Origin: Escherichia phage Shy
Direction: 5' to 3' (one strand)
DNA: 42,805 bases
Sequence record: OR996328
Part shown: one piece after another, positions 1 to 42,805 of the stretch
Layout of the letters: each line of letters starts with the position of its first letter
How positions within the stretch are numbered: the stretch's first letter is position 1
The notes under the pieces: generated by a model
Database searches by the model: none
What the model was told of the DNA's origin: nothing
The model's input: the letters and a program-made list of their open reading frames with translations, nothing else
Position numbers and translations under genes: made by a program

Positions 1-471
1 ATGGAAGACACGAAATCGAAGGCCGCTTATGCGGCTTTTCTTTTACAGGAACGCGACCCGTTCAAGGCCGCTTGCCTGCTATGCCCGGACAACACGGGCC
101 AAGCCCTATGGTATGCAACCAATTGGGCGAACGACGAAGACGTTATCGCAGAAATGAACCGGCTTCGGTCGGACGCGAAGAACGTTCAAGCCATCGCGTC
201 GAAATTCGACCTTGCCCGCTTCTATTGGGATTTGGCGAATAACGAAAAAATCGACCCTAAAGACCGAATCGCCGCCGCTGAAAAGTACGGCGCGGTTGCC
301 GGTATCTACGACCCCAAAGCGAATACGACAACGAATATCAACGTTGACGCGGCCCCGCGTGTCATGGTCGTTAAAGACCACGGCACTAACGACGAATGGG
401 CGCAGAAGGTCGCAAAGCAACAGCGCGAATTGGTGAACGGTCGATATGTCGCTAATACTACCAAACACTAA
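1..471 (+). CDS. putative terminase small subunit
   Basis: 156-aa ORF beginning at window base 1. It lies directly upstream of the large terminase gene and overlaps it by 26 nt. The call is positional; no diagnostic motif was read. An AAGG Shine-Dalgarno at 42793-42796 would sit 9 nt upstream if the window ends are joined. Confidence 0.5.
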   Translation: MEDTKSKAAYAAFLLQERDPFKAACLLCPDNTGQALWYATNWANDEDVIAEMNRLRSDAKNVQAIASKFDLARFYWDLANNEKIDPKDRIAAAEKYGAVAGIYDPKANTTTNINVDAAPRVMVVKDHGTNDEWAQKVAKQQRELVNGRYVANTTKH

Positions 472-2065
472 CCCGGATTCGCCCGAACGCATCATTTGGA
501 CGCCGGAAAACGCCAACGTAATTTGGCAACCGATACCGGATACGTCGCAAGAACTGGCGTTAGATACGCGGGCGCATCATACCCTATACACTGGCGCACG
601 CGGCCCCGGAAAGACCGATACCCAGCTAATGCGATTTCGTCGTCGCGTTGGTTTGGGGTATGGCGTGTTCTGGCGTGGCGTCATATTCGACCGCGAATAT
701 AAGAACCTTGACGACTTAATCAACAAGTCGAAACGTTGGTTTTACGCATTCAAAGACGGCGCAAAGTTTCTTGAATCGGCTTCGTCGCTTAAATGGGTTT
801 GGCCGACCGGCGAAGAACTGTTGTTTCGCGTCGCAAAGAATCCCGACGATTATTGGAACTATCACGGCCAAGAATTCCCGTTTATCGGTTGGAACGAATT
901 AACGAAATATCCGACCGGCGAACTTTACGATATGATGATGTCAACGAACCGAAGTTCGTTTACACCTGAAAAAGATTCGCCGTGTATTGACGGCGACCAT
1001 TACGAAGCGACCGGCGAAATTATCTTCGTTGAACAAGGCCCGGTTTACGAAATCCCGCCGATTCCGTTGGAAGTGTTCAGCACTTGCAACCCATACGGCG
1101 CGGGTCATAATTGGGTTAAACGTCGGTTTATCGACCCGGCACCTTACGGAACTATGGTCGAAAACAGCGTCGAAGTATTCGACCCGAAGACCAAGAAAGA
1201 AATTACCGTTACGAAAACGCAAGTCGCTATCTTCGGTTCGTATGTCGAAAACATTTATCTTTCTCCCGAATACGTTGCCGAACTGAATAGCGAAAAAGAC
1301 GAAAACCGCCGTAAAGCGTGGTTGCTTGGCGATTGGGATATCGTCGCAGGCGGCGCACTCGACGACGTTTGGAATAAACAAACCGTTATCGTTCCCCGGT
1401 TCGTTGTTCCGAAAAGTTGGCGAATCGACCGGTCTTTCGACTGGGGTTCGTCGCATCCGTTTTCGGTTGGCTGGTGGGCCGAAGCTAACGGCGAAGAAGC
1501 GACTATCGTATTTCCCGACGGAACGACGAAGAAGTTTTGCCCGCCCGCTGGTTCGCTTGTTCGTATATTCGAATGGTACGGTACAAAGGAAATCGGAACG
1601 AACAAGGGTCTTAAAATGTCGTCGCGTAAGGTGGCGGAAGGTATCCGCGATATTGAAATCGCATTAATGGCTAATGGCTGGATTCAGTCGCAACCGTGGC
1701 CGGGGCCAGCGGATAACCAGATTCGAAACGTTACGGACGATGAAACGGAAACCATCGAAAAGAAAATGTCGTCGGTTGGTATCCGCTGGACTGAATCGGA
1801 TAAATCGCCGGGTAGTCGTAAAATCGGTCTTGAACTTGTACGCGAACGGTTAGAAGCAACTTCGACCGGCGAACACAAAGGGTTGTATATTATGGACTGT
1901 TGCCGGGCCGCTATTTCGATATTGCCCACATTGCCCCGCGACTCTAAAATACTCGACGACGTGGATACGGATTCCGAAGACCACGTTTACGACGAAGTAC
2001 GTTACCGCGTCCTTGCTGGCAACAACCGGGCCGCAACCGCAATTAAACTTGTTCGACCATCATAA
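446..2065 (+). CDS. terL: terminase large subunit
   Basis: 539 aa. Walker-A-like YTGARGPGKTD sits near the N-terminus. Length and position immediately before the portal gene fit a large terminase. Confidence 0.85.
   Translation: MSLILPNTNPDSPERIIWTPENANVIWQPIPDTSQELALDTRAHHTLYTGARGPGKTDTQLMRFRRRVGLGYGVFWRGVIFDREYKNLDDLINKSKRWFYAFKDGAKFLESASSLKWVWPTGEELLFRVAKNPDDYWNYHGQEFPFIGWNELTKYPTGELYDMMMSTNRSSFTPEKDSPCIDGDHYEATGEIIFVEQGPVYEIPPIPLEVFSTCNPYGAGHNWVKRRFIDPAPYGTMVENSVEVFDPKTKKEITVTKTQVAIFGSYVENIYLSPEYVAELNSEKDENRRKAWLLGDWDIVAGGALDDVWNKQTVIVPRFVVPKSWRIDRSFDWGSSHPFSVGWWAEANGEEATIVFPDGTTKKFCPPAGSLVRIFEWYGTKEIGTNKGLKMSSRKVAEGIRDIEIALMANGWIQSQPWPGPADNQIRNVTDDETETIEKKMSSVGIRWTESDKSPGSRKIGLELVRERLEATSTGEHKGLYIMDCCRAAISILPTLPRDSKILDDVDTDSEDHVYDEVRYRVLAGNNRAATAIKLVRPS
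1923..1930 (-). repeat. TGTGGGCA motif copy (minus strand)
   Basis: The plus strand reads TGCCCACA. The minus-strand context is gcaaTGTGGGCAat, inside terL. Confidence 0.9.
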
Positions 2066-2077
2066 AAGGGGCTTCAA

Positions 2078-3625
2078 ATGCCAAACGTATCGTTTATTCG
2101 CCCGGAACTTGCCGCAGTAATGCCGCTGTACAAAAAGATTCGGGATTGTTTGTCCGGTTCGGACAAAGTAAAGGCGGCCGGTGTCGTCTATTTGCCGATG
2201 CCGAACGAAGCCGATAAGTCGCCGGAAAACATCGCCCGTTACAAGGGCTATAAAGGCCGCGCCGTGTTCTACAACGTCGCACGCCGAACGCTGGCCGGTC
2301 TGTCGGGCCAAGTGTTCGCCCGCGACCCCGTGTCGGAAATTCCCGACGCACTGGATATAGTCGAAACCGACGCAACCGGAACCGGCGTATCGGCCGCACA
2401 ACAAGCTAAACGCCTGTTGAATTACGCACTTGGTTATGCGCGTGGCGGTATTTACGTCGATTATCCGAATACCGGCGAAGAAGGCGCAACCAAGAAAGAA
2501 CTAGACGCCGGGCACCTTCGCCCGACGATTACCGTTTGCGACCCGAATACCGTTGTCAACTGGCGTACAATTCAGGTTGGCGCTAAAACCCTGCTGTCGC
2601 TGGTCGTAATCGCCGAATCTTGGCCGTTCTACGACGACGGCTTCGAAATCAAACACGGTTGCCAATTCCGCGTTATGTCGCTGGAATACGAAGCCGACGA
2701 AAACGGTAACGTTGTCGGCGAAACGAAATACAAAGTCGAAATCTACCGGGAAAAGTCGCCGACGGTTTGGAACGGCGATAACATCCCGAAGAACAAATCG
2801 TTCGAACTGAAAGAAGGCCCGTTTTATCCAACCGGCCCGGACGGTTCGAACATCCAAGAAATCCCGTTTATGTTCGTCGGTTCGGAAAACAACGATACGT
2901 CGGTCGATAACCCGCCGTTCATTGACCTTTGCGAACTGAACTTAGCGCATTACCGCAATTCGGCCGATTACGAAGAAGCGTGTTACGTCATGGGCCAGCC
3001 GACTTACTGGTTCAGCGGTCTTACCGAAGAATGGATGAAAAACGTTCTTGGCGGCCAAATCAAGTTGGGTTCGTGGGGCGGCGTCGCACTTCCGCCGAAT
3101 GCGCAAGGCGGCTTGCTGCAAATGCAGCCGAATACCATGCCGTTCGAAGCAATGGGCCACAAAGAAAACCAAATGGTCGCATTGGGCGCAAAGCTGGTCG
3201 AACAAAAGTCGGTACAACGTACCGCAACCGAAGCGCAACAAGACGAAGCCGCCGAATCGTCGTTCTTGGCCGCAACTGCGAAGAACGTATCGGCCGCGTT
3301 CGAATGGGCCTTCGGCTGGTGCGCGTTCTATATGGGTTTGGACGAATCCAAAATCGTATATCAACTTAACACCGACTTCGACTTGATGAAACTTTCGGCC
3401 GCAGACCGCGCCGAAACTATCAAGGAATGGCAAGGCGGCGCACTTACCTTCGCCGAAATGCGGGCCGTACTTCGTAAAGGTGGCGTCGCCACCGAAGACG
3501 ATGCCGAAGCGAAAAAGAAAATCGACCAAGAACAAGCCGACCAAATCGCGGCCGCTGCAAAGGCTATGGGTGAAGACCCGGCCGCCAGCAATCCGCAGCC
3601 GTCTAATGTGGGCAACGGGGGTTAA
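2078..3625 (+). CDS. portal protein
   Basis: 515 aa, between terminase and the Mu-F-like head morphogenesis gene. SD AAAGGGG lies upstream. The C-terminus is acidic and low-complexity, as in many portals. Confidence 0.75.
   Translation: MPNVSFIRPELAAVMPLYKKIRDCLSGSDKVKAAGVVYLPMPNEADKSPENIARYKGYKGRAVFYNVARRTLAGLSGQVFARDPVSEIPDALDIVETDATGTGVSAAQQAKRLLNYALGYARGGIYVDYPNTGEEGATKKELDAGHLRPTITVCDPNTVVNWRTIQVGAKTLLSLVVIAESWPFYDDGFEIKHGCQFRVMSLEYEADENGNVVGETKYKVEIYREKSPTVWNGDNIPKNKSFELKEGPFYPTGPDGSNIQEIPFMFVGSENNDTSVDNPPFIDLCELNLAHYRNSADYEEACYVMGQPTYWFSGLTEEWMKNVLGGQIKLGSWGGVALPPNAQGGLLQMQPNTMPFEAMGHKENQMVALGAKLVEQKSVQRTATEAQQDEAAESSFLAATAKNVSAAFEWAFGWCAFYMGLDESKIVYQLNTDFDLMKLSAADRAETIKEWQGGALTFAEMRAVLRKGGVATEDDAEAKKKIDQEQADQIAAAAKAMGEDPAASNPQPSNVGNGG
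3607..3614 (+). repeat. TGTGGGCA motif copy
   Basis: ctaaTGTGGGCAac, inside the portal CDS (codons aat gtg ggc aac). Confidence 0.9.
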
Positions 3626-3627
3626 TC

Positions 3628-4728
3628 ATGGCACGCGTATTATTGAATCGGAACCCGCCAAACGCGAAACGTTTGTTCGACGTAATCACGCGCCAACAAA
3701 TCTACGTCGAAGGCGTAAAGCTGTCGGAAGCGAACACGTTTCGCAAAGTGGTTCAAGAACTGTCGGACGAATTCCGCCAACTGTTAAGCCGCTTGCAATA
3801 CAGTACGCTTGACGGAATGACCAAGGCGGAACTTAACCGGTTTATCGTGACGCTTCGTAAATCGCAATCGAAGATTTACAACAAGTACACGCAAGACCTG
3901 TTAGACCAACTTTACGCATTCATGCGAACCGATAAGCGCGTATCGCTTCGCGTTTACGGCGCGTTGGTTTCGGATAGCGACGACGTAACGGAAGACGAAG
4001 CCGACGACCTGTTGCAACAGTCGAAAGACGAATCGTTGTTCGTGCCGCTATTCGGTTGGGCGTCGCTTGCGCGGTCGGAAGACGGCGATTCGCGGTTGTG
4101 GTCTACCATCGCGAACAACCCGATTCCGGCTAACGGCCTGTTGCTTGGCGCGTTTATCGCCGGGTTCAGCAAGTCGGCGCAAGCCGCAGTCGAAAACCTG
4201 ATTCGTCAAGGTTGGGCGAATCAATGGACGGTTAACCAGACCATCGCCGCGATTACGGGCAACCGTGGCGCACTCGACCGCATTTACAGCCAGAACACCG
4301 CAGTAACAGCAACCGTTATTCAGCATATCGCCCAAAGCGTCGGGGCCGCCGTGTCGTCGGCCTTTGCGGGGCGGTATCGTTGGGATTCGATAATCGACAA
4401 TGCGACGACCGAAATTTGCCGGGGGCGTAACCAACGTGTTTACGTCTTCGGAAGGGGGCCACTTCCCCCGGCGCATATTCGGTGCCGTTCGCGCATTACG
4501 CCGATTTTCGGAAACGGCCCGACGGATGGTGACGGAAGCGACGAAACGTTTTATACTTGGTCGCGTCGCCAACCTGAAAGTTTCTTGCGCGACGCATTTA
4601 CGAAAGAAGCGGCCGACGCGCTAACCAGCGGTAAGGCACGCGCAAAAGACTTCACCGAATACCGGGCCGAAAAACCCGTATCGGTTGAACAGTACGCCGA
4701 CAAAGTGTCGGATATTTTGAAACGCTAA
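3628..4728 (+). CDS. head morphogenesis protein (Mu gpF / SPP1 gp7-like)
   Basis: 366 aa. It contains TTEICRGRNQRVYVFGRGPLPPAHIRCRSRITP, which matches the Cys...PP.H..CRC signature of the Phage_Mu_F family. It follows the portal gene. Confidence 0.8.
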   Translation: MARVLLNRNPPNAKRLFDVITRQQIYVEGVKLSEANTFRKVVQELSDEFRQLLSRLQYSTLDGMTKAELNRFIVTLRKSQSKIYNKYTQDLLDQLYAFMRTDKRVSLRVYGALVSDSDDVTEDEADDLLQQSKDESLFVPLFGWASLARSEDGDSRLWSTIANNPIPANGLLLGAFIAGFSKSAQAAVENLIRQGWANQWTVNQTIAAITGNRGALDRIYSQNTAVTATVIQHIAQSVGAAVSSAFAGRYRWDSIIDNATTEICRGRNQRVYVFGRGPLPPAHIRCRSRITPIFGNGPTDGDGSDETFYTWSRRQPESFLRDAFTKEAADALTSGKARAKDFTEYRAEKPVSVEQYADKVSDILKR

Positions 4729-4744
4729 CGAAAGGTAAACCGAA

Positions 4745-5446
4745 ATGGCGCTGAAACTCAAAATCACTAAAGAAGTTTTCGACAAGCTGTCGGATGCCGT
4801 CAAAGCCGAATACTTCGAAAAAGATGGCGAATACCATCTTGACGTTGACGGACTGGAAGATACCGGCGCACTTCGCCGCGCAAAAGACCACGAAGTCAAA
4901 CAGCGTAAAGAAGTCGAAGGCAAGTTGCGCGACGCCGAAGAACAAATCGCAACGCTTACCAGCGAAGTTCAAGGCAACGCCGCCAAGTTCGATAAAGAAC
5001 TGAAAAAGCAACTTGGCGAGAAAGACGGCCAGTTGACGAAGGCGAACGCGTTTATCCAATCGACTTTGGTTGATTCGGTCGCAACCAAAATCGCAACCGA
5101 AATCAGTACCGCCCCGGCGTTGCTGATTCCCCACATTAAGGCCCGTCTTACCGCTGACCTTAGCGGCGACGCCCCGGCTACCAAAGTCCTTGGGGCCGAT
5201 GGTAAACCGTCCGAAACGACCATCGAACAACTTACCGCCGAATTTGTTGCCAACAAGGATTTTTCTGCTATTATCCGGGGTAACAAAGCGTCCGGGGGCG
5301 GTGCCCCTAAGACTGGCGCTTCTGTCAACGGCGGTGCCGGTAAGTTCAACAACGATTCCGACAAACCCGCCGACCTGTCGAAACTGAGTCCCCGCGACCT
5401 TGCGGCCCGGATTCAGGCGCAGAAGGCGGAAGCAAACAACCAGTAA
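4745..5446 (+). CDS. scaffolding protein
   Basis: 233 aa, charged and helical (K/E/A-rich), located immediately upstream of the major capsid gene. Confidence 0.6.
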   Translation: MALKLKITKEVFDKLSDAVKAEYFEKDGEYHLDVDGLEDTGALRRAKDHEVKQRKEVEGKLRDAEEQIATLTSEVQGNAAKFDKELKKQLGEKDGQLTKANAFIQSTLVDSVATKIATEISTAPALLIPHIKARLTADLSGDAPATKVLGADGKPSETTIEQLTAEFVANKDFSAIIRGNKASGGGAPKTGASVNGGAGKFNNDSDKPADLSKLSPRDLAARIQAQKAEANNQ

Positions 5447-5461
5447 TAAGGACGCTATATC

Positions 5462-6430
5462 ATGGCACTTTCCGACCTCGCGGTATATTCCGAATACGCC
5501 TATTCTTCGATGACCGAAGTTCTGGCGCAGCAAATCGAACTGTTCAACGGCGCTTCCGACGGCGTTATCGTTCTGGTTCCGGCCGCGCATCAAGGCGACT
5601 ACTCCGACGAAGCCTTCTTCGCGAAGATTTCCGGTCTGGTTCGCCGCCGTAACGCTTACGGTTCCGGCGCAATCGCACAAAAGACCCTGAAACATCTGGT
5701 CGATACGTCCGTTAAGGTCGCGGCCGGTACTTCCGAAATCCGCCTTGACCCCGGCCAGTTCCGTTGGATTCAACAGAACCCCGAAGTCGCTGGCGCGGCA
5801 CTCGGTCAACAACTGGCGGGCGACCTGCTGGCCGATATGCTGAACACCGCTATCGGTTGCGGTGTTTCGGCCCTGTCGGCGCAATCCGCCGTCGTCAAAG
5901 ACGATTCGACTTCCGACCCGTCTTTCGTCGGCCTGACCGAAGCCGCTGGCCTGTTCGGCGACCGTCAAAACGCCATTCGTGCATGGATTATGCATTCGAC
6001 GCCGGTTACTAAACTGTACGTCAATGCGCTGACCAACGCCGAAAACCTGTTCAAGTACGACACGGTTAACGTTATCCGTGACCCGTTCGGCCGTCTGTTC
6101 GTCGTGACCGACTCGCCGTCGCTGCAATGGTCGGTAACTACCCCGTCCCCGGCTTCCGGCTTTATGTCGCTGGGTCTGGTACAGGGCGGTATCTACGTCG
6201 GTCAAAACAACGACTTCGACGCCGCCGAAACCGTGGCAACCGGTGACGAAAACATCAAACGGACTTACCAAGCCGAATGGTCGTACAACGTCGGTATTCA
6301 GGGCTTCGCATGGGACAAGCCGAACGGCGGCAAATCGCCGACCGATGCGGCGCTGTTCACGGCGTCGAATTGGGATAAGTATTCCACTTCGCACAAAGAC
6401 CTTGCGGGCGTTCTGTACAAGACCAAGTAA
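5462..6430 (+). CDS. major capsid protein
   Basis: 322 aa, follows the scaffold gene. A strong stem-loop terminator/attenuator at 6445-6466 follows it, which is typical of the most abundant virion protein. Confidence 0.7.
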   Translation: MALSDLAVYSEYAYSSMTEVLAQQIELFNGASDGVIVLVPAAHQGDYSDEAFFAKISGLVRRRNAYGSGAIAQKTLKHLVDTSVKVAAGTSEIRLDPGQFRWIQQNPEVAGAALGQQLAGDLLADMLNTAIGCGVSALSAQSAVVKDDSTSDPSFVGLTEAAGLFGDRQNAIRAWIMHSTPVTKLYVNALTNAENLFKYDTVNVIRDPFGRLFVVTDSPSLQWSVTTPSPASGFMSLGLVQGGIYVGQNNDFDAAETVATGDENIKRTYQAEWSYNVGIQGFAWDKPNGGKSPTDAALFTASNWDKYSTSHKDLAGVLYKTK

Positions 6431-6444
6431 GGGCCGCGACGGGG

Positions 6445-6466
6445 CGGGGGCTTCGGCCCCCGTTTT
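6445..6466 (+). terminator. rho-independent terminator/attenuator after capsid gene
   Basis: CGGGGGC (6445-6451), TTCG tetraloop, GCCCCCG (6456-6462), then TTTT (6463-6466). Confidence 0.7.
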
Positions 6467-6493
6467 CGCAACTAACCGACGGGAATTACGGCA

Positions 6494-6991
6494 ATGAATC
6501 TCAAACAACCGAAAATCATTTTCTTTATCGACGGGCCTGTTCCGTCGGAAGCCGAAAAGCTGGACGCTTTCGATTTGGGCGTCCCGGTTCAGTTCCGCAA
6601 CGCGCAACACGTTAGCCGCATCGAAGAAGAATGCGACGGCGTTACCGGTCACGTACCCGAAGCGTACAAAGACCATCCGACGGCCGAAGACGCTTTGAAG
6701 GCGTACAAAGCCGAAGTGAAGAAAGCGCGTGCGAAACTGCTGGAAGTCGGCGGCAAAGCCCCGAAACCGGGCGAATCGACCGAAACCGGTAACAAGACCG
6801 GCGACGGCGACAAAAAGGACGGCCAGCAAGGGGCCGCAGCGGGCCAAGGTGACGCGAACGACGGCAAGGGCGGGCCTACCCCTACCCCGACCGAAGAAGA
6901 CCCCGCCAAGGCCGCCGCAGCCGCCGCAGCGGGCGCACCTGCAACCCCGGCTAAAGGCACCCCGGCCGCTAATGGCTGGAAACAGAACTAA
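6494..6991 (+). CDS. hypothetical head-region protein with A/P/G/T-rich low-complexity tail
   Basis: 165 aa. The first ~55 aa resemble the N-terminus of the next ORF (KIIFFIDGPVPSEAE...RN...CD...VPEAYKD). The C-terminal half is low complexity (GDGDKKDGQQGAAAGQGD...PTPTPTEEDPAKAAAAAAAGAP). Confidence 0.55.
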   Translation: MNLKQPKIIFFIDGPVPSEAEKLDAFDLGVPVQFRNAQHVSRIEEECDGVTGHVPEAYKDHPTAEDALKAYKAEVKKARAKLLEVGGKAPKPGESTETGNKTGDGDKKDGQQGAAAGQGDANDGKGGPTPTPTEEDPAKAAAAAAAGAPATPAKGTPAANGWKQN

Positions 6992-6996
6992 GGCCG

Positions 6997-7032
6997 TGCC
7001 CGATGCCGACGGCTTATTGTGGGCATCGGGCA
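6997..7032. other. 11-bp perfect inverted repeat (hairpin) between head genes
   Basis: TGCCCGATGCC (6997-7007) pairs with GGCATCGGGCA (7022-7032) across a 14-nt loop, with no U-tract. It embeds a TGTGGGCA copy at 7018-7025. Confidence 0.6.
7018..7025 (+). repeat. TGTGGGCA motif copy
   Basis: ttatTGTGGGCAtc, intergenic, within the hairpin at 6997-7032. Confidence 0.9.
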
Positions 7033-7052
7033 ATTGACAAGGAATCTATTCG

Positions 7053-7514
7053 ATGAAAGTTCTTTTCTTTACGTCCGGTGCGGTGCCGACTACCGACGAA
7101 CGAAACGCGATTGCGGCTATCGTCGCCGGTAACGTTGACATTCTGGTTCGCAACGGCGCGGCAAACGCTGAATACGGGGCCGACCGTCTGGAACCGTGCG
7201 ACTACGTTTTCGACAATGCGAACATTCCCGACGCATACGCCGATGTTCCGACGACCGACAACCCGCATATTCCGGCGAACGGCGCTATCGTCACCGACGG
7301 CCAAGCGTTGAACGTTTCGAACAGCGCGGGCGACGCCTTTGTCGCTTCGGCGATTCACGTTGCCGACGGCGTGGCCCAATGGGCGAACCTTCCGGCGACC
7401 CATGCCCTAGCCGTATCCGGTGAACTTACCGGCATCGCGGCAACTGGTACGGGCACCAAAGTAACGCTAACCGTTACCGACGGCAAGATTTCCGCCGTCG
7501 CGCTGTCGGCGTAA
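7053..7514 (+). CDS. hypothetical head-region protein, paralogous N-terminus to 6494-6991
   Basis: 153 aa. The N-terminus MKVLFFTSGAVPTTDE...VRN...CDYV...IPDAYAD aligns with the preceding ORF. The C-terminus is T/G/A/V-rich and looks beta-rich. Confidence 0.55.
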   Translation: MKVLFFTSGAVPTTDERNAIAAIVAGNVDILVRNGAANAEYGADRLEPCDYVFDNANIPDAYADVPTTDNPHIPANGAIVTDGQALNVSNSAGDAFVASAIHVADGVAQWANLPATHALAVSGELTGIAATGTGTKVTLTVTDGKISAVALSA

Positions 7515-7525
7515 GGGGTTCGACT

Positions 7526-8056
7526 ATGGCAATCGAAATTGTCGTCGAAGACGGAACCGGTAAGGCAAACGCCAACAGTTACGTTTCGGTTGCCGACGCC
7601 CGCCAGTATGCCGCGAATCGTGGTGTAACGTTGGGCGACGACGAAGCAATCGCGGCGCAACTGATTAACGCAACCGACTACCTGTTGACGTTCGAATGTG
7701 AATACGTCGGCTATCGCACCAACGACGGGCAAGCCCTTTCGTGGCCGCGTACCGATGCGTATTACGGCGGCGGGTGTTCCGGCAAGTTGATTGCAGCGGC
7801 CGACGAAGTACCGGCACAAATCAAAGCGGCGCAGTGTCAAGCCGTAATCGCGCAGTTCAACGGCATAGAACTTATGCCGAACTATACGGCAAGCGACTTC
7901 GTAACCGAAGAAACTGTCGGCCCGATTACGACCAAGTACGCCGACCCGCTGGCGGTTGGAATGCGCCCGACGCTTTCGGCCGTTGATTCGATGTTAGCCC
8001 CGCTGTTCGGCAAATGCGCCACTAACGGCGGCATGTTGAAAACGGTTCGGGTGTAA
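7526..8056 (+). CDS. head-tail adaptor (gp6/DnaT-like connector family)
   Basis: 176 aa. The N-terminus EDGTGKANANSYVSVADARQYAANRG is the pattern I associate with head-tail connector proteins. Position is between the head and tail genes. Confidence 0.55.
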   Translation: MAIEIVVEDGTGKANANSYVSVADARQYAANRGVTLGDDEAIAAQLINATDYLLTFECEYVGYRTNDGQALSWPRTDAYYGGGCSGKLIAAADEVPAQIKAAQCQAVIAQFNGIELMPNYTASDFVTEETVGPITTKYADPLAVGMRPTLSAVDSMLAPLFGKCATNGGMLKTVRV

Positions 8057-8058
8057 TT

Positions 8059-8448
8059 ATGGGCGTATACGACCGACAAATCGCCACGGCGAAACGGCTT
8101 ATTGCCAAATACGGCGAATCCGTAACTTGGCATTCGGCCCCGCCGTCGCAACCAGCCGACGACGATACGCCTTGGAACGGGACGGACGTTCCGCCAATTG
8201 ACCGGCCGGGGATTAAGGTTGCTTTCTTCCCGACGAATTCCAGCATCGGCCAGCTTATCCGCTTTATGCGGAATAGCGATGTTCCGACGGGTAACGAACT
8301 CGGTTACATGGCACAAGTCCCGTTCGAAGTTTCGTCGTTGGATACGTTGACGCGGGGCGACGGTTCGGTTTACCGAATCAAAAACATCGACCCAATCCGG
8401 CCGAATGGTGAAGGCGTTATCTTGTATACGTTGGAGTTTCAAGAATGA
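8059..8448 (+). CDS. hypothetical neck/head-closure protein
   Basis: 129 aa, tightly packed between the adaptor and the tail-completion gene, overlapping the latter by 4 nt. Positional call only. Confidence 0.45.
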   Translation: MGVYDRQIATAKRLIAKYGESVTWHSAPPSQPADDDTPWNGTDVPPIDRPGIKVAFFPTNSSIGQLIRFMRNSDVPTGNELGYMAQVPFEVSSLDTLTRGDGSVYRIKNIDPIRPNGEGVILYTLEFQE

Positions 8449-8909
8449 CGACGAACTATTCGGATGCGAAAGATTCGATTTACGGCCGCGTGAAAGCGGC
8501 TATCGACGGGCCGGTCGCCGCGCTACTCGGTTACAAAGCCGAAACGCGTTGGCCGTATGTGGCGGAACCGAACAAGCCGAATACCGAAAAGATTTGGTTT
8601 CGCGTTTCGTCGCAGATTGTCGAAGAACAGCAAATCACGCTGTCAACTTGCGAAGGTGCGCCGGGCCAAAAGAAATACGAAACCGTCGGCGTACTTATCG
8701 TTGAAATGTACATGCCGAAGGCCGTTCGCGATTCGGGCGTGAAAGGGGGCAAAGCCGCCGCAATGATTCGGGATGCGTTCCGAAACGCGCCAAGCGGTGA
8801 AGCCGGTATCTTCTATTACCGTGCGCGTATTAATGACGGTATCGCGCCCGAAGAACTGTTTTATCGGTTGAACGTCGTAACCGAATTCGAATACGACGAA
8901 ATTAAATAA
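8445..8909 (+). CDS. tail terminator / tail completion protein
   Basis: 154 aa, immediately upstream of the major tail gene. It resembles DUF4128-type tail terminators by recollection only. Confidence 0.45.
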   Translation: MTTNYSDAKDSIYGRVKAAIDGPVAALLGYKAETRWPYVAEPNKPNTEKIWFRVSSQIVEEQQITLSTCEGAPGQKKYETVGVLIVEMYMPKAVRDSGVKGGKAAAMIRDAFRNAPSGEAGIFYYRARINDGIAPEELFYRLNVVTEFEYDEIK

Positions 8910-8920
8910 GGACTCTCAAA

Positions 8921-10450
8921 ATGGTCTGCGACGTTAACAAAATCGACAGCAATATTTCGGGCCTTTCGTTCGCCGAAGAAGAATGCTTGAAACAGCTTCC
9001 GGCTTCGCCCGTTTGGTACGGGCTGGAACCGAACAGCTATTCGGACTTCGGCGGCGAAGTTACGACCGTGGCACGCGCCCCGATTGACCCTTCGCGCCAG
9101 CGGAAGAAAGGCACCGTTACCGACTTGGACGCTTCGGGCGGTTTCAATACCGACGTAACGGCCGACAACATTACCCGGCTTATGCAAGGCTTTTGCTTTG
9201 CCGATGCCCGCCAGCAACCGCAAACCGCGCCGTTGAATGCGGCTAAAGTTTCGATGACCGGCGTAGACGGCGACGAAATCAAGTACACCGCCGCTTCTGG
9301 CTTGGGTATCTTCGCGGCCGGTGACTTGGTTGTCGCAAGCGGTTTCGCGGTGCCCACAAACAACGGCATGAAAAAGGTTAGCGACGCAATCGCAACCGCC
9401 GTTACCGTATGGGGCGCGTTGTCCGACGAAGGCGCGGCACCGAACGGCGCACTTACCCGCGTTGGTCACGAATTCGCATCGGGCGACGTTGCGTTGACCT
9501 ATGCGGCCGGTCTGCTGACCCTGACCGCGACGGCCGGGTCGTTCGCCTTTGGCCTGATTCCGGGTCAATGGGTGTTCATCGGCGGCGATGGCGCTGGCAC
9601 TTCGTTTGCCAACAACGTCGGTTACGCCCGCGTTGCGGCCATTTCGACCGACAACAAAACCGTTACGCTCGACAACGCCACTTGGACGCCTGTAACCGAA
9701 GCCGGAACCGGTATCACGCTGCAAGTATACTTCGGCACCGTCATTCGTAACGAAAAGTCGGCCAACCTGATTAAGCGCCGTTCGTACCAACTGGAACGCA
9801 CGCTAGGCCAAGATGCCGACGGTATGCAATCCGAATACCTTGTCGGTGCCGTCGCAAACGAATTCACCTTGAACATTCCGCAGGCCGACAAGCTGAACGC
9901 CGACGTTACCTTTGTAGCGTGCGACAACGAACAGCGTACCGGTGCGGTTGGCCCCAAGGCTGGTACGCGTGTTTCGGCGCTTGGTCAATCGGCGTACAAC
10001 ACTTCTTCGGACGTTTACCGTATCCGTATGTCGGTCAACAATTCGGCGAACCCGAATCCGACCCCGCTGTTCGGTTACATTTCCGAAGGTTCTATCGAAG
10101 TGAACAACAACATTACGCCGAACAAAGCGGTCGGCGTGTTGGGTGCGTTCGACACTTCGGCGGGCGACTTCGAAGTCGGCGGGTCTGTTACCGCTTACTT
10201 TACCACTGTTGCGGCAACCCAAGCGGTACGCAATAACGCCGACGTTGGTATCTACGCGATTCTTGCGGCAAACAATCGCGGCATGATTTACGACATTCCG
10301 TTGCTTTCGCTTGGCGGCGGTCGTATCAACGTCGAAAAAGACAACCCGATTACTGTTCCGTTGGATACCAACGGCGCAGAATCGAAATTCGGCCATACGC
10401 TGTTGGTTGAATTCTTCGAATACTTGCCAAACAAGGCAATGCCGCAGTAA
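8921..10450 (+). CDS. major tail (tube) protein, unusually large
   Basis: 509 aa. It precedes the chaperone/frameshift pair, has SD AAGGA, and is followed by a strong terminator/attenuator at 10458-10486, as for the capsid gene. No sheath gene is present. Confidence 0.55.
   Translation: MVCDVNKIDSNISGLSFAEEECLKQLPASPVWYGLEPNSYSDFGGEVTTVARAPIDPSRQRKKGTVTDLDASGGFNTDVTADNITRLMQGFCFADARQQPQTAPLNAAKVSMTGVDGDEIKYTAASGLGIFAAGDLVVASGFAVPTNNGMKKVSDAIATAVTVWGALSDEGAAPNGALTRVGHEFASGDVALTYAAGLLTLTATAGSFAFGLIPGQWVFIGGDGAGTSFANNVGYARVAAISTDNKTVTLDNATWTPVTEAGTGITLQVYFGTVIRNEKSANLIKRRSYQLERTLGQDADGMQSEYLVGAVANEFTLNIPQADKLNADVTFVACDNEQRTGAVGPKAGTRVSALGQSAYNTSSDVYRIRMSVNNSANPNPTPLFGYISEGSIEVNNNITPNKAVGVLGAFDTSAGDFEVGGSVTAYFTTVAATQAVRNNADVGIYAILAANNRGMIYDIPLLSLGGGRINVEKDNPITVPLDTNGAESKFGHTLLVEFFEYLPNKAMPQ
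9351..9358 (-). repeat. TGTGGGCA motif copy (minus strand)
   Basis: The plus strand reads TGCCCACA, inside the major tail CDS. Confidence 0.9.
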
Positions 10451-10457
10451 ACTAAAT

Positions 10458-10486
10458 GGGCCGGTGCGATATCCGGCCCGTTTTTC
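10458..10486 (+). terminator. rho-independent terminator/attenuator after major tail gene
   Basis: GGGCCGG (10458-10464), 8-nt loop, CCGGCCC (10473-10479), then G plus TTTTT. Confidence 0.7.
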
Positions 10487-10515
10487 TCCAACTTCCGAAA
10501 TAAGGATTTGAAATT

Positions 10516-10956
10516 ATGTCGCTTTCCAAACAGTTCGCTACCGATACCGCCAAAGAAGTCGAAGGCGTAGTTATCCAATTCGGCCAGAACGACGACGGTT
10601 CCGTTCCCGGCTTCCATATTTCCCGTATGTCGAAAGCGAATACGCGTTACACGCGTGCGCTTGAAGCGGCAACCCGTCCGTACCGTCGTCAAATCGAAAT
10701 GGGTACGCTGGCGAACGACGTTGCCGAACGCGTATTCATGGGCGTATTCGTCGATACCGTGTTGAAAGGTTGGGAAAACGTCCAACTTTCCGACGTAACC
10801 GGCAACGAAGAAGATACCGGCTTCGCGCCGTTCAACCGTGCGAATGCGCTGTCGCTGTTCGGCCGTTTGCCGGAACTGTACGACGACTTGCAGAACCAAG
10901 CGAAGTCGGCCGCAATGTTCAAGGAAGAAGCGCAGGAAGCCGAAGCAAAAAACTAA
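10516..10956 (+). CDS. tail assembly chaperone (gpG-like)
   Basis: 146 aa, acidic, with SD AAGGA. It ends with the slippery heptamer A_AAA_AAC directly before its stop codon. Confidence 0.7.
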   Translation: MSLSKQFATDTAKEVEGVVIQFGQNDDGSVPGFHISRMSKANTRYTRALEAATRPYRRQIEMGTLANDVAERVFMGVFVDTVLKGWENVQLSDVTGNEEDTGFAPFNRANALSLFGRLPELYDDLQNQAKSAAMFKEEAQEAEAKN

Positions 10957-11321
10957 CCGAAGTTCTGTTGTATCTGTTGGAGTTAGGGCCGCACGAAAAG
11001 ACCATAGCACAACAGGCGTTCCGGTCGGGTGAACCGATGCCCGACCGGATAGCAAATGCACCAGAACTAGAATTAGGGTTACAACTGTATTTGCAAGCGT
11101 TCTTCGATTTAGATTCCGAACGTTCGCATTCGTTAGGATTAACGCCGATTAGTTGGTCGTCAATCATCGGATACGCAAGGGCTTTCGAATTCGACGAAGA
11201 ACAAACCGAATCACTGTTGTTTCATATTCGACGGATGGATACCGAACACTTAAAACGTTTGGAGTCAAAGCAACCCAAACAGTCGAAACAACCCGTAAAG
11301 GTTCCTAAACATGGCCGGTAA
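10516..11321 (+). CDS. tail assembly chaperone, -1 frameshift-extended form (gpGT-like)
   Basis: The 10770-11321 ORF lies in the -1 frame relative to 10516-10956 and has no convincing start or SD of its own after 10956. The slip at 10947-10953 would give a fusion of ~268 aa. Confidence 0.6.
10947..10953 (+). promoter_or_regulatory. -1 programmed ribosomal frameshift slippery site A_AAA_AAC
   Basis: Zero-frame codons are GCA AAA AAC TAA. The -1 frame reads AAA AAA CTA ACC and stays open to 11321. Confidence 0.65.
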
Positions 11322-11748
11322 TCTTTTAGACTTAGCCAATCGGCTAGAAAAGAAAAAGGCCGAAATTGAGACGGCCGCCAGCGAAGCGGCCGTTTTTGTT
11401 GCTGTTACCGCCGTCGCTGAACTGGCATATACGACGCCCGTTGATACGTCGAAGGCGCTGTCGTCTTGGGAAGTCACCTTAGACGCTCCGTCTTCTAATG
11501 TGGGCAAGGCGCATTATCCCGGCGAAAAAGGTTCGACGCGCAACGCATCGGCCGCCGAAACAATCGCGCAAGCGAAAGCTGTATTAGCGAATAAGAAGCC
11601 CGGACAAAAGATTTATATAACAAACAATCAACCGTATATCAAGCGATTGAACGACGGTTATTCGGCGCAACAATCGGCCGGATTTGTAGAACGCTGTTTA
11701 GCCAAAGTTCGCAAGGCCGTACAGCGGTATAAACTGAAACTTAAATAA
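11311..11748 (+). CDS. HK97 gp10-like tail/neck component
   Basis: 145 aa. TTPVDTSKALSSW and ITNNQPYIKRLNDGYSAQQ resemble the PVDTG.LR and .Y....E.G signatures of the HK97 gp10 family. Confidence 0.55.
   Translation: MAGNLLDLANRLEKKKAEIETAASEAAVFVAVTAVAELAYTTPVDTSKALSSWEVTLDAPSSNVGKAHYPGEKGSTRNASAAETIAQAKAVLANKKPGQKIYITNNQPYIKRLNDGYSAQQSAGFVERCLAKVRKAVQRYKLKLK
11499..11506 (+). repeat. TGTGGGCA motif copy
   Basis: ctaaTGTGGGCAag, inside the gp10-like CDS (N-V-G-K). Confidence 0.9.
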
Positions 11749-11759
11749 AAGGCGGAATC

Positions 11760-14700
11760 ATGGCCGACGAACAAATCGTTATTGAAATTACGGACGGCGT
11801 AGCGGCGTCTATCCCGGCGAAGATTGACCGAATCGCCGCGTCGGCCCGCAACGCGCATACCGCAGTCGAAACGCTGAAACAACAACTTGCCATGCTGGAC
11901 GGTAAGGGGTTGCAATCGCTTTCGGCCGCAATGAACCAAGCGGCGTCGGCTTCGACCAAACTTGCACAAGCGCAACAGGCAGCCAATACCACGGCCGCGC
12001 AAGCCGCTATCTTGCAAAACCGCGTCGAACAGTCGGCCGCAAACGCCGCGAACGCGCAAGCCCGTTTGGCTACCGCTTCGACCAATACGGCGACGGCGCA
12101 ACAACGCTTGGCTACCGCAACCGCTAACACCGCTACCGCCGAAGCGAAGTTAGCGACCGAAACGGCTAAGACTTCGACCGCACAATCGAACAGTGCCGCC
12201 GCCGCGTCGCGTGCGGAACTGGCTTCTATTCGTCTGCAACAGGCGCAAAAGAAGTTGGAAGAACAGAACCAGAAAACGACTAATTCGTTTATGGACTTCG
12301 CAAAGCGTGCGCTTTCGATTGCCGCGATTACCGCCGCAACCGGTGCCCTGTTGAAGTACGCCGACAGTTATACCGCTTTGCAAAACAAATTGCAAAACGT
12401 TTCGTCGTCGCAAGCGCAAGTTAACGAACTTACCGACCGCCTGTACGAACTTGCGAACAAGACGCGTGCCGGGGTTGACGAAACCGCGACCGCATTTACG
12501 CGCTTTGACCGGTCGTTGAAGTTAATGGGTAAATCGCAAGAAGATACTTTGCGAATGACCGAAACCATTAACAAAGCGTTGGTCGTATCCGGTGCCACTT
12601 CGTCGGAAGCATCGTCGGCCCTGTTGCAGCTTTCGCAGGCGTTCAACTCCGGTAAGTTGCAAGGCGACGAATTCCGTTCCGTATCGGAAAACATGCCCGT
12701 CGTATTGGACGCCGTAGCCAAGGCGCTTAACAAACCGGTTGACCAAGTTAAAAAACTCGGTACGGAAGGCAAGATTACGTCGGAAGTTCTGTTTAAAGCG
12801 TTCCAGCTTATTCAACAGCAAATCGACGATACCTTCGCGAAAACGACGCCCACAATCGGGCAAGCGATGACCGTACTTAACAACCAAGTCGGCCAATTCG
12901 TCGGTAAGCTGGATAAAGCGACCGGCGTATCGTCGGCACTGGCGAAGGCGATTCTTTGGCTTGGTAACAATCTCGACCTGTTGACCGTGGCGCTTGTGGC
13001 CGTAGGCGCGGCCCTGCTGGTCGCGTTCGGGCCAGCCCTGCTATCCGCCCTTGGCGCAGCGACGACCGCCGTAATTGGCTTCACGGCGGCCCTAGCGGCC
13101 AACCCGATTGGCCTTATCGCGATTGCCATTACAACCGCTATCGCAGCCCTTACCGTATTCGGCGACAAGATTTCGGTTACTTCCGACGGTCTGGTTAACC
13201 TGCAAGACGTTGCGAAGTCGGTTCTTTCGATTGTCGGCGACGGGTTTAGCGCCGTTGGTGCCGAAATCCAATCGCTTTGGGGTAAGGCGATTGATTGGAT
13301 TAACGAAAAAACTAACGGTTGGGGTGAAAACTTCCGTTCGCTTGGCGATACTATTCTGTCGCTAGTTAAGGCGACCGTTAACGGTTATATCGGCGCTTGG
13401 GTTTCCGCATACAACGTCGTTAAAACCGTTTGGGATAACTTCCCGGCCCTTATGAAAGGGCTGTTTGCGCTTGTCGTGAACGCTGGCGCAACGGCTGTTG
13501 AAACGCTGGTGAATAGCTGGCAAATTGGTATTCGCGGCATTGCGTCGCTTGCCGAAGGTGTTGCCCCGGAACTGGTCGCCAAGTTGAACGGCGCACTTGA
13601 CAAAGCGAAAATCGAATTGCCGCGTATGCAAATCGAACAGGAAGCGAAAGACGCCGGTTCGGCTGTCGCACAAGCCGCCGTGTCGGGCTTCCAAACCGAT
13701 TACGTTGGCGGTATGACCGACGCCATTATGCAAGGTGCCCGCAAGATTTCGGAAGCCCGCCGCGCAGCGGAAGCCGAAGCGGCTAAGTCGAACCTTCGCG
13801 GTGCCGGTACGAACCAGCTTTCGGGCGACGACGGCAAAACGAAGAAAGCCAAGTTGACGCAAGAACAGAAAGATTACAACAAGGCGCTTAAAGAAGTTAC
13901 CGCACCTTTGCGCGAATATAACGCCGCAATGGCTGTCGCCAAGGCGCTTTATGACACTGGCGCAATTAGCCTTGAAAAATATAACGCATTGGTCGCCAAG
14001 GCGAAAGACGCATACGCCAGCGCAACCGACCCGCTGTATTCGTTCAACAAGGCGGCACAAGAACAATTCGACGTACTGTCGAAAGTCGGCCCGGCGATGG
14101 AAGCGGAACGAAACGTTATTCAGGCGCGAAACGCCGCATTGCAAGCGGGCTTGCCGTTTAGCGAAGCTATGGCCGAAAGCATCCGTAAGACGACCGTTGC
14201 ACTTGACGAAGCGCAAAAGAAATCGGACGTTCTTAACAAGATTTACAGCGAAACCAAGGGCGCACAAGCTGACTTGACGGCGCAACAACAGGCGTATAAT
14301 CAGGCGTTGGCGAACGGCGCAATTTCGGCGGAACAGTACGGCATTAAAATGCAACAACTGAACGTCGATGCCGCAAATCTTAAAATGCAAATGGGTACGG
14401 CCGGATTTAACGACGCAATTGTCGCCGGTATGGGCCAACTTGTTTCGAACTATCAAGGCGTGTTGCAAGGTCTGTCGGGCGCTTGGGGCAACTTCTTTAC
14501 CGGGTTCGTTGACGGATTCGCCAACAGCATCGGCCGCGCTATCGTGTACGGCGAAAACCTGCAAGATACGTTGTCGCAAGTTTCGAAGCAAATTCTTTCG
14601 GAACTTATCGGCGCACTTATCAAGGTCGGTATTCAATACGTCGTCAACCAAGCGTTAGCGCAAACCGCTATCACTGCGACGACCGCACAATCGACCGCAG

Positions 14701-15209
14701 CGGCGGCCACGACTACGGCGGCTTGGGCACCAGCGGCGGCCGTGACTTCGGCGGCATCGTTCGGCGGTGCGGCCGTGGCCGGTATCGCGGCGCTTGCCGT
14801 GTTGTTCGGTATGGTAATGGGCTTCGCGGCCAAGGGCTTTAAAACTGGTGGCTATACCGGCGACGTTGGTACGTCCGAAGTTGCGGGCGTGGTTCACGGT
14901 CAAGAATTCGTCGTTAATGCGGCGGCTACGCGCAAACACCGCGCAACGCTTGAAGCGATGAACAACGGCGGTTCGGTTGCCGCAGTGAACCAAAATAGCG
15001 ATAATGCCGGTAATGGTGGCGGCGGTGTTGTTATGGTCGCATTCGATATCGACAACAATATTACCGTACAGGGCGGTTCCGGCGACAGTTCCGCCGATTC
15101 GCTGGAAAAAGCGGCGACCGCAATTTCGCAGAAGACGCAAGCCGACATTATGGATAGTATCCGCATGGGCGGTACTTGGTCGAAAGTCATTAAACAGGCG
15201 GCAAACTAA
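11760..15209 (+). CDS. tape measure protein
   Basis: 1149 aa. The N-terminus has A/Q/T-rich coiled-coil repeats, the middle has hydrophobic segments, and the C-terminus is Gly-rich. It follows the chaperone pair. Confidence 0.9.
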   Translation: MADEQIVIEITDGVAASIPAKIDRIAASARNAHTAVETLKQQLAMLDGKGLQSLSAAMNQAASASTKLAQAQQAANTTAAQAAILQNRVEQSAANAANAQARLATASTNTATAQQRLATATANTATAEAKLATETAKTSTAQSNSAAAASRAELASIRLQQAQKKLEEQNQKTTNSFMDFAKRALSIAAITAATGALLKYADSYTALQNKLQNVSSSQAQVNELTDRLYELANKTRAGVDETATAFTRFDRSLKLMGKSQEDTLRMTETINKALVVSGATSSEASSALLQLSQAFNSGKLQGDEFRSVSENMPVVLDAVAKALNKPVDQVKKLGTEGKITSEVLFKAFQLIQQQIDDTFAKTTPTIGQAMTVLNNQVGQFVGKLDKATGVSSALAKAILWLGNNLDLLTVALVAVGAALLVAFGPALLSALGAATTAVIGFTAALAANPIGLIAIAITTAIAALTVFGDKISVTSDGLVNLQDVAKSVLSIVGDGFSAVGAEIQSLWGKAIDWINEKTNGWGENFRSLGDTILSLVKATVNGYIGAWVSAYNVVKTVWDNFPALMKGLFALVVNAGATAVETLVNSWQIGIRGIASLAEGVAPELVAKLNGALDKAKIELPRMQIEQEAKDAGSAVAQAAVSGFQTDYVGGMTDAIMQGARKISEARRAAEAEAAKSNLRGAGTNQLSGDDGKTKKAKLTQEQKDYNKALKEVTAPLREYNAAMAVAKALYDTGAISLEKYNALVAKAKDAYASATDPLYSFNKAAQEQFDVLSKVGPAMEAERNVIQARNAALQAGLPFSEAMAESIRKTTVALDEAQKKSDVLNKIYSETKGAQADLTAQQQAYNQALANGAISAEQYGIKMQQLNVDAANLKMQMGTAGFNDAIVAGMGQLVSNYQGVLQGLSGAWGNFFTGFVDGFANSIGRAIVYGENLQDTLSQVSKQILSELIGALIKVGIQYVVNQALAQTAITATTAQSTAAAATTTAAWAPAAAVTSAASFGGAAVAGIAALAVLFGMVMGFAAKGFKTGGYTGDVGTSEVAGVVHGQEFVVNAAATRKHRATLEAMNNGGSVAAVNQNSDNAGNGGGGVVMVAFDIDNNITVQGGSGDSSADSLEKAATAISQKTQADIMDSIRMGGTWSKVIKQAAN

Positions 15210-15824
15210 ATGATTGATTTACGGACTACGCTATTCGCGCCGGATACGGCAAAAGCCGACATTCTTAATAATGTGGGCATCGCGGCGTCGCCTTTCACTG
15301 GCGGTATTCAGGTTGTCGAACTTCCGGGCGCACGCTGGAAACTTACGTTCGGATACGACAGCCTATCCGCCAAGTATGGCCGACAACTGAAAGCAATTAA
15401 AGCGATGTTGCGCGGCGGGGCGGAAGTTGCCCACATTTACGACCTGTCGTATATCCCGCGTCGCAGTACCGAACCGGGCACGCCGACGGTTAACGGCGCA
15501 AACCAAGCGGGGGCCGTTCTGGCTTCCGCTGGTTGGACGCCAAGCATTTCGATTCTTGAAGTCGGCGACCAAATTTCTTACTTGTGTTCCGACGGCATGT
15601 ATCGAATGCATATTGTTACGGCGGCTGTTTCGTCGGATGCCAGCGGGAACGCGAACATTCCGATTCTTCCGCCATTGCGCAACCCGCCAGTAAACGGAAC
15701 CGCTATTTCGTCGATTGCGCCGGTTGTATCGTGTCAACTTACCGGGGGCGGCGAAGTGAGTATCGACGGAATGTTGCATTCCGCTTCGCTTGAATTCACC
15801 GAAGCATTGTACGGACAAAGCTAA
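15210..15824 (+). CDS. distal tail protein (gpM / GTA g12-like position)
   Basis: 204 aa, starting directly after the tape measure stop codon. Positional call. Confidence 0.5.
   Translation: MIDLRTTLFAPDTAKADILNNVGIAASPFTGGIQVVELPGARWKLTFGYDSLSAKYGRQLKAIKAMLRGGAEVAHIYDLSYIPRRSTEPGTPTVNGANQAGAVLASAGWTPSISILEVGDQISYLCSDGMYRMHIVTAAVSSDASGNANIPILPPLRNPPVNGTAISSIAPVVSCQLTGGGEVSIDGMLHSASLEFTEALYGQS
15272..15279 (+). repeat. TGTGGGCA motif copy
   Basis: ataaTGTGGGCAtc, inside the 15210 CDS (N-V-G-I). Confidence 0.9.
15428..15435 (-). repeat. TGTGGGCA motif copy (minus strand)
   Basis: Minus-strand context taaaTGTGGGCAac. It lies 156 nt from the plus-strand copy at 15272, in convergent orientation. 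Confidence 0.9.
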
Positions 15825-18572
15825 ATGGCATTCGATAGCGCATACTGCGAAACCCTACCGGCCGCCAATTCGACGCTTACGCGTTTCGATGGCCGGTATT
15901 TTCACCTTGACTTTCCGTTGTCGGCGATTGCAACCATTATCGCCGATACGCCCGACAAGCTGACCGTAAATTGTGAGTTTCGTTCTAACCGCGATTTGGT
16001 CGGCTTGCTTTGGACTTCGCACGACGATATGGGGCACCCCCTGTTGCAGTACGTCGAAGACCGCGATTATTCCGGCGTTAAAGTTGGGTTCGTTGCGAAC
16101 CCGCTTTATCCGTACAAATTTACGGTAACTGTTCTGTCGAACTCCGGTAATCAGGTTTACCGCATGTTTCCGTACAAGATACAAGGCGCGTCGCTGGTTC
16201 CGAATCCCGGTGCGATTGAAATTACCGGGCCGGGGCCGGGCCTGATTTACGCGATTTCGGATATCTTCCCCGAAGGTACGCCGACTGTTCCCGACGGTTA
16301 CGAAATCTATATTCTTGATTTCGACAACATGAAAACCGGGTTCAACTTCGACGGCGACGTTATCGACCCGCGTTATATAATTAACTTCTTCTTCGCCATT
16401 ACTCCGGGGTCGTATGGCCTTGGGCCGAATGCGCGTATCCGAAGCATTGGTGAAATTGGTTACTACGGTTCCCGATACGTCGGCGTAAAGGGTACGGGTA
16501 CGCTTGATTATTGGGAAGTAATGAACGTTAACCCGAACTTGCGGTTAAAGAAGGGTGACATTCTGCAATTTACGATTGTCCAACCGGACAAGTACGTTAA
16601 AACGGTCAATACCGGTAAGAAGAACGGCGGTAAAGGCGGCGGCGACCCTATCGCTATCTATACTCAAAACCTGCAAACGTTCTTGATTCAGGTTAATAAC
16701 TGGTACATGCGGGGAACTTCGCTATATGTGAAAGCCGAAAACGGGCCGCTTAAAGACGTTGCGATTATCGGCGGCCCGGCGAACGCCGTTACGCTTCAAC
16801 TCGACACGGCTATCGGCAACGAATCGCTTAACTTCGAAATGATGAACATTTCGGTAACTGGTGCGCGACGCATTATCGGTCGTCGTTTCTACCCGCAAGC
16901 CGTGCATAATATGCAAATGACTTCGGGTTTCGACGATACATACAATATTACGCCGTGGCGACAAGTCGATAACACGTACAACCTTGGATACCGGGGGCAT
17001 TTCAACCTGTATATGGGTATGTCGCACTATTTCAAGGCGTATTCGACCGGGGGAAGTACGACATTCGTTAATCAAGTGGTAAAGGATGCGGCCGAACCGC
17101 TGAACTATCCTACGGAAGTTTGGTGCCGTAACTTCTTCACCCAAATGCAAGCCTACGGCTATACGTTTATTTGGTCTACGTCTTACGAAATCCTTAACAC
17201 GTATTGCCCGGACGAATGGAAGCAACGCGACGCTTACGGAAGCCCGGCGCTTTCGGGCTGGTCGCCGCCTTCGTCGTTCTTGATTCCGACGTTTATTCCG
17301 GCGATGGATTACCTAGCCCGGACGATTAAACACGGTATGAAACTTCTTCAAGAATCCGGCATCGGTACGCTAATGTTCCAGATTGGCGAACCGTGGTGGT
17401 GGGACGGTTCTTATACGAACGGTGCGCCGTGTATTTACGACGAATATACGAAGGGGCTTTATACGACCGAAACCGGGCACGCTGTACCGACGCCGTATTA
17501 CACCAACTATAAACAGCCGATTACAGACGACCAACGCCCGTACTTGGAATGGTTGGGCGTGAAGTTGGGCCAATCGACCAACTATATTCGGGATGCGGTA
17601 AAGGCCGCTTATCCTGATTCGTTGGGTACGCTGCTGTTCTTTACGCCGCAGATTATGAACCCGGCTTCGGAAATGTTGCCGATTATCAATTTCCCCGAAT
17701 CGGAATGGATTTATCCGAATTACGATTTCGTACAGATTGAAGATTACGATTGGATTATTAACGGCGACCTTGACTTGTTGCCGTTGACCCTTGAAGCGGC
17801 GACGGTGCGTTTGCAATATCCGTTGGCCGTCGTGCATTACTTCGTCGGCTTCGTGAACACGGCCCGCGAAACTTGGGTTTGGCCGAACGTGAATATCGCG
17901 ACGCGTGAAGCCATTTTGAACGAAATCCCTAATATCTATGTGTGGGCATACCCGCAAGTTATCCGCGACGGTATCACATACGACGACACGTTGTACGGAA
18001 CCGACCCGGCAATTCAACCATACGTGCCGCCCCGCCGACAACTTGGCGTGGAAATTGAAGACCGTATTATTCGGCCGGTGTTCTTTGTTCAAGTTGGCGA
18101 CGATTCATTTATGAACAGTTCCGACAAGAATATCGACTATGACGGTAAAACGTGGTTCGCGACCGGCCAGTTCGGCAAGATTGAAGCGGTAACGGAAGGC
18201 TTGGCCGCTTCCGACGCTGGTTGGTCAATGGGCCTTGCGGGCATTCCGCTTAATATGGTCGATTACGTTACCGAACATATCCGGGCGAAGGGCGTTAAAA
18301 TGTTCTTGGGTTTGGTTGACCCTTCGAATATCCTAATCAGCAATCCGCGACTTATCGGGTCGGGCGCTATTCTCGACAATAACGTTCAATTTACCGGTAA
18401 CACCGCGACGATTAAGTTAAACGTTCGGTCTTCGCTTTCGGATTGGCACAAGGCTTCAACCGCCCGCTATACCGACGAATACCAACAACTATTGCACCCC
18501 GGCGACCGTGGCTTTAAGTTCATCGCCGATTTGCAATCGACCAAACTAAAATGGGGCGACCAAAATGCGTAA
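15825..18572 (+). CDS. large tail-tip protein: N-terminal ~740-aa domain fused to a hub-like C-terminal domain
   Basis: 915 aa. The C-terminal ~170 aa (from about 18050) are paralogous to the next ORF. The N-terminal region contains MFQIGEPWWWDG, which I recall from the GTA TIM-barrel-like domain; this is unverified. Confidence 0.6.
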   Translation: MAFDSAYCETLPAANSTLTRFDGRYFHLDFPLSAIATIIADTPDKLTVNCEFRSNRDLVGLLWTSHDDMGHPLLQYVEDRDYSGVKVGFVANPLYPYKFTVTVLSNSGNQVYRMFPYKIQGASLVPNPGAIEITGPGPGLIYAISDIFPEGTPTVPDGYEIYILDFDNMKTGFNFDGDVIDPRYIINFFFAITPGSYGLGPNARIRSIGEIGYYGSRYVGVKGTGTLDYWEVMNVNPNLRLKKGDILQFTIVQPDKYVKTVNTGKKNGGKGGGDPIAIYTQNLQTFLIQVNNWYMRGTSLYVKAENGPLKDVAIIGGPANAVTLQLDTAIGNESLNFEMMNISVTGARRIIGRRFYPQAVHNMQMTSGFDDTYNITPWRQVDNTYNLGYRGHFNLYMGMSHYFKAYSTGGSTTFVNQVVKDAAEPLNYPTEVWCRNFFTQMQAYGYTFIWSTSYEILNTYCPDEWKQRDAYGSPALSGWSPPSSFLIPTFIPAMDYLARTIKHGMKLLQESGIGTLMFQIGEPWWWDGSYTNGAPCIYDEYTKGLYTTETGHAVPTPYYTNYKQPITDDQRPYLEWLGVKLGQSTNYIRDAVKAAYPDSLGTLLFFTPQIMNPASEMLPIINFPESEWIYPNYDFVQIEDYDWIINGDLDLLPLTLEAATVRLQYPLAVVHYFVGFVNTARETWVWPNVNIATREAILNEIPNIYVWAYPQVIRDGITYDDTLYGTDPAIQPYVPPRRQLGVEIEDRIIRPVFFVQVGDDSFMNSSDKNIDYDGKTWFATGQFGKIEAVTEGLAASDAGWSMGLAGIPLNMVDYVTEHIRAKGVKMFLGLVDPSNILISNPRLIGSGAILDNNVQFTGNTATIKLNVRSSLSDWHKASTARYTDEYQQLLHPGDRGFKFIADLQSTKLKWGDQNA
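17941..17948 (+). repeat. TGTGGGCA motif copy
   Basis: tatgTGTGGGCAta, inside the 915-aa CDS in a different frame (V-W-A). Confidence 0.9.
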
Positions 18573-19101
18573 CTTCCCGCAGTTCGACGAAAAGGTCGTT
18601 CGTCCGGTTTACTTTGTAGAAATCAGTTTCGAAAGTGGCCCGTTCTTGGCGAACACTTCCGACCGGAATATTACTGTCGGCGGAAAACTTTATTACGGCG
18701 TTGGTTCGCTTGGGCGAATCGGCGATTACACCACAACCAACGGTGTAACCGCTACGGCGTTAAAGTTGACCCTAACTAATATTCCGTCAACTATGACCGG
18801 TGACGTTGTTAACGAAAACACGCGCAATAAACCGATTAAGGTTTCGATTGCGCTTGTCGATAAAAACAACCAGCTTGTAACCGGTTTGATTACGTGGTTC
18901 AACGGAACAATTGATTCGTTAACCGTTGACTTAGGCCAAGTTGTTTCGGTTGCGGCTTCCGCATCGTCACGCTTGATTAATTGGGCACGTTCGGTTAATT
19001 CCCGGTATACTAACGAAGACCAGCAAGCGAAATACCCGAACGATAAAGGGTTTAAGTTCATCGCTTCGATGCCCACATTAAAAGTACGTTGGGGTTCATA
19101 A
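18565..19101 (+). CDS. tail-tip (hub-like) protein, paralogue of the C-terminus of the 915-aa protein
   Basis: 178 aa. VVRPVYFVEISF...YTNEDQQAKYPNDKGFKFIASMPTLKVRWGS aligns with IIRPVFFVQVGD...YTDEYQQLLHPGDRGFKFIADLQSTKLKWGD. Confidence 0.6.
   Translation: MRNFPQFDEKVVRPVYFVEISFESGPFLANTSDRNITVGGKLYYGVGSLGRIGDYTTTNGVTATALKLTLTNIPSTMTGDVVNENTRNKPIKVSIALVDKNNQLVTGLITWFNGTIDSLTVDLGQVVSVAASASSRLINWARSVNSRYTNEDQQAKYPNDKGFKFIASMPTLKVRWGS
19070..19077 (-). repeat. TGTGGGCA motif copy (minus strand)
   Basis: Minus-strand context ttaaTGTGGGCAtc, inside the 18565 CDS. Confidence 0.9.
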
Positions 19102-19538
19102 TGAAAGACATTCACGAATACATGGCGGAATGCGCCGAACAGCGTTTCGAATGGGGCAAGTTCGATTGTTGCACCTTTGCCGCTGGCGCTATCGAAATCG
19201 CAACCGGTGTTGACGTTATGCGCGATATTCGGACTTATAAGGACGAATCAACTTGCGCAATGATGCTTAACGATACCTTCGGAACGGTCGTCGTTCGGGA
19301 AGTATTCGAAACGTTGGTTAAGCCTGTCGGCGGTCGAATCATTGACCTATCCGAAGCCAAAGACGGCGACGTTGTTTGCATTCAATGGCCCCGCGCATCC
19401 GTCGGCAAAGGTCGCGTAGACCAACGTTGCGGCTTGGGCGTGTTCTACCGCAATAAGGCGTTCGCCTGTTTGCATCCGGTCGGAATTGTGCAAGTTCCGG
19501 TAACGCATCGCATTATCGACGTTTGGGGGTTCCGCTAA
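19101..19538 (+). CDS. NlpC/P60-like tail-tip protein (gpK / GTA g14 position)
   Basis: Start moved to the ATG at 19101 (TAATG overlap with the upstream stop). WGKFDCCTFAAGAIE and KDGDVV...ACLHPVG resemble a Cys/His papain-like peptidase core. Confidence 0.5.
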   Translation: MKDIHEYMAECAEQRFEWGKFDCCTFAAGAIEIATGVDVMRDIRTYKDESTCAMMLNDTFGTVVVREVFETLVKPVGGRIIDLSEAKDGDVVCIQWPRASVGKGRVDQRCGLGVFYRNKAFACLHPVGIVQVPVTHRIIDVWGFR

Positions 19539-22003
19539 TGCCCGCCGTACTTCCCGTAATTGCAATCGCCGTTGCGGCCGTGGTCGGTACGACGACCGCG
19601 CTTGTTATCGGTACGATTGTCGCCGTCGGCTTAACGCTGGCAATGTCGCGCAATATGTCCGGGGTTCAATCGTCACCGAACCCGGTTGGTACGACGTACC
19701 AGACGAACCCGTTATCGCTTACCTTTCAGGCCGACGCCCCGCGCCGTATGGTCTATGGGAAAGCGCGGATTTCTGGCGTCGTTAGTTACGCCAACGTATC
19801 CGGCGACGGTTACGAATATCTTTGGATGGTCGTTGTAATTGCAGCGCACCGAATCCAAGAAGTTACGCAAATCTATTTCGACGGCGAAGCCGGGCCGGAT
19901 GTTGCGGCGGGCTGGTATGAATGGTGGTATTACGACGGTTCGCAAACCGCCGTTGACCCGCAGTTGCACGCGACTTTCAGCGAATACACCGCCGATTGCA
20001 TCTTGACCGGTTGCGCGTATGCGGTCGTTAAGCTGAAATACGATAAAACCGCTTGGAAGAACGGCCGCCCTAACGTGCAATTCGACGTTAAAGGCAAACC
20101 GGTATACGACCCCCGCGACGGCTTGACCAAGTGGACGAACAACGGTGCGCTTTGCACCGCTGACTTTATGACTTCGGCCGACGGCTTGGGCGCAACTTCC
20201 GCCGAAATGGATTGGGAAACCGTTAAAGCCGCCGCCGACATTTCCGACCAAATCCCGGCAAGCATGGCCGCCAGTCTTTGCGACGGCCGATATACAATCG
20301 ACGGTGTTGTCGAACTTTCGACCAAGAACGGCGACACAATTTCGCAAATGCTTTCGGCTTGTGCCGGTACTGTCGTATGGACGGAAGGCGTATACCGCCT
20401 GTTTGTCGGTGCGGCCCGTACCGCTGTTTCGCGCCAGATTACGGCCGAAGACTTGCGGGATAATCCGTCGCTTCAACCGCGCACGCCGACCGACCAATCG
20501 TTTAACAGCGTCAAGGGTACTTTCCTTGATTCTACGAACGGTTGGGTATTTAACGACTTCCCGCCAGTATCCGGCGCTGAATATATCGCACAAGACGGCG
20601 GTATTCAGCAATTTAAAGATATCGTGTTGAACTTCACGACTTCGCCGATTACAGCGCAACGACTGGCAACCATCTTCTTACGCCGCGCACGGCTTGAAAA
20701 GACGATTACCCTTCCGTGCAAATGGACGGTATTTAATTACGAAGTTTGGGACGTTGTACCGCTGAACTTGCCCCAACTCGGTTGGATTTCGAAGCTGTTT
20801 CAAATTACCGATTGGAAAATGACGCCGCCGACCAATACCGACCCCGGCGGCATCGAACTAACGCTAGTTGAATACAGCGACGACATTTATTCCGACGATA
20901 TGGACTTAAAGCCGATTGACGGCGGCGGTCAAATCATCGTACCGGATGTTACCCAACCGAAGCCGTTGTCGGTTCTGTACGCGACTTCGGGCGTTACCGC
21001 TGTTGAACCGGGCACCAACAAACCCCGCGTTCGCTTTGACTGGCCGCAATCCGCCGATATTTACGTCGTTGGTTACGAACTGGCTTACGGCAAGTATCCG
21101 TTTACGCCTGTCGATTCCGACTATATCTTTATGTCGGGTCGCACGACGATAACGTATACAACGCCGCCGCTTGGCGCTGGCGACACGTATATCGGCTATA
21201 TCCGAACCGTGAACAGTTACGAAAAGCGTTCTACGACTACGCCTTCGAATACGGTTGTCGTTGTCGGCCTTGGGTCTGAATACCCGGAAGCCGTCCAATC
21301 GCTGACCTTTAACGTTGTCGATAGCCTGTACGGCGACCTTGCTTGGTCGGCCCCGCTTCCGGGTTCGCTGGCGGCTTCGACGGTCATTGTGTGGGCAAAG
21401 TCGATTGAAGATTACGAACAAGGTGTTATCGTTGCGACGATTCCGCTTCCGCAAACGACGTTGCGCGTTCAACGCGAAATTCAAGACGGCGTTTACTTCG
21501 CGGCGTTCGTATCCGACGCGGGTATGGTCGGCGTTCCGGCAAGTGTTGCGGCAACCGGTCGCCCGCCCGCTACTATCGTCAAGCAAACCGGTTTTAGCAA
21601 GTACGAAGGCGATTTGATTAACGGTGTTTGGGTTACGCCGTACAAAGCGGTTGTCGATTCGCAACAACTGGCGGCGTCGCTTGGTTGGGAAGTGTTCGAT
21701 ATGATGGTTCCGGCACCTTTCGGCCAGTGCGAATACTGGTCTAAAGATGCGACGTATCAGGCACCGCCCGCAACCCTTCGTGTATCCGGTTCGGTCGGCT
21801 GGCTTCGTTCGCCAAACATTCCGGGCGTATTGCCGACTTTGAATGCGTCGGCGCAAGTGGCGCATTTCGATAGTACCGAATACCAACAAGGGCAATTCGT
21901 ATTAACCGGCGATGCCAATATTAAACTTGGTTTCCGGGCTACCGTTACCGACCCCCAAGGCGTACAATTCTTGGGCCTTAATTCGACGTTGGAGAAACTA
22001 TAA
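19538..22003 (+). CDS. host specificity / central tail fibre protein (gpJ / GTA g15-like)
   Basis: Start moved to the ATG at 19538 (TAATG overlap, GGGGG SD). 821 aa with an N-terminal hydrophobic segment. PRRMVYGKARISGVVSYA...IYFDGE fits J-like tip proteins. Confidence 0.65.
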   Translation: MPAVLPVIAIAVAAVVGTTTALVIGTIVAVGLTLAMSRNMSGVQSSPNPVGTTYQTNPLSLTFQADAPRRMVYGKARISGVVSYANVSGDGYEYLWMVVVIAAHRIQEVTQIYFDGEAGPDVAAGWYEWWYYDGSQTAVDPQLHATFSEYTADCILTGCAYAVVKLKYDKTAWKNGRPNVQFDVKGKPVYDPRDGLTKWTNNGALCTADFMTSADGLGATSAEMDWETVKAAADISDQIPASMAASLCDGRYTIDGVVELSTKNGDTISQMLSACAGTVVWTEGVYRLFVGAARTAVSRQITAEDLRDNPSLQPRTPTDQSFNSVKGTFLDSTNGWVFNDFPPVSGAEYIAQDGGIQQFKDIVLNFTTSPITAQRLATIFLRRARLEKTITLPCKWTVFNYEVWDVVPLNLPQLGWISKLFQITDWKMTPPTNTDPGGIELTLVEYSDDIYSDDMDLKPIDGGGQIIVPDVTQPKPLSVLYATSGVTAVEPGTNKPRVRFDWPQSADIYVVGYELAYGKYPFTPVDSDYIFMSGRTTITYTTPPLGAGDTYIGYIRTVNSYEKRSTTTPSNTVVVVGLGSEYPEAVQSLTFNVVDSLYGDLAWSAPLPGSLAASTVIVWAKSIEDYEQGVIVATIPLPQTTLRVQREIQDGVYFAAFVSDAGMVGVPASVAATGRPPATIVKQTGFSKYEGDLINGVWVTPYKAVVDSQQLAASLGWEVFDMMVPAPFGQCEYWSKDATYQAPPATLRVSGSVGWLRSPNIPGVLPTLNASAQVAHFDSTEYQQGQFVLTGDANIKLGFRATVTDPQGVQFLGLNSTLEKL
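21390..21397 (+). repeat. TGTGGGCA motif copy
   Basis: attgTGTGGGCAaa, inside the J-like CDS (V-W-A). Confidence 0.9.
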
Positions 22004-22653
22004 TGTCTGTATCTGAATTCGTACAACCGGACTTTACGACCCAAACGGCCGCTAATTACAAATCGGCTATCGACAACAGTATCGCGGTATTGGCGGAAAC
22101 CGGCCGCCAGTTCGCCCCGCGTGAAATGGCGACCGTCGGTATGGGTATTGCGATTGAAGCCGGTTTGCTTATGGACGGTTCCGTTATCATGGGAACCAAC
22201 GTAACCGGCATCGGTGCGCCTTCTGCGAATCCGCGAATCGACCGGGTTTATCTCGACCTGAACGACCGCACGTATCATCGCGTTGTCGGTACGGAAGCGG
22301 CAACCCCTACGCCCCCGGCAATTCCGTTCGGCGTGTTTCCGATTTGCCAAATTTCGTTGGAACCCGACGATACGGCAATTCTTAACGCCATGATTACCGA
22401 CGAACGCACTTTCGTTATGGCCCCTGTCGCGCTTCTTCAAGGCGGTTATACGACCGTCGTTGACCCGACAGGTCTTATCCGTCTGTTGATTGGTGCGCCG
22501 GGTATCGACCATCGGATTATTCTTCGAACTCATACGTCCGACGCTGGTTCGTCAGTATTGATTCAAGATTCGTCGGGTAATGCGATATTCAAAGTTGACG
22601 GGGCCGGAAACGTGGTCGCCAAGGGCACCATTACCCCAAGCGGGACGCCGTAA
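22003..22653 (+). CDS. putative tail fibre / receptor-binding protein
   Basis: 216 aa, last gene of the structural operon (TAATG coupling). The C-terminus LIQDSSGNAIFKVDGAGNVVAKGTI looks like fibre-tip repeats. Confidence 0.45.
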   Translation: MSVSEFVQPDFTTQTAANYKSAIDNSIAVLAETGRQFAPREMATVGMGIAIEAGLLMDGSVIMGTNVTGIGAPSANPRIDRVYLDLNDRTYHRVVGTEAATPTPPAIPFGVFPICQISLEPDDTAILNAMITDERTFVMAPVALLQGGYTTVVDPTGLIRLLIGAPGIDHRIILRTHTSDAGSSVLIQDSSGNAIFKVDGAGNVVAKGTITPSGTP

Positions 22654-22712
22654 GCGCGTCGCAGCGCCTTAGCCGGTACTACCCTACGCACTAGGGGCAC
22701 GAACGCCCCGCC

Positions 22713-22748
22713 TAGCCCCGCCAGCGCAAGCCAGCGGGGCTAATTTTT
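22713..22748 (+). terminator. rho-independent terminator of the structural operon (convergent junction)
   Basis: TAGCCCCGC (22713-22721), 12-nt loop, GCGGGGCTA (22734-22742), then ATTTTT. It overlaps the stop codon of the minus-strand polymerase gene. Confidence 0.75.
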
Positions 22749-24882
22749 ACCATCCTTCGCCCGACCCTTCCAAGTCTTCGAACAGGTCTGGACGCTTCGC
22801 CTTCTTCGGCCCGTAATAGCCCATATCCGACAACATATCTTCGGCCATGTTCGTATACTGTTCGAAATCCATATCGGCCGGGAACGCGTCGGGTAAATCC
22901 ATAATCGGGCAAGCGCCTTCGCTATTGCCGACCGTGTTACCGTTCATAATGTAGTTAATCGTTCCGGTAACGCCTTTCGCGTAGTACCAGCGAATCGCCT
23001 TGCCCAAGAATAAGCCGTCTTTTTCGGCACCGCCCTTCACGTTCTTAACCGTTACGAAATCCTTGATATCGCGGCAACTGTTGACCGTTTCGGCAATGGC
23101 CTTACCTTCGATAAGGAAATGCGCAATCGCCTTCGCGCAAATTTCGTTGGTCGGTTGTTTCTTCAACGTGGTTTCGCCGAACACGCCTTTACCCTTGTAC
23201 AGCTTGTCGAACTTCGTACCTTCGGGGAACGTATCGACCCAAGATTTCGACGCCTTGTCGTAATGCTTTTTCAACGCGATATAGTTGTTAACGTCGCGGC
23301 TGAATACGCCTTTGTATTGGGTTTCTTCGGTTTCAAAACCGGTTAGCTTTTCCCATGCGGCGATAATTTCGTTAAGCTGTTCGTACTGGCTTTCGTGCGG
23401 CTTAATAACAATACCGTCGGTGTTCGCCGAAATAACCTTGATGCCCACAAGTTCCAGCATTTCAATTAGCATCAACAACGAAAGTTGGCCGGTCAACGTG
23501 GTTTGAATCAGAAGGTCGGGCGAATACAACGCCGAATACTTCGACCCCAACTTACCGAACGAACCGTTAATCGTAATCTTCAAGCTATCGGCGATAATCT
23601 GGTTAAGTTCTGCGACCGACAGGTCGGAAGACTTCGACAGCCCCTTCGCTTCAAGACGACGCGCAACGATGGTCTTATATACGGTAAGGAACGCCGGGCC
23701 AAGGTGTTTCGGGAAATATCCGTTATTGATAATGATATTCGGGTAATACGATGCAACGTCGCGGTCAATCAACAAGTAACCGTCGCGGGCGTAATGCGCC
23801 GCGCAATTCTCGGTCGAATGCAGACCGCCGACGCCCATTGTATAGACCGAATCGCCGATACGGATTTTCAGACCTTTAAGGAACGACGATTTCGGCCGCC
23901 CTTTTTCGCTGATTACGAACGGTGAATCGACCAACCGTTGCAATATCTGTTGCAACATCGGCGTTTGAAAGTGAACGAAAGCCGGGGGAACGTAATAGTA
24001 TTCGGTGCCCGGCGCAATCTTCGGTTTGCGGGCATAGTATCCGTTCAACTTTTCGCATTCCGCCGACAATACGTGTTCGGCGATTTGCGCATCGGAAAGC
24101 GAACGAAGGTCTTGCCCGTATTCGGTCGAAAGCTGTTCGCGCAACTTGATTTGCGGTTCTAAGTCCTTGAACAGTAGCGCCGTGTTATCCAAGTCGTTTA
24201 CGCAATAGAACCTAACGTTAACCGCCTGTTCGCGGGTCAATATGGTTTCCGGTTCGTATGGCAAGTCTTGCATACGTGGCGCGTGCAAACGCCCCGCATA
24301 CGTCTTCAACGACGCTTGAAGCGGGGCGACTTCGATTAGGTCAACGTGGTTAAACTCCGGTATCCGAATGTTGAATTCTTTTTCTATGTCTTCTTTGCGA
24401 TACGACTTGCGGTCTTTGGTTTCTAGTCCGTAATCCGCGTCGCCTTTAACCGGCCGCTTGTTGTCGTTAATAAGCCGGTTCGTAACGTATTTAAGTACGT
24501 TCATTGGCGCACCGGCCAGCGCAAGGAACAGTAAGAACCGGTCGAACTTGATACCGTTAAAACTGATATGCCGGAACGAATGAACGACCCAATTAAGTTT
24601 GTTCAAATCCGCTTGGCTGAATTGTGGGCAATCTGGCGACAGTTCGAACGTAACAACCTTGTTCGTTGCGATATCCTTAAATGCGATTAGAAAATAGTTC
24701 CAATAACATTCGATATCGAAAACCATAGTACCGCCCCGCGCTTCCCATAGTTCGCGGTCGGTAAATTCAACGTAAGGCCGGTTAATGATTGATGGGAAGG
24801 TTAAGACTTTCGGCACAAACGGGCCTTTCGTCTTCACCTTCGACCGCTTATTCGGCGCTAAATCCAAATCATCGAAGAACAT
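22747..24882 (-). CDS. DNA polymerase, family-B-like, with 3'-5' exonuclease motifs
   Basis: 711 aa. FDIEC is Exo I-like. DVASYYPNII resembles motif A (D..SLYPS), KITINGSFGKLG resembles motif B (K...NS.YG), and NTDGI resembles motif C (DTDS). The C-terminal RPDLFEDL is a possible clamp-binding peptide. Confidence 0.8.
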   Translation of the reverse strand: MFFDDLDLAPNKRSKVKTKGPFVPKVLTFPSIINRPYVEFTDRELWEARGGTMVFDIECYWNYFLIAFKDIATNKVVTFELSPDCPQFSQADLNKLNWVVHSFRHISFNGIKFDRFLLFLALAGAPMNVLKYVTNRLINDNKRPVKGDADYGLETKDRKSYRKEDIEKEFNIRIPEFNHVDLIEVAPLQASLKTYAGRLHAPRMQDLPYEPETILTREQAVNVRFYCVNDLDNTALLFKDLEPQIKLREQLSTEYGQDLRSLSDAQIAEHVLSAECEKLNGYYARKPKIAPGTEYYYVPPAFVHFQTPMLQQILQRLVDSPFVISEKGRPKSSFLKGLKIRIGDSVYTMGVGGLHSTENCAAHYARDGYLLIDRDVASYYPNIIINNGYFPKHLGPAFLTVYKTIVARRLEAKGLSKSSDLSVAELNQIIADSLKITINGSFGKLGSKYSALYSPDLLIQTTLTGQLSLLMLIEMLELVGIKVISANTDGIVIKPHESQYEQLNEIIAAWEKLTGFETEETQYKGVFSRDVNNYIALKKHYDKASKSWVDTFPEGTKFDKLYKGKGVFGETTLKKQPTNEICAKAIAHFLIEGKAIAETVNSCRDIKDFVTVKNVKGGAEKDGLFLGKAIRWYYAKGVTGTINYIMNGNTVGNSEGACPIMDLPDAFPADMDFEQYTNMAEDMLSDMGYYGPKKAKRPDLFEDLEGSGEGW
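23442..23449 (-). repeat. TGTGGGCA motif copy (minus strand)
   Basis: Minus-strand context aactTGTGGGCAtc, sense strand of the polymerase CDS. Confidence 0.9.
24623..24630 (+). repeat. TGTGGGCA motif copy
   Basis: gaatTGTGGGCAat, antisense to the polymerase CDS. Confidence 0.9.
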
Positions 24883-25901
24883 TAGTTTCGAATCCCCGCT
24901 ATTGCGCCCCGGATGCCGTCACCGAAGAAGAACGCTTGACCATTATACGACGTAAAGTCGGCCGACAACATATACGGTTCAATCATCAACAGCAATTTGC
25001 CGTTATACGCTTGGCCCGCTGGCAACCCTTCGACTTCGTATTGCGCCCCGTCCAAGCCGTCGGGATGCGACCGCATTTCGCCTTTTGCGAAGTATACGTT
25101 ACCCGTTGCGGTAAACGAAGCAACGGCCTTAACCGCGTCGAAGAATCCGTCGGGAAGCGGCCACGGGTTAACGTTCTTGTTCAAAATGGCGTCAACATTC
25201 GGCCAGCATTCCGAAAAAAGTTGCGTTTTGATAAACGATTCGTCGTCGAACCAGAACGTCGCGGAAGACGCCGAAAAGCCGAAACCGACTAAATCGCGTT
25301 CCGACTTTGCGATAACTTGCGCGGCGGCTTTCGGGATAACCAAGCCGGGCGGCAAGTCGATTCCGTGCCAGAACTCCAACACGACGATTTTGTTAGTCGC
25401 GTATACGGAATTCGCTTGCAGCAACAAAGACGCTTCAAGAACCGACGCCGCGCCTTCGGTAGCCAGTGCCATAACGGCCGCGAAGCCTTCTTTAATGCGG
25501 TTGTCGATTACGGCGATATTCGGGTCGGGATACGTGGTCGGCATCGACGTTAAATCGACGCACGGTACGACGGCCTTAAACTTGCCCGACTGAATCGTTA
25601 TCCGGCTGTTGTCGCCTTGGGTAATGCTGAACTGTTCCCCACATTTACCAAGGGCCGCCGCCAGCAAGTCGGATTGCGGGCACGCGGTCAAGTCTTCTTC
25701 GATGCGTCGGCCGATGGTCAATTGACCGTCGAACGCGCTAATCGTCTGGTTCTGTATGACTACGTGTTGTTGGTAGATATGACCGCCCTTCTTTTGGGCG
25801 GCCGATACGAATTTCAGGGCTTCAAGGAAACCAGCGGCGGCCGACGTTTCCTTAGCCTTGCGGGCGCGACTGCGACCCTTAGCGGCTGTTGCTTTCGCCA
25901 T
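24882..25901 (-). CDS. beta sliding clamp homologue (DnaN-like)
   Basis: 339 aa. ITIQSGKFKAVVPCVDLTSMPT aligns with E. coli beta MLVRSGRSRFSLSTLPAADFPN. FIKTQLFSECWPNVDAILNKN aligns with IFTSKLVDGRFPDYRRVLPKN. It is translationally coupled to the polymerase gene (TAATG). Confidence 0.6.
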   Translation of the reverse strand: MAKATAAKGRSRARKAKETSAAAGFLEALKFVSAAQKKGGHIYQQHVVIQNQTISAFDGQLTIGRRIEEDLTACPQSDLLAAALGKCGEQFSITQGDNSRITIQSGKFKAVVPCVDLTSMPTTYPDPNIAVIDNRIKEGFAAVMALATEGAASVLEASLLLQANSVYATNKIVVLEFWHGIDLPPGLVIPKAAAQVIAKSERDLVGFGFSASSATFWFDDESFIKTQLFSECWPNVDAILNKNVNPWPLPDGFFDAVKAVASFTATGNVYFAKGEMRSHPDGLDGAQYEVEGLPAGQAYNGKLLLMIEPYMLSADFTSYNGQAFFFGDGIRGAIAGIRN

Positions 25902-26115
25902 GTTCGGTACTCCGGTCGATTTCGGTAATCGCGGCTTGAAGGTAGTTCGCCATATCTAGGGCTTCTTCCAACGCGTGTTGCAACCATTCGCGAAGGGTCA
26001 ACGGGTTATTATCGGTCGTTACGCCGTATTTGGCAAGTCCGACGATAGACCGTTGCAACAGCATTTCGCGGTTCTTTTCGACGTTGCTGTCGGGCGATAC
26101 GGTAGGGTTTTGCAT
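25879..26115 (-). CDS. hypothetical protein (78 aa)
   Basis: SD TAAGGA lies 6-7 nt upstream. The helical segment GLAKYG...EWLQHALEEALDMANYL is faintly reminiscent of all-alpha NTP pyrophosphohydrolases, so no function is called. Confidence 0.5.
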   Translation of the reverse strand: MQNPTVSPDSNVEKNREMLLQRSIVGLAKYGVTTDNNPLTLREWLQHALEEALDMANYLQAAITEIDRSTEHGESNSR

Positions 26116-26124
26116 AACTTATCC

Positions 26125-26355
26125 TTAGAATGGAATGTCGAAGTCATGTTGCGCACAACCGTTAACCAATACTTCGGGCGGCGGTAATGCGTCGTAATAG
26201 TTGCATTTCGGCGGCGTATCCTTGTTCTTAGGGCAACCGTTTTGCGACCAGTGTTCGCAGTTCAAGCAAGTTTGAAGAATCATTGCGCCTTGCATTTCAA
26301 CTTGCAATGCGATTCGCAATTCGGCCTTACGGCGTAGTTGTTCGTTAATATTCAT
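26125..26355 (-). CDS. small Cys-rich protein ending in an SSB C-terminal-tip-like DFDIPF
   Basis: 76 aa with CLNCEHW...GC...C...C. The C-terminus ...GCAQHDFDIPF* was verified on the DNA (GAC TTC GAC ATT CCA TTC TAA on the minus strand). Confidence 0.6.
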   Translation of the reverse strand: MNINEQLRRKAELRIALQVEMQGAMILQTCLNCEHWSQNGCPKNKDTPPKCNYYDALPPPEVLVNGCAQHDFDIPF

Positions 26356-27988
26356 AGCTCATAATCTCCGGGTACTTTTTGTTAACCCAAACCTTGACCT
26401 TTGACGGAATCCGAAGATTCGGCGACCAGTCTACGGCCTGTTGTGCGGTCGGGAATTCGTCGCCGTCGTAACCTGTACGCGCCCGCCACCAATCCCGCGC
26501 CCGCTTTCCGGCGAATCCGCTATGTTCCAAACAAATAAATTCCTTGAACATCCGAATACCGCAGAAATACGAAACTTTCATCATATCCGGCGCACCTTCT
26601 TTTTGATGCAACGAATACAAGACCTTTTGAACGTCGAAGTATTCGACTTGCGGGAAGTCCGACCGCAATAACGCTTCTTCCGATGCACCGGCAAACAACT
26701 TCGGTTCGAACTTGAATTCGTGACCACAACCCGACGGGGTAGGGAACGGCGAACCGCCGCACCAACGGGCCGACGCGTGGTTGTAGCAACCGCAATTGTC
26801 GCAGATACGAACCGGCGCATCGCCGCCACCTTTACCGGGGCGCTTCGGAATAACCGGGTCGTTGATTGGGCCAAGCCGACGGGTATTACCGGCGAAGTCC
26901 AATACCAGACAATTCGACTTGACGTAATCGAAGCCGGGAATATATGCGGCGAAGTCCGGGTTATATGGACGCGTTCCACGACCCAGCATTTGCACCCAAA
27001 GGCCCGGCGAAAGCGTCGGCCGCATCATGCCGATAAGGTCTATCGGGGGATGGTCAAAGCCGGTCGTAAGTACGCCGTTGTTCACGATGCAACGCACGTT
27101 GCCCTTTTTGAACTGCGCGATACGGTCGTCGCGTTCTTTTGTGGGCATCTTGGAATGAACCGCGACCGCATCAATACCGAATGCGACCATCGTTTCGGCA
27201 ACGTGTTCGGCGTGCTGAATACCCGACGCGAACGTTAGCCAGCAATTCCGGTCGTAACCCTTTTCGACCATTTCGGAAACGCATTTATACGTTATTTCGT
27301 TTTGGTCAACGGCGCGTTCTAACGCCCCTTGCGCGTATTCGCCGCCGTGCAAGCCGACCGACGACAAATCGAATTCGGTTGCGGTAGGCTTTGCGATAGG
27401 CGGGCACAAGAACCCTTCGGCCAACAGGCGGTTAAACCCGTCGATATCCGTAAGGTCGTAACAAATATCGGTGAAGATTCCGTTATCGGTTATATACCCC
27501 ATTTTCATACGATACGGGGTTGCGGTCAAACCGATAACTTTTAGGTACGGATTGATTAAACGCAAGTGTTCGATAATCTTGTTATACATTGACGATTCCT
27601 TGTCGCTTAACAAATGGCATTCGTCAATCAAGATTAAATCGCGGTGCCCGAAAGCGGCGACGTTATTAACAACCGAACCGACGCCACCAAAGATAATTGG
27701 TTGCGCAACGTCTTTCGCTTTCAGGCCAGCGGAATAAATACCGATAGGCGCACCGGGCCAGATTTGAACCAGCTTCGCGGCGTTCTGTTCGATAAGTTCT
27801 TTTACGTGCGTCAACATCAACACGCGTTGCCACGGCCAAGCCATGAAAACGCGGCGTATGAATTCGGCGATTACGATAGACTTACCTGTTCCGGTTGGTA
27901 ATGCGACAACGGGGTTCCCGTCGTTACCGGCTTCGAAATAGTCTTTGATGCTGTTAATCGCTTCGTCTTGATACCAACGCAATAACAT
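26345..27988 (-). CDS. superfamily-2 DNA helicase (DEAH-type) with C-terminal zinc-ribbon region
   Basis: 547 aa. Motifs read: ALPTGTGKS (Walker A), LIDECH (motif II), GLTATP (motif III), QMLGRGTR (motif VI), and CDNCGCYNHASARWC. Confidence 0.8.
   Translation of the reverse strand: MLLRWYQDEAINSIKDYFEAGNDGNPVVALPTGTGKSIVIAEFIRRVFMAWPWQRVLMLTHVKELIEQNAAKLVQIWPGAPIGIYSAGLKAKDVAQPIIFGGVGSVVNNVAAFGHRDLILIDECHLLSDKESSMYNKIIEHLRLINPYLKVIGLTATPYRMKMGYITDNGIFTDICYDLTDIDGFNRLLAEGFLCPPIAKPTATEFDLSSVGLHGGEYAQGALERAVDQNEITYKCVSEMVEKGYDRNCWLTFASGIQHAEHVAETMVAFGIDAVAVHSKMPTKERDDRIAQFKKGNVRCIVNNGVLTTGFDHPPIDLIGMMRPTLSPGLWVQMLGRGTRPYNPDFAAYIPGFDYVKSNCLVLDFAGNTRRLGPINDPVIPKRPGKGGGDAPVRICDNCGCYNHASARWCGGSPFPTPSGCGHEFKFEPKLFAGASEEALLRSDFPQVEYFDVQKVLYSLHQKEGAPDMMKVSYFCGIRMFKEFICLEHSGFAGKRARDWWRARTGYDGDEFPTAQQAVDWSPNLRIPSKVKVWVNKKYPEIMSYEY
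27140..27147 (+). repeat. TGTGGGCA motif copy
   Basis: ctttTGTGGGCAtc, antisense to the helicase CDS. Confidence 0.9.
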
Positions 27989-28960
27989 TTAGTCTTTCCC
28001 GTTGATAATTGGTTTCCATTGGTCGCAAGCCTGTTTAATTTCGGCTTCGCCGGGAATAATTGCGTTCCATTGTTCGCAAAACCATCGCGCATTATCAACC
28101 GGCCGGGCCTTCACGCACGAACGGCAATTCTTTTCCGGTAATTCGCCTTTGTGGCAAATGCCTTTATAGTTGCAAAACGAACAAGGAACTTGCGCCGGGC
28201 TGGCCGAAATCTTCGGCATTGGGGTTTGACTTGCGATAACCTTTTCGGCCTTCTGAAACTGTTGTTCGCCAAGGCGCATATTTAGCGGTACGATTTCGAT
28301 ATGCAAGTCGTCGTCGTTCTTGTTCACGTTCAAGTAAACAACGAACCGGAAGTTATACGCATAGCCATACGTCGAAGTTTGCGCGAAGTGTTGCGGCTTC
28401 GAAAGCATCATGCCTTGTTCGCCCAACTTGTTAAAACCGGCCCCGGTTCCGTTGGTCTTGAACTCGCACAACATCGCTTCTTCGATACCGTAATGCGGCG
28501 GCAACTTGATAATACCGTCAAGCGAACCGCCAAAGTGCCCCATTGCGCCGGAAATACGGAATTGCTTTTTCCCCTTGTCTTCTTCGCTGGCGTTCTGGTC
28601 GTCGAATTCCCACACTTGGCACCCGATGCCGCGCAAGTATTCGATAAAGGTTGCTTCTTCACGGTGCCCGCGCTGGAACAGGCGCAACATGCGGCCCGTA
28701 AACTTTTCATGTTTCGCCCAACGGAAATGCAACCAAAGTTTTTGCAAGCAATCGTCGCCGATAAGCGATGCGCCCAAATGCGAACGCGGGCCAGTGTCGT
28801 AAGTTGCGACCGCCCATTTTTCGATATCGTCTTTCAGTCGGTTAGCTACCAACTTAGCGACGCCGGGTTGCATTAAGTCAACGCTTACGCTTGCGGTCTT
28901 TTCCGCTGTTTCGTTCGTATTCGCGTTGTTCCCGAAGATTTCGTTTTGCTGTTCGCTCAT
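27989..28960 (-). CDS. PD-(D/E)XK exonuclease, Cas4/RecB-like, with Cys cluster
   Basis: 323 aa. DGIIKL...LCEFKT gives a D...E.K core. An N-terminal C (GDDC) plus C-terminal PCSFCNYKGIC fits a Cas4-type 4-Cys cluster. The start is uncertain: ATG 28960 overlaps the upstream gene by 83 nt, and the alternative ATG 28873 has a weaker SD. Confidence 0.65.
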   Translation of the reverse strand: MSEQQNEIFGNNANTNETAEKTASVSVDLMQPGVAKLVANRLKDDIEKWAVATYDTGPRSHLGASLIGDDCLQKLWLHFRWAKHEKFTGRMLRLFQRGHREEATFIEYLRGIGCQVWEFDDQNASEEDKGKKQFRISGAMGHFGGSLDGIIKLPPHYGIEEAMLCEFKTNGTGAGFNKLGEQGMMLSKPQHFAQTSTYGYAYNFRFVVYLNVNKNDDDLHIEIVPLNMRLGEQQFQKAEKVIASQTPMPKISASPAQVPCSFCNYKGICHKGELPEKNCRSCVKARPVDNARWFCEQWNAIIPGEAEIKQACDQWKPIINGKD

Positions 28961-29393
28961 TTTTACGCGCCTTACGTCGTTCGATGATTTTTTCGTTTGC
29001 GGTGAAATGCTGGTTACAGATTTCGACCGCCCGTTGTAATTGGTCTTTCGACAACCAAGAAATATGGCAATCGTCCGACGCGATACCCAATTCGCCCGCC
29101 AACCAGTCGTAAGCGTGCGAACGCGACATTAACTTCGACTTCCAAATCGGGTCGAATGCGTCATGTACCTTTTGCCGTAATTGGCGCGTTGCCCGGTCGG
29201 CCATGCGACCAAGCGGGATAATCGTTCCGGGGTGACAGCCGACGGCCGCTTTGCAGTCGTGGCAATAATAGATTTCGGGCCAATCCCCGAATAGCCGACC
29301 GTAAATTCGGTCGTTTTGCGTTTGTTCGATGTTGACCGAACCGCAGTTATCGCAATGCGCCGGTATGGGCAATGCGTCTTCGACTTGTGACAT
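28878..29393 (-). CDS. zinc-ribbon protein with basic C-terminal tail
   Basis: 171 aa. CDNCGS...CHDCKAAVGCH gives a 4-Cys ribbon. The C-terminus is K/R-rich (ERRKARKNERTAKRNLREQ...DRKRKR). Confidence 0.55.
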   Translation of the reverse strand: MSQVEDALPIPAHCDNCGSVNIEQTQNDRIYGRLFGDWPEIYYCHDCKAAVGCHPGTIIPLGRMADRATRQLRQKVHDAFDPIWKSKLMSRSHAYDWLAGELGIASDDCHISWLSKDQLQRAVEICNQHFTANEKIIERRKARKNERTAKRNLREQREYERNSGKDRKRKR

Positions 29394-29420
29394 ACGGCAT
29401 TATTCCCCTGTAAAGACGAT

Positions 29421-29438
29421 AAGGGGCCGAAGCCCCTT
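29421..29438 (-). other. intercistronic stem-loop after the SSB-like gene
   Basis: On the minus strand AAGGGGC, TTCG loop, GCCCCTT, followed only by a weak T-run. This is an attenuator or RNA-stability element rather than a full terminator. Confidence 0.45.
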
Positions 29439-29453
29439 ACCGTTGATTGCGAC

Positions 29454-30263
29454 TTAGCGCGGTTGGCCCCAAGCCGGTTGGCCGCCGCCGTTGCCTTGGT
29501 TCTGGTTCCAGCCGCCGCCGTTGCCTTGCTGCTGGCCTTGGTTGCCCTGCTGGTTGCCTTGCCAGCCGCCGCCCTGCTGGTTGCCCTGCTGGCCGTTGTT
29601 GCCGTTGTTCTGGCCCCAACCCGGATTACCGCCGCCGTTGTTCTGGCCTTGGTTCTGGTTGTTGCCGCCGTTGTTATCCGGCATCGGAACGTTGTTCGCG
29701 ACCTGCGATTGACCGCCCCAACCGGCGTTGTTACCGCCGTTGTTTTGCTGCTGGTTCTGGCCGCCGTTCTGTTGCTGGTTGCCCCACGAACCGCCGTTGT
29801 TACCGGCTTGGCCGCCGTTGTTCTGCGCGGCTTGACCGTTGCCGTTGGCGTGGCCGGGTTCGTTACCGTTGATATCGAACACGCGTTTTACGTCGGTGTA
29901 CTTGTTCGGGTTCGGTTCTTTCTGCAACCCGACTTCGACCATAAACGGGATGTTGTGCAACTGTTGCGAATCTTGCACTTGGAACACGCCGGTAACGTGG
30001 CACAAAGCCGACAACTGTTTGTGCGCGATTTCGACGGTTTGCGGGTTGGTATGGTACAGGTTCAGGCGGTAAGCGCCGACCGCGCCTTTGTTCGGGCCGT
30101 CGATAACCTGCAAGTCGAATTGCAGATAACCGGAATCGTTATCCTTGGTCGGCTTTACTTCCGACTTGATAGCGATAACCGGATGCTTGCCGATAGGCAA
30201 ACCGCCGACGCCTTGGGTCGGGTCTACGTTACGCGCGTCGAACGCTTGCATCAATTGAGCCAT
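29454..30263 (-). CDS. ssDNA-binding-like protein (DUF669-type position) with ~140-aa G/N/Q/W-rich disordered tail
   Basis: Start moved to the ATG at 30263 (SD AAGGTAG). The ~125-aa N-terminal folded part lies next to the Sak4-like ATPase, as in many phage recombination modules. The tail resembles the bacterial SSB linker (GGWGQ...) but ends ...QPAWGQPR with no acidic tip. Confidence 0.6.
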   Translation of the reverse strand: MAQLMQAFDARNVDPTQGVGGLPIGKHPVIAIKSEVKPTKDNDSGYLQFDLQVIDGPNKGAVGAYRLNLYHTNPQTVEIAHKQLSALCHVTGVFQVQDSQQLHNIPFMVEVGLQKEPNPNKYTDVKRVFDINGNEPGHANGNGQAAQNNGGQAGNNGGSWGNQQQNGGQNQQQNNGGNNAGWGGQSQVANNVPMPDNNGGNNQNQGQNNGGGNPGWGQNNGNNGQQGNQQGGGWQGNQQGNQGQQQGNGGGWNQNQGNGGGQPAWGQPR

Positions 30264-30319
30264 TTTGTTTCTACCTTTTCGAAAAGTTCCGACAATCAAA
30301 CCGTGTCGAATTCGGTTAT

Positions 30320-31000
30320 TTACGACATTGCCTTTTTGAACAGTGCCGTTAAATCTGGTTGTTCCAGTTCGTTAAGCCGACCGCTTCGGTCGCGTGGTGC
30401 GTTGATTCCGAAGGTTGGTGCGGTGCGAATCGCCAACACTTGCGATTGTACACCGGGAACCGTCGTCTTTGCAACATGCCCGATTAGGTCGTACAAGTGC
30501 GGAACCTGAATCCCCAATTCTTGACCGGGGAAATACGGTTTCTTAACTTGCGTGCCTTCTTCTTCGGCCATCGCCTGTTTCGCAATCAAATACGTGTGTT
30601 TCTGTTGCATGTAGTACAAGCCGGTAAGGTGGTCTAGTACCTTTCGGGCCATTTCGCCGTAAGCCTTGCGGCCGTCGCGGTTGCGTTTCAATTCGGCTTT
30701 CACGACGATTTCGGCCAGTTGCGACACTGAATCGACGCCGACGGTATCGAAACCTTTGGATTCATTCGACCGAAACAGCCAATCGAAGAATTCGTCGATT
30801 CGTTCAACCGTTGGCGCTTCCCATGCGGGAACCGTCGAACCGCGCATCGACAACATACCCGGTTCGGTAATCAGCAATACCGGGCGCGGTGCGGTGTTGA
30901 TAAGCGGCGTCTTACCCGAACCGGGCGGCCCATAGGCCAACATCTTGACGCCGTATTGCCGGGCGAAATCCCCGGCCGGTCGTAAGTCGCGTGTTTGCAT
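30320..31000 (-). CDS. Sak4-like / AAA_24 RecA-fold ATPase
   Basis: Walker A is LAYGPPGSGKTP. Start moved to the ATG at 31000 (SD AGGTGA 6 nt upstream). The track start at 31084 would overlap the upstream gene by 32 nt. Confidence 0.7.
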   Translation of the reverse strand: MQTRDLRPAGDFARQYGVKMLAYGPPGSGKTPLINTAPRPVLLITEPGMLSMRGSTVPAWEAPTVERIDEFFDWLFRSNESKGFDTVGVDSVSQLAEIVVKAELKRNRDGRKAYGEMARKVLDHLTGLYYMQQKHTYLIAKQAMAEEEGTQVKKPYFPGQELGIQVPHLYDLIGHVAKTTVPGVQSQVLAIRTAPTFGINAPRDRSGRLNELEQPDLTALFKKAMS

Positions 31001-31029
31001 AGTTTCACCTGAAAAGCCCGGCGGCCTAA

Positions 31030-31037
31030 TGTGGGCA
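31030..31037 (+). repeat. TGTGGGCA motif copy
   Basis: ctaaTGTGGGCAac, in the gap between the minus-strand genes at 31053 and 31000. Confidence 0.9.
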
Positions 31038-31052
31038 ACCGGGCGTCGTTGA

Positions 31053-31520
31053 TTAACGTTTTTCTTTCGGTGCGACGATTTCAACCGACGGCGTACCGTC
31101 CGAAATCTTCAACACTTCGTCAATAATTTTCTTGAACTTCGGTTCAAGTTCGTTGTATTCGGAAACCGAAAGTTCTGGCTTCCATTTGACCAGACGGTTC
31201 GCGACGAACTGACCTTCGGGGCCAACCTTTTCGATTTTCGACAGCGCCTTATCGACGGCATCGTCTTTGTTGTTCAGGCTGTAATTCAGCTTGAACACGG
31301 CTTTCAGCTTGTAGCCGTTCGCCAAATCGACGTTTTTGGTGCCGGAAAGACCGGCGTTGTTCGGAAACATGCGGTCTACCATCGCCTTACGGGCCGCCGC
31401 TTCAATCGCTTTGAAGTGCGCCAGTTGTTTCGCCGCCGCTTCCCATTCGCCGATAAGCTGGTCGTTGGTTTTGGTGGCTTCGGTCGGCTGGCCCCATGCT
31501 TGCGCGTTGTTGTCGGTCAT
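31053..31520 (-). CDS. hypothetical protein (155 aa) preceding the ATPase
   Basis: Coiled-coil N-terminus. It occupies the slot held by Gp157-like proteins upstream of Sak4-type ATPases; this is recollection and low certainty. Confidence 0.55.
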   Translation of the reverse strand: MTDNNAQAWGQPTEATKTNDQLIGEWEAAAKQLAHFKAIEAAARKAMVDRMFPNNAGLSGTKNVDLANGYKLKAVFKLNYSLNNKDDAVDKALSKIEKVGPEGQFVANRLVKWKPELSVSEYNELEPKFKKIIDEVLKISDGTPSVEIVAPKEKR

Positions 31521-31597
31521 TTCGATTACCCTTTCGTTAAACCGGGCCGACCAATTCGGCCCGTTGAATAGAAATATACGTCAATCGAACCGGCGCG

Positions 31598-32221
31598 TCA
31601 AGCGTCTTTTTCGCTTTCGATGCGATGTTTCAATTCGGCATCCGGCGAAGTGATACCCGGCAAGTTCGGTTGCATCAATTCCAGAATGTCGCGTTCGCCG
31701 CCAAGGTCGCGGTTATTCGCGTCGTATGCGGTAAACTTGTTCGGGTAGCGTTTGCGAAGTTTGGCGATGTTCGCCCGCATCATGCCGTCGATGCTGATTT
31801 CGGTTCCTTGGGCCAGTGCGGCCAGATACCAAAGAACGTCGCCGCCTTCTTCGCCAAGGTTCACAAGGTCGAAGCCGGTAGGCTGGCCGCCGAACTTGTT
31901 AATCAGTGCGGCGATAAGACCGTCGGCCAGTTCGCCCGCTTCGGTGCCGACGCCGATGATTGCGTGCGCGATGGTTTCTTCGGCCGAAGTCCAAGGCATT
32001 TCGCTGGATTCGATGGATTCTTCGGGAACGAACATCGGCATCGCTTCGACGTTGCGGCCGTAGAACAGGCGTTTCTTGATTTCGTCAAGCCGGGCGGCGG
32101 CGATGCTGAACGCTTGCAGTGCGCCAAGCAATTCGGCACGGCTTACGAATTCGCCAAAGAACGAAGCCGACAGGGTTTGCACGGCTTCCGCTTGATAGTT
32201 GAAGGGTTTGGGTTGGGTCAT
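31598..32221 (-). CDS. mazG: MazG-like nucleoside triphosphate pyrophosphohydrolase
   Basis: 207 aa. GVGTEAGELADGL and LGEEGGDVLWYLA give the E..E...E..D MazG signature. The C-terminus carries RANIAKLRKRYPNKF. Confidence 0.75.
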   Translation of the reverse strand: MTQPKPFNYQAEAVQTLSASFFGEFVSRAELLGALQAFSIAAARLDEIKKRLFYGRNVEAMPMFVPEESIESSEMPWTSAEETIAHAIIGVGTEAGELADGLIAALINKFGGQPTGFDLVNLGEEGGDVLWYLAALAQGTEISIDGMMRANIAKLRKRYPNKFTAYDANNRDLGGERDILELMQPNLPGITSPDAELKHRIESEKDA

Positions 32222-32271
32222 TGGGACGACTCCGGTTAGGGTTGCGGCCGGGGGTTCCCAACCGTGCCCAT

Positions 32272-32300
32272 ATAGTAGCGCCGGGGCTTGCGTGCGTCAA
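32272..32300 (-). promoter_or_regulatory. sigma70-like promoter of the replication operon
   Basis: On the minus strand: TTGACG (32300-32295), 17 nt spacer, TACTAT (32277-32272). It lies about 50 nt upstream of the mazG start. Confidence 0.6.
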
Positions 32301-32312
32301 CAGAATTTTAGC

Positions 32313-32341
32313 TTTACGTTACACCATTTTCGCCGTATCAT
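32313..32341 (+). promoter_or_regulatory. sigma70-like promoter of the HTH/primase operon
   Basis: TTTACG (32313-32318), 17 nt spacer, TATCAT (32336-32341). It is back-to-back with the minus-strand promoter. Confidence 0.5.
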
Positions 32342-32373
32342 TTCGGCCAATGACCACGCGCAACCGTAAGGAA

Positions 32374-32381
32374 TGCCCACA
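32374..32381 (-). repeat. TGTGGGCA motif copy (minus strand)
   Basis: The plus strand reads AAGGAATGCCCACAATG. The motif fills the spacer between the SD and the start codon of the HTH gene. Confidence 0.9.
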
Positions 32382-32585
32382 ATGACCCAGCTTGTCACCG
32401 GTTGGCGGGATGAAACCCGGCAACTTCTGTTGAACCGCCCCCGCAACCTTGAATATCAGACCATCGCCAACGAAACCGGTTTGTCTGTTTCGTGGATTCG
32501 TGCGTTCGCGGTAGGCCAGTCGGATAACCCCGGCGTCGTCTTCGTCGAAACCCTTTATGTATATCTGAAAGCAAAGGCCAAGTAA
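32382..32585 (+). CDS. small helix-turn-helix DNA-binding protein
   Basis: Start moved to the ATG at 32382, because the SD AAGGA at 32367-32371 is 10 nt upstream. YQTIANETGLSVSWIRAFAVGQ looks like an HTH. It is TAATG-coupled to the primase gene. Confidence 0.55.
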   Translation: MTQLVTGWRDETRQLLLNRPRNLEYQTIANETGLSVSWIRAFAVGQSDNPGVVFVETLYVYLKAKAK

Positions 32586-34891
32586 TGTACCAGAACATAC
32601 CCGAAGAATTGCGGAATACGCCGCATTGGGTAGTTTGGCGTTACGAAGACACGCAAGCCGATAAGCCGACCAAAGTACCGTATTCGCCGCATAATTTCCA
32701 AACGCGGGCGAATGTCAACGAACCGTCAACTTTCGGAACGTTTGAGCAAGCCGCGCAAGCGTGCCAAGACGGATGGTTTAACGGCTTGGGCTTCGTGTTA
32801 ACGCAAAACGACCCGTATTGCTTTATCGACCTTGACGATACGGACGGCGACCCGAAATTGTACGCCGACCAAATCACGATTTACCAACGGCTAGGGTCGT
32901 ATACCGAACTTTCGCCAAGCGGTAAGGGCGTGCATATCATCGTAAAAGGTGCGTTGCCAGCCGGTCGCAAGCGTAACCGTATTGAACTGTATTCGTCCGG
33001 TCGCTTTATGACCATGACGGGTAATTTCCTTAACGGTTCGAACCCGGCTATCGAAGACCGTAACGATATGGTCAACGAACTTTATACCCTGTTGGGCGGT
33101 AAAGAAGAAAAGACATATTACGACGGCAACGAACCACAAACCAAGTCGGACGACGAAGTTATCGAAATCGCACGCAATGCGGAAAACGGCGCGAAGTTTA
33201 TGTCGTTGCATAACGGCGATTGGGTCGGCCTGTATCCGTCGCAATCCGAAGCCGACTTAGCGTATATCAACATTTTGGCGTTTTATACCCAAAACCGCGA
33301 ACAGCTTACCCGGATGTTCAAAGCGTCGCCGTTGGGCGCACGCGACAAACAAACGTCGATTCGTGGCGTCGGTTATATCGACTACATGATTAACAAGTCT
33401 TTCGACCGCATGTTGCCGCCAGTCGATACCGCCGCACTTATGAACCGGCTTAACGAAGCATTGCAACAAAGCCGCGTCGCAGTGCAACAGGAAGCCGCCA
33501 GCGTGCCGACCGCCGAATATATCCCCGAACCCCAAGGCGATACGCCGTACACCGTGCCGCCCGGCCTTATGGGCGAAATCGCGCAATTCATTTACCAGCA
33601 AGCGCCCCGGCCCGTACCGGAAATCGCGCTTACGGCCGCTATTGGCTTGATGGCTGGTATATGTGGGCGTGCGTACAACGTGTCGAATACCGGATTGAAC
33701 CAATACGTTATGTTGTTGGCCCCAACCGGCACCGGTAAAGAAGCAATCGCAAAGGGCATTGAAAAGCTAATGGGACAAGTGCAACGCACCGTGCCAGCGG
33801 CTAACGAATTCATCGGCCCGGCTGAAATCGCATCGGCGCAAGCGTTGGTTAAATATATGTCGAAAGGCCCGACCAGCTTTGTAAGCATCGTCGGCGAAAT
33901 CGGTATCGCATTGCAGCAAATGACCGACCCCCGCGCACCGACGCACCTTGTCGGCTTGCGCCGCCTGTTGCTTGACCTGTTCAACAAGTCCGGCGAAGGT
34001 TCGGTTTTGCGTCCGACCATCTATTCGGATAAAGAAAAGAATACGGCTTCGGTTCTGGCACCGTCTTACACGATGCTAGGCGAATCGACGCCCGAACGCT
34101 TTTACGAATTCCTTGATGAAATGATGATTAGCGAAGGTTTGTTGCCGCGCTTTACCATCATCGAATACCGGGGAAAGCGGCCGTCTATGAACGAAGGCCA
34201 CGCGTTCGTAATGCCGTCGAATGAACTGGTCGAACGTATGGCGCAATTGTGCGCGCAAGCGTTGATGCTGAACAACTCGCATAAAGCGGTGCATATCCGC
34301 GTATCGCCGGAAGCGAAAGAACTGTTCGACGCTTTCAACGAAGAATGCGACAAGCGAATTAACAACGCATCCCGCGAAGTCACGCGCCACCTTTGGAACC
34401 GTGCCCACATTAAGGCCATGAAACTAGCCGGGCTGGTTGCCGTCGGTTGTGACCCGTATAACCCGACCATTGATGCCAGCGCCGCCGCTTGGGCCTTGCG
34501 TATCGTTGAAGCGGATTCGAACAACCTGTTAGGTCGGTTCAATAGCGGCGAAGTCGGCCAGAACAGCAACGAAACCAAACAGCTTAACGAAATGGTACGC
34601 GTGATTCGCGAATACGTCGTTCGGCCTTGGTCGGAAGTGGCGTCGTATGGCGGGTCGGCAATGATGCACGGCGAACGCATTATTCCGTATCCGTACCTTC
34701 AACGTAAATTGGCTAACCTATCCGCTTTCAAAGGCGAACGAATCACGGCATCCGACGTTATCCGACGCACCTTGAAGACGCTTTGCGACCGTGGCGACAT
34801 TGCGGAATTGGGTAAAGGTCAATTGATTGATAAGTTCGGATTCCGTGGCGTTGCGTACATGATTTCGGCACCACGGGCGTTCGGCTTCTAG
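32585..34891 (+). CDS. bifunctional primase-polymerase (AEP) / helicase
   Basis: 768 aa. AEP motifs read: CFIDLDD and SPSGKGVHI. SQSEADLAYINILAFYT is a PriCT-type helix bundle. The C-terminal half has Walker A LLAPTGTGKE (DUF3987/D5-like helicase). Confidence 0.8.
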   Translation: MYQNIPEELRNTPHWVVWRYEDTQADKPTKVPYSPHNFQTRANVNEPSTFGTFEQAAQACQDGWFNGLGFVLTQNDPYCFIDLDDTDGDPKLYADQITIYQRLGSYTELSPSGKGVHIIVKGALPAGRKRNRIELYSSGRFMTMTGNFLNGSNPAIEDRNDMVNELYTLLGGKEEKTYYDGNEPQTKSDDEVIEIARNAENGAKFMSLHNGDWVGLYPSQSEADLAYINILAFYTQNREQLTRMFKASPLGARDKQTSIRGVGYIDYMINKSFDRMLPPVDTAALMNRLNEALQQSRVAVQQEAASVPTAEYIPEPQGDTPYTVPPGLMGEIAQFIYQQAPRPVPEIALTAAIGLMAGICGRAYNVSNTGLNQYVMLLAPTGTGKEAIAKGIEKLMGQVQRTVPAANEFIGPAEIASAQALVKYMSKGPTSFVSIVGEIGIALQQMTDPRAPTHLVGLRRLLLDLFNKSGEGSVLRPTIYSDKEKNTASVLAPSYTMLGESTPERFYEFLDEMMISEGLLPRFTIIEYRGKRPSMNEGHAFVMPSNELVERMAQLCAQALMLNNSHKAVHIRVSPEAKELFDAFNEECDKRINNASREVTRHLWNRAHIKAMKLAGLVAVGCDPYNPTIDASAAAWALRIVEADSNNLLGRFNSGEVGQNSNETKQLNEMVRVIREYVVRPWSEVASYGGSAMMHGERIIPYPYLQRKLANLSAFKGERITASDVIRRTLKTLCDRGDIAELGKGQLIDKFGFRGVAYMISAPRAFGF
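34402..34409 (-). repeat. TGTGGGCA motif copy (minus strand)
   Basis: Minus-strand context ttaaTGTGGGCAcg, inside the primase CDS. Confidence 0.9.
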
Positions 34892-34911
34892 CTAACCTAT
34901 CCGACGAATCA

Positions 34912-35152
34912 GTATAAGGGGGCTAAGGCCGCGTATAAGCCCTAACCCCCTGATTTCATTGATGTTATAAGGGTATAAGGGTTATAAGGCGATAAACCTT
35001 CACTTCCCCTTCTATCCCCCAAACCGTCGGATTGGTTATCGGATTCCATACATTCACTAAAATAGGTACTATCCTTATACTCTTTATACTTTTTATATCT
35101 TCAATAAATACAAGGACTTAGGGCTAATCGGAACCCTTAAATTCGTATAAGG
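34912..35152. repeat. iteron cluster (GTATAAGG) plus AT-rich tract; candidate replication origin
   Basis: Exact GTATAAGG occurs at 34912, 34973 and 35145, and inverted at 35073-35080. 7/8 copies lie at 34933, 34965, 34982 and 35082 (inverted). Three copies abut at 34964-34989. 35051-35115 is roughly 75 percent A+T by eye. Confidence 0.6.
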
Positions 35153-35273
35153 CTGGGGCCAAGGGGCAAACGACGAACCGATTTGCTATCCGATGAAAAA
35201 TCCGGTTGACAGTCCGACGGAATGCGGCGATACTGTCGCAACAGTCGCCGGATACAGCGAAGGAGTTATCGAA

Positions 35274-35474
35274 ATGGCGAAGAAAGCGAAACAGTATTTC
35301 AGCTTGTTGACCAAGACCGACGGCGTTTGGTCGGTTCAGTTTGGCGACTACGACCGCGAATGCGTCGAACAGGAACGCGACGATTCGTATTCCGACGAAA
35401 AGTGCCGCATCATCAAGACCGACGACACGCAAGCCGCTATCGACGCCGCTGTCGCCAAACTTAACGCGGTCTAA
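35274..35474 (+). CDS. hypothetical protein (66 aa)
   Basis: Start moved to the ATG at 35274 behind the SD GAAGGAG. The sequence MAKKAKQYFSLLTKTDGVWSVQFGDYDRECV... gives no functional call. Confidence 0.5.
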   Translation: MAKKAKQYFSLLTKTDGVWSVQFGDYDRECVEQERDDSYSDEKCRIIKTDDTQAAIDAAVAKLNAV

Positions 35475-35482
35475 TGTGGGCA
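35475..35482 (+). repeat. TGTGGGCA motif copy
   Basis: ctaaTGTGGGCAta, intergenic, starting 1 nt after the stop at 35474. Confidence 0.9.
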
Positions 35483-35495
35483 TAAGGGGGCCGCT

Positions 35496-35738
35496 ATGGC
35501 TTTCAGTAATCAAAGCATCGTCGCACCAGTGAAAGGCAAACCGCATATCGTATTGCGTGCCGGATTCTGGCGCGTTTCGCCAATGCCGAAGCCGTATCAT
35601 CGGTATAATATGTTGTGGAACTTGGCGCATCTTCGCGCCCGGTTGCTTAACGTAAAACGCCCGTTCGCGGGCAATAACTGGAACTTGGTAGCGGTTGACG
35701 AAATGACCGAATACCAAGCCAAAACCAAAGGAGAATAG
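35496..35738 (+). CDS. hypothetical protein (80 aa)
   Basis: SD AAGGGGG upstream. Basic and Trp-rich. It overlaps a longer antisense ORF that I reject. Confidence 0.5.
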   Translation: MAFSNQSIVAPVKGKPHIVLRAGFWRVSPMPKPYHRYNMLWNLAHLRARLLNVKRPFAGNNWNLVAVDEMTEYQAKTKGE

Positions 35739-35741
35739 ATA

Positions 35742-35993
35742 ATGTCACGTTCGCGCAACAGGCTTGCAGTCGGCAAGCTGGAACACTTCGCCGCATGGTG
35801 CGAAAAACAGGGTTGGAAGCGTCACCAGTGCAAGGGCGCTTACGAAGTCCTTAGAATGCGTCACGAAGTCGAAAACGATACGCTTATCGTCTATCGCCGC
35901 GACAGCACGAACGCGGGCGGCGAATTGGTACACCTTACGTTGTTCGGTATCGCCGAACGCACCTTCAACCGCTATATAAAGGCGACCCGCTAA
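35742..35993 (+). CDS. hypothetical protein (83 aa)
   Basis: SD AAAGGAGAA upstream, tightly spaced after the previous ORF. Confidence 0.55.
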   Translation: MSRSRNRLAVGKLEHFAAWCEKQGWKRHQCKGAYEVLRMRHEVENDTLIVYRRDSTNAGGELVHLTLFGIAERTFNRYIKATR

Positions 35994-36172
35994 TGCCAAT
36001 CATCCCGCCCCACTTCGACGCCGCAACGCTGGCGCTTGCAATGTCGCTTGTTCGCGTTGTCGGCTTCGTCGTCGGCATGGTGTTCGTAACCAAGGCGATT
36101 AAGGCCCGCAAGGCTGGTCGCAACGCCGACGCAATTTGGTACATGCTTTGCGCAATTATTTTCGTCGCATAG
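35993..36172 (+). CDS. small membrane protein (59 aa), absent from the ORF track
   Basis: TAATG-coupled to the upstream gene. MPIIPPHFDAATLALAMSLVRVVGFVVGMVFVTKAIKARKAGRNADAIWYMLCAIIFVA has two hydrophobic segments. It is below the 60-aa track cutoff. Confidence 0.45.
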   Translation: MPIIPPHFDAATLALAMSLVRVVGFVVGMVFVTKAIKARKAGRNADAIWYMLCAIIFVA

Positions 36173-36173
36173 C

Positions 36174-36202
36174 TTGCGTTATCGGTTTAGTTGTCGCATA
36201 AT
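36174..36202 (+). promoter_or_regulatory. sigma70-like promoter
   Basis: TTGCGT (36174-36179), 17 nt spacer, CATAAT (36197-36202). It is followed by the leader hairpin GTCGGGGA/TCCCCGAC at 36212-36230. Confidence 0.5.
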
Positions 36203-36252
36203 CTAATCGTGGTCGGGGATGTTCCCCGACCCGAACCCAAGGAGTTTTAACT

Positions 36253-36735
36253 ATGTGTATCGTTTGCGAAATCCGTAACAAACTGGCTATCGAAGTGCGC
36301 GACCCCGAAGCTATCGGCTTCGTTATGCAGCGCGTCGAATTGATGGCCCGCATTCTTCACAACGTAACCGAACTTGGCAAGCAATACGCCGAAACCGGCC
36401 CCGGCATCGACAAGCGCGTTTTCCTTGATACCGCTGTCATTGCTTCGGCTTGCCTGTCGGATAGCGTAGAAGCGACCGAACATCGTAACGCCGAAATGGC
36501 CGCGCATTCGGGCAAGGACGAAGCCGAAGCCCTGTTCGACCTTATCGGGGCGCTTATCGGCTTGAAGCGTCGCAACGACGCCGAACCCGAAGGCAACCCC
36601 GGATTGCCGCCCGAAGTATGGGCCGCTATGCCCGCCGAATTGCGCGAAATGATGAAAGGCGCAAAGGTCGTGCATATCGACAGCGAATCCGACTTGTTCG
36701 AAGCGTTGACGGGCCGTAAGCCGACGAAACACTAA
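36253..36735 (+). CDS. hypothetical acidic protein (160 aa), monocistronic cassette
   Basis: Its SD context CAAGGAGTTTT (36238-36248) is identical to that of the 40270 gene. It is flanked by its own promoter and terminator. Confidence 0.65.
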   Translation: MCIVCEIRNKLAIEVRDPEAIGFVMQRVELMARILHNVTELGKQYAETGPGIDKRVFLDTAVIASACLSDSVEATEHRNAEMAAHSGKDEAEALFDLIGALIGLKRRNDAEPEGNPGLPPEVWAAMPAELREMMKGAKVVHIDSESDLFEALTGRKPTKH

Positions 36736-36745
36736 CCGCAACACG

Positions 36746-36775
36746 AAGGCCGGGACAAGTTCCCGGCTTTCTGCT
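36746..36775 (+). terminator. rho-independent terminator
   Basis: GCCGGGA (36749-36755), CAAGT loop, TCCCGGC (36761-36767), then TTTCTGCTATT. The stem is extendable by A-T/G-U pairs. Confidence 0.65.
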
Positions 36776-36805
36776 ATTCTGTATTGGCTAACCAATGGGG
36801 GTAAC

Positions 36806-36997
36806 ATGGCCGACGAAGTGGATATGACCGACGCAAGAACCGAAATCGAAACGGCCGACGCAATCGCAGCGATTAGCGCGAAGGCGAAGGCAATACCGGC
36901 CGGGGTTCCCGGCGAATGCGACTTGTGCGGCGAATGGTCGGGCCGCCTTGTCAACGGCGCTTGCGCACCTTGCCGCGACCGCCACAATCTACCGTAA
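36806..36997 (+). CDS. small C4 zinc-ribbon protein (TraR/DksA-like?)
   Basis: 63 aa with CDLC...(11 aa)...CAPC. The spacing is shorter than the classical TraR C-x2-C-x17-C-x2-C, so family assignment is tentative. Confidence 0.5.
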   Translation: MADEVDMTDARTEIETADAIAAISAKAKAIPAGVPGECDLCGEWSGRLVNGACAPCRDRHNLP

Positions 36998-37007
36998 GGG
37001 GCACCGC

Positions 37008-37607
37008 ATGAAACGCACGCATCTTCTGTACGACCCTTCGGTCGGCGTATATCTGGCCGCAACAGTGGCCGAATTGAAAGCCGATGCCGATTGGCAAGAC
37101 GTAACCAACGACGAACGCCACACGCGGGCCGCCGTCTTCCAAGGCGAATGGATTGGTTCGAACCCGCTTCCCCGTGACTTGTGCATACAGAAGTCGGAAC
37201 ATGGCGAACAAGCCGCGTTGTTCTGTTGGGCCGCCGCAATGGCGAATATCGGCCTTGCGCCCGACCTGTCGAAAATGTACGCAATCCCGAACGGCGGTAA
37301 GCGTGACGCACGAACGGCCGCTATGCTGAAAGGCGAAGGCGTGCGCGTTGGCGTTCCCGACGTATGCTTGCCGAAACCTGTTGTCGCAATGGGTTACATG
37401 CAACGCCTTTTCGGCGATAGCGAACCGAAACACGAAATGTTGTGCGGTCTGTATATCGAAATGAAAAAGGTTAAGGGCGGTTCGCTGTCGGAAGAACAGG
37501 CGAAACGCATTGCCGAACTTCGGGCCGATGGTTACGCCGCTGTTCGCTGCAACGGCTGGCTTGAAGCGCGGGCCGCAATCGTAACCTATTTGGGGTTGGA
37601 ACAATGA
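37008..37607 (+). CDS. VRR-NUC domain nuclease
   Basis: Start moved to the ATG at 37008. GVPDVCLP...GLYIEMKKVKGGSLSEEQAKRIAELRADGYAAVRCNG matches the D...E.K core and C-terminal helix typical of VRR-NUC. Confidence 0.7.
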   Translation: MKRTHLLYDPSVGVYLAATVAELKADADWQDVTNDERHTRAAVFQGEWIGSNPLPRDLCIQKSEHGEQAALFCWAAAMANIGLAPDLSKMYAIPNGGKRDARTAAMLKGEGVRVGVPDVCLPKPVVAMGYMQRLFGDSEPKHEMLCGLYIEMKKVKGGSLSEEQAKRIAELRADGYAAVRCNGWLEARAAIVTYLGLEQ

Positions 37608-37810
37608 CGGTACAACGGCATAACGACCGCATCGCGAAAAACGGGTCGCATCTTGAATCGGCTAAAACGCTGAAACAAGCCCTTGACAACCTGAAAGCGG
37701 CCGGTTTAAAATCGGAACAGTTGGACGAACGCACCCATTCCATTTACGGTTGGACGTTCGGCAACGACGATAAGGGTTATTACTTTTATCGGAACTACAA
37801 CCAAGCATAG
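37604..37810 (+). CDS. hypothetical protein (68 aa)
   Basis: ATGA-coupled to the VRR-NUC gene. Confidence 0.5.
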   Translation: MTVQRHNDRIAKNGSHLESAKTLKQALDNLKAAGLKSEQLDERTHSIYGWTFGNDDKGYYFYRNYNQA

Positions 37811-37819
37811 GGGTTCAAA

Positions 37820-37987
37820 ATGAACATTCACGCCGAACGCATCGCCGACCAGAACTTGCGCACCTTTTCAGTGCCGCCGCGCAACCGCAAAGGCCCGTCG
37901 ATTGTCGAAACCGTTATCGCAATGGTTATCGGCTTCGGGGGTGTTGCATTCGTCGTTGCGTCGGCGTATAATCTGTTCATCGGATAA
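37820..37987 (+). CDS. small membrane protein (55 aa), absent from the ORF track
   Basis: MNIHAERIADQNLRTFSVPPRNRKGPSIVETVIAMVIGFGGVAFVVASAYNLFIG has one C-terminal TM segment. An AGGGG SD lies ~7 nt upstream. Confidence 0.4.
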   Translation: MNIHAERIADQNLRTFSVPPRNRKGPSIVETVIAMVIGFGGVAFVVASAYNLFIG

Positions 37988-38006
37988 CGAAACAGGAACC
38001 GCAATC

Positions 38007-38309
38007 ATGCCAGCATACGACGTAACCACTTCTTTCGAAATGACCGACGGCCGCATTCTTGAATGCACTTACGTTCTGTCGGTCACTCCCGCCCGTCTTT
38101 GGGGTGCGCCGGAAAACTGCTACCCGGAAGAATCCGAAGCATCGGAAGGCGTGTTTACCATTGACGGCGAAGAAGTCGATTACGACAACTTGCCGAAAGG
38201 GCTGGCGGCCATCGCGGATAAACTGGAACAGGCCGGGCCGGGCGAATTCGGATACAACGAATCGTTACGCGAACCGGATTACGAACCGGACTTTTACGAT
38301 TATGATTAA
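38007..38309 (+). CDS. highly acidic small protein (100 aa)
   Basis: Start moved to the ATG at 38007. 24 D/E against 5 K/R by hand count. The C-terminus is REPDYEPDFYDYD. Confidence 0.55.
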   Translation: MPAYDVTTSFEMTDGRILECTYVLSVTPARLWGAPENCYPEESEASEGVFTIDGEEVDYDNLPKGLAAIADKLEQAGPGEFGYNESLREPDYEPDFYDYD

Positions 38310-38529
38310 CTGTTTGCGATGCGAACTCATAAGGGCCAAGGCGAAAGCTACGGCCCTTTTGGCGTTGAAATGGACGCCGCAAGAAATCGCCGCGAAGCTG
38401 TCGGCCGACTATGGCGAAAGCTATTACGTCGGAATTGAAGCGAACGGCGAATGTTGGTGCAAGGGCATATTTCGGGCGTCCAAGCTGTCGCCTTATACGC
38501 CGCATCTTATTAAGGAGTTGACGAAATGA
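38302..38529 (+). CDS. hypothetical protein (75 aa)
   Basis: Start moved to the ATG at 38302, which overlaps the upstream stop (ATGATTAA). The track extension upstream lies inside the previous gene. Confidence 0.5.
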   Translation: MINCLRCELIRAKAKATALLALKWTPQEIAAKLSADYGESYYVGIEANGECWCKGIFRASKLSPYTPHLIKELTK

Positions 38530-38933
38530 ACAAGCAAGAATCGGCCGCACTGTTCGCCGCTATCAAGGAAAACCGCCGCAAGCTGGACGCGTGCCCGCGC
38601 CATCTGTTCGACGTTGGCCCGCCGCCGTATCAGTTAGGCCAAAAGGTAACTTGCGCAATCTGCGACGGTTACATGCCGGTTACGGACGCCGCACAATACG
38701 CACGCGGCTACATGGCCGCAGGTGGCAACCCGGACGACGTAATCAAGAACTTTTACGGGCCGGATTACTCACACGAAGCCGAAGCCGTAACGTGCCCGAA
38801 ATGCAAGGGCGTATGCGGCGTCGAAATCAACCCCGGCGATTGGTTCGATTGCGACTTCTGCGACGCGACCGGCAAGATTGACCGTCACGAAGCGTTGTTG
38901 TATCTGGACAACGAAAAGGAGTCGAAACGATGA
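38526..38933 (+). CDS. Cys-rich protein with DnaJ-like CxxCxG zinc-finger motifs
   Basis: 135 aa with CAICDG, CPKCKGVCG and CDFCDATGK. ATGA-coupled on both sides. Confidence 0.55.
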   Translation: MNKQESAALFAAIKENRRKLDACPRHLFDVGPPPYQLGQKVTCAICDGYMPVTDAAQYARGYMAAGGNPDDVIKNFYGPDYSHEAEAVTCPKCKGVCGVEINPGDWFDCDFCDATGKIDRHEALLYLDNEKESKR

Positions 38934-39391
38934 TTGAACGTCGGTACGAAGACCTTACCGAATGGGAACGGTTCTACCTGTCGTTGGCCCGCACTGTTCG
39001 CACCAAATCGAAAGACCCTTCGACGAAGGTTGGTGCGTTCATTGCACGGCCGGATAACAGCCCGGTATCGTTCGGTTACAACGGCTTTCCGCGTGGCGTG
39101 GCCGATACTGAATCCCGGCTTAACGACCGGGCGCAGAAGTACCCGCGCACCGTACACGCCGAATTGAACGCTATACTAAACAGCCGCGAATCGCTTGTCG
39201 GTTGTACGCTGTTCGTAACGCCGTTGACGCCGTGCCCGGTTTGCGCCGGGGCCATCATTCAAAGCGGCGTTAAACGCGTTGTCGCTGAATATGTGGGCAA
39301 CCGGCTTGCATACGACGAACACTTAGACATTGCCGTTTCGATGTTCAAAGAAGCGGGCGTTAAACTTATCGTAACAAGGGGCGAAGAATGA
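38930..39391 (+). CDS. dCMP (deoxycytidylate) deaminase
   Basis: 153 aa with the zinc-binding signatures VHAELNAI and PCPVCAGAI. Confidence 0.85.
   Translation: MIERRYEDLTEWERFYLSLARTVRTKSKDPSTKVGAFIARPDNSPVSFGYNGFPRGVADTESRLNDRAQKYPRTVHAELNAILNSRESLVGCTLFVTPLTPCPVCAGAIIQSGVKRVVAEYVGNRLAYDEHLDIAVSMFKEAGVKLIVTRGEE
39292..39299 (+). repeat. TGTGGGCA motif copy
   Basis: aataTGTGGGCAac, inside the dCMP deaminase CDS (Y-V-G-N). Confidence 0.9.
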
Positions 39392-39600
39392 ACATTAACG
39401 CAAAGGTTGCCGAACTGAACCGCCGTATCAACGCCGTTAACGAAATGGTTGCCGAAATCGCCGAAGGCGGATACAATGTCGAATATGAAACGATAGACGT
39501 AACGCCTATCGGCCGCACCGAATACCCGGCGTTGCGGGCGGTCGTAACCAAGACCGAAACAATTACCGGTACAGGGGTTGACAATGAAAACGAAAGCTGA
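39388..39600 (+). CDS. hypothetical protein (70 aa)
   Basis: ATGA-coupled to the deaminase gene. Confidence 0.5.
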   Translation: MNINAKVAELNRRINAVNEMVAEIAEGGYNVEYETIDVTPIGRTEYPALRAVVTKTETITGTGVDNENES

Positions 39601-39958
39601 AATACTCGCAACAGATTTCGTAATGATTGCCAGCGAAGCAAGCCCAACCGGGCAAGCGTTCGTAATGGCAATCGAAAACGGGGTCGCAAGTCCTAACCCG
39701 GTTATCGCCGAATGCGCGGTCGCACCGGGTTACTACAACCTGTTGGCCGCTAGTCGCGTCATGTTCGGCGCGTTGAACGACCAAACGGTTTGGTTGCAAA
39801 AGCTGTTGGATATGTTGGACGCGCTAGGCCAGCCGGAAGAATCGGATTTGCGTAAGACGCTGGTATCAATGCAAAACGCGGCCATGCTGGCGCAACAGTG
39901 CGCGACGGACGGACTTAACAACGTCGCAACGACGATACTTCGAACCGGCCTTAAATAA
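39584..39958 (+). CDS. hypothetical protein (124 aa)
   Basis: Start moved from the TTG at 39578 to the ATG at 39584. It overlaps the previous ORF by 17 nt. Confidence 0.5.
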   Translation: MKTKAEILATDFVMIASEASPTGQAFVMAIENGVASPNPVIAECAVAPGYYNLLAASRVMFGALNDQTVWLQKLLDMLDALGQPEESDLRKTLVSMQNAAMLAQQCATDGLNNVATTILRTGLK

Positions 39959-39963
39959 AGGAG

Positions 39964-39971
39964 TGCCCACA
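39964..39971 (-). repeat. TGTGGGCA motif copy (minus strand)
   Basis: The plus strand reads AAGGAGTGCCCACAATG. The motif fills the spacer between the SD and the start codon of the 39972 gene. Confidence 0.9.
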
Positions 39972-40169
39972 ATGACCCGGAAACACGTAGCCTATTGCAT
40001 CGGAATCGCCGCCTTGGTTATACTCGCAGGCGTCGCCGGTAACAGCGATTACGAAGAAGCCAAGCGGGAAGCCGAAGCATATTGCGCTAACGTGCATTCG
40101 GGGTTGTGGCCGGATTACAACGGTACTTATGCCGAATACTGCAAAAATGGCGAATACAACGGAAAATAG
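39972..40169 (+). CDS. small membrane/secreted protein (65 aa)
   Basis: Start moved to the ATG at 39972 (SD AAAGGAG at 39956-39962). It has an N-terminal hydrophobic segment CIGIAALVILAGVAG. Confidence 0.5.
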   Translation: MTRKHVAYCIGIAALVILAGVAGNSDYEEAKREAEAYCANVHSGLWPDYNGTYAEYCKNGEYNGK

Positions 40170-40172
40170 TTG

Positions 40173-40201
40173 TTGACGCGTCGGCTAAGTTACCCTAGAA
40201 T
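40173..40201 (+). promoter_or_regulatory. strong sigma70-like promoter
   Basis: TTGACG (40173-40178), 17 nt spacer, TAGAAT (40196-40201). It is followed by a leader hairpin at 40212-40234 (CCCCG...CGGGG with an inner CGAA/TTCG). Confidence 0.65.
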
Positions 40202-40269
40202 TCAACCCGTACCCCGCCGAATGGTTCGTCGGGGACAACAGTAGAACTTACTTGCAAGGAGTTTTCAAA

Positions 40270-40872
40270 ATGGCTAAACTGAACAAAGCGGCTTCGGAAC
40301 TGCTGGCCGCCATCGTTACCGCAACTACCGGCGACGCCGGTTACGCCTTCGCTTCCGCCAAGGCCGCGAAAGTTCTGGTCGCCGAAGGTCTGGTCGAACA
40401 GAACGAAACCATCACCAACGAAGGGGGCGACTTCGCTACCCGTGCAACCGAAAAGGGCATCGCAGCTATGAACGAACAGAACACCAACCAGAACACCGGC
40501 ACCGAAGGCGCTTCCGCCGCACCGGCCGTCGCATCGAACTTCGCAATCGTCGCCGACGTTGCCATGCCGGGCGCTTCCCGTGGCGGCCGTTCGACCGAAA
40601 CCTACCCGTTCGACAAGCTGGAAAAAGGGCAATCGTTCTTCGTGGCCGCAACCGAAGCCAAGCCGAACCCGGCGAAGTCGCTGGCTTCCACTGTCACCAG
40701 CGCCAACGAACGTTACGCCGAAGAAATCCCCGGCGAAACCCGCACCAACCGCAAAGGCAACGTCGTTCCGGCTACCCGCCAGATTCGCGAATTCGCCGTT
40801 CGCACCGTCGAAGACGGCGCACCGTGGGGCTTCCCCGGCGTCAAGGGCGCGGGCGTGTGGCGTACCCTGTAA
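40270..40872 (+). CDS. hypothetical protein (200 aa), monocistronic and probably highly expressed
   Basis: Start moved to the ATG at 40270 behind CAAGGAGTTTT (40255-40265). It is flanked by its own strong promoter and an 11-bp-stem terminator. No family was recognised. Confidence 0.65.
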   Translation: MAKLNKAASELLAAIVTATTGDAGYAFASAKAAKVLVAEGLVEQNETITNEGGDFATRATEKGIAAMNEQNTNQNTGTEGASAAPAVASNFAIVADVAMPGASRGGRSTETYPFDKLEKGQSFFVAATEAKPNPAKSLASTVTSANERYAEEIPGETRTNRKGNVVPATRQIREFAVRTVEDGAPWGFPGVKGAGVWRTL

Positions 40873-40914
40873 CGCCGCAACCCCGTAGCAACCGGGGCCA
40901 ATGACGGCCCCATT

Positions 40915-40949
40915 AAAGCCCCCGGCATCGCGTCCGGGGGCTTTTCTTT
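40915..40949 (+). terminator. rho-independent terminator
   Basis: AAAGCCCCCGG (40915-40925), 8-nt loop, CCGGGGGCTTT (40934-40944), then TCTTT. Confidence 0.85.
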
Positions 40950-41032
40950 GCGTGTCCGTCAATCTTGCGTTATGCTATCCGACATTGAATGCGTTTAATT
41001 TCGGATAATACGACTTGGAAAGGTGGCGAAAC

Positions 41033-42805: not shown

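Follow-up and report, generated by a model that had tools for sequence, protein, structure and literature searches.

A DnaN-type sliding clamp coupled to a family B DNA polymerase with candidate clamp-binding motifs at both ends in coliphage Halfdan

In Escherichia coli, the family B polymerase Pol II has a tail ending in a Q-L-x-L-F-type motif, which enters the cleft of the β-type clamp (PMC11139829), and the α and ε subunits of Pol III provide a precedent for one assembly filling both clefts of the β dimer by means of two motifs (PMC11139829). Viral systems include that of phage T4 (gp43/gp45/gp44/62), where a phage-encoded family B polymerase is tied via its C-terminal tail to a phage-encoded clamp, and that of the herpesviruses (UL30/UL42 or UL54/UL44), where a viral family B polymerase binds a clamp-fold processivity factor through its C-terminus and no loader is involved. 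PolIII-β homologues of Pseudomonas phage 73 and BcepGomr were plotted, and viral clamps lacking a loader discussed, by Kazlauskas & Venclovas in 2011 (PMC3201878), and the pairing of a replicative clamp with a DNA polymerase is stated in PMC5313236. Such clamp/polymerase pairs are already known and annotated in hundreds of phages, the clamp family having been catalogued in 2011 and 2017, with examples in Acinetobacter phage Loki (gp23/gp22), Pseudomonas phage 73, and Escherichia phages 9g and CAjan. No biochemical characterisation of these phage pairs was found in the literature searched.

Halfdan, a ~43-kb coliphage assigned to Lokivirus in its GenBank record, carries a pair of this kind, and both genes are already annotated in its GenBank records. 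In the window (the whole stretch of 42,805 nucleotides that was analysed), the two ORFs are found exactly where an earlier note, made from the DNA letters, had placed them, and they belong to a leftward replication operon:

22747..24882, minus strand: family B DNA polymerase gene (3'-5' exonuclease and polymerase), 711 aa (ORF, PHROG 1252)
24882..25901, minus strand: DnaN-type (Pol III β-like) sliding clamp gene, divergent, 339 aa, stop codon at 24882-24884
26345..27988, minus strand: SF2 (DEAD/ResIII) helicase, 547 aa, upstream of the clamp (Pfam and PHROGs)
27989-28960, same leftward operon: Cas4-like nuclease (Pfam and PHROGs)
29454-30299, same leftward operon: SSB/DUF669 (Pfam and PHROGs)
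30320-31084, same leftward operon: Sak4 (Pfam and PHROGs)
Further members of the operon: DUF3268, DUF7173 and MazG (Pfam and PHROGs)

The clamp and polymerase genes are translationally coupled, as had been proposed: at the junction (...CGA AAC TAA TG TTC TTC...) the TAA stop and the ATG start share one base (TAATG), so that the clamp would be made in step with the polymerase. A GGGGA element is present 11-15 nt upstream. The SF2 helicase and the clamp co-occur in 33/33 PolB loci having enough flank. The view that the replisome is unusual in design is not borne out, since the same clamp family is present in 302 phage records (39-64 kb), with identities of 25-50%, most annotations calling it replicative clamp, Pol III β or processivity factor. 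Lokivirus, Septimatrevirus, Queuovirinae, BcepGomr-like and related siphoviruses share both the clamp family and the gene order, and Halfdan is a member of this group with no essential difference.

The homology of the 339-aa protein to DnaN, which the earlier note had asserted, is established by fold comparison of its structure model, in which three tandem clamp-fold domains are predicted on a single chain, as in DnaN (~360 aa). At 11-16% identity to bacterial clamps the protein lies at the edge of sequence detection: the DnaN family (DNA_pol3_beta domains) is absent from its Pfam matches at E ≤ 1, single-sequence phmmer found no clamp in the PDB, a profile-versus-PDB search gave a weak match to the β clamp 8dt6 (E = 0.008), and hhalign against authentic E. 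coli DnaN was likewise weak (E = 0.036, probability 1.4%). For this reason a match to DnaN by eye is not evidence when taken alone. Of the two by-eye alignments offered previously, the second (FIKTQLFSECWPNVDAILNKN against IFTSKLVDGRFPDYRRVLPKN) was recovered by both the profile search (8dt6) and hhalign, whereas the first (ITIQSGKFKAVV... against MLVRSGRSRFSL...) was found by no sequence method and is topologically consistent only, the ITIQSGKFKAVV stretch forming in the model the last β-hairpin of domain I, ahead of the linker and the first helix of domain II. Unlike E. coli β, the Halfdan clamp is encoded by a phage and has a basic N-terminal tail; the two proteins are 11-13% identical in structural alignments, and the Halfdan core is the shorter one by about 49 residues. 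The parts of the clamp are as follows:

24885..25835, minus strand: clamp structured core, residues 23-339, three domains (secondary structure, pI)
25173..25226, minus strand: TQLFSECWPNVDAILNKN, counterpart of the E. coli β segment 234-251 (SKLVDGRFPDYRRVLPKN) (profile-versus-PDB alignment, hhalign)
25836..25901, minus strand: clamp residues 1-22, MAKATAAKGRSRARKAKETSAA, disordered and strongly basic N-terminal tail, net +6 (pLDDT, charge, conservation)

The peptide cleft of the β clamp lies between domains II and III, and its subsite I includes T172, L177, P242, V247, V360 and M362, of which P242 and V247 are supplied by the segment 234-251 (PMC11139829). In the partial hhalign alignment T172 corresponds to T169, L177 to V174, P242 to P234, and V247 to I239 of the Halfdan clamp, and T169 and P234 are each conserved in at least 90% of the clamp family; the hydrophobic floor of subsite I thus appears to be retained as far as this alignment reaches. 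Conservation of the basic subsite residues H175, R176 and R246 was not found in the same partial alignment, and the C-terminal strand VVMP was paired with AI(M/A)G by eye only.

The clamp core is acidic (pI 4.9, net -10; family median pI 5.1), with predicted channel helices of net +3 and a remainder of -13 in Halfdan. Over the family the six main helices average +4.2 and the rest -12.4, the helices being net positive in 96% of the members and the rest negative in 100%. Such a charge pattern was associated with ring clamps by Kazlauskas & Venclovas (PMC3201878), and gives indirect support to the closed head-to-tail homodimer ring, positive in its channel and negative on the outside, that we infer here. 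The basic tail, for which the clamp model has pLDDT below 50 at residues 1-18, carries a family-conserved R-A-R-(K/R) core and has a median charge of +4 in 53 homologues. It is absent from the CAjan/BcepGomr/VpKK5-type clamps, which defines two clamp subtypes, basic-tailed and tail-less.

Conservation of this net +6 tail, together with the lack of a loader gene, would also suit a processivity factor that, like herpesvirus UL42/UL44, forms no ring: a monomer or open C-clamp that binds DNA directly via the basic tail and so needs no loader. This is the solution that Kazlauskas & Venclovas proposed for loader-less viral clamps (PMC3201878). However, UL42 and UL44 are two-domain, non-ring proteins with a basic DNA-binding face, whereas the Halfdan core is three-domain and acidic, and the combination of two-domain fold, basic DNA-binding face and high pI that marks UL42/UL44/BMRF1 was not found in the Halfdan clamp. 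We regard a non-ring factor as improbable.

The polymerase belongs to family B rather than family A, in agreement with the earlier reading of its motifs. It matches the Pol α palm in phmmer (E = 1e-6) and PHROG 1252 with E = 9e-200, and its AF2 model (pLDDT 87.6), which displays the N-terminal/exonuclease, palm, fingers and thumb architecture of PolB, retrieves only PolB structures among the Foldseek top 50 (Pol α, Tgo/KOD/9N, E. coli Pol II and ASFV; ~750 aligned columns, E down to 1e-16). The Pfam PF00136 gathering threshold was not reached (14.4 bits vs 23, E = 0.017); several polymerase homologues carry a precomputed PF00136 match. All the polymerase peptides quoted in the earlier note are found at the expected nucleotides, and the motifs and ends of the protein are as follows:

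24823..24882, minus strand: polymerase residues 1-20, MFFDDLDLAPNKRSKVKTKG, aromatic-acidic motif MFFDD and basic linker, proposed clamp tether (disorder, conservation)
24706..24720, minus strand: ExoI motif FDIEC
23731..23760, minus strand: PolB motif A DVASYYPNII, with catalytic D375
23545..23580, minus strand: PolB motif B KITINGSFGKLG, aligning to human Pol α
23410..23424, minus strand: PolB motif C NTDGI, with catalytic D489, aligning to human Pol α
22750..22815, minus strand: polymerase residues 690-711, YGPKKAKRPDLFEDLEGSGEGW, basic linker, RPDLF resembling a clamp-binding motif, and acidic flank (disorder, family logo)

These sequences correspond to the PolB patterns DxE (ExoI), Dx2S(L/Y)YPS (A), Kx3N(S/G)xYG (B) and (D/N)TD (C), the first Asp of motif C being replaced by Asn in the Halfdan polymerase family. 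In 39 homologues, D56, E58, D375, S378, Y380, P381, K435, N439, G443 and D489 do not vary.

Long disordered segments occur in the AF2 model at the two termini only, with pLDDT below 50 at residues 1-20 and 696-711. The C-terminal one contains PDLF (22780-22791; L700 and F701 at 22780-22785, minus strand), whose loose likeness to a clamp-binding peptide was rightly noticed before: it is Halfdan's form of a C-terminal K-Q-x-x-L-F shared across the family, which fits the β-clamp-binding consensus (PMC11139829). The family logo is K-Q-[ALI]-[SKT]-L-F-COOH, and among 108 tails F is the last residue in 46, Q stands at -4 in 34, A/L/I at -3 in 53, and L at -1 in 82. The canonical motif is Q-φ-x-[L/M]-[F/L], with acidic flanks or a free carboxylate, the LF pair can bind alone, and δ lacks the Gln (PMC11139829). 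Halfdan RPDLF keeps only positions 3-5 of this motif, without Gln at 1 or an aliphatic residue at 2, in a disordered terminus where the acidic EDLEGSGEGW directly follows DLF. The clamp accompanies 30/33 LF-tailed PolBs and 22/38 PolBs without the tail, and the LF tail is paired with the basic-tailed clamp subtype in 33/34 cases, both counts ignoring kinship.

At the other end, MFFDD is conserved across the polymerase family. This motif and the basic N-terminal tail of the clamp, both of them conserved, had been overlooked in the earlier note. Clamp-linked PolBs (n = 53) align from HMM position median 18 and clamp-less ones (n = 20) from median 50, in a comparison where 18 of the 20 clamp-less PolBs form one clade. 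With few exceptions the N-extension is present in clamp-linked and absent in clamp-less polymerases, for PolB and PolA alike, the clamp family being found upstream of a PolA in VpKK5 and M39; the exceptions, which bear the extension without a clamp, are an 8-kb contig (L075) and four PolA loci. The module occurs in 119 of the 120 closest PolAs. A clamp is found with 46/50 PolAs bearing the extension and with 3/25 lacking it, a count that ignores kinship and in which the clamp-less PolAs are the most distant matches. An HMM of the PolA N-module matches 46/127 PolBs at E < 1e-3 (best 2e-13). The FF-acidic N-motif goes with basic-tailed clamps, and overall the motif type tracks the clamp subtype in 43/46 and 22/26 cases across the two polymerase families (pooled p = 1.5e-11, kinship ignored). 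Judged from these sequence comparisons, the type of terminal motif follows the clamp subtype and not the polymerase family. The N-module lies a few nucleotides from the clamp gene, so that physical linkage in recombination could add to its co-inheritance with the clamp subtype.

What is new here is the proposal, suggested by disorder, conservation and co-occurrence, that short peptides at both ends of the polymerase serve as clamp tethers. In the reading that we favour, and consider rather probable, the clamp and the PolB work in the Halfdan replisome as a self-contained module for processivity, in which the polymerase is held by its terminal motifs. Of this picture, the analysis establishes the two folds and the coupling of their genes, the lack of a phage-encoded loader, and terminal motifs that are disordered, conserved and found together with the clamp. 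By analogy, the diverged three-domain clamp would dimerise into a DNA-encircling ring, and the polymerase would be held on it by short linear motifs at its two disordered ends, each joined to the folded core via a basic linker: the C-terminal ...KRPDLF, as a derived form of the family tail K-Q-x-x-L-F-COOH (the bacterial clamp-binding motif), and the N-terminal MFFDD. The two could fill both clefts of the dimeric clamp, as α and ε do on E. coli β, with the difference that in Halfdan the candidate motifs for this presumed bivalency are on one polypeptide, one per end.

This arrangement resembles E. coli Pol II with β in its family B polymerase, disordered C-terminal tail and three-domain β-type clamp, and differs in the extra N-terminal motif, the RPDLF without Gln, and the lack of an encoded cognate loader. 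It is like T4 in the putative C-terminal tether between a phage-encoded polymerase and a phage-encoded clamp, and like the herpesviruses in doing without a loader of its own, with the polymerase C-terminus as the presumed binding element.

That the genome encodes no γ/τ, δ or gp44/62-type loader was confirmed. Pfam and PHROGs scans of 27 ORFs, which comprise all sizeable genes, found no AAA+ clamp-loader subunit (γ/τ, δ, δ', T4 gp44/62 or RFC), and none is present in the deposited genome annotation. Over all six frames, the genes with a canonical Walker-A were TerL and Sak4 (AAA_24, RecA-like) alone, three further matches being due to chance and falling in non-coding frames. One possible solution, to which we give appreciable but minority weight, is that the phage supplies the clamp and polymerase only, and that the host DnaX complex (γ/τ-δ-δ') opens the closed clamp ring and loads it. 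The missing phage loader and the retained DnaN three-domain fold are in line with this, as is the floor of subsite I, the docking place of δ L73/F74, which appears to be kept. An acidic, ring-type core is moreover a published mark of clamps that need a loader (PMC3201878), and for the loading step it favours the host. On the other hand, the clamp is merely 11-16% identical to bacterial clamps, and phage clamps of ~40-50% identity are found among phages that infect alpha-, beta- and gamma-proteobacteria, whose loaders differ. Loaders and clamps from diverged bacteria often fail to cross-react. In addition, the clamp with its tether appears to have passed as one from host to host and from one polymerase family to the other, as would suit a unit that does not depend on the host.

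On balance, assembly independent of a loader is weakly favoured, at a little under even chances. The ring could thread over DNA ends arising from recombination-dependent replication by the phage Sak4 and exonuclease, or its closure could be assisted by the polymerase, aided by the basic N-terminal tail of the clamp. With E. coli K-12 MG1655 as a host on which Halfdan plates, the loader genes dnaX, holA and holB are open to genetics, and the phage proteins are small, with precise mutable sites (F2/F3, L700/F701, and clamp residues 2-22), which makes Halfdan a tractable model for a question dating from 2011, namely how loader-less viral ring-type clamps work.

More speculatively, the clamp and the N-terminal tether peptide may form a portable, loader-independent processivity cassette, existing in two co-adapted versions grafted onto PolA and PolB cores in siphoviruses of alpha-, beta- and gamma-proteobacteria, with the polymerase acting as self-matchmaker that closes a weakly dimeric ring without an AAA+ loader. 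One version would consist of a tail-less clamp and a G-φ-F-W-E-D...W-x-x-P-x-Y-L-P-x-L module, and the other of a basic-tailed clamp and M-F-F-D-D, complemented on PolBs by the C-terminal Q-x-x-L-F. Should such a cassette prove independent of a loader and transferable from one polymerase family to the other, it would amount to a minimal, modular device for processivity, of value to studies of how replisomes evolve and to the engineering of processive polymerases, and it would enlarge the known set of β-clamp ligands by non-canonical N-terminal clamp-binding modules.

Finally, the clamp might not serve the phage polymerase at all, acting instead in host takeover or regulation as a decoy that titrates host clamp-binding proteins or the loader, or as a mobile late-transcription activator like T4 gp45. 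Sliding clamps serve transcription in T4 (PMC7892883) and phage Mu (PMC12867686), and some viral PolIII-β homologues occur without a viral polymerase (PMC4889955). We nevertheless consider such a role very improbable, as the clamp gene lies within a replication operon, the terminal motifs of the polymerase are gained and lost together with the clamp and vary as its subtype does, and in essentially all loci examined a DNA polymerase gene is found immediately downstream, often translationally coupled.

The clamp and the polymerase are encoded side by side on the minus strand, as 339-aa and 711-aa ORFs with the positions described in the earlier note, and the peptides quoted there were all found at the expected coordinates. 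The two genes are translationally coupled, as had been claimed, with the stop codon of the clamp overlapping the start codon of the polymerase in a TAATG sequence, and with a GGGGA element 11-15 nt upstream. The features of this region, and the primase of the same phage (here called Halfdan), are the following:

22747-24882 (-): family-B polymerase (PolB), 711 aa
24403-24462 (-): low-confidence internal loop of the polymerase, residues 141-160, KRPVKGDADYGLETKDRKSY, in the exonuclease region (pLDDT 57-59), its sole non-terminal flexible segment
24882-25901 (-): clamp, 339 aa
25879-26115 (-): 78-aa ORF, phrog_11184, between helicase and clamp, with a 23-nt overlap with the clamp start
26125-26355 (-): 76-aa Cys-rich, zinc-finger-like ORF, phrog_23504, between helicase and clamp
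32585-34891 (+): primase, 768 aa; AEP-type in its N-terminal region, followed by a helix-bundle domain like that of NrS-1 polymerase (PF22763), and DUF3987 helicase-like in its C-terminal part

The two small ORFs are poorly conserved beyond close relatives (4/33 and 2/33 loci, respectively). From the architecture of the primase, the replisome thus combines an archaeo-eukaryotic-type primase and a PolB with a bacterial-type clamp.

The similarity of the 339-aa protein to DnaN had been noticed by eye. Pfam assigned it to no clamp family, the sole match being a chance FnIII, and no clamp was found by a single-sequence phmmer search against the PDB. In PHROGs it belongs to phrog_947, annotated as 'DNA polymerase processivity factor' (E=9e-60). 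A profile built from 53 homologues gave one weak match in the PDB, the beta clamp 8dt6 (E=0.008), and hhalign of the clamp profile with authentic E. coli DnaN aligned only ~74 columns in the same region; both recover the second of the two matches made by eye, the L-x-DG-x-YPNY segment. The AlphaFold2 model has a pLDDT of 91.3 and a pTM of 0.85, with disorder limited to residues 1-18, and the top 50 Foldseek matches are all bacterial beta clamps, aligned over the full length with a TM of ~0.75 and 11-16% identity. Because this model is confident and its closest matches are exclusively of this type, the prediction identifies the protein as a three-domain beta-type clamp, neither PCNA/gp45-type nor UL42-type, whose homology is visible from structure only. 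In a partial alignment, the floor of subsite I of E. coli beta has counterparts in the phage clamp (T172 in T169, L177 in V174, P242 in P234, and V247 in I239), with T169 and P234 conserved in ≥90% of the family, while H175, R176 and R246 of E. coli beta are not conserved. This is suggestive of the hydrophobic floor of the peptide-binding subsite having been kept.

The assignment of the polymerase to family B rather than family A proved correct. A phmmer search aligns motifs B and C to the palm of human Pol alpha (E=1e-6), and the top 50 Foldseek matches of the AlphaFold2 model (pLDDT 87.6) are exclusively PolBs. The catalytic and exonuclease residues are invariant among 39 homologues, and Pfam PF00136 is below threshold for the Halfdan sequence (14.4 vs 23 bits). 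Long disordered stretches are found only at the two ends of the model, in residues 1-20 and 696-711. In most homologues the chain continues beyond the last folded block with a short basic linker and an L-F or F-F pair, and the logo obtained from 108 distinct tails reads K-Q-[A/L/I]-[S/K/T]-L-F, with F as the final residue in 46 and the penultimate one in 22. At the level of sequence, this logo matches Q-phi-x-[L/M]-[F/L], the canonical motif for binding to the beta clamp, which is flanked by acidic residues or ends in a free carboxylate (PMC11139829). The likeness of the PDLF segment to a clamp-binding peptide, proposed in the earlier note, is supported at the level of the family; the Halfdan tail itself, KRPDLF-EDLEGSGEGW, is a derived version in which D-L-F and the acidic flank are kept and the Gln is lost. 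At the opposite end, the polymerase starts with MFFDDLDL and a basic linker, MFFDD being the family consensus, a feature that had been overlooked.

The view that this is an unusual replisome design was not sustained. Members of the clamp family were detected by tblastn in 302 out of 50,697 phage records, including Septimatrevirus, Lokivirus, the 9g/CAjan/JenK1 group, PaMx25-like phages and BcepGomr, as well as Rhizobium, Sphingomonas, Rhodobacter and Vibrio siphoviruses. Their genomes have 39-64 kb, and the protein is usually labelled as replicative clamp, Pol III beta or processivity factor. The homologues of phage 73 and BcepGomr were already plotted by Kazlauskas & Venclovas in 2011 (PMC3201878), and the 2016 survey by the same authors reported that loaders accompany fewer than half of viral processivity factors (PMC4889955). 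The earlier observation is real and was correctly interpreted at the level of annotation, but it describes a widespread arrangement that was known before. Literature searches turned up no experiments on this family of clamp-polymerase pairs. The present analysis adds a tethering model that is concrete and testable, and the occurrence of the same cassette with two polymerase families.

We compared 80 IMG/VR loci encoding PolBs, using HMMs of the clamp and the polymerase, and defined the classes of N-extension and clamp tail by HMM-coordinate criteria. A clamp gene is present, nearly always immediately upstream, in 30/33 loci whose PolB has a C-terminal LF tail, versus 22/38 of those without it. 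The clamp-linked PolBs start to align at a median HMM position of 18 and have the aromatic N-motif, whereas in the clamp-less ones the alignment begins around position 50, immediately before ExoI. A neighbour-joining tree places 18 of the 20 clamp-less PolBs in a single clade, so there were few independent events within PolB, and the Fisher and Mann-Whitney p-values are descriptive only. In locus L073 both clamp and N-extension were lost a second time, independently, and L075 is an exception. Three PolBs of the clamp-less clade (L049, L066 and L070) still have LF- or IF-containing tails (…NPELFLAAAL, …QGTLFNRG and …KQEEIFA); such tails might let them recruit the beta clamp of the host directly.

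The same clamp family is also found directly upstream of family-A polymerases (PolAs), in Vibrio phage VpKK5, Sulfitobacter phage M39 and among further loci, with a shared N-terminal module of ~46 aa on the polymerase:

VpKK5, L086:4498-7493: clamp and family-A polymerase pair
M39, L092:~3501-6493: clamp and family-A polymerase pair
Loci L097-L175: family-A polymerase loci among which the pair recurs

A misannotation of the VpKK5 'DNA polymerase A' was considered and rejected, given its Pfam PF00476 match (4e-68); the PolB HMM matched neither the VpKK5 nor the M39 polymerase. Both PolAs start with MSRFDAIGMFWEDIP...W-x-P-P-x-Y-L-P-N, the same module as at the N-terminus of the PolBs of CAjan, BcepGomr, PaMx25, MMDA13 and RHph_Y55 (consensus R-x-D-x-I-G-phi-F-W-E-D...W-x-x-P-x-Y-L-P-x-L), and the module is carried by 119 of the 120 closest homologues among PolAs. 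An HMM built on PolA residues 1-50 matches 46/127 PolBs at E<1e-3 (best 2e-13, residues 1-47 against 1-46), and the module is thus homologous across the two polymerase families. Among 79 PolA loci, gathered with an alignment query (the VpKK5 PolA as single query gave only 4), a clamp is present in 46/50 with the N-extension versus 3/25 without it. Some clamp-linked PolAs have instead the Halfdan-type motif, starting with MFFDDEIAAL..., MFFDDIDLGPLKKR... or VFFDDVELVP.... These sequence comparisons imply an exchange of the catalytic core, with the clamp-plus-tether cassette in front of it conserved.

The type of N-motif goes with the clamp subtype, and not with the polymerase family. FW-acidic N-termini are found with tail-less clamps in 43/46 cases, and FF-acidic or MLDxxGF N-termini with basic-tailed clamps in 22/26, three of the four exceptions being clamps truncated at contig ends (pooled p of 1.5e-11, with a significant association both within PolB, 3e-6, and within PolA, 4e-5; these p-values, too, are descriptive). 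Among PolBs, the C-terminal LF tail is found with a basic-tailed clamp in 33/34 cases. These pairings therefore define two co-adapted cassettes, of which the second, with a basic-tailed clamp, MFFDD and a C-terminal LF, is that of Halfdan. As the N-module sits only a few bases from the clamp gene, recombination linkage contributes to their co-inheritance. Nevertheless, the module is strictly conserved on a heterologous core (R3, D5, G8, W11 and D13 are invariant in alignment A3) and missing from clamp-less relatives in both families, which argues for a function.

In Queuovirinae-like and related phages (L084-L089 and L091) the pair lies directly downstream of a 7-deazaguanine DNA-modification cluster (QueC/QueD/FolE/DpdA-tgt), whereas in Halfdan it follows the SF2 helicase; the pair is a constant unit among differing neighbourhoods.

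Loader-less viral clamps have been proposed to tend towards basic, non-ring DNA binders (Kazlauskas & Venclovas 2011, PMC3201878), and we applied the electrostatic criterion of that study. The structured core of the Halfdan clamp has a pI of 4.9 (family median 5.1, range 4.5-6.5) and a net charge of -10, similar to E. coli beta (-11) and unlike UL42-type factors. The main helices of sliding clamps line the channel. In this family the six main helices are net positive in 96% of the members, and the remaining core is negative in 100%, which is a ring-type signature; a UL42-like non-ring processivity factor is disfavoured. To this is added a disordered N-terminal tail, MAKATAAKGRSRARKAKETSAA, with a net charge of +6, whose R-A-R-(K/R) core is kept in the close family and which is absent from the more distant CAjan/BcepGomr/VpKK5 clamps. 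A subgroup of clamps (P0014, P0018, P0023, P0033, P0035, P0042, P0048, P0051, P0053, P0057 and others) has an extra acidic segment, with a conserved [D/N]-[N/D]-V-P-[I/L]-P ahead of the R-A-R-K tail, which looks like a further short linear motif.

The absence of a clamp loader was confirmed, since Pfam and PHROGs scans of all sizeable ORFs found no gamma/tau, delta, RFC or gp44/62 family. They identified terminase, portal, capsid and tail proteins, an SF2 helicase, a Cas4-like nuclease, DUF3268, a DUF669 SSB, Sak4 (AAA_24), DUF7173, MazG, the AEP-type primase fused to the DUF3987 helicase, a VRR-NUC protein and a dCMP deaminase. TerL and Sak4 were the only proteins with a canonical P-loop in a six-frame Walker-A scan of the window. 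We also screened phyletic profiles for a non-canonical loader, and over 33 clamp-positive PolB loci this retrieved the SF2 helicase (33/33), the Cas4 nuclease (28/33), SSB (23/33) and Sak4 (20/33); the replication module as a whole is common to these loci and missing from the clamp-less clade, so the screen does not discriminate. In the PolA loci, no other Halfdan gene consistently accompanies the clamp.

The folds, the gene coupling, the lack of a loader, and the disorder, conservation and co-variation of the terminal motifs with the clamp are directly supported, and we propose on this basis that the clamp would dimerise into a ring, with the C-terminal DLF and the N-terminal MFFDD of the polymerase occupying its clefts, possibly one per protomer, and with DNA contacted by the basic linkers of the polymerase and the tail of the clamp. 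A role of the clamp as decoy or transcription factor is disfavoured. An acidic core of ring type speaks for the use of a loader, and this would necessarily be that of the host, a possibility that we regard as slightly less likely than loader-independent assembly. A self-contained unit, which could slip onto DNA at its ends or be shut around it by the polymerase, is suggested by the low identity to bacterial clamps (11-16%), the 40-50% identity among clamps of phages from three proteobacterial classes, the portable nature of the cassette, its translational coupling and the recombination-type replication module (Sak4, nuclease, SSB). We lean slightly, at somewhat less than an even chance, towards this loader-independent route.

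The window represents the whole genome of Escherichia phage Halfdan in circularly permuted form, with 99.3% identity to PP954860.1 ('Halfdan_Juelich_variant') and 98.5% to MH362766/NC_072811; these records label the pair as 'DNA polymerase' and 'DNA polymerase processivity factor', or as 'DNA polymerase subunit' and 'DNA polymerase III subunit'. The hosts on record for PP954860.1 and MH362766.1, which are ~98.5-99% identical, belong to different orders (Pseudomonas taiwanensis for the Juelich variant and E. coli K-12 MG1655 for Halfdan), reflecting either an unusually broad host range or a wrong label, and this discrepancy bears on any host-loader model. PP954860.1 also has a 674-aa 'hypothetical protein' annotated on the antisense strand of the capsid region, and no capsid gene:

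4652-7033 (-): antisense ORF, 793 aa, overlapping the scaffold and major capsid genes at 4745-5446 (+) and 5462-6430 (+)
5462-6430 (+): major capsid protein (Pfam Gp13-like, E=1.5e-123)

Since the plus-strand ORF is clearly the major capsid protein, the deposited antisense call is probably spurious.

What the first reader, a model, noticed from the sequence alone, without database searches (positions are those of the whole stretch)
26125..26355. A 76-aa Cys-rich protein ends in DFDIPF, a mimic of the bacterial SSB C-terminal protein-interaction tip
The ORF between the helicase and clamp genes ends ...NGCAQHDFDIPF-stop. I verified this on the DNA: GAC TTC GAC ATT CCA TTC TAA on the minus strand. 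Proteobacterial SSBs end in (D)DDIPF, and that hexapeptide is the docking site for many SSB-interacting proteins, including the chi subunit of the clamp loader, RecQ, PriA, ExoI, RecO and Ung.

Here the tip sits on a small putative zinc-binding protein (CLNCEHW..GC..C..C) instead of on an SSB. Meanwhile the phage's own SSB-like protein (29454-30263) carries an SSB-like linker but no acidic tip.

Two readings are possible. It could be an adaptor that recruits host SSB partners to the phage replisome. The host clamp loader via chi is one candidate, since the phage encodes a clamp but no loader. Or it could be a decoy that titrates the host SSB interactome. I am not aware of a described phage protein of this type.
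Basis: partly seen in the sequence, partly recalled or inferred. Interest (0 to 1): 0.7.

Follow-up and report, generated by a model that had tools for sequence, protein, structure and literature searches.

The report
Portable SSB-tail mimic on phage adaptor
A small metal-binding phage protein ends in a copy of the docking tail of bacterial single-stranded-DNA-binding protein; in related phages the same tail sits on the helicase or the sliding clamp instead, so it looks like a movable plug that links the phage DNA-copying machinery to a tail-binding partner.

Summary
ORF 26125-26355 (-) of Escherichia phage Halfdan encodes a 76-aa protein ending HDFDIPF-stop.

It belongs to a large, uncharacterised, phage-only family: 1,630 clusters at 50% identity, no Pfam or NCBIfam model, and PHROG 23504 'unknown'. 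The family has four invariant Cys. Of 190 sequences in hand, 188 end in PF and 159 in IPF, preceded by acidic residues.

The gene almost always overlaps the 3' end of a RadD-like helicase gene. [quoted passage not shown]

The main new result is that related phages with the same module carry one such tip on alternative proteins:
- this small protein;
- a disordered extension of the beta-type clamp (…YEDDIPF);
- a disordered extension of the helicase (…D[MLF]DDDIPF).

No locus had tips on two different carrier types. The phage's DUF669 SSB never has the tip; it ends in a different P-x-W tip.

A tethered tip argues for a recruitment adaptor, not a free decoy. The receptor is unresolved. Host SSB-interacting proteins are most likely, with clamp-loader chi the leading candidate because there is a beta-type clamp and no annotated loader. 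The phage helicase or Sak4 remain possible receptors.

The parts
26125..26355 (-). Gene for the 76-aa Cys4 protein with the SSB-Ct-like tip (stop codon included). It is a member of an uncharacterised phage family (phrog_23504).
   Evidence: sequence; phrog_23504, E 3.4e-12; 1,630 cluster representatives at E<=1e-3; tip statistics.
26128..26145 (-). Codons for the C-terminal tip D71-F-D-I-P-F76.
   Evidence: P75 and F76 are invariant and D73 nearly invariant in the alignments. 188 of 190 family sequences end in PF.
26146..26274 (-). Cys4 (putative metal-binding) domain, residues about 28-70. C30, C33, C51, C67, P58-P59 and G66 are conserved.
   Evidence: invariant columns. [quoted passage not shown]
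26287..26343 (-). Variable N-terminal helix (residues 5-23 in the AlphaFold2 model).
   Evidence: model mean pLDDT 73.2; helix 5-23.
26366..26369 (-). GGAG Shine-Dalgarno-like sequence 10 nt upstream of the ATG, inside the helicase gene.
   Evidence: read directly from the sequence.
26345..27988 (-). RadD-like SF2 helicase without a tail. Its stop overlaps the small gene's start by 11 nt.
   Evidence: E. coli RadD 6jde, E 5.7e-60; NF053632, 272.8 bits, below the 720-bit cut-off; model of a homologue: top Foldseek hit RadD 7r7j, E 1.6e-34; gene linkage.
24882..25901 (-). Beta-type sliding clamp without a tail (ends ...IRGAIAGIRN). In other phages this protein carries the tip on a C-terminal extension.
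   Evidence: phrog_947; profile against PDB Pol III beta, E 1.9e-8; tails and tips on homologues.
27989..28960 (-). Cas4-domain exonuclease.
   Evidence: phrog_1990, E 9.3e-99.
27992..28147 (-). C-terminal Cys4 domain of the exonuclease (NCRSC...W.C...IP...aC..W), a paralogue of the small protein's domain.
29454..30263 (-). DUF669-type phage SSB with a G/N/Q-rich linker and no IPF tip.
   Evidence: PF05037, E 5.7e-13; phrog_6015.
29457..29480 (-). The SSB's own C-terminal tip, QPAWGQPR (P-x-W type).
   Evidence: 59 of 65 homologues have P.?W in the last 10 residues and none ends in PF.
30320..31000 (-). Sak4-like (RecA-fold) annealing protein of the same module; a candidate phage receptor for the tip.
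   Evidence: AAA_24; annotation. PMC5928155: HK620 Sak4 needs the NDYPPF tail of its DUF669 SSB.
22747..24882 (-). Family-B DNA polymerase of the module. Its C-terminus, ...RPDLFEDLEGSGEGW, may be a clamp-binding tail.
   Evidence: (LF-type C-termini in homologues).

Best explanation
The 76-aa protein is the stand-alone carrier of a portable docking tip of the bacterial SSB C-terminus (SSB-Ct) type. It serves the phage's replication-recombination module: Sak4, DUF669 SSB, Cas4 exonuclease, RadD-like helicase, beta-type clamp and PolB.

**Proposed mechanism**
- The Cys4 domain anchors the protein in the module. It is a paralogue of the exonuclease's C-terminal domain and is probably metal-binding. 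The most likely anchor is the helicase, with which the protein is co-translated.
- The free C-terminal ...D-F-D-I-P-F inserts into an SSB-Ct-binding pocket on a partner and recruits it to phage DNA.
- The phage coats its ssDNA with a DUF669 SSB whose tail is of a different kind (P-x-W). The bacterial-type tip is therefore supplied separately. Other lineages fuse it through a disordered linker to the helicase or to the clamp.
- The partner is most likely a host SSB-interacting protein. The chi subunit of the host clamp loader is the leading candidate, because these phages encode a beta-type clamp and no annotated loader.

**Shown:** the motif, its conservation, the gene linkage, the domain homology, and the alternative carriers that were never seen together.
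**Inferred:** metal binding, anchoring on the helicase, and the identity of the receptor.
For: **The motif is real and conserved**
- Sequence and family size. Tip statistics: 188 of 190 family sequences end in PF, with acidic residues upstream.

**One tip per module, on alternative carriers**
- 23 of 23 clamps in loci that hold the small protein have no tail. The clamps of Samson, DLP_2, RcTitan and BREN6, which lack the small protein by whole-genome or 24.5-kb six-frame HMM scan (DLP_2, RcTitan, BREN6) or by the ORF-level scan of an 11.8-kb locus (Samson), have extensions ending YSDDIPF, YEDDIPF, DPDDEIPF and YDDDIPF.
- CAjan has no small protein and a tail-less clamp. Its helicase has a roughly 100-aa extension ending EDPDYVPF.
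- Census of 80 IMG/VR loci found through the helicase: 33 with the small protein (30 ending in PF, 2 in PY, 1 in AF), 11 with a clamp tip, 21 with a helicase tip, 15 with none (7 of these truncated). None has tips on two carrier types.
- Locus L072 has a small-protein homologue without a tip beside a clamp with one.
- Helicase tips copy the bacterial 8-mer: DMDDDIPF x31, DLDDDIPF x15, DFDDDIPF x6 of 120. E. coli SSB ends MDFDDDIPF (PMC10238739).

**The phage SSB does not carry it**
- DUF669 SSBs in these modules never end in PF; 59 of 65 have a P-x-W tip.

**Linkage and domain homology**
- The gene overlaps or abuts the helicase gene in 32 of 41 loci found through the small protein and 26 of 34 in the helicase-based census.
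- The Cys4 domain matches the exonuclease C-terminal domain.

**Clamp-loader context**
- The clamp is beta-type. No clamp loader is annotated in Halfdan, DLP_2, RcTitan, BREN6, IMEAB3, BP63 or CAjan.

**Against a dedicated phage receptor**
- No phage gene family within +/-10 kb is distributed with the tip.
- AlphaFold2 leaves the helicase-borne tail undocked, pLDDT 35-37.
Against: - No binding data exist, and the tools could not model complexes.
- The carrier states cluster on the helicase tree: 11 parsimony changes against about 34 when shuffled, and the helicase-tip state is one clade. The exclusivity therefore rests on a handful of independent switches, not on 65 independent observations.
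- About 10% of complete modules (8 loci) and Acinetobacter phage IMEAB3 have no tip at all, so the tip is accessory.
- All known hosts are Proteobacteria whose SSB ends in IPF, so covariation between phage tip and host tip could not be tested.
- In the small-protein family the acidic part is loose (K at -4 in 30 of 190; DKIPF in Sphingomonas phages). The tip also follows the folded domain directly, with no linker, unlike SSB.
- The hydrophobic residues of the RadD SSB-Ct pocket and a basic residue at the R145 position are conserved in the phage helicases, so the helicase is not excluded as receptor.
Confidence: 0.5

Rival explanations
1. The receptor is the phage's own RadD-like helicase. E. 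coli RadD has an SSB-Ct pocket, and occupying it stimulates the ATPase. The small protein, or the clamp tail, or the helicase's own tail, would supply the activating or recruiting tip that the DUF669 SSB cannot give.
For: - The helicase is RadD-like over its full length.
- The RadD pocket and the SSB-Ct stimulation are experimentally defined (PMC10238739).
- The small gene is translationally coupled to the helicase gene in most loci.
- The hydrophobic pocket positions (F20, L44, L113, L147) and a basic residue at R145 are conserved in 75 phage helicases.
Against: - R21 is not conserved (Glu in Halfdan) and the R49 column is G/N/T. In E. coli, charge reversal at R21 abolishes binding.
- Pocket residues do not differ between phages with a tip and those without.
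- AlphaFold2 does not dock the natural helicase-borne tip; tail pLDDT is 35-37.
- Septimatreviruses have the same helicase with the tip on the clamp, and some phages have none.
Confidence: 0.2
2. The receptor is another core phage protein. The main candidate is Sak4, whose HK620 homologue is recruited by the ...NDYPPF tail of its DUF669 SSB. PolB is a second candidate, by analogy with the T7 polymerase, which binds the acidic Phe-terminated tails of gp2.5 and gp4. The tip would couple recombinase or polymerase to the helicase or clamp.
For: - PMC5928155: the last six residues of a DUF669 SSB are needed for Sak4 binding and stimulation.
- Sak4 is present in 62 of 80 helicase-ascertained loci.
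- The T7 precedent is from established knowledge and was not tested here.
Against: - DUF669 SSBs of this module keep their own universal P-x-W tip, including in phages without any IPF tip. That tip is the more economical partner for Sak4.
- A purely phage-internal pair need not copy the bacterial 8-mer D[FLM]DDDIPF.
- No accessory phage gene is distributed with the tip.
Confidence: 0.15
3. The protein is a free decoy. It would saturate SSB-Ct pockets of host enzymes such as ExoI, RecQ, RecJ, PriA and Ung, and so shut them off or protect phage ssDNA ends.
For: - The tip resembles SSB-Ct.
- The gene is accessory among related phages.
- The family was found in only 1 locus (a 44.9-kb MAG contig) in a motif-seeded scan ([TCS]CLNCEH[WF]) of 185,579 species genomes, a profile typical of host-takeover genes.
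Against: - Equivalent tips are covalently attached to the helicase or the clamp and were never seen together with the small protein's tip. That fits recruitment, not titration.
- The Cys4 domain is conserved and paralogous to a domain of a module enzyme, which suggests anchoring.
- A monovalent tip is a poor competitor for tetrameric SSB on DNA (inference).
Confidence: 0.1
4. The IPF ending is only a structural cap of the Cys4 fold, and its likeness to SSB-Ct is coincidental.
For: - The tip follows the last Cys after only 5-6 residues.
- The paralogous exonuclease domain also has a Pro-hydrophobic pair after the last Cys (...W-x-P-I).
Against: - The chain ends exactly at Phe in 188 of 190 sequences, whereas exonuclease tails vary in length.
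- The same motif recurs at the end of long disordered linkers on helicases and clamps.
- The model's last residues have low confidence, block pLDDT 59.
Confidence: 0.03

Closest known systems
C-terminal tip of bacterial SSB (SSB-Ct, ...DFDDDIPF) and its network of SSB-interacting proteins (chi, PriA, RecQ, ExoI, RecO, RecG, RNase HI, RadD and others)
   Same: An acidic stretch is followed by I-P-F, and the chain ends at Phe, so the free carboxylate is available. In the helicase- and clamp-borne versions the whole 8-mer and a disordered linker are reproduced.
   Different: - The carrier is not an SSB: there is no OB fold and no Pfam SSB hit.
- In the 76-aa protein there is no disordered linker, and only D-F-D precede IPF.
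- The phage's real SSB (DUF669) lacks the tip.
Phage HK620 DUF669 SSB tail (NDYPPF), which recruits Sak4 (Hutinet et al. 2018, PMC5928155)
   Same: The same kind of recombination module (Sak4 plus DUF669 SSB) and a PF-terminated tail that mediates protein recruitment.
   Different: In HK620 the tail is on the SSB itself. Here the SSB ends in P-x-W, and the PF tip sits on a separate Cys4 protein, the helicase or the clamp.
Phage T7 replisome tails: acidic, Phe-terminated C-termini of gp2.5 SSB and gp4 helicase-primase that bind the polymerase (established knowledge, not tested here)
   Same: A precedent for the same type of acidic aromatic tail on more than one replisome protein, including a helicase.
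   Different: - T7 tails end in ...DF, not IPF, and both occur together.
- Here there is one tip per module, on alternative carriers, and it copies the host SSB motif.
E. coli RadD and its SSB-Ct pocket (PMC10238739; PDB 6jde, 7r7j)
   Same: The adjacent phage helicase is a full-length RadD homologue.
   Different: Two of the three pocket arginines are not conserved in the phage helicases. E. coli RadD has no partner protein of this type and no SSB-like tail.

Membership tests
Cys4-IPF small phage protein family (phrog_23504; no Pfam or NCBIfam model) | Significant sequence match over the Cys4 domain and the tip. | tested here: met
   phrog_23504 E 3.4e-12. The family profile finds 1,630 cluster representatives. 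The window ORF scores 84 bits against the family HMM.
Cys4-IPF small phage protein family | Four conserved Cys (CxxC...C...C), a PP motif, and a chain ending in [IV]PF. | tested here: met
   C30, C33, C51, C67, P58, P59, P75 and F76 are invariant. 189 of 190 sequences fit the Cys pattern.
Bacterial/OB-fold SSB (PF00436) | N-terminal OB-fold ssDNA-binding domain. | tested here: not met
Bacterial/OB-fold SSB (PF00436) | Intrinsically disordered linker between the core and the tip. | tested here: not met
   The tip starts 4 residues after the last Cys. Linkers are present only in the helicase- and clamp-borne versions.
Bacterial/OB-fold SSB (PF00436) | C-terminal acidic tip ending in IPF with a free carboxylate. 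| tested here: met
   HDFDIPF-stop, conserved across the family.
Functional SSB-Ct mimic (binds SSB-Ct pockets of interacting proteins) | Physical binding of the tip to an SSB-Ct-binding pocket. | not testable with these tools
   No complex modelling or binding assay is available. The only proxy, cis-docking in an AlphaFold2 monomer model of a tailed helicase, was negative.
Zinc-ribbon / zinc-finger families | Match to a known Zn-binding fold or profile. | tested here: inconclusive
C-terminal Cys4 domain of phage Cas4-type exonucleases | Profile-profile homology covering all four Cys. | tested here: met
   hmmsearch E 1e-6 to 1e-5 against 7 exonucleases. hhalign probability 89.9%, E 1.7e-6, 42 columns.
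Beta-clamp-binding motif (QL[SD]LF-type) | Consensus Q-L-x-L-F, or a related pentapeptide or hexapeptide. | tested here: not met
   DFDIPF does not fit the consensus. In some phages the motif sits on the clamp itself.
RadD helicase (the neighbouring gene, as candidate receptor) | SSB-Ct pocket framed by Arg21, Arg49 and Arg145 (PMC10238739). | tested here: inconclusive
   Hydrophobic pocket positions and R145 (as K/R) are conserved. R21 and R49 are not.

The most novel reading that the evidence does not exclude
Phages that replaced the bacterial-type SSB with a DUF669 SSB have separated the SSB's two jobs. The DUF669 protein coats ssDNA and uses its own P-x-W tail for phage partners. A separate, movable copy of the host SSB tail sits on a dedicated Cys4 adaptor, on the helicase or on the clamp. 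That tail recruits the host clamp loader through chi, so that a phage-encoded beta clamp is loaded for the phage PolB. The result would be a hybrid phage-host replisome assembled by tail mimicry.
Probability: 0.3. Interest if true: 0.85.

Novelty: new variant of a known kind. Interest (0 to 1): 0.8.

Why it matters
The SSB C-terminal tip is the central docking signal of bacterial genome maintenance and is studied as an antibiotic target.

This work points to a very large phage family (more than 1,600 clusters at 50% identity) that puts the signal on a non-SSB protein. Evolution has also moved the signal between an adaptor, a helicase and a sliding clamp, with one tip per module. Three things follow:
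- It gives a concrete, testable answer to how phages that encode a beta-type clamp but no loader, and an SSB without the bacterial tail, connect to host machinery.
- It assigns a likely role to an abundant 'hypothetical protein', and to unexplained tails on phage clamps and RadD-like helicases.
- It provides natural high-diversity variants of an SSB-Ct mimic.

Tried and rejected
- **Family libraries.** Pfam and NCBIfam gave nothing.
- **Bacterial genomes.** The first scan failed because the alignment had no conserved stretch. The second, seeded on the peptide pattern [TCS]CLNCEH[WF] (present in only about a quarter of the family sequences in hand), found 1 locus among 185,579 species genomes, a phage-like MAG contig. 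Host assignment through prophages was therefore impossible.
- **Helicase as receptor.** Conservation of the RadD pocket is ambiguous. AlphaFold2 of a naturally tailed helicase shows no cis-docking.
- **Search for a phage gene distributed with the tip.** None was found.
- **Clamp-binding motif reading.** Rejected, because the clamp itself can carry the tip.
- **Literature.** Searches for SSB-Ct mimics in phages found no description. The Halfdan papers do not discuss the gene.
- **Not testable.** Covariation between phage tip and host tip, because all known hosts are Proteobacteria with IPF tips.

Full report
**1. Observation**

The window is Escherichia phage Halfdan (genus Lokivirus). It is 98.5-98.9% identical to MH362766 and to the 'Juelich variant' PP954860.

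ORF 26125-26355 on the minus strand encodes 76 aa ending ...NGCAQHDFDIPF-stop, exactly as reported. A GGAG lies 10 nt upstream of the ATG, and the ATG overlaps the last 11 nt of the upstream helicase gene.

In both public records the gene is annotated 'hypothetical protein'. It is the only ORF of at least 30 aa in the window that ends in [ILVMT]PF.

**2. The family**

The protein has no Pfam or NCBIfam match. It falls in PHROG 23504, function unknown.

- tblastn finds relatives in 150 phage records. Hosts include Salmonella, Vibrio, Pseudomonas, Rhizobium, Escherichia, Xanthomonas, Achromobacter and Sphingomonas. Nearly all of the listed alignments run to the last residue of the query.
- A profile search of 1.84 billion cluster representatives finds 1,630 proteins at E<=1e-3 and 397 at E<=1e-10. 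Among the 150 listed, all are 56-137 aa and all but one match through to the end of the profile.
- Invariant positions are C30, C33, C51, C67, P58, P59, P75 and F76.
- Of 190 sequences in hand, 188 end in PF and 159 in IPF. D/E dominate at -4, -5, -6, -8 and -9, and W/H at -7.

A motif-seeded scan ([TCS]CLNCEH[WF], present in about a quarter of the family sequences in hand) of one genome for each of 185,579 bacterial and archaeal species found a single locus, on a 44.9-kb MAG contig that looks like a phage. As far as that partial scan shows, the family belongs to virulent phages.

**3. Context**

The gene lies inside a conserved minus-strand module:
- Sak4-like annealing protein
- DUF669 SSB
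- DUF3268 protein
- Cas4-domain exonuclease
- RadD-like helicase
- the small protein
- a 78-aa ORF
- sliding clamp
- family-B polymerase

The helicase is a full-length RadD homologue. It matches 6jde at E 5.7e-60, and a model of a homologue matches RadD 7r7j at E 1.6e-34.

The clamp is beta-type: its profile hits Pol III beta in the PDB at E 1.9e-8.

Gene linkage to the helicase:

| Sample | Overlaps or abuts helicase 3' end | Within 600 nt | About 2 kb or more away |
|---|---|---|---|
| 41 loci found through the small protein | 32 | 6 | 3 |
| 34 small genes in the helicase-based census | 26 | 4 | 4 |

The distance from the small gene to the clamp gene varies from 0 to about 7 kb.

**4. The Cys4 domain has a paralogue next door**

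The family HMM also hits the last 45 residues or so of the Cas4-type exonucleases of these modules (E 1e-6 to 1e-5). A profile-profile comparison gives 89.9% probability and E 1.7e-6 over 42 columns, with all four Cys aligned.

In Halfdan this exonuclease segment is ...NCRSCVKARPVDNARWFCEQWNAIIPGEAEIKQACDQWKPIINGKD. The small protein is therefore a free-standing copy of an exonuclease domain with a tip added. This suggests the domain is a docking or DNA-binding element used within the module. That reading is an inference.

**5. The tip moves between carriers**

Close relatives with the same module but no small protein carry the tip elsewhere.

| Phage | Host or group | Tip carrier | Tail ending |
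|---|---|---|---|
| Samson | Septimatrevirus | clamp extension | ...YSDDIPF |
| DLP_2 | Septimatrevirus | clamp extension | ...YEDDIPF |
| RcTitan | Rhodobacter | clamp extension | ...DPDDEIPF |
| BREN6 | Brenneria | clamp extension | ...GYDDDIPF |
| CAjan | Seuratvirus (E. coli) | helicase extension, about 100 aa | ...EDPDYVPF |
| IMEAB3 | Acinetobacter | none found | none |

For these phages, absence of the small protein was checked with six-frame HMM scans of complete genomes or large regions. In Samson, DLP_2, RcTitan and BREN6 the clamp extension adds roughly 45-50 residues to clamps that are otherwise tail-less in phages with the small protein. In contrast, all 23 clamps in loci that hold the small protein stop right after the conserved ...RGxxxG strand. 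BP63 gp54 is likewise a tail-less clamp.

Among 3,582 ORFs of the first locus set, only 50 end in PF: 42 small proteins, the 2 tailed clamps and 6 junk ORFs.

Census of 80 IMG/VR loci retrieved with the helicase:

| State | Loci |
|---|---|
| Small protein | 33 (30 ending in PF, 2 in PY, 1 in AF) |
| Tip on a clamp extension (tails 16-54 aa) | 11 |
| Tip on a helicase extension (tails 15-81 aa) | 21 |
| No tip | 15 (7 on truncated contigs) |
| Tips on two different carrier types | 0 |

Two loci are informative exceptions. L072 has a small-protein homologue that lacks the tip, next to a clamp that has one. L113 has two tip-bearing small ORFs.

A further 120 helicases of the tailed clade end in DMDDDIPF (31), DLDDDIPF (15), DFDDDIPF (6) and close variants; 116 of 120 end in [IVC]PF. 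DFDDDIPF is the exact ending of E. coli SSB (PMC10238739).

**6. Caveat on independence**

On a helicase tree the states are clustered. There are 11 parsimony changes against a mean of 34 for shuffled states. The helicase-tip state forms one clade, and the clamp-tip state arose at least three times. The 'one tip per module' rule therefore rests on several independent switches, not on dozens.

**7. The SSB has a different tail**

Halfdan's DUF669 protein has a long G/N/Q-rich linker and ends QPAWGQPR. Among homologues in the census, 59 of 65 have P-x-W in the last ten residues and none ends in PF.

DUF669 proteins are accepted phage SSBs (PMC4889955). In HK620 the DUF669 SSB ends NDYPPF, and those six residues are needed to recruit and stimulate Sak4 (PMC5928155). 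In the Halfdan-type module the ssDNA-coating function and the bacterial-type tip are therefore carried by separate proteins.

**8. Which receptor?**

Four tests were possible.

- **RadD pocket.** E. coli RadD binds SSB-Ct in a pocket framed by R21, R49 and R145. In 75 phage helicases the hydrophobic pocket positions and a K/R at the R145 position are conserved. R21 is not (Glu in Halfdan), and the R49 column is G/N/T. Phages with and without a tip do not differ. The result is inconclusive.
- **Cis-docking.** An AlphaFold2 model of a naturally tailed helicase is confident in the core (pLDDT 84.6) but leaves residues 548-565 at pLDDT 35-37. No cis-docking is predicted. This is weak evidence against the helicase as receptor.
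- **Co-distributed phage gene.** No phage gene family within +/-10 kb is distributed with the tip. A phage receptor would have to be a core protein that is also present in phages without a tip.
- **Clamp loader.** No clamp loader is annotated in seven complete or nearly complete genomes of this group, while the clamp is beta-type.

It is established knowledge that chi of the clamp loader docks on SSB-Ct (see also PMC9825162, listed). It follows that ssDNA coated with a DUF669 SSB would not offer that site. This makes chi an attractive receptor, but it remains an inference.

**9. Conclusion on mechanism**

The tethering of the same motif to the helicase or the clamp, and the absence of loci with two tip-bearing carrier types, argue that the 76-aa protein is a recruitment adaptor. 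They argue against a soluble decoy.

The faithful copy of the bacterial 8-mer favours a host SSB-interacting protein as receptor, because a purely phage-internal pair would be free to drift, as the DUF669 tail has. The RadD-like helicase and Sak4 remain live alternatives. Binding was not and could not be tested here.

**10. Novelty**

Docking through an SSB-Ct tip is well known, and acidic Phe-terminated tails on several replisome proteins are known from T7 (established knowledge). Three things appear not to have been described:
- a dedicated Cys4 adaptor that carries the bacterial SSB tip;
- the same tip on phage beta-type clamps and RadD-like helicases;
- its separation from the phage SSB.

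Literature searches in the held library found nothing on these points.

Noticed in passing
window 29454-30263 (-), tip at 29457-29480: The DUF669 SSB has a long G/N/Q-rich low-complexity linker and its own conserved C-terminal tip of P-x-W type (QPAWGQPR). Among homologues, 59 of 65 share it and none ends in PF. It is probably the docking signal for a phage partner such as Sak4. In HK620 the equivalent tail is NDYPPF.
   Followed up: partly
window 27992-28147 (-), C-terminus of the Cas4-domain exonuclease: An extra Cys4 domain follows the Cas4 Fe-S motif (NCRSC...W.C...IP...aC..W). It is conserved in nearly all exonucleases of this module and is homologous to the small protein's domain. Its function is unknown.
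   Followed up: partly
window 25879-26115 (-): A 78-aa ORF (phrog_11184, unknown function) lies between the small gene and the clamp. It is conserved in DLP_2 (gp29). In Acinetobacter phage IMEAB3 (orf18, L048:11002-11415) it is fused to a Cys-rich N-terminus.
   Followed up: no
window 22747-24882 (-), C-terminus of PolB: The polymerase ends ...KRPDLFEDLEGSGEGW. Homologues end in ...PDLFFF, ...ASLF and ...GRLF. These look like clamp-binding tails.
   Followed up: no
L072:11655-13035 and L113:1188-3365: L072 has a small-protein homologue without the tip (ends GNYGTSGT), directly followed by a clamp with a tip (VTGDDVPF). This looks like a transitional form. L113 has two tip-bearing small ORFs flanking the helicase.
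   Followed up: partly
window 28878-29393 (-): A DUF3268 zinc-finger protein gene (PF11672, E 9.7e-35) overlaps the 5' end of the exonuclease gene by 83 nt. It is another Cys-rich protein of unknown role in the module.
   Followed up: no
whole window / records MH362766 and PP954860: The phage is recorded on E. coli K-12 MG1655, but a 98.9% identical 'Juelich variant' is recorded on Pseudomonas taiwanensis, and the closest other relative infects P. syringae. The true host range may be unusual, or the E. coli assignment may deserve a check.
   Followed up: no
L050:26364-28340 (CAjan) and helicases of L074-L128: Tailed helicases share a conserved CFDGTAFG motif right after the RadD-like core, before the disordered linker and tip.
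   Followed up: no

Follow-up and report, generated by a model that had tools for sequence, protein, structure and literature searches.

A DUF669-family SSB-like protein of phage Halfdan with a long, tryptophan-studded, predicted disordered tail and a conserved tryptophan tip

To our knowledge, almost everything understood about SSB-organised replication, repair and recombination derives from an acidic C-terminal peptide that ends in Phe. In E. coli SSB, the linker between the OB fold and this peptide (residues 114-170) drives cooperativity and condensation (PMC12143593; bioRxiv 10.1101/797431), the latter being tuned by its glycines and by aromatic or basic residues (PMC12143593). The SSB of phage HK620 (HkaK/Abc1; Hutinet et al. 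2018), whose gene lies directly downstream of sak4 and whose family is labelled DUF669 by NCBI, binds ssDNA, and both the loading and the stimulation of Sak4 depend on its last six residues (PMC5928155). Its C-terminal peptide is the functional Sak4 handle. The C-terminus of the N4 SSB (gp45), whose known partner is host RNAP beta-prime, is also functionally essential (PMC4496689). DUF669 has been proposed as a divergent OB-fold SSB family linked to the N4 SSB, and its members are described as carrying acidic C-terminal tails (Kazlauskas et al. 2016, PMC4889955).

The whole stretch of DNA analysed here (the window; 42,805 nt of Escherichia phage Shy, OR996328) encodes on the minus strand an open reading frame whose translation is a DUF669-family SSB-like protein of 269 aa (29454..30263, stop codon included), reported under phage Halfdan (Lokivirus). 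A folded OB-fold domain (residues 1-135; 29859..30263, minus strand) precedes a G/N/Q-rich tail that is predicted to be disordered (residues 136-269; 29457..29858, minus strand). A terminator-like hairpin, called by consensus scan only, lies 17 nt past the stop codon (29421..29437, minus strand), and in the Loki record a rho-independent terminator is annotated at the corresponding place. As in the locus of the HK620 SSB, the gene lies directly downstream of sak4.

Pfam DUF669 (PF05037) matches residues 8-127 above its gathering threshold (E 5.7e-13, 49.6 bits vs a cut-off of 21), and the full-length protein matches phrog_6015, 'single strand DNA binding protein' (2.8e-76). DUF669 was the sole family matched in the Pfam scan at E <= 0.01, with no match to a Pfam SSB family. 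The AlphaFold model of the domain has OB topology with pLDDT >90. Its best solved structural match by Foldseek is PrgE, an ssDNA binder of plasmid pCF10 (PDB 8s4s, 8s4t; PMC11137577). The identity to PrgE is only 12-14%, and no sequence-level match to it emerged when all PDB sequences were searched with a profile; PrgE has a C-terminal segment of ~14 residues with no low-complexity tail and oligomerises via its N-terminal tail. Bacterial SSB structures match the OB-fold model weakly (E 0.03-0.17), and a search of PDB sequences with the domain and the family profile gave nothing true, just a single poly-Q match that is spurious. The genome has no further annotated SSB, which leaves the DUF669 protein as the only SSB candidate. 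From the OB fold, the PrgE match and the literature on the HK620 and N4 SSBs, we infer that the protein binds ssDNA and is probably the replication/recombination ssDNA-binding protein of the phage. An earlier reading made from the DNA letters without database searches (the sequence-only reading) had termed the protein SSB-like, and the domain, PHROG and structural matches uphold the term, but the protein is not an E. coli-type SSB.

The composition of the tail and all six of the spaced Trp motifs described in that reading were confirmed, the stretch 29454-29880 corresponding to residues ~129-269. These 141 residues include 43 G, 36 N, 31 Q and 6 W, with 3 D/E and 2 basic residues, and residues 136-269 are 31.6% G, 25.6% N, 23.3% Q and 4.5% W with almost no charge. 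The richest 80-aa window starts at residue 169 and holds 44 Q/N. Trp is absent from the first 128 aa. Five internal Trp motifs (29508..29786, minus strand) are centred on W160 (SWG; codon 29784-29786), W182 (GWG; 29718-29720), W216 (GWG; 29616-29618), W234 (GWQ; 29562-29564) and W252 (GWN; 29508-29510), and the sixth on W265 (AWG). The tail is predicted to be disordered, with pLDDT of 35-50 across residues ~150-260. The arrangement of E. coli SSB, an OB fold and after it a G/Q/P-rich linker without order, is predicted here as well. The likeness drawn earlier to that linker is apt: both are G/Q-rich, nearly uncharged and contain Gly-flanked aromatics (GGWGQPQQ in E. coli SSB). The E. coli linker has 56 aa and is G/Q/P-rich with W136 and F148; the tail, said to be two to three times longer, is ~2.4 times its length. 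In contrast to the one Trp, one Phe and DDDIPF end of E. coli SSB, the phage protein has six Trp, is N-rich and ends in QPAWGQPR. The conserved acidic ...D-I-P-F tip is absent from it and occurs instead, as DFDIPF, on a separate 76-aa protein.

The aromatic residues of the tail are evenly spaced, with a gap CV of 0.34 vs 0.75 in shuffles, of which 3.3% were as low. Among 140 family tails, 98% have aromatics that are more even than in their own shuffles; the smallest aromatic gap is on average 12 vs 4.9 in shuffles, and the W-W gap has a median of 18 aa (IQR 15-22) with none <7 aa. Trp accounts for 4.0% of the residues in family tails vs 0.3% in the folded domains, a ~13-fold enrichment, and the number of Trp per tail (1-7 across the family) rises with tail length (rho 0.62). 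The consensus of 420 internal motifs is (P/G)(G/A)-W-(G/Q)(Q/G), with less proline than in the terminal tip. The sticker-spacer pattern suggested from the sequence, that is, even aromatics in an uncharged polar disordered region, is therefore statistically real, and by analogy tail-bearing SSB-ssDNA may possibly condense. GW/WG 'Ago-hook' proteins and FG/GLFG nucleoporins likewise carry aromatic-Gly motifs ~15-20 residues apart in uncharged G/N/Q-rich disorder, and these repeats serve as multivalent stickers, either cohesive or binding into pockets. The comparison with these eukaryotic domains is one of analogy only, as they have no homology to the phage tail and belong to unrelated biology.

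Residues 262-269 (QPAWGQPR; 29457..29480, minus strand) form the C-terminal tip, with W265 encoded at 29469-29471. A family search at E <= 0.001 yielded 376 phage genomes and 4596 protein clusters, and 145 relatives of 35-70% identity were sampled together with nine more distant phage homologues. W265 is the sole invariant column of the 145-sequence alignment, and the distance of the terminal Trp from the C-terminus is 0-6 residues in 144 relatives and 10 in the remaining one. A terminal P-P-W-G-x-R/K motif (consensus P-P-W-G-Q-R/K, with variants that include PPWAKK and PSWVKK) was found in 145/145 and again in the nine distant homologues, down to 26% identity and including tails of 23-28 aa. 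The net charge of the last 10 aa is +1 in 106/145 relatives, and AlphaFold pLDDT climbs to ~60 at the tip. None of the 145 relatives has an acidic-Phe end. Because the relatives share the P-P-W-G-x-R/K end and none is acidic-Phe, sequence conservation indicates that the tip is not missing but of a different kind, a conserved Trp motif that replaces the acidic tip. The earlier claim of a missing acidic tip is hence correct as to the acidic tip, but wrong in so far as it implied no tip, given the invariance of W265. An artefact, which homologues with a normal acidic tip would suggest, is not indicated. No Trp tip was found on other replication proteins in the window, in the manner of the shared tails of T7 gp2.5 and gp4, and the literature searched yielded no description of a Trp-studded SSB tail with a Trp tip. 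Three ORFs in the tail-fibre region of the window also end in WG, which we take as coincidence.

With the proposed DUF669 SSBs this protein shares the HMM match, an adjoining Sak4 and the OB fold; however, their tails are described as acidic, whereas the phage protein (3 D/E in 141 aa, end QPAWGQPR) and 145/145 relatives are neutral or +1 with a Trp tip. HK620-type tails are short and charged, with essentially no Trp, and their ends combine acidic residues with a final Phe (NDYPPF, DGFTPF, DDDIPF), which places them in a separate tip class. Homology to the HK620 SSB was not significant by BLAST, sequence-profile or hhalign profile-profile comparison, and Pfam DUF669 gives a weak signal, below threshold, in only 23 of 63 HK620-type proteins (best E 0.0028). 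A 'Pro-Pro-aromatic' tip shared with HK620 (NDYPPF) was considered and rejected, as the HK620 family mostly ends in T-P-F, A-P-F, Q-D-F or I-P-F. The N4 SSB resembles the phage protein in its literature link to DUF669 (PMC4889955), its upstream Sak4 and its non-acidic SLFGKK end, but it has a short tail with no Trp repeats, and homology to it was not significant by BLAST or profile-profile comparison.

A low-complexity tail is present in 145/145 sampled relatives and in the nine distant homologues. Between species its length ranges from 23 to ~150 aa (median 98 aa), the shortest being those of Idiomarinaceae 1N2-2 (23 aa) and Mcat17 (28 aa), with one Trp each, and the spacers are N/G-rich in the Halfdan protein and Q/P/A-rich in others. 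Given so wide a variation in length and composition, the sequence of the spacers as such is not under constraint. At the DNA level, the 18-mer GCCGCCGCCGTTGCCTTG is present twice, at plus-strand positions 29481 and 29511, the tail region is filled by degenerate direct repeats of 60-89% identity, and codon choice is correlated between the repeats. Repeated 9- and 12-mers exceed a protein-preserving synonymous-codon shuffle (p <= 0.006), in agreement with the degenerate repeats noticed in the sequence-only reading; by the same shuffle, the 18-nt length of the longest exact repeat is unexceptional (p = 0.48). In the sister phage Pavpe01, a perfect (ACCAGA)x9.8 array, an (NQ)10 run and a perfect 55-nt tandem duplication are clear products of slippage or duplication. 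The suggested expansion and contraction by slippage is therefore borne out between species, in the tail lengths and in Pavpe01, but not among three Halfdan isolates, the comparison of which revealed no indels. Fast slippage within Halfdan was rejected on this ground and on that of the unexceptional longest repeat.

The gene directly upstream (30320..31000, minus strand) encodes a Sak4-like annealase (Pfam AAA_24, 3.6e-17; phrog_124 'Sak4-like'), and in 10/10 other phage loci tested the DUF669 gene likewise has an AAA_24 gene upstream. The downstream module (27989..29393, minus strand) comprises a DUF3268 zinc-finger protein (28878-29393, minus strand; Pfam DUF3268, 9.7e-35) and a Cas4-domain exonuclease (27989-28960, minus strand; phrog_1990, 9.3e-99). 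The 76-aa Cys4 protein that ends in DFDIPF is encoded at 26125..26355 (minus strand). In proteins of this type neither the four Cys nor the DIPF end varies, and the gene follows that of the helicase in 6/6 species checked, the others being Pavpe01, Langgrundblatt1, Baskent_P4_1, Vibrio VspDsh_1 and Idiomarinaceae 1N2-2. The 76-aa protein has no Pfam match, a word-indexed homologue search gave 3 matches only, and its poor AlphaFold model (pLDDT 55) was set aside. Phage 1N2-2 has no annotated polymerase or clamp and keeps the Trp tip, which argues that neither is a required tip partner. The adjacent Sak4 is the leading candidate. As the HK620-type tip is of a different class, analogy and synteny are what point to binding of the tip by Sak4.

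The reading towards which we lean is that of a DUF669 OB-fold SSB paired with Sak4, with a disordered tail that ends in a Trp docking tip and in which the internal Trp add valency. Coating of ssDNA would fall to residues 1-135, and the C-terminal ~134 residues would form an uncharged, intrinsically disordered linker ending in a Trp-centred docking peptide. This peptide would replace the acidic ...DDDIPF as the handle that recruits partners to SSB-coated DNA, with Sak4 as the first candidate and the Cas4 exonuclease, SF2 helicase, primase or a host protein as others. The five internal (G/A)-W-(G/Q) motifs may be degenerate, evenly spaced copies of the handle that arose by in-frame duplication. 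They would add valency as extra weak partner sites, or through tail-tail contacts that raise cooperativity, or possibly through condensation. Counting against this reading are the comparisons with the HK620 and N4 SSBs, none of which was significant, the wide variation of the spacers and, should the Pavpe01 frameshift be genuine, the growth of that phage with a protein that lacks the tail.

This reading has to be weighed against one in which the terminal Trp tip alone is functional, the rest being a neutral spacer made by slippage and the internal Trp decaying copies. We consider the latter unlikely, if still deserving of weight. The single-Trp tails of 23 and 28 aa alongside others of up to ~150 aa, the drift in composition from Q/P/A-rich to N/G-rich, the microsatellite and duplication in Pavpe01 and the lower proline content of the internal motifs are as it would predict. 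Against it stand the even spacing in 98% of tails with no W-W gap <7 aa, the ~13-fold enrichment of tail Trp over the folded domain, and the long tails that are the family rule (median 98 aa). It is also opposed by the isolates: the protein sequence is identical in three, including Halfdan MH362766 and a Juelich variant, and 12/12 nucleotide differences in the gene, 5/5 in the tail portion, are synonymous, with chance probabilities of ~8e-9 and ~3.5e-4, respectively. On that time scale, the lack of indels and the exclusively synonymous changes show that the tail is not fast-evolving junk but is under selection. The same data dispose of the view that the tail is an artefact, or that the true gene is a long antisense ORF (29447-29872 or 29463-30509, both plus strand), to which we assign next to no credence. 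The tail DNA is indeed low-complexity and GC-rich (64%) with several frames open, and the Pavpe01 record contains a frameshifting duplication in the homologous region; if that frameshift is real, Pavpe01 propagates with a tail-less protein. However, three independent isolates yield one protein, the PHROG match spans the full length including the tail, and the tail type and tip are common to 145/145 relatives, which rules out an assembly or frameshift artefact. The antisense ORFs are rejected as by-products of the GGC/AAC/CAG codon composition because the substitutions are synonymous in the minus-strand frame only. The artefact reading is effectively refuted.

Two further proposals concern what the tip and tail would do. 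The tip might bind host RNA polymerase like the N4 SSB, which does so via the beta-prime C-terminus, so that SSB made during replication activates late transcription. The aromatic, Gly and basic residues of the N4 SSB end (...SLFGKK) resemble P-W-G-x-R/K, PPWAKK and PSWVKK, N4 likewise has Sak4 directly upstream of its SSB, and Halfdan has no annotated RNA polymerase. Yet the resemblance is limited to three or four residues, family homology to the N4 SSB was not recovered, and the very diverse hosts would demand an extremely conserved target, although the beta-prime C-terminus is conserved; we regard this role as improbable. Much less probable still is that the Q/N-rich tail is a prion-like or amyloid domain that switches the protein to a self-propagating aggregate. 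Its 44 Q/N per 80 residues exceed the threshold of at least 30 in an 80-residue window that Michelitsch and Weissman reportedly used in their prion-like census of 2000, and the tail has almost no charge. This threshold is, however, reached by only 61/145 relatives, most tails are P/A-rich, which disfavours amyloid, and 32% glycine with evenly spaced aromatics better fits liquid-like low-complexity domains. Heritable aggregation would also be of little gain to a lytic phage.

If the docking reading with its multivalent tail holds, the SSB tip has a second solution of opposite chemistry in a very large phage family, and in the sampled members this solution is uncharged or basic, Trp-centred and multivalent. 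Should the tip be a docking site, it would constitute a new short linear motif and a direct means of identifying the proteins with which Sak4-type recombination modules, relevant to recombineering, associate. Its tails offer a natural sticker-spacer series (23 to ~150 aa, 1-7 Trp, varied spacers) in which rules of SSB cooperativity and of bacterial or phage condensates may be tested, and the co-occurring small DIPF protein suggests that phages can split the coating of ssDNA from communication with host SSB partners. More speculatively, and with rather little confidence on our part, a large clade of phage DUF669 SSBs may have given up the universal acidic tip for a private Trp code of tip and stickers. 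This code would insulate the ssDNA hub from the host SSB interactome and build a multivalent, condensate-like replication/recombination compartment that recruits Sak4 and the exonuclease/helicase. The DIPF peptide would have been moved to a small zinc-binding protein encoded after the helicase, there to tap or block host SSB partners or to link them to the phage SSB.

The N-terminal half of the 269-residue protein encoded at window 29454..30263 (-) belongs to Pfam DUF669 (E 5.7e-13), and PHROG 6015, 'single strand DNA binding protein', is matched along the full length, including the tail. In an AlphaFold2 model derived from 145 relatives, residues ~20-135 have pLDDT values >90 and the order of structural elements, b1-b2-b3-helix-b4-b5, is that of an OB fold. 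The best solved structural match is PrgE; the weaker matches are all OB-fold ssDNA binders (SSB, mtSSB, RPA, LEF-3, Cdc13, Teb1 and PRD1 P12). DUF669 has been described as a divergent SSB family tied to the phage N4 SSB (PMC4889955), and the Sak4-adjacent SSB of phage HK620, termed DUF669 in the literature, is a proven SSB (PMC5928155). Homology of the protein of Halfdan, as this Lokivirus phage is called, to the HK620 or N4 SSB was not recovered by BLAST or profile methods, and only 23 of 63 HK620-type proteins match the DUF669 model, all weakly. The description of the protein as SSB-like stands on the DUF669 OB fold and the PHROG match, but not in the sense of an E. coli-type SSB. Fold, synteny and annotation make it a well-supported candidate SSB. 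The DUF669 family itself and the SSB annotation of the gene in one public record were already known; no second SSB is annotated in the Halfdan genome.

All features of the C-terminal tail described by the sequence-only reading were found. Residues 129-269 comprise G 43, N 36, Q 31 and W 6, with three acidic and two basic residues. The tryptophans lie at positions 160, 182, 216, 234, 252 and 265 (SWG, GWG, GWG, GWQ, GWN and AWG, respectively), none occurs in the folded half, and the C-terminal end is QPAWGQPR. The modeled tail has pLDDT values of 35-50, reaching ~60 over the final nine residues. Relatives were collected by a word-indexed search (444 close homologues), an exhaustive HMMER search (4596 cluster representatives at E <= 0.001) and tblastn (376 phage genomes). 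In an alignment of 145 sequences with 35-70% identity, W265 is the sole invariant column of the entire protein. The terminal Trp lies 0-6 residues from the C-terminus in 144 of the 145 and 10 residues from it in the other, within the consensus (G/A)-x-P-P-W-G-Q-(R/K). Net charge over the last ten residues is +1 in 106 of the 145, and an acidic-Phe end occurs in none. Nine distant phage homologues (26-60% domain identity; Loki, Nipunavirus, Seuratvirus, Nonagvirus and Rosemountvirus, and Moraxella, Rhizobium, Achromobacter and Idiomarinaceae phages) likewise have Trp ends, such as ...PPWAQ, ...APWEE, ...KPWVRG, ...PPWQQ and ...PSWGQ. The claim that the protein lacks an acidic tip is thus correct but is better restated: a tip is present, and it is of the Trp type. 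Family tails have been characterised as acidic for DUF669 (PMC4889955), and a limited search of the DUF669 literature (including PMC4889955, PMC5928155 and PMC8093625) found no description of a conserved Trp tip or of regular Trp repeats.

The gene lies in a replication/recombination module on the minus strand, with genes for a DUF7173 protein (31053-31520), a Sak4-like AAA_24 ATPase (30320-31000), a DUF3268 zinc-finger protein (28878-29393) and a Cas4-domain exonuclease (27989-28960). Past the exonuclease follow, in order and on the same strand, an SF2 helicase, a 76-residue protein, a clamp-like processivity factor and a DNA polymerase. The DUF3268 and exonuclease reading frames share 83 nt (28878-28960 (-)), and the exonuclease start codon differs between two public Halfdan records. 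At 29421-29437 (-), 17 nt 3' of the SSB stop codon, is a GC-rich hairpin, AGGGGCTTCGGCCCCTT, with a weak T tract after it. A rho-independent terminator is annotated at the matching relative position in the phage Loki record, and the hairpin may increase SSB expression over that of the genes downstream. Over a 3.7-kb stretch around the DUF669 gene, the window is 98.8% identical to Halfdan MH362766 and 98.6% to the 'Juelich variant' isolated on Pseudomonas taiwanensis. The hosts on record (MH362766, PP954860) for these ~98.6-98.8% identical isolates are E. coli K-12 (Danish wastewater) and P. taiwanensis (German soil); close relatives all have Pseudomonas, Xanthomonas, Stenotrophomonas or Acinetobacter hosts. 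Either the host range is unusually broad or there is a host-assignment problem.

In each of the ten other loci examined, the DUF669 gene has an AAA_24/Sak4 gene upstream of it, with one intervening gene in Idiomarinaceae phage 1N2-2. In HK620, the final six SSB residues are needed for Sak4 binding to SSB-coated ssDNA and for annealing stimulation (PMC5928155). Unlike the Halfdan Trp tip, the HK620-type tip is acidic and Phe-terminated, sometimes exactly DDDIPF. Some HK620-type prophage proteins labelled DUF669, P0382 among them, end in PPMDFDDDIPF, which matches the host E. coli SSB tip; this points to capture or mimicry of the tip in temperate phages, in contrast to the Halfdan clade with its Trp tip. 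The 34.8-kb genome of 1N2-2 (NC_025439) has the minimal version of the module among the loci examined, with Sak4, a W-tip DUF669 protein, Cas4 exonuclease, SF2 helicase, a Cys4 protein ending in VPF, primase and MazG. Neither a DNA polymerase nor a clamp is annotated there, and retention of the W tip argues against both as obligatory partners; the remaining candidates are Sak4, Cas4 exonuclease, SF2 helicase, primase and a host protein. We propose that the OB domain would coat ssDNA while the uncharged, disordered tail presents the C-terminal Trp peptide to recruit a partner, most plausibly Sak4 in view of the invariance, the synteny and the HK620 precedent. Evenly spaced internal Trp-Gly motifs could add valency, by partner capture or tail-tail association. 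By analogy to the 56-residue G/Q-rich linker of E. coli SSB, where condensation is tuned by glycine-rich segments and aromatic/basic residues (PMC12143593; bioRxiv 10.1101/797431), such valency may raise cooperativity and perhaps drive condensation.

That the tail is an artefact is effectively excluded. The same protein is encoded by Halfdan, the Juelich variant and the window, and all 12 variable sites, five of them within the tail, are synonymous. With only ~21% of random changes expected to be synonymous, such an outcome would arise by chance with a probability of ~8e-9 for all sites and 3.5e-4 for those in the tail. Over short times the tail is thus conserved. Over longer scales its length is fluid, at 33-147 residues in the alignment and 23 in 1N2-2. 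The DUF669 gene of the sister species Pseudomonas phage Pavpe01 (PP179316; 92% domain identity) contains a perfect (ACCAGA)x9.8 microsatellite encoding (NQ)10 (5220-5278 of its locus, L003) and a perfect 55-nt tandem duplication (L003 5006-5115) that frameshifts the annotated gene, so that the protein in the record is truncated at 179 residues. Removal of one copy restores a 279-residue reading frame ending in APAWGQPR. The duplication represents an assembly error or else a genuine tail-less mutant. The array and duplication indicate that slippage and duplication shape the tail region. The proposed expansion and contraction by slippage is accordingly supported between species, but Halfdan itself is without a long perfect repeat. 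Its tail-coding region is full of degenerate direct repeats, including an 18-mer with copies at 29481 and 29511. Repeated 9-mers and 12-mers exceed expectation when synonymous codons are shuffled with the protein kept (p <= 0.006); the repeats therefore have a common origin at the DNA level and do not reflect composition alone. At 18 nt, the longest exact repeat is unexceptional against the same shuffle. Two antisense reading frames opposite the tail, 29447-29872 (+) of 141 aa and 29463-30509 (+) of 348 aa, are not genes: the GGC/AAC/CAG codon composition gives stop-free antisense frames.

The foremost rival explanation is that only the tip is functional and the remaining tail is a neutral spacer. 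Spacer chemistry is free in the family, being Q/P/A/G-rich in most relatives and N/G-rich in Halfdan, Pavpe01, Loki and a few others. To be weighed with this is the regularity of the tryptophans, which make up 4.0% of tail residues vs 0.3% in the folded domains and become more numerous with tail length (rho 0.62). Their internal context, (P/G)(G/A)-W-(G/Q)(Q/G) (n=420), is a looser form of the tip, and the W-W gap has a median of 18 residues (IQR 15-22, minimum 7). Of 140 tails, 98% have more evenly spaced aromatic residues than their shuffled counterparts; for Halfdan, 3.3% of shuffles reach equal evenness. Ranked next is an N4-like tip that targets host RNA polymerase. The N4 SSB, which ends in ...SLFGKK, is a further precedent: its C-terminus activates that enzyme via beta-prime (PMC4496689). 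A prion-like domain is the third-ranked rival, and an artefact the last. Partner recruitment by the Trp peptide, with valency added by the internal motifs, is the preferred reading.

A host-like tip does occur in the module. The 76-residue product of 26125-26355 (-) shows four invariant Cys residues (CxxC...C...C) and an invariant C-terminal D-I-P-F, and 55 phage records contain it by tblastn; Pfam gave no family for it, and its predicted structure model was too poor for use. In all six species with the region at hand, a Cys4 protein with an acidic-x-(I/V)-P-F end directly follows the helicase gene and overlaps its end: Halfdan and Pavpe01 (L003 8584-8847) have DFDIPF, Xanthomonas phage Langgrundblatt1 EFDIPF, Pseudomonas phage Baskent_P4_1 EGEIPF, Vibrio phage VspDsh_1 EYDIPF and 1N2-2 (L020 26363-26728 (-)) NEVPF, the remaining loci being L007 7004-7225, L008 ~3765-3965 and L009 6974-7186. 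The W-tip DUF669 SSB accompanies it in all six. These phages therefore carry a host-SSB-like tip on a separate small protein and a Trp tip on the SSB, and the Cys4 protein may mimic the SSB tip or serve as an adaptor. If true, the Trp code together with the split-off DIPF protein would constitute a phage-private alternative to the acidic-tip hub of SSB.

Follow-up and report, generated by a model that had tools for sequence, protein, structure and literature searches.

What is the function of the longest non-coding stretch in the genome of Escherichia phage Shy, and which proteins act on it? The window analysed here, a stretch of 42,805 nt, is the near-complete genome of a Halfdan-type siphovirus (genus Lokivirus in GenBank), with 98.9% identity to Escherichia phage Halfdan (MH362766) by blastn over the region tested. 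Structural genes occupy 1–22.6 kb on the plus strand and replication genes 22.7–32.2 kb on the minus strand. From 32.4 kb, the plus strand carries a small HTH gene, a primase-helicase gene, the non-coding gap, ∼25 small genes and the lysis genes, before the circular map returns to the small terminase gene terS (phrog_5334; 1..471, +). The primase-helicase gene (32585..34891, +) encodes 768 aa with an N-terminal prim-pol domain of the NrS-1/SaPI5 type, a DUF3987 helicase core and a C-terminal winged helix. A reading of the letters alone, made earlier without database searches (hereafter the sequence-only reading), had noted ∼380 nt of non-coding DNA after the primase stop at 34891. This gap indeed runs for 382 nt (34892-35273) up to the next ATG at 35274, which has GAAGGAG ahead of it, and it is by far the longest non-coding stretch of a tightly packed genome. 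The product of terS, which lies 7.9 kb downstream on the circular map, is an alternative candidate for binding the repeats described below.

The host range of this phage type is itself unusual. Halfdan was isolated on E. coli MG1655 and the near-identical Juelich variant (PP954860) on Pseudomonas taiwanensis, a cross-order host record for phages that GenBank places in Lokivirus, an Acinetobacter-phage genus.

Repeats and an AT-rich tract cluster in the gap

The octamer GTATAAGG occurs four times exactly in the gap, at 34912, 34973 and 35145 on the plus strand and at 35073 on the minus strand. Four further copies match at 7/8 positions, at 34933 (GTATAAGC), 34965 and 34982 (TTATAAGG) and 35082 (reverse complement GTATAAAG), and three units abut head-to-tail at 34964-34989; for all of these, the coordinates given by the sequence-only reading hold. 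Its claim that the cluster exceeds chance is also borne out, since the expectation for the full 42.8 kb is 0.62 exact copies. Five are present in the window (at least five were reached in 1 of 100 shuffles), and four exact plus four near copies in 240 nt is far above chance. Shorter forms of the word show the same concentration: 7 of the 13 copies of TATAAG in the window lie within the gap, as do 6 of the 8 copies of TATAAGG, a count of 8 that none of 100 shuffles reached. The one exact octamer outside the gap (38491-38498, −) is inside a small gene, has no neighbouring copies and is probably a chance occurrence.

The most AT-rich 65 nt of the genome are also found here, as had been claimed (35049-35113; 78% A+T, compared with 69% for the next best tract anywhere), and the tract as first delimited, 35051-35115, has 75% A+T. 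The description of the genome around it as GC-rich needs tempering, because whole-genome G+C is 53.7% and the genome is only mildly GC-rich. The placement of the tract between the direct and the inverted copies was mistaken: the tract is the inverted-iteron array itself, with three tandem inverted copies (35073, 35082 and 35091). What separates the direct and inverted arms is a C-rich tract (35006-35024), along with repeats of a second family (TCGGAT/ATCCGA).

The gap is an ordered module with two mirrored arms

From left to right, the module (34892-35273) consists of iterons, an IHF-like site, tandem iterons, a C-rich tract, operator-like repeats, three inverted iterons, a conserved block, one iteron and a sigma-70-like promoter. 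Block A (34912..34940, +) holds two direct iterons, GTATAAGG at 34912-34919 and GTATAAGC at 34933-34940, and all relatives have 2-3 iterons at this position. Block B (34943..34955, −), TAACCCCCTGATT, agrees at 12/13 positions with the IHF consensus YAANNNNTTGATW (reverse complement of WATCAANNNNTTR). The consensus is exact in many relatives read by eye, for example as CTAAGTCATTGAT. The putative IHF site of this phage is a degenerate one: the exact pattern occurs four times in the window and not at all in the gap, where the sites match at 12/13 and 11/13. Block C (34964..34989, +) is the head-to-tail set GTTATAAGG GTATAAGG GTTATAAGG, a tandem arrangement kept in relatives.

The centre of the module is formed by blocks D and E. 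Block D (35006..35024, +) is the C-rich tract CCCCTTCTATCCCCCAAAC, which is G-rich on the same strand in some relatives. Block E (35025..35047, +), CGTCGGATTGGTTATCGGATTCC, contains TCGGAT twice and is genus-specific, its counterparts being TTGATTAAAAG in Septimatrevirus, TTAACnGTTAA in Langgrundblatt, CGTCGTA in locus L072 and TACTATT in L089. This motif differs between genera, yet it always returns around the downstream promoter. In Shy, the TATCCGA/TCGGAT family is found at 34897-34908, 35025-35047 and 35186-35220, so that copies stand beside the inferred packaging cut (described below), where block E begins exactly, and on both sides of the −35 box. Repeats of the block E type may serve as TerS sites or as operators for the small HTH protein. 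With regard to block D, the strand of the G-runs flips between lineages; the tract has two C-runs on the top strand in Shy, and four or more G-runs in some relatives (L083, L091 and L105; e.g. GGGGTGGGTAGGGTAGGGG in L083), where G-quadruplexes could form.

In the right arm, block F (35072..35099, −) comprises three tandem 9-nt inverted units, TCCTTATAC TCTTTATAC TTTTTATATC, which make up the core of the AT-richest tract and are the best conserved part of the module. Block G (35101..35142, +), TCAATAAATACAAGGACTTAGGGCTAATCGGAACCCTTAAAT, repeats block B and its flanks in inverted and diverged form, and it is IHF-like in relatives. The two arms form an inverted repeat in which 34924-34970 pairs with 35093-35139 (47 nt, 70% complementary). 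Block G is 79% identical to the corresponding element of Xanthomonas phage DoCa8, and its YCAAKGRCTTAG is retained even where iterons differ. An outer iteron, GTATAAGG (35145..35152, +), follows; it is present in all relatives as the lineage's own iteron word. The module ends in a rightward sigma-70-like promoter (35186..35234, +) made of TTGACA (35206), a 17-nt spacer and GATACT (ending at 35234), which scored 10/12 in a promoter scan. The promoter is flanked by block-E-type repeats (CTATCCGATGAA, AATCCGG and TCCGACGG), and in relatives the TTGACA box with lineage-specific flanking repeats is kept. No DnaA box was found in the module, even at one mismatch. We read the module as a roughly dyad-symmetric non-coding site that would nucleate a protein–DNA complex.

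A 29-aa CDS is annotated at 35032-35121 in PP954860. It is probably spurious, and the region aligns with indels between relatives.

The module is conserved downstream of related primase-helicase genes

Access to the relatives came from a weak blastn match to an unannotated gap of DoCa8, and blastn with the DoCa8 module region returned a homologous non-coding region in 78 phage records. Examples that were read or aligned include phage 73, PaMx42, Kopi, DLP_2, Ab26, DoCa1, KL1, Langgrundblatt2, Pfeifenkraut, Pavpe01 and XAJ2, together with closer uncultured relatives of Halfdan. The module lies downstream of the primase-helicase gene in Septimatrevirus, KL1, Pavpe01, Langgrundblatt-type and RcTitan-type phages, in many metagenomic contigs and in small integrase-bearing islands. 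An nhmmer profile built from 12 aligned examples detected it in 26/80 IMG/VR loci encoding a related primase-helicase, always on the same (+) strand and 0-3 kb downstream of that gene; more divergent versions were recognisable by eye beyond the profile matches. An exact-pattern scan of IMG/VR with a block G pattern that fitted DoCa8 only gave no matches. The layout is constant, with 2-3 iterons in A, 2-3 tandem iterons in C, 2-3 motif copies in E and three 9-10-nt inverted iterons in F, followed after the YCAAKGRCTTAG element of G by one or two iterons and then by the E motif around a TTGACA promoter. The module of Septimatreviruses has a rho-independent terminator ahead of it and a promoter behind it.

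A comparable arrangement is found further afield in Vibrio phage GH32 (Queuovirinae), in which direct AGGGAAA repeats, an AT-rich stretch and inverted repeats directly follow the primase gene. A search with TerS gave no named matches from Queuovirinae. Among all inspected records with a TerS homologue (e.g. XAJ2), each carries both the primase and the module, which left a phyletic comparison (TerS without primase, or the reverse) uninformative within the clade. JenK1 (Nonagvirus) has a different non-coding region of 843 nt and was left out as not comparable. In the GH32 record (MW451249), the iteron region appears twice in tandem at 100-470, with N between the copies; the record is UNVERIFIED and circular with a 35-nt end overlap, and the duplication is probably an assembly artefact.

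The interval between the primase stop and the module varies in content. Nothing lies between the two in Halfdan-type phages, 0.5-1.2 kb of variable cargo genes do in Septimatreviruses (L002-L010), among them genes for a C-5 cytosine methyltransferase (Kopi) and a putative peptidyl-tRNA hydrolase (phage 73), and XAJ2 has 2.8 kb of opposite-strand genes. Judged by these records, the interval is an insertion hotspot.

The iteron word is not the same in all lineages. GTATAAGG is used here and in Pavpe01, and GTATAAY in Septimatrevirus. Other words are GTAAAAY in the RcTitan-like L064 and in L089, TCTAAY in L091 and L093, GTTTAAT in L105, TTCTTAC in L090, TAGGATA in L109, GTATATT in L083 and GTATTAG in L080. 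In L023, the word is GTATAGGG (TATAGG), with at least eight sites changed. Thus, the word shifts in concert across all blocks, lineage by lineage, which points to a phage-encoded specific binder.

The same observation bears on the alternative that the sequence-only reading had offered, namely that the repeats serve the rightward genes as clustered promoter or operator elements of the −10 type; a gene for a non-coding RNA may be considered alongside it. TATAAG does resemble TATAAT, and the scan of this strand of the gap gave two consensus matches, the true sigma-70-like promoter at 35206-35234 and a weaker match at 35053-35081. However, TATAAG does not end in the T that is invariant in −10 hexamers, the iterons stand in both orientations, and the sole iteron with a −35 partner is that weak 9/12 match at 35053-35081, whose −10 overlaps the 35073 copy. 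A set of −10 elements is excluded by the concerted change, in which other lineages use TCTAAY, TAAAAY, TTCTTAC or TAGGATA in all blocks together, and in Septimatrevirus the whole module sits between a terminator and a promoter. A structured RNA was rejected: there was no Rfam match at gathering score and no tRNA or tmRNA anywhere in the window, and the folding z was −0.64. We regard this group of explanations as barely plausible.

Islands in bacterial chromosomes carry the same module

Bacterial chromosomes harbour islands that combine an integrase, a DUF3987 helicase with the C-terminal domain (CTD) and this module, each using an iteron word of its own, as in Stenotrophobium rhamnosiphilum and Anianabacter salinae. 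Such loci (L123, L124, L126, L128 and L129) are in bacterial contigs of 119 kb-2 Mb. The one subjected to a Pfam scan (L124:7327-14400, S. rhamnosiphilum NZ_QANS01000002) is an island of ∼7 kb with host genes on its flanks. It encodes a tyrosine integrase, a DUF3987 helicase that has the CTD and no prim-pol domain, the iteron module, two weakly TerS-like ORFs and an HNH gene. The matches of ORFs just after island modules to TerS are weak (pairwise E 0.003; phrog_5334 E 0.004). The islands look like phage satellites parasitising this phage clade.

Related genomes have a probable packaging end at the module centre

Six related GenBank records begin at a point homologous to 35025|35026, the junction between blocks D and E. 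The breaks in Pavpe01 and Langgrundblatt2 are at profile positions 158-160, equivalent to 35025|35026 of the window, Langgrundblatt1 starts at the same base, and vB_PaeS_22043_B8_1 (Germany), GEC_K2 (Georgia) and P8749 also start there. These records come from at least four laboratories and three lineages and agree within 1-2 nt. In the four that were read for spacing (Pavpe01, Langgrundblatt2, B8_1 and GEC_K2), the break coincides in every case with the right-hand boundary of the G/C tract. It is 46-50 nt from the first inverted iteron of block F, whereas the interval to block C ranges from 17 to 40 nt. No terminal repeat is present in the B8_1 and GEC_K2 records.

Published data on these phages indicate headful packaging. 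The PhageTerm class 'Headful (pac)' was reported in two source studies (PMC11256456, PMC9316219), and according to the Pavpe01 paper the terminase gene was set as genome start only when a terminus was not found. For Loki, headful packaging was shown experimentally by BAL-31 and restriction analysis, in which no sub-molar pac fragment was seen (PMC5313236). RcTitan is circularly permuted (PMC8601537), and IME-AB3 was described as having 'no obvious termini', falling just under the terminus threshold. The records of the Halfdan_Juelich_variant and of Pfeifenkraut, the latter also classed as 'Headful (pac)', start outside the module. The PhageTerm result 'circularly permuted' for UF_RH1 and UF_RH5 was set aside, as it came from Nextera libraries, which are uninformative on termini. 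Ends of metagenomic and Logan contigs often fall in or near the module; they are scattered, may be assembly breaks and were not used as evidence.

We infer that the record starts are terminase cuts and that Shy behaves like its relatives, with a predicted pac end at 35025..35026 (+) and packaging directed rightward. From the ends mapped in relatives, it is likely that the centre of the module is the packaging start. Proximity to terS would be expected of a pac site; here terS is 7.9 kb off. As for the candidate origin proposed by the sequence-only reading, the repeats, the AT-rich tract and the adjacency to the primase gene stand, and virion ends at the centre of the region were not foreseen.

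One could instead take the site as an origin only, with record starts that reflect origin ends or nicks (e.g. the end of a rolling-circle tail) or annotation conventions. The architecture, the adjacent primase-helicase gene, its winged-helix CTD and the covariation of CTD and iterons (below) would all suit an origin, as would the missing pac fragment of Loki and the lack of obvious termini in IME-AB3. Against this stand the agreement within 1-2 nt among independent laboratories and three lineages, the fact that virion DNA was sequenced and the PhageTerm pac class for two of the phages. An origin without a packaging function is therefore very unlikely.

The C-terminal domain of the primase-helicase is a candidate iteron reader

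Which protein reads the iterons? The CTD of the primase-helicase (approximately residues 700-768, nt ∼34680-34888) is confidently predicted to be a winged helix, and this domain is a candidate iteron binder. The AlphaFold full-length model is poor in the helicase core (pLDDT <50 for residues 403-529), and the N- and C-terminal domains alone were used. The best PDB sequence match of the N-terminal prim-pol domain is 7OLA (E 9.5e-29), a 797-aa 'DNA primase' that is presumably SaPI5 Pri-Rep.

In the pairs compared, divergence in the final 110 residues far outpaces that of the helicase core precisely in those cases where iterons differ. L091 and L105, which have different iterons, are 92% identical in the core and 59% in the CTD, and for the island helicase of L123 and that of phage 73, again with different iterons, the values are 69% and 30%. 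Phage 73 and L089 share 80% of the core and 59% of the CTD. In contrast, phage 73 and KL1, which have an iteron core in common, are 89% identical in the core and 85% in the CTD. L089 is informative because its TerS and TerL are 63% and 84% identical to those of phage 73 and its iterons are RcTitan-like; in agreement, its CTD has a 13-residue stretch, EMSRAVMSKEYGS, in common with RcTitan. This case speaks, if weakly, against TerS as the reader of the iterons. When iteron classes were compared, neither the CTD nor the TerS HTH yielded a clean rule for residues that might determine specificity. The covariation could also be mere physical linkage, since the CTD-coding end is near the module here and in the compared pairs (up to 3 kb away in some relatives). 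Taking the CTD data together, we lean slightly towards the iterons belonging to the primase-helicase rather than to TerS.

A more serious competitor holds that the module is a pac site only. The iterons would then be TerS sites on both sides of the cut and IHF would bend the DNA, much as at P1 pac or lambda cosB; replication would start elsewhere and the position beside the primase gene would be conserved synteny alone. The shared start of six records, the near-constant spacing from the cut to block F beside a variable one to block C, and the headful packaging of the family fit this explanation, as do the repeats that flank the cut on both sides in the manner of a terminase recognition site, the IHF-like sites in both arms and the TerS-like ORFs after the island modules. 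A distance of 7.9 kb from terS is unusual for pac, however, and TerS of Shy is just 35-45% identical to that of relatives with the same GTATAA core. L089 combines TerS and TerL of the phage 73 type with iterons of the RcTitan type, and GH32, from a group without a detectable TerS homologue, keeps the layout of iterons, AT-rich stretch and inverted iterons. Finally, it is the CTD of the primase-helicase that is hypervariable in step with the iterons. On balance, a site for packaging alone is possible, if somewhat unlikely.

A combined origin and packaging start is the preferred explanation

Our preferred reading is that the module is a combined replication origin and packaging start, to which we assign a probability of about 0.45. 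Under this ori-pac reading, the winged-helix CTD of the primase-helicase would bind the direct iterons of blocks A and C, the inverted iterons in the AT-rich block F and the copy at 35145, probably with help from IHF, which would bend the DNA at blocks B and G. The primase-helicase would then load itself, melt the AT-rich F arm and prime DNA synthesis, steps that we propose by analogy with SaPI Rep and P4 alpha at their iteron origins. That CTD divergence tracks iteron change supports the origin part. Terminase would make its first headful cut at 35025|35026, where the C-rich tract ends on its right side, ∼47 bp to the left of block F, and packaging would proceed rightward from there; this packaging start is supported in relatives and extrapolated to Shy. 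The TCGGAT-type repeats beside the cut and around TTGACA may link the site to rightward transcription, either as operators or as terminase sites. Both the origin activity and the assignment of proteins to repeats are predictions from comparative data.

A stronger version is that origin and packaging start are one nucleoprotein site, in which the primase-helicase/IHF complex would define the DNA end or recruit terminase. We consider this distinctly doubtful. If it were so, the first headful would be filled from that end, initiation of replication and of packaging would be mechanistically coupled in the clade, and satellites could exploit a cassette reduced to the module plus genes for the helicase-CTD and a TerS-like protein.

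Comparison with known origins and packaging sites

A literature search found no account of the module, nor of an origin or pac site in these genera. One close parallel is with staphylococcal pathogenicity islands (SaPIbov1, SaPI5), in which iteron sets and AT-rich DNA lie directly 3′ of the gene for a self-loading helicase; in addition, the pair of gene and module recurs here in small integrase-bearing islands. Ubeda and colleagues are said to have placed SaPI origin specificity in the C-terminal part of Rep in 2007. Unlike the SaPI origins, the present site belongs to a virulent Gram-negative siphophage and is a larger, dyad-symmetric module known from sequence alone, with IHF-like sites, a central C-rich tract, operator-like repeats and, in relatives, virion ends inside it. 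In phage P4, the alpha protein joins primase, helicase and a C-terminal winged helix in one polypeptide and uses the octamer iteron TGTTCACC in direct and inverted orientation. The domain combination and the direct and inverted octamers are thus alike, whereas the primase fold of alpha differs, P4 needs two separated sites (ori and crr) and its cos ends are elsewhere. Iteron plasmid origins (pSC101, R6K gamma and P1 oriR) combine an IHF site with direct iterons, tandem AT-rich repeats and a promoter overlapped by inverted repeats. The Shy module likewise has direct iterons, an IHF-like site, AT-rich tandem repeats and inverted repeats, but it is without a DnaA box, and its putative initiator is a primase-helicase and not a Rep protein that switches between dimer and monomer.

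Similar parallels exist on the packaging side. The pac site of P1 has repeat clusters on both sides of a central cleavage region, IHF or HU stimulates cleavage, and the cut starts the headful series. The two sites are alike in having clusters of short repeats to the left and right of the cut, but those of P1 are Dam-methylatable hexamers within pacA, the small terminase gene, whereas the present site is 7.9 kb from terS and adjoins the primase gene. At lambda cos (cosN-cosB: R3-I1-R2-R1), the first small-terminase site is ∼50 bp away from the cut, and an IHF bend is placed between inverted sites. Here, the cut is 46-50 nt from block F, followed by the IHF-like block G and then by an oppositely oriented iteron. 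Lambda ends, in contrast, are cohesive and not permuted, cosB is directly upstream of Nu1, and there is no mirrored left arm.

Elements of both kinds, iteron origins and pac sites, are known, and what is new is their combination here: a dyad-symmetric module with IHF-like sites in both arms and a probable packaging end inside, 7.9 kb from terS and common to satellite-like islands. Septimatrevirus, Lokivirus and their relatives are commonly isolated for therapeutic use against Pseudomonas, Stenotrophomonas, Acinetobacter and Xanthomonas, and the module supplies a candidate origin and a candidate pac site at base-pair resolution. The pac site and the direction of packaging bear on the risk of generalised transduction, on genome engineering and on rebooting, and the natural variants of iteron and CTD specificity make protein–DNA recognition directly testable. 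A shared ori-pac hub that is also found in satellite-like islands would, if true, be an unusual coupling of replication and packaging.

Other features of the genome

Cumulative GC skew reaches its minimum at ∼33.5-36.6 kb, an interval that includes the module. Gene orientation accounts for this equally well, and skew was dropped as evidence for an origin because the effects of replication and transcription are not separable. The sole other local word cluster of the genome is in the SSB/DUF669-like gene (29454-30299, −), where CAACGGC occurs 10 times in 400 nt. In-frame tandem repeats with periods of 9, 12 and 21 and a strong AT skew extend over 29520-29744 and probably encode a low-complexity protein linker.

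Follow-up and report, generated by a model that had tools for sequence, protein, structure and literature searches.

A conserved, strongly acidic small protein of Escherichia phage Shy, a member of PHROG 14000, and its possible role as a decoy

A small gene of Escherichia phage Shy (record OR996328) was found to encode an exceptionally acidic protein, which is a member of a catalogued phage family (PHROG 14000) and whose sequence was already public as a hypothetical protein. The gene is a constrained, core-like gene of the Septimatrevirus/Lokivirus lineage. Our best guess, held with low confidence, is that its product serves as an acidic decoy for a surface with which a conserved protein of DNA metabolism binds nucleic acid or an acidic tail. 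The first-pass annotation had considered it a candidate DNA mimic or anti-restriction protein, with Ocr- and ArdA-type proteins as examples of such mimics. The broad, charge-based idea of a mimic or decoy is plausible, while the specific Ocr/ArdA-type reading is disfavored.

Results

Genome context

The window (the whole stretch of DNA that was analyzed, 42,805 nucleotides) was approximately 98% identical to Escherichia phage Halfdan and to the Halfdan 'Juelich variant'. Its 42.8 kb, set beside the 42,858 bp recorded for Halfdan, suggest a near-complete or whole phage genome. The recorded hosts were E. coli MG1655 for Halfdan and Pseudomonas taiwanensis for the near-identical Juelich variant; close gene relatives were all encountered in phages of Pseudomonas, Xanthomonas, Stenotrophomonas and Acinetobacter. 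The general layout of the genome and the features of the acidic gene are collected in Table 1. The acidic gene lies 5.4 kb into a rightward string of genes spanning primase to lysis genes, with the VRR-NUC nuclease 400 bp upstream and the dCMP deaminase 620 bp downstream. No RNA genes were uncovered when the window was scanned with Rfam and for tRNAs.

Table 1. Features of the acidic gene, of its product and of the surrounding window
Feature	Position	Strand	Remarks
Terminase and structural genes	to about 22.6 kb	+	
Replication-recombination module, leftward			polymerase, clamp, SF2 helicase, Cas4-type exonuclease, SSB-like protein, Sak4, MazG
Rightward arm			primase (32585), many small ORFs, VRR-NUC nuclease, acidic gene, dCMP deaminase, lysis cassette
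Shine-Dalgarno-like AGGA	37994..37997	+	9 nt 5' of the ATG; read from sequence
CDS of the acidic protein	38007..38309	+	100 aa; Halfdan gp34 orthologue; PHROG 14000
Residues 1-27, N-terminal beta-hairpin	38007..38087	+	motif FE-x-x-DGR-x-L-x-C-x-Y; AlphaFold2 and family conservation
Residues 28-41, loop PARLWGAPENCYPE	38088..38129	+	counterpart in YuA gp49: PAKVSGPPEYCYPAE
Residues 36-60, central acidic region	38112..38186	+	10 Asp/Glu, no Lys/Arg
Residues 62-75, LPKGL turn, then single predicted helix (AAIADKLEQ)	38190..38231	+	AlphaFold2 helix 66-74
Residues 89-100, predicted disordered acidic-aromatic tail EPDYEPDFYDYD	38271..38306	+	6 acidic, 4 aromatic, 0 basic
Downstream 75-aa gene, PHROG 8564	38302..38529	+	ATG overlaps the stop of the acidic gene by 8 nt

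Several other products of the window deserve mention in their own right. Two genes downstream of the acidic gene, a 135-aa protein (38526-38933, +; PHROG 9844) displayed CxxC and CxxCxGxG-type motifs (CPKCKGVCG and CDFCDATG) resembling a DnaJ-type zinc finger, as well as a weak match to the Anti-TRAP Pfam model; it was conserved in phages 73, KL1 and Loki. A 63-aa DksA-like zinc-finger protein (36806-36997, +) shared 59% identity with the translation of a YuA phage segment (2198-2386) that falls between gp41 and gp42, a gap for which the annotation gives no CDS. The SSB-like protein (29454-30266, - strand) carried a long C-terminal region of low complexity, rich in Gln, Asn and Gly and with repeated GWG, and its conserved end (...PAWGQPR) lacked an acidic tip. 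The same Gln/Asn/Gly-rich region with GWG repeats, the same type of end (...PAWGQ(P)R) and the same lack of an acidic tip were found in the SSB-like proteins of phage 73, KL1 and Loki.

The acidic gene and its product

Translation of positions 38007-38309 (+) gave exactly the 100-residue protein that had been announced there, MPAYDVTTSFEMTDGRILECTYVLSVTPARLWGAPENCYPEESEASEGVFTIDGEEVDYDNLPKGLAAIADKLEQAGPGEFGYNESLREPDYEPDFYDYD, ending in ...REPDYEPDFYDYD. The earlier hand count of 24 Asp+Glu against five Lys+Arg was reproduced (10 D and 14 E; two K and three R), and its charge of about -19 was computed as -19.5 at pH 7, with a pI of 4.05, an Asp+Glu content of 24% and no histidine. The six frames of the whole window contain 127 ORFs with an ATG start and a length of 60 aa or more; of these, the protein ranked first in acidity, with a charge of -0.19 per residue versus -0.086 for the next ORF. 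Most of this charge was carried by residues 36-60 and by the last 12 residues, neither of which includes a basic residue (Table 1); the composition of the latter agrees with the aromatic-acidic C-terminus reported previously.

The start codon was considered credible because AGGA precedes it by nine nt and because every homologue aligned with the protein starts at the same Met. At the other end, the TAA (38307-38309) is overlapped by the ATG of the next gene (38302) within ATGATTAA. This next gene matched PHROG 8564, which carries no functional assignment in the database; it is annotated in the Halfdan Juelich variant and conserved in phage KL1. Upstream, a gap of 19 nt separates the acidic gene from a 55-aa ORF. 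The translational coupling suggested in the first-pass annotation was retained on the downstream side, where ATG and stop overlap.

The 55-aa ORF (37820-37987, +) displayed a hydrophobic C-terminal stretch, IVETVIAMVIGFGGVAFVVASAYNLFIG, which is probably a membrane segment, and PHROG and Pfam scans gave no match for it. The best sigma-70-like match of the right arm (37683-37712, +; TTGACA and TAAAAT separated by 18 nt, 11 of the 12 consensus positions matched) was located inside a 68-aa ORF, 300 bp 5' of the acidic gene. It was regarded as a putative internal promoter at most, being kept only in the near-identical Halfdan variant and found neither in the 84%-identical relative nor at the same place in phage 73.

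Family membership and distribution

The protein matched the PHROG 14000 HMM with an E value of 6.2e-43, its residues 1-98 covering profile positions 1-100 of 101. This family, annotated as of unknown function, includes Halfdan gp34 (99% identical to the protein studied here and annotated as hypothetical), ORF045 of Pseudomonas phage 73 and homologues in Kakheti25 and DLP_2. Scanning Pfam, NCBIfam and PADLOC with the protein gave no match. By tblastn, homologues displaying 60-70% identity were found in 79 phage records, namely phages of Pseudomonas (73, Kakheti25, PaMx10 and others), Xanthomonas, Stenotrophomonas, Variovorax and Pseudoxanthomonas. When 1.84 billion representatives were searched with a profile, the family grew to 78 clusters at 50% identity, with proteins of 62-118 aa. 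Acidity was a property of the whole family: the net charge was negative in all 88 retrieved proteins (-3 to -25) and likewise in every one of the 78 clusters. The family consensus read FE..DGR.L.C.Y.....PG....P.E.....P.Y..DG.EV....LPKGL..IA..MY.

In Septimatrevirus and Lokivirus genomes the acidic gene was always located between a VRR-NUC/Vsr-like nuclease and the dCMP deaminase, and Acinetobacter phage Loki harbored a divergent member of 94 aa and net charge -21 at the syntenic place. No family member was found by HMM in Burkholderia phage KL1. Distant members were also encountered in unrelated phage contigs, which had no other gene in common with the window phage. One of these was situated about 4.4 kb downstream of genes for PTPS (QueD-like) and GTP cyclohydrolase I (contig positions 490-1589), and the presence of these two genes indicates that the corresponding phage probably makes 7-deazaguanine-modified DNA. 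A search for related loci with a family alignment retrieved similar phages only, and tblastn against 72,556 plasmids (E up to 0.1) gave no homologue.

A homologue in Pseudomonas phage vB_PaeS_SCH_Ab26 (NC_024381.1, 40043-40294) bears the label 'ORF46: endolysin', and the small neighboring ORF046 of phage 73 is also labeled endolysin in RefSeq. These labels look like annotation errors; family searches lent the acidic protein no support as a lysin. A literature search on Halfdan, 3PES/gp49, PF20788 and anti-defense in Septimatrevirus found no functional data.

A remote relative of known structure

The family profile weakly matched PDB entry 3PES ('uncharacterized protein gp49'), which was traced to gp49 of Pseudomonas phage YuA; other PDB sequence matches were dioxygenases at chance level only. 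YuA gp49 is the founder of Pfam family PF20788 (126 bits) and also belongs to PHROG 6858. According to the hmmsearch alignment to 3PES, the common segment consists of a strand and the loop PAxxSGPPExCYPxE. With hhalign, a probability of 94.8% was obtained against gp49 alone, and of 96% (E 4.4e-9, 33 columns) when the family alignment was compared with a PF20788 alignment of 43 proteins, a match spanning only one third of the acidic protein. Several bridging sequences matched both PHROG 14000 and PHROG 6858. The protein itself fell below the PF20788 gathering threshold of 27 bits and matched no Pfam family at E values up to 10. As judged from these profile comparisons, it would be a remote superfamily relative of PF20788 rather than a member of it.

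Both groups consist of small phage proteins (about 80-100 aa) encoded in non-structural regions of small genes, and many PF20788 members share the acidic-aromatic type of ending (DDYYD, DEFY or DDWY). Unlike the PHROG 14000 family, whose mean net charge was -14.8 over the 106 proteins collected, PF20788 is only mildly acidic (mean -6.6). PHROG 6858 and PF20788 are annotated without function, 3PES is a structural-genomics entry, and no paper mentioning the PF20788/gp49 family was found.

Predicted structure

An AlphaFold2 model built from 33 sequences (mean pLDDT 79.9) predicted a small folded protein, in which a beta-sheet is packed on one helix and followed by a flexible acidic-aromatic C-terminal tail. 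Its elements were a hairpin (strands 3-11 and 17-27), a loop, three short strands (42-57), the helix 66-74, a strand (84-88) and the disordered tail. Residues 1-30 reached a mean pLDDT of about 85-87 per block of ten, and residues 92-100 remained below 50. Within the loop, positions 33-38 displayed a column occupancy of 0.47-0.49, these six residues being missing in about half of the family. Acidic residues were found in 87%, 82%, 84% and 84% of 79 family members at positions E42, E44, E47 and D53, respectively; the turn that follows was conserved at L62 (60 of 79), P63 (74 of 79) and L66 (70 of 79).

An earlier model (11 sequences, pLDDT 68) found nothing in the PDB with Foldseek, and structural matches in BFVD were uncharacterized phage proteins only, one of them from Acinetobacter phage IMEAB3. 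No solved DNA mimic and no Ocr-like fold appeared among the PDB matches listed for the present model. Such a mismatch of fold cannot refute mimicry, because mimics are diverse in fold (PMC3902945). A zinc or metal site formed by Cys20 and Cys38 was considered and rejected: Cys20 is replaced in one third of the family, Cys38 lies within the optional insert and the protein has no His.

Evolutionary constraint

Compared with an 84%-identical metagenomic relative, the gene displayed a dN/dS of 0.22, close to the median of its neighborhood, and the frame is under purifying selection. Of the 52 proteins of phage 73, only 36 were detectable in the window. ORF045 (67% identity over its full length) was more similar than any other full-length orthologue; the capsid protein reached 66%, TerL 59%, primase 56% and polymerase 47%. 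As far as these sequence comparisons go, a fixed syntenic position combined with conservation above that of capsid, terminase, primase and polymerase would be atypical of an anti-defense gene. A structural or regulatory role that does not involve nucleic-acid-binding proteins would fit such high conservation as well.

The C-terminal tail

Among close homologues, Y92, E93 and P94 were invariant. The last hexapeptide was acidic-aromatic and free of basic residues in 51 of 105 family members, compared with 17% of internal hexamers, and an aromatic residue occupied one of the last three positions in 71 of the 105. The corresponding hexapeptide was found in 30 of 117 PF20788 members, versus 12% of internal hexamers. 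In about half of the family the tail was missing or different, and YuA gp49 itself lacks it.

These tails recall those of E. coli SSB (DFDDDIPF) and T7 gp2.5, which are likewise short, disordered and Asp/Glu-rich with aromatics at or near the carboxyl end, a likeness that is compositional only. The C-terminal peptides of SSB and gp2.5 bind the OB fold in competition with ssDNA, and they also contact or recruit partner proteins (PMC3936761, PMC10359462). The acidic protein differs from SSB in having no OB fold and an EPDY-rich tail instead of DDDIPF, a DDDIPF-like consensus being absent from family tails; it ends in Tyr-Asp, whereas SSB and gp2.5 end in a terminal aromatic residue.

A look-alike was found in phage KL1. 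KL1_0048 (39882-40154; 90 aa, net charge -11, PHROG 18992) is encoded in the same cluster of small genes, and its tail reads NNEPDYDYDEPY. It was rejected as a family member, with an hhalign probability of 0.2%; its similarity to gp49, confined to the C-terminal half of the latter, was weak (E 1e-3 in a single comparison).

Discussion

Possible functions

The protein displays neither catalytic motifs nor DNA-binding features; if it is a decoy, it most likely acts stoichiometrically. The conserved patch of E42, E44, E47 and D53 would, together with the tail, occupy a basic surface of a partner, one whose usual ligand is nucleic acid or an acidic tail, so that the decoy would be a case of nucleic-acid or SSB-tail mimicry in the broad sense. 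We infer the partner, its identity and the binding mode alike; the putative partner would be a conserved replication, recombination or repair protein of host or phage. Conservation of the protein across phages of Pseudomonas, Xanthomonas, Stenotrophomonas, Variovorax and Acinetobacter makes a conserved partner likelier than a strain-variable R-M system. Family-wide acidity, the recurrent tail, evolutionary constraint, DNA-metabolism genes as neighbors and the lack of an enzyme-like family match together give tentative support to a decoy. Against it speak the tail, which is missing or different in about half of the family, and the Tyr-Asp end. Distant members share no neighboring genes with the window phage, so no conserved genomic partner points to a target.

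There are precedents for such an activity. T7 gp5.9 and lambda Gam are small acidic inhibitors of RecBCD. Ugi, p56 and SAUGI are small acidic proteins that mimic nucleic acid and inhibit uracil-DNA glycosylase, and are thus likewise aimed at a highly conserved DNA-repair enzyme (PMC3902945). By analogy, targeting of the Ugi type would be in keeping with how well the protein is conserved between hosts, and with the fact that the phage encodes a dCMP deaminase. The acidic protein displayed no sequence similarity to any of these five inhibitors and no structural match to them among the PDB matches listed, and the comparison is one of analogy only.

As an Ocr/ArdA-type mimic of double-stranded DNA, the protein would probably form a dimer that resembles B-DNA and obstructs the groove in which type I R-M, BREX or similar defense enzymes bind DNA. 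Ocr and ArdA are also small, extremely acidic and encoded by phages or mobile elements (PMC3439906, PMC2731889), and size and charge bias are comparable, with 24 acidic and five basic residues in 100 aa versus 34 and six in the 116 aa of Ocr (PMC3439906); size and acid excess therefore place the protein within the range of DNA mimics. Acidity is moreover conserved throughout the family, and members occur among small ORFs in unrelated phage backgrounds, as accessory counter-defense genes often do. What defines a DNA mimic is that its surface charges are arranged as in DNA, on a body of suitable shape, and that it binds a DNA-binding protein; in sequence and fold such mimics differ so much that homology cannot exclude them (PMC3902945). 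This reading nevertheless appears improbable. The protein resembles Ocr and ArdA neither in sequence nor in fold, its predicted body being a compact beta-sheet with one helix instead of an elongated, DNA-shaped one. Pfam-A contains an Ocr model, and the Pfam-A and NCBIfam scans did not place the protein in the Ocr family; PADLOC models were equally silent. Membership in ArdA found no Pfam match, no structural match and no homologue on the 72,556 plasmids. An arms-race gene is expected to be patchy and fast-evolving, whereas this one is deeply conserved, keeps a fixed synteny and encodes the best-conserved full-length protein in the comparison with phage 73. Nor is it situated at a genome end that enters first; it lies 5.4 kb inside an operon, which runs on into the lysis genes.

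Core-like conservation exceeding that of the replication enzymes themselves, and a location among DNA-metabolism genes, would also suit a non-inhibitory accessory subunit of the phage replication-recombination machinery, with the tail as an SSB-like recruitment peptide. SSB and T7 gp2.5 tails mediate replisome contacts (PMC10359462, PMC3936761), and the subunit might cooperate with the SSB-like protein of the phage, whose end carries no acidic tip in the window phage, nor in phage 73, KL1 or Loki. Such a role is rather unlikely: the gene lies outside the leftward module harboring polymerase, clamp, helicase, exonuclease, SSB and Sak4, the Kilunavirus KL1 possesses the same replication genes without an HMM-detectable family member, and distant homologues sit in phages with different neighboring genes. 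Somewhat less doubtful, though still on the unlikely side, is a function that has nothing to do with nucleic-acid-binding partners, in which acidity would be incidental or serve another purpose. The protein might then, for example, regulate transcription or metabolism of the host, bind cations, or assist assembly or solubility. This would agree with PHROG 14000, PHROG 6858, PF20788 and the structural-genomics entry 3PES all standing without functional annotation, with the absence of the family from the literature searched, and with the mean charge of PF20788, which implies that extreme charge is not required for the putative shared fold. The conserved acidic columns and the recurrent tail argue, on the other hand, that the charge is selected, and with only two Cys, not conserved family-wide, and no His, a classical metal site is unlikely.

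A wider extension of the decoy idea can be conceived. PHROG 14000 and PF20788 may belong, together with KL1_0048 and similar look-alikes, to one widespread class of small phage proteins, in which a compact acidic domain would present an acidic-aromatic C-terminal peptide mimicking the SSB tail or ssDNA and so jam or redirect a conserved OB-fold or SSB-interacting protein of host or phage. We regard this as speculative and quite improbable; if true, it would represent a previously unrecognized route by which phages take over DNA replication, recombination or repair.

Significance

At present the protein is one among many small acidic phage proteins deposited as hypothetical. Its family is nevertheless harbored by about 80 cultured phages of Pseudomonas, Xanthomonas, Stenotrophomonas and Acinetobacter, several of which are considered for therapy, and by many metagenomic phages. 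Being kept more faithfully than capsid and replication enzymes, the protein is probably important for infection, and its unusual conservation and recurrent tail make it a good and cheap experimental target. Should it turn out to act as a DNA mimic against restriction, that small class would gain a new fold; should it inhibit a conserved host DNA-metabolism enzyme, it would offer a new tool or an antibacterial lead. A partner, if found, would give a function to PHROG 14000, to its relative PF20788 and to the orphan structure 3PES.

Follow-up and report, generated by a model that had tools for sequence, protein, structure and literature searches.

A conserved, predicted high-output expression cassette for a DUF7303 protein in a Lokivirus genome, and a tentative nucleic-acid-binding role for its product

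Here, we analysed a segment of Escherichia phage Shy (OR996328), the window being the complete 42,805-nt genome of this Lokivirus phage. Our analysis suggests, with a probability of roughly 0.9, that positions 40173-40949 constitute an autonomous, monocistronic, high-output expression unit, the product of which belongs to the protein family DUF7303. More tentatively, at somewhat less than even odds, we propose that this product acts outside the virion as an abundant nucleic-acid-binding protein, with an architectural or coating role, most likely on phage DNA.

The expression cassette and its conservation

The promoter, leader hairpin, ribosome site, open reading frame and terminator that a previous, sequence-only reading of this genome had outlined all match the sequence, and each is found where expected within 40173-40949. 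The features are as follows.

40173-40201, + strand: sigma-70-type promoter, TTGACG-17-TAGAAT (sequence and scan, 10/12)
40209-40236 (core 40212-40234), + strand: 5′-terminal stem-loop of the predicted mRNA (RNAfold)
40256-40261, + strand: Shine-Dalgarno sequence AAGGAG, 8 nt upstream of the ATG at 40270
40270-40872, + strand: coding sequence of the 200-aa, 20.8-kDa DUF7303 protein (Pfam PF23978, phrog_7597)
40270-40488, + strand: N domain, residues 1-73, acidic, winged-helix-like (predicted structure)
40489-40599, + strand: disordered linker rich in N/Q/T/A/G, residues 74-110 (pLDDT, alignment)
40600-40869, + strand: C domain, residues 111-200, basic, alpha+beta (beta-alpha-beta4; predicted structure)
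40894-40911, + strand: first hairpin of the 3′ UTR, GGGGCC-AATGAC-GGCCCC (RNAfold of 40873-40960)
40915-40949, + strand: intrinsic terminator with a perfect 11-bp stem, an 8-nt loop and a U-tract
40948-40976, + strand: second sigma-70-like promoter, TTGCGT-17-TATGCT, overlapping the terminator U-tract

The promoter lies in the 100-nt gap that follows the stop codon of the upstream gene (40167-40169). Its -35 (TTGACG, 40173-40178) and -10 (TAGAAT, 40196-40201) hexamers are separated by 17 nt, inside the 16-18 nt range, and, given the intergenic location and conserved position, we regard it as a putative sigma-70 promoter. It had been rated the best sigma70 match in the window, which proved incorrect, as the segment 37683-37712 scores 11/12 in the scan. 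Equivalent TTGACA-16/17-TAnnnT promoters are present in Loki, phage 73, Pavpe01, Pfeifenkraut and Kmi2C. In our comparative set of 67 non-identical related metagenomic loci, a promoter scoring at least 10/12 occurs within the equivalent 145 nt in 60% of cases versus 3% of control windows, and one scoring at least 9/12 in 87% versus 10%.

Transcription would start near 40208, placing the leader hairpin at the very 5′ end of the mRNA. The predicted folding energy of this hairpin is -13.9 kcal/mol (RNAfold; z = -1.9), a value equalled by 6 of 200 shuffles. Among relatives, the predicted leaders form more stable folds over their first 32 nt than do their own dinucleotide shuffles (mean z -1.54, p 2e-7), this being the only significant comparison, with no excess over random genomic 40-mers. 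Of 52 related leaders, 33 have a stem-loop that begins at one of the first 9 nt, with sequences that differ; in some relatives, for instance, Loki, the stem-loop is missing. An Rfam search of the whole window, including the leader and the 3′ UTR, returned no family at gathering score. The ribosome-binding site is also recurrent: of 70 related loci, 47 have a Shine-Dalgarno core of 5 nt or more and another 12 one of 4 nt, and in 53 of the 70 the start codon is followed by GCN (Ala).

At the other end of the cassette, the stem AAAGCCCCCGG/CCGGGGGCTTT with the loop CATCGCGT (40915-40944) is followed by TCTTT up to 40949, so that a GC-rich stem-loop and a U-tract, the hallmarks of a Rho-independent terminator, come soon after the stop codon. 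The predicted energy is -21.6 kcal/mol (RNAfold; z = -4.4), and none of 200 shuffles folds equally well. The terminator was not listed by a consensus terminator scan, probably owing to base pairing of some of the T run within the stem, but is found both by RNAfold and by a separate scan. Most related loci contain terminators of -15 to -30 kcal/mol located 50-90 nt past the stop codon, the additional GC hairpin ahead of the terminator is also seen in relatives, and the Loki annotation has a terminator in the corresponding position. In the window genome, strong terminators are located directly 3′ of the capsid, major tail, SSB and DUF7303 genes and of the gene at 36253-36735, and among the terminators annotated by the authors of the Loki genome are ones behind the counterparts of the four named genes. 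Thus, in both genomes, DUF7303 shares its terminator signal with high-copy proteins. The element at 40948-40976 probably serves the downstream lysis/packaging operon as its promoter: in the majority of 61 loci, the U-tract is succeeded by TTGC(C/G)T and, further downstream, by a conserved -10 sequence of the TAtacT type.

Taken together, a TTGACA-type promoter, a 5′-terminal stem-loop, a strong Shine-Dalgarno sequence and a GC-rich terminator flank the orthologue in four annotated relatives, and the same four signals flank the gene in most of the 67 metagenomic loci. As judged by sequence comparison, this recurrence around orthologues shows that the arrangement has been selected rather than assembled by chance, and the description of a monocistronic, strongly signalled gene is upheld by a cassette that is conserved across genera. 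That this is an ordinary hypothetical gene with fortuitous promoter-like and hairpin flanks is hardly credible and already disfavoured by the comparative data: sigma-70-like hexamer pairs are indeed common (18 in 12.8 kb versus 8.3 in shuffles) and the leader hairpin by itself does not exceed a z of -1.9 in strength, but four signals of differing sequence recur at equal relative positions across genera. An antisense open reading frame (40195-40962, 255 aa) is without support and was treated as a shadow of the GC-rich codon bias.

Codon usage lends independent backing to the earlier suggestion of an abundant protein. The DUF7303 gene ranks first among 41 genes for codon bias, above the major capsid gene (Nc 28.2; Fop 0.687, computed with E. 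coli optimal codons, a near-identical phage being recorded on Pseudomonas). Its orthologues rank 2/40 in phage 73, 5/40 in Loki and 10/42 in RcTitan; the bias is thus not extreme in every relative, and the RcTitan rank, together with the use of E. coli codons for Fop, counts against abundance. Nevertheless, we predict that the protein is most likely made in very large amounts, and propose that it is needed stoichiometrically rather than catalytically.

The DUF7303 family and its predicted domains

The sequence-only reading could not assign the product to a family, a statement now superseded. The protein scores 206.2 bits with Pfam DUF7303 (PF23978), for which the cut-off is 27, and covers positions 6-194 of the 195 in that profile (E 4.4e-61); residues 1-199 align with positions 1-192 of the 193-position PHROG 7597 profile (E 2.1e-58). 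Neither entry records a function. Searches of Pfam, PHROGs, NCBIfam and PADLOC returned DUF7303 or phrog_7597 or nothing, and profile searches of the PDB gave insignificant matches only. We found 757 homologues, and a profile search of 1.84 billion representatives yielded 3,215 clusters; among the 150 of these that were listed, all are DUF7303-like and there are no informative fusions. About 129 phage records carry the gene, compared with 3 matches in 185,579 bacterial species genomes, all of them in MAG contigs (one of ~45 kb). Identity is 45-55% across phages of alpha-, beta- and gamma-proteobacteria and, by this distribution, DUF7303 is a core gene of the virulent siphoviruses Lokivirus, Septimatrevirus, Titanvirus and their relatives.

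Family members with full-length homology include phage 73 ORF052, Loki ORF48, phiAxp-1 orf35 and the proteins of KL1, DLP1/2 and PaMx42, which have the same two domains and linker, the same gene position and the same promoter/terminator framing as the protein studied here. Nothing essential sets the present copy apart: its N-terminal tail is short, and its C domain contains the optional insertion EDGAPWGFPGVKG. A small family of paralogues (phage 73 ORF039, phrog_10287) comprises 24 members, none of them named, and a more distant relative, P106B_17, is without annotation. In the literature, no paper mentions DUF7303; searches on DUF7303, phage Halfdan, Septimatrevirus and Kakheti25 returned nothing functional, and papers on Halfdan, Loki, DLP1/2 and RcTitan contain no functional or expression data for this gene. 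Its placement between the early genes and the lysis cassette, pointed out previously, was confirmed and is syntenic in relatives: the gene is the last of the early/replication block, ahead of the lysis and terminase genes.

The AlphaFold model agrees with the division into N-terminal domain, linker and C-terminal domain that had been read from the sequence. The linker, with pLDDT below 50 for residues 74-89 and 104-109, comprises ~35 residues here and 26-59 aa across the family, and in the alignment ends in a conserved FAI...P stretch and an R-G-G-R motif. The C domain carries the motifs YPF...GQSFFV and AKSLASTVTSAN.RY, has a pI of 9.35 with conserved Lys, Arg and Trp residues, and matches none of the solved structures. 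With a pI of 5.7, the protein as a whole is slightly acidic here, and the N domain has a median net charge of -2 and a pI of about 5 (65 members). In the predicted structure, the N domain appears to adopt a winged-helix fold, with neither the canonical helix-turn-helix pair nor a basic DNA-facing surface; DSSP assigns a single short helix between the strand at residues 26-28 and the wing. Long N-terminal tails found in the family have a net charge of at least +3 in 64 of 99 cases, and a few are of the AKKAA type, resembling histone H1 tails. In one viral protein, a DnaA-C DNA-binding domain is joined to a C-domain-like fold (Foldseek E 0.055).

Nucleic-acid binding and its alternatives

Of the three roles suggested by the earlier reading, a DNA-binding or nucleoid-type protein seems to fit best, whereas a virion or injected protein is disfavoured by the trace amount of the phiAxp-1 homologue discussed below; a host-shutoff factor is a further, less favoured candidate. 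The scheme that we infer for promoter activity, timing, abundance, nucleic-acid binding and domain roles would run as follows. Unmodified host sigma-70 RNA polymerase would initiate at about 40208 from the near-consensus promoter, which would place the gene in the early class without the need for a phage factor. The 5′ stem-loop could shield the mRNA end from RNase E/RppH-dependent decay, the full AAGGAG site and the most biased codon set of the genome would drive translation, and the strong intrinsic terminator would stop transcription, with the second, weaker promoter right behind it starting the lysis/packaging operon. In the protein, nucleic-acid contacts may be made by the basic C domain and the Arg/Gly motif ahead of it, joined in many relatives by the Lys-rich N-terminal tail, and the acidic winged-helix-like N domain on its flexible linker may mediate protein contacts or self-regulation.

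The winged-helix-like N domain, the basic C domain, the R-G-G-R motif, the charged tails and the DnaA-C fusion probably all speak for a link to nucleic acids. Several observations count against it: the acidic character is unusual for a DNA-binding winged helix, a lone helix separates the wing from the first strand in the model, and an SSB of the DUF669 type is annotated elsewhere in the genome. DUF7303 itself gave no OB-fold matches and is not the only SSB candidate of the genome, and neither sequence nor fold comparison matched it to HU/IHF or other known nucleoid proteins.

A group-specific 11-mer, TAATGTGGGCA, is over-represented ~10- to 25-fold in DUF7303-carrying genomes. In the form T(A/T)ATGTGGGCA, it is present in 5-21 copies per genome in the 5 DUF7303-carrying genomes tested and in 0-1 copies in each of the 6 tested genomes without a DUF7303-proper gene, 4 of which have related capsid genes. 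There is no copy inside or beside the cassette, so that no direct link between the two was made. It is a long shot that DUF7303 is a new abundant phage 'chromatin' protein with an undescribed DNA-binding fold, in which the strongly conserved helix AKSLASTVTSAN.RY of the C domain reads the scattered 11-mer. In binding there, it could organise the phage genome, or mark it, for replication, packaging or protection and, in a variant of this idea, DUF7303 could also gate read-through into, or activation of, the adjacent late operon as a self-timed switch.

A regulator of the early-to-late switch is an unlikely alternative. Made from its own strong early promoter, the protein would here associate with host RNA polymerase and either activate the lysis and structural operon directly downstream or extend transcription into it, by sigma appropriation, as T4 MotA/AsiA, or by antitermination, as lambda Q. 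Indeed, in every relative examined the gene lies directly upstream of the lysis-terminase-structural operon, the position of lambda Q, and no other late regulator is annotated in the genome. The downstream promoter could need a factor because its -35 element is non-consensus (TTGCGT/TTGCCT) and the -10 spacing is wrong in some loci, and an acidic N domain suits protein-protein contact. However, the late operon has its own conserved -10 element, and a codon bias above that of the capsid gene exceeds what a polymerase-binding factor should need. Homology to MotA was rejected, profile comparison with hhalign giving a probability of 0.9% over 15 aligned columns confined to a GLVE stretch (a weak test), and the C domain is not among matches to the MotA double-wing fold.

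A role in host takeover or anti-defence strikes us as rather improbable; the protein would then be produced in bulk from the first minute onwards, titrating an abundant, conserved host target, as T7 gp5.5 titrates the nucleoid protein H-NS, or masking phage DNA from nucleases of the host. An unassisted sigma-70 promoter would imply immediate expression and the codon bias high output, and the acidic N domain and the restriction of the family to virulent phages are likewise in keeping with such a role. However, counter-defence genes are usually variable accessory genes, whereas DUF7303 is a syntenic core gene with 45-55% identity, and it is located at the end of the replication block rather than at the genome end expected to enter first. 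The lack of a PADLOC match also argues against this role, weakly so, given that the library consists of defence rather than anti-defence proteins.

Very improbable is a virion component, be it an internal, injected or decoration protein. Its expression signals and codon bias are comparable with those of structural genes, and the phiAxp-1 homologue, orf35, was detected in a virion preparation, but at an emPAI of 0.3 versus 757 for the capsid and 11.3 for the portal protein, that is, at trace level with the helicase, recombinase and terminase contaminants (PMC4764938). By this proxy, the protein would not have virion stoichiometry. Furthermore, the gene is outside the structural module, behind an early-type sigma-70 promoter, and PHROGs does not class the family as structural.

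Significance and comparison with known systems

Architectural or coating protein or not, DUF7303 may be the non-structural protein whose gene is expressed most heavily in a widespread group of virulent siphoviruses, among which are many candidates for phage therapy or biocontrol against Pseudomonas aeruginosa, Acinetobacter baumannii, Stenotrophomonas, Achromobacter, Burkholderia and Xanthomonas. A core protein in predicted capsid-like amounts, with a C domain unmatched among known structures, offers a tractable route into the management of phage DNA or of the host, and the co-occurring 11-mer provides a direct binding hypothesis. Given that the promoter-leader-terminator module is conserved across alpha- to gamma-proteobacterial hosts, it could serve as a portable expression part.

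At the RNA level, the closest parallel is with the 5′ stem-loops of the ompA type, which are mRNA stabilisers. By analogy, the leader stem-loop of the cassette may stabilise its mRNA: it lies a few nt from the 5′ end of a message predicted to be highly expressed, and the structure of the leader rather than its sequence is conserved; the hairpin here is a predicted one, though, and some relatives, such as Loki, are without it.

Among proteins, winged helix-turn-helix regulators of the MarR/PadR type differ from DUF7303, the N domain of which is acidic, has a single helix before the wing and is without the MarR dimerisation helix pair (sequence comparison with 7l1i, E 1.2, insignificant). T4 MotA differs in that no AsiA-like partner was identified here and the expression of DUF7303 looks far higher. 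The likeness to lambda Q is one of gene order, the DUF7303 gene lying directly upstream of a promoter that is followed by lysis, terminase and head genes; there is, however, no homology, the terminator comes after the DUF7303 gene, and a promoter of its own precedes the downstream operon. phi29 p6, SPO1 TF1 and T5 D5 are small, abundant, non-virion proteins that are expressed from host-recognised promoters. They form coats on phage DNA or organise it, and they affect replication and the early/late switch; TF1 is a member of the HU family, and p6 has a fold of its own. Although no sequence or fold similarity to DUF7303 was detected, these proteins provide the working analogy that we favour for it.

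Layout and conservation of the DUF7303 cassette

The ORFs of the window run from the terminase small subunit (1-471) through the spanin genes, so that it approximates the whole 42.8-kb genome; it is 99.1% identical, over the region compared, to the Juelich variant of Escherichia phage Halfdan (PP954860, record class Lokivirus) and 97.5% identical to reference Halfdan. The cassette closes the rightward early/DNA-metabolism block, which includes genes for primase, a VRR-NUC protein and dCMP deaminase, and is followed by genes for a membrane protein without assigned role, holin, endolysin and spanins, and then terminase. These neighbours agree with the position between early genes and lysis cassette given in an earlier, sequence-only reading, the cassette coordinates of which all proved correct when checked against the sequence.

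Signals of the cassette (position, strand, feature)
40173-40201, +, promoter TTGACG-17-TAGAAT, 10/12 match, inside the 100-nt intergenic gap
40212-40234, +, leader hairpin (core), -13.9 kcal/mol, z -1.9
8 nt 5′ of ATG 40270, +, Shine-Dalgarno AAGGAG, from the sequence
40894-40911, +, smaller GC hairpin, from folding of the cassette 3′ region
40915-40949, +, terminator, -21.6 kcal/mol, z -4.4, with 0 of 200 shuffles equally good
40948-40976, +, second sigma-70-like promoter TTGCGT-17-TATGCT, with the -35 element beginning inside the DUF7303 terminator U-tract

The upstream promoter had been taken for the best sigma70 match in the window, but a site at 37683-37712 scores higher (11/12 versus 10/12). 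The start codon is ATG 40270 rather than TTG 40252, because the family alignment opens M-A-K, with the Met nearly invariant. Two 35-aa ‘hypothetical proteins’ are annotated in PP954860, CDS0051 (40170-40277), which overlaps the promoter and leader, and CDS0053 (40901-41008), which overlaps the terminator and the next promoter; both are probably spurious calls. An antisense ORF of 255 aa across the gene, 40195-40962(-), was rejected as a shadow of the GC-rich third positions.

The orthologues in phages Loki, 73, Pavpe01, Pfeifenkraut and Kmi2C are framed in the same way, with a TTGACA-16/17-TAnnnT promoter on the 5′ side and a GC-rich stem with a U-tract on the 3′ side, and the authors of the Loki record annotated a terminator after the DUF7303 gene. 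For a metagenomic comparison, 80 viral loci were fetched and the non-identical ones analysed. Within 145 nt upstream, a promoter matching at least 10 of 12 positions occurs in 60% of 67 related loci versus 3% of control windows, and one matching at least 9 of 12 in 87% versus 10%; the majority of related metagenomic loci have a perfect TTGACA, 47 of 70 have a Shine-Dalgarno core of at least 5 nt, and most have a terminator of -15 to -30 kcal/mol located 50-90 nt past the stop. Compared with dinucleotide shuffles of the same leaders, the initial 32 nt of the predicted transcripts form more stable folds (mean z -1.54, p 2e-7), with a stem-loop beginning within 9 nt of the predicted 5′ end in 33 of 52 leaders, and the stems vary (GTCGC/GCGAC, CTGC/GCAG, TTGCCG/CGGCAA and others), such that the predicted structure, not the sequence, is kept across related loci. 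In leaders of the ompA type, a 5′-terminal stem-loop guards the mRNA against 5′-end-dependent decay, and by analogy we infer that the DUF7303 leader hairpin protects its mRNA. By this comparison, the cassette is confirmed as a conserved design, and its conservation argues that it is functional.

Several signals point to bulk expression. Of 41 genes, that for DUF7303 is the extreme by two measures, with an effective number of codons of 28.2 (the minimum; major capsid gene, 35.4) and a fraction of E. coli-optimal codons of 0.687 (the maximum; major capsid gene, 0.633), and a local GC rise is also seen in composition; by codon bias, the orthologue ranks 2/40 in phage 73, 5/40 in Loki and 10/42 in RcTitan. 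Terminator-like stem-loops occupy the following positions.

Terminator-like stem-loops elsewhere in the window
6442-6465, +, directly 3′ of the major capsid gene
10454-10483, +, directly 3′ of the major tail gene
22700-22740, +, end of the structural operon
29416-29443, -, directly 3′ of the gene for the single-strand DNA-binding protein (SSB)
36745-36771, +, directly 3′ of the 36253-36735 gene, probably ‘cassette 1’ of the sequence-only reading

All of these, like the one after the DUF7303 gene, are strong and resemble intrinsic terminators. In Loki, terminators are annotated behind the genes for capsid, major tail, SSB and DUF7303, among several other positions. DUF7303 thus shares a signal with proteins needed in bulk, and the codon bias and this terminator pattern together lend indirect backing to the earlier suggestion of an abundant product.

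Family, domains and distant relatives

The protein had been considered unassignable; over its full length it belongs to Pfam DUF7303 and PHROG 7597, both already catalogued but with no function on record. None of 757 homologues is named. About 129 phage records carry the family, with hosts in Pseudomonas, Xanthomonas, Acinetobacter, Stenotrophomonas, Burkholderia, Achromobacter, Variovorax, Rhodobacter, Paracoccus, Sphingomonas and other genera; Klebsiella phage Kmi2C has a divergent copy at the syntenic place, missed by tblastn. A C-domain profile search returned 3,215 clusters. Bacterial genomes (one per species, 185,579 species) yielded only 3 matches, all on MAG contigs, one of ~45 kb, and we read this near-absence as the mark of a gene of virulent phages.

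The AlphaFold model (mean pLDDT 78) has three parts. The winged-helix-like N domain (residues 1-73) is acidic family-wide (median charge -2, pI ~5), is modelled with a single helix ahead of the wing, and has its conserved residues grouped along the strands of the wing instead of along the putative recognition helix. In many family members the N terminus is extended by a tail rich in Lys and Arg; of 99 long tails, 64 have a net charge of at least +3, and a few are of the AKKAA type, resembling those of histone H1. Residues 74-110 form a disordered linker (26-59 aa across the family) ending in a conserved FAI...P stretch and an R-G-G-R motif. The C domain (111-200), beta-alpha-beta4 and basic (pI 9.35), holds most of the invariant residues: YPF, GQSFFV, AKSLASTVTSAN.RY, RKG..VP, R.F.VR and GA.VWRT. 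In BFVD it matched uncharacterised phage proteins only, including stand-alone versions of ~80 aa and one protein annotated with a DnaA C-terminal DNA-binding domain.

In the reference Halfdan protein (P0001, MH362766/NC_072811), residues 155-163 (window 40732-40758) read EEIPAPKKSPAKGN, whereas the window and the whole family have EEIPGETRTNRKGN; the deviating stretch seems to stem from a compensated frameshift, or else from a mistake in the sequencing of the reference. The Halfdan records also differ in host: Pseudomonas taiwanensis, from soil, in PP954860, the closest record, and E. coli K-12 as the isolation host of reference Halfdan. The nearest other relatives infect Pseudomonas. Either the host range is unusually broad or this is a question of record-keeping.

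A stand-alone relative of the C domain is encoded by ORF039 of phage 73 (37160-37456, 98 aa, KYPFRSLQVGESFAIP...), a member of phrog_10287, which has 24 members limited to the same phage group; such a second copy is present in Septimatreviruses, and a search of the window for a paralogue of this type detected none. Gene 17 of Rhizobium phage P106B, 11670-12161(-), is a very distant C-domain relative (Foldseek E 1.5e-4; weak HMM match) with a signal-peptide-like N terminus. It lies alone on the opposite strand within the structural module and, with a promoter-like TTGACA site of its own and a strong terminator, is another self-contained cassette.

An over-represented 11-mer

Repeat analysis identified an 11-mer, TAATGTGGGCA, written T(A/T)ATGTGGGCA, with an excess of ~10- to 25-fold.

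Copies of the 11-mer (matches with at most 1 mismatch)
Window: 11; ~0.6 expected from shuffles
Phage 73: 12; ~0.6 expected
Loki: 21; ~0.9 expected
RcTitan: 5; ~0.5 expected
Kmi2C: 12; raw count, without shuffle control
80 metagenomic loci: 81; 7.7 expected
Lambda, P106B, Acinetobacter phage 53, Pkon1 and PS-1: 0 each; no DUF7303-proper gene
Vibrio phage 1.115.B: 1; no DUF7303 gene
Positions in the window: 1923(-), 3604(+), 5128(-), 7015(+), 11496(+), 15269(+), 15428(-), 19070(-), 31027(+), 34402(-), 35472(+)

Acinetobacter phage 53, Pkon1, PS-1 and Vibrio phage 1.115.B have related capsid genes. In both Loki and phage 73 the motif ranks first in frequency among 9-mer cores. Its copies occur on either strand, within genes as well as between them, irrespective of the direction of transcription, and none is in or beside the DUF7303 cassette. 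Some pair inverted, giving terminators, as at 9528/9549 in Loki, after the major tail gene. The 11-mer co-occurs with DUF7303 in 11 of 11 genomes tested (those lacking a DUF7303-proper gene have 0-1 copies); the DUF7303-carrying genomes with annotation examined also have a replication module in common, so that the 11-mer is not assignable to one reader protein. It may serve as a site of binding, nicking, recombination or modification.

Candidate functions

The literature search found no experimental information on any DUF7303 member. We tentatively favour, with a probability of roughly 0.4, an early protein, made in abundance, that binds nucleic acid and probably has an architectural role on DNA. 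This reading draws on the host-recognised promoter, bulk expression and core gene status in virulent phages, and on the basic conserved C domain behind an Arg/Gly motif, the recurrent basic tails and the winged-helix-like module. Among the functions offered in the sequence-only reading, the DNA-binding type fits best.

The main rival, an RNA-polymerase-associated late-switch factor, is unlikely. In its favour, the gene holds the map position of lambda Q, and no late regulator appears among the genome annotations. Furthermore, most related loci have, after the terminator, TTGC(C/G)T and a conserved TCGGnTATACTTCG-type -10 region. The site at 40948-40976 probably drives the lysis/packaging operon; this conserved, non-consensus promoter (TTGC(C/G)T...TAtacT), starting within the terminator U-tract, has aberrant spacing in some loci, with a gap of just 11 nt, and may be factor-dependent. 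However, homology to MotA is unsupported, and the two C domains are dissimilar. A stoichiometric role in host takeover or anti-defence is rather improbable, given that synteny and conservation across host classes speak against an accessory gene. A virion role, also offered earlier, fits worst and is very improbable. In the one indirect datum for the family, the phiAxp-1 homologue orf35 (AKJ71360.1) reached an emPAI of only 0.3 in a virion preparation, level with helicase, recombinase and terminase, compared with 757 for capsid and 11.3 for portal (PMC4764938), a trace in keeping with carry-over of a protein abundant in the cytoplasm rather than with a structural role.

Interest in the finding would be raised by the unexplained fold of the C domain, by expression that is likely to be very high in many phages of therapeutic use, and by the 11-mer lead. 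As a putative abundant DNA-architectural early protein, the DUF7303 product would be comparable in its predicted role to phi29 p6, SPO1 TF1 and T5 D5.
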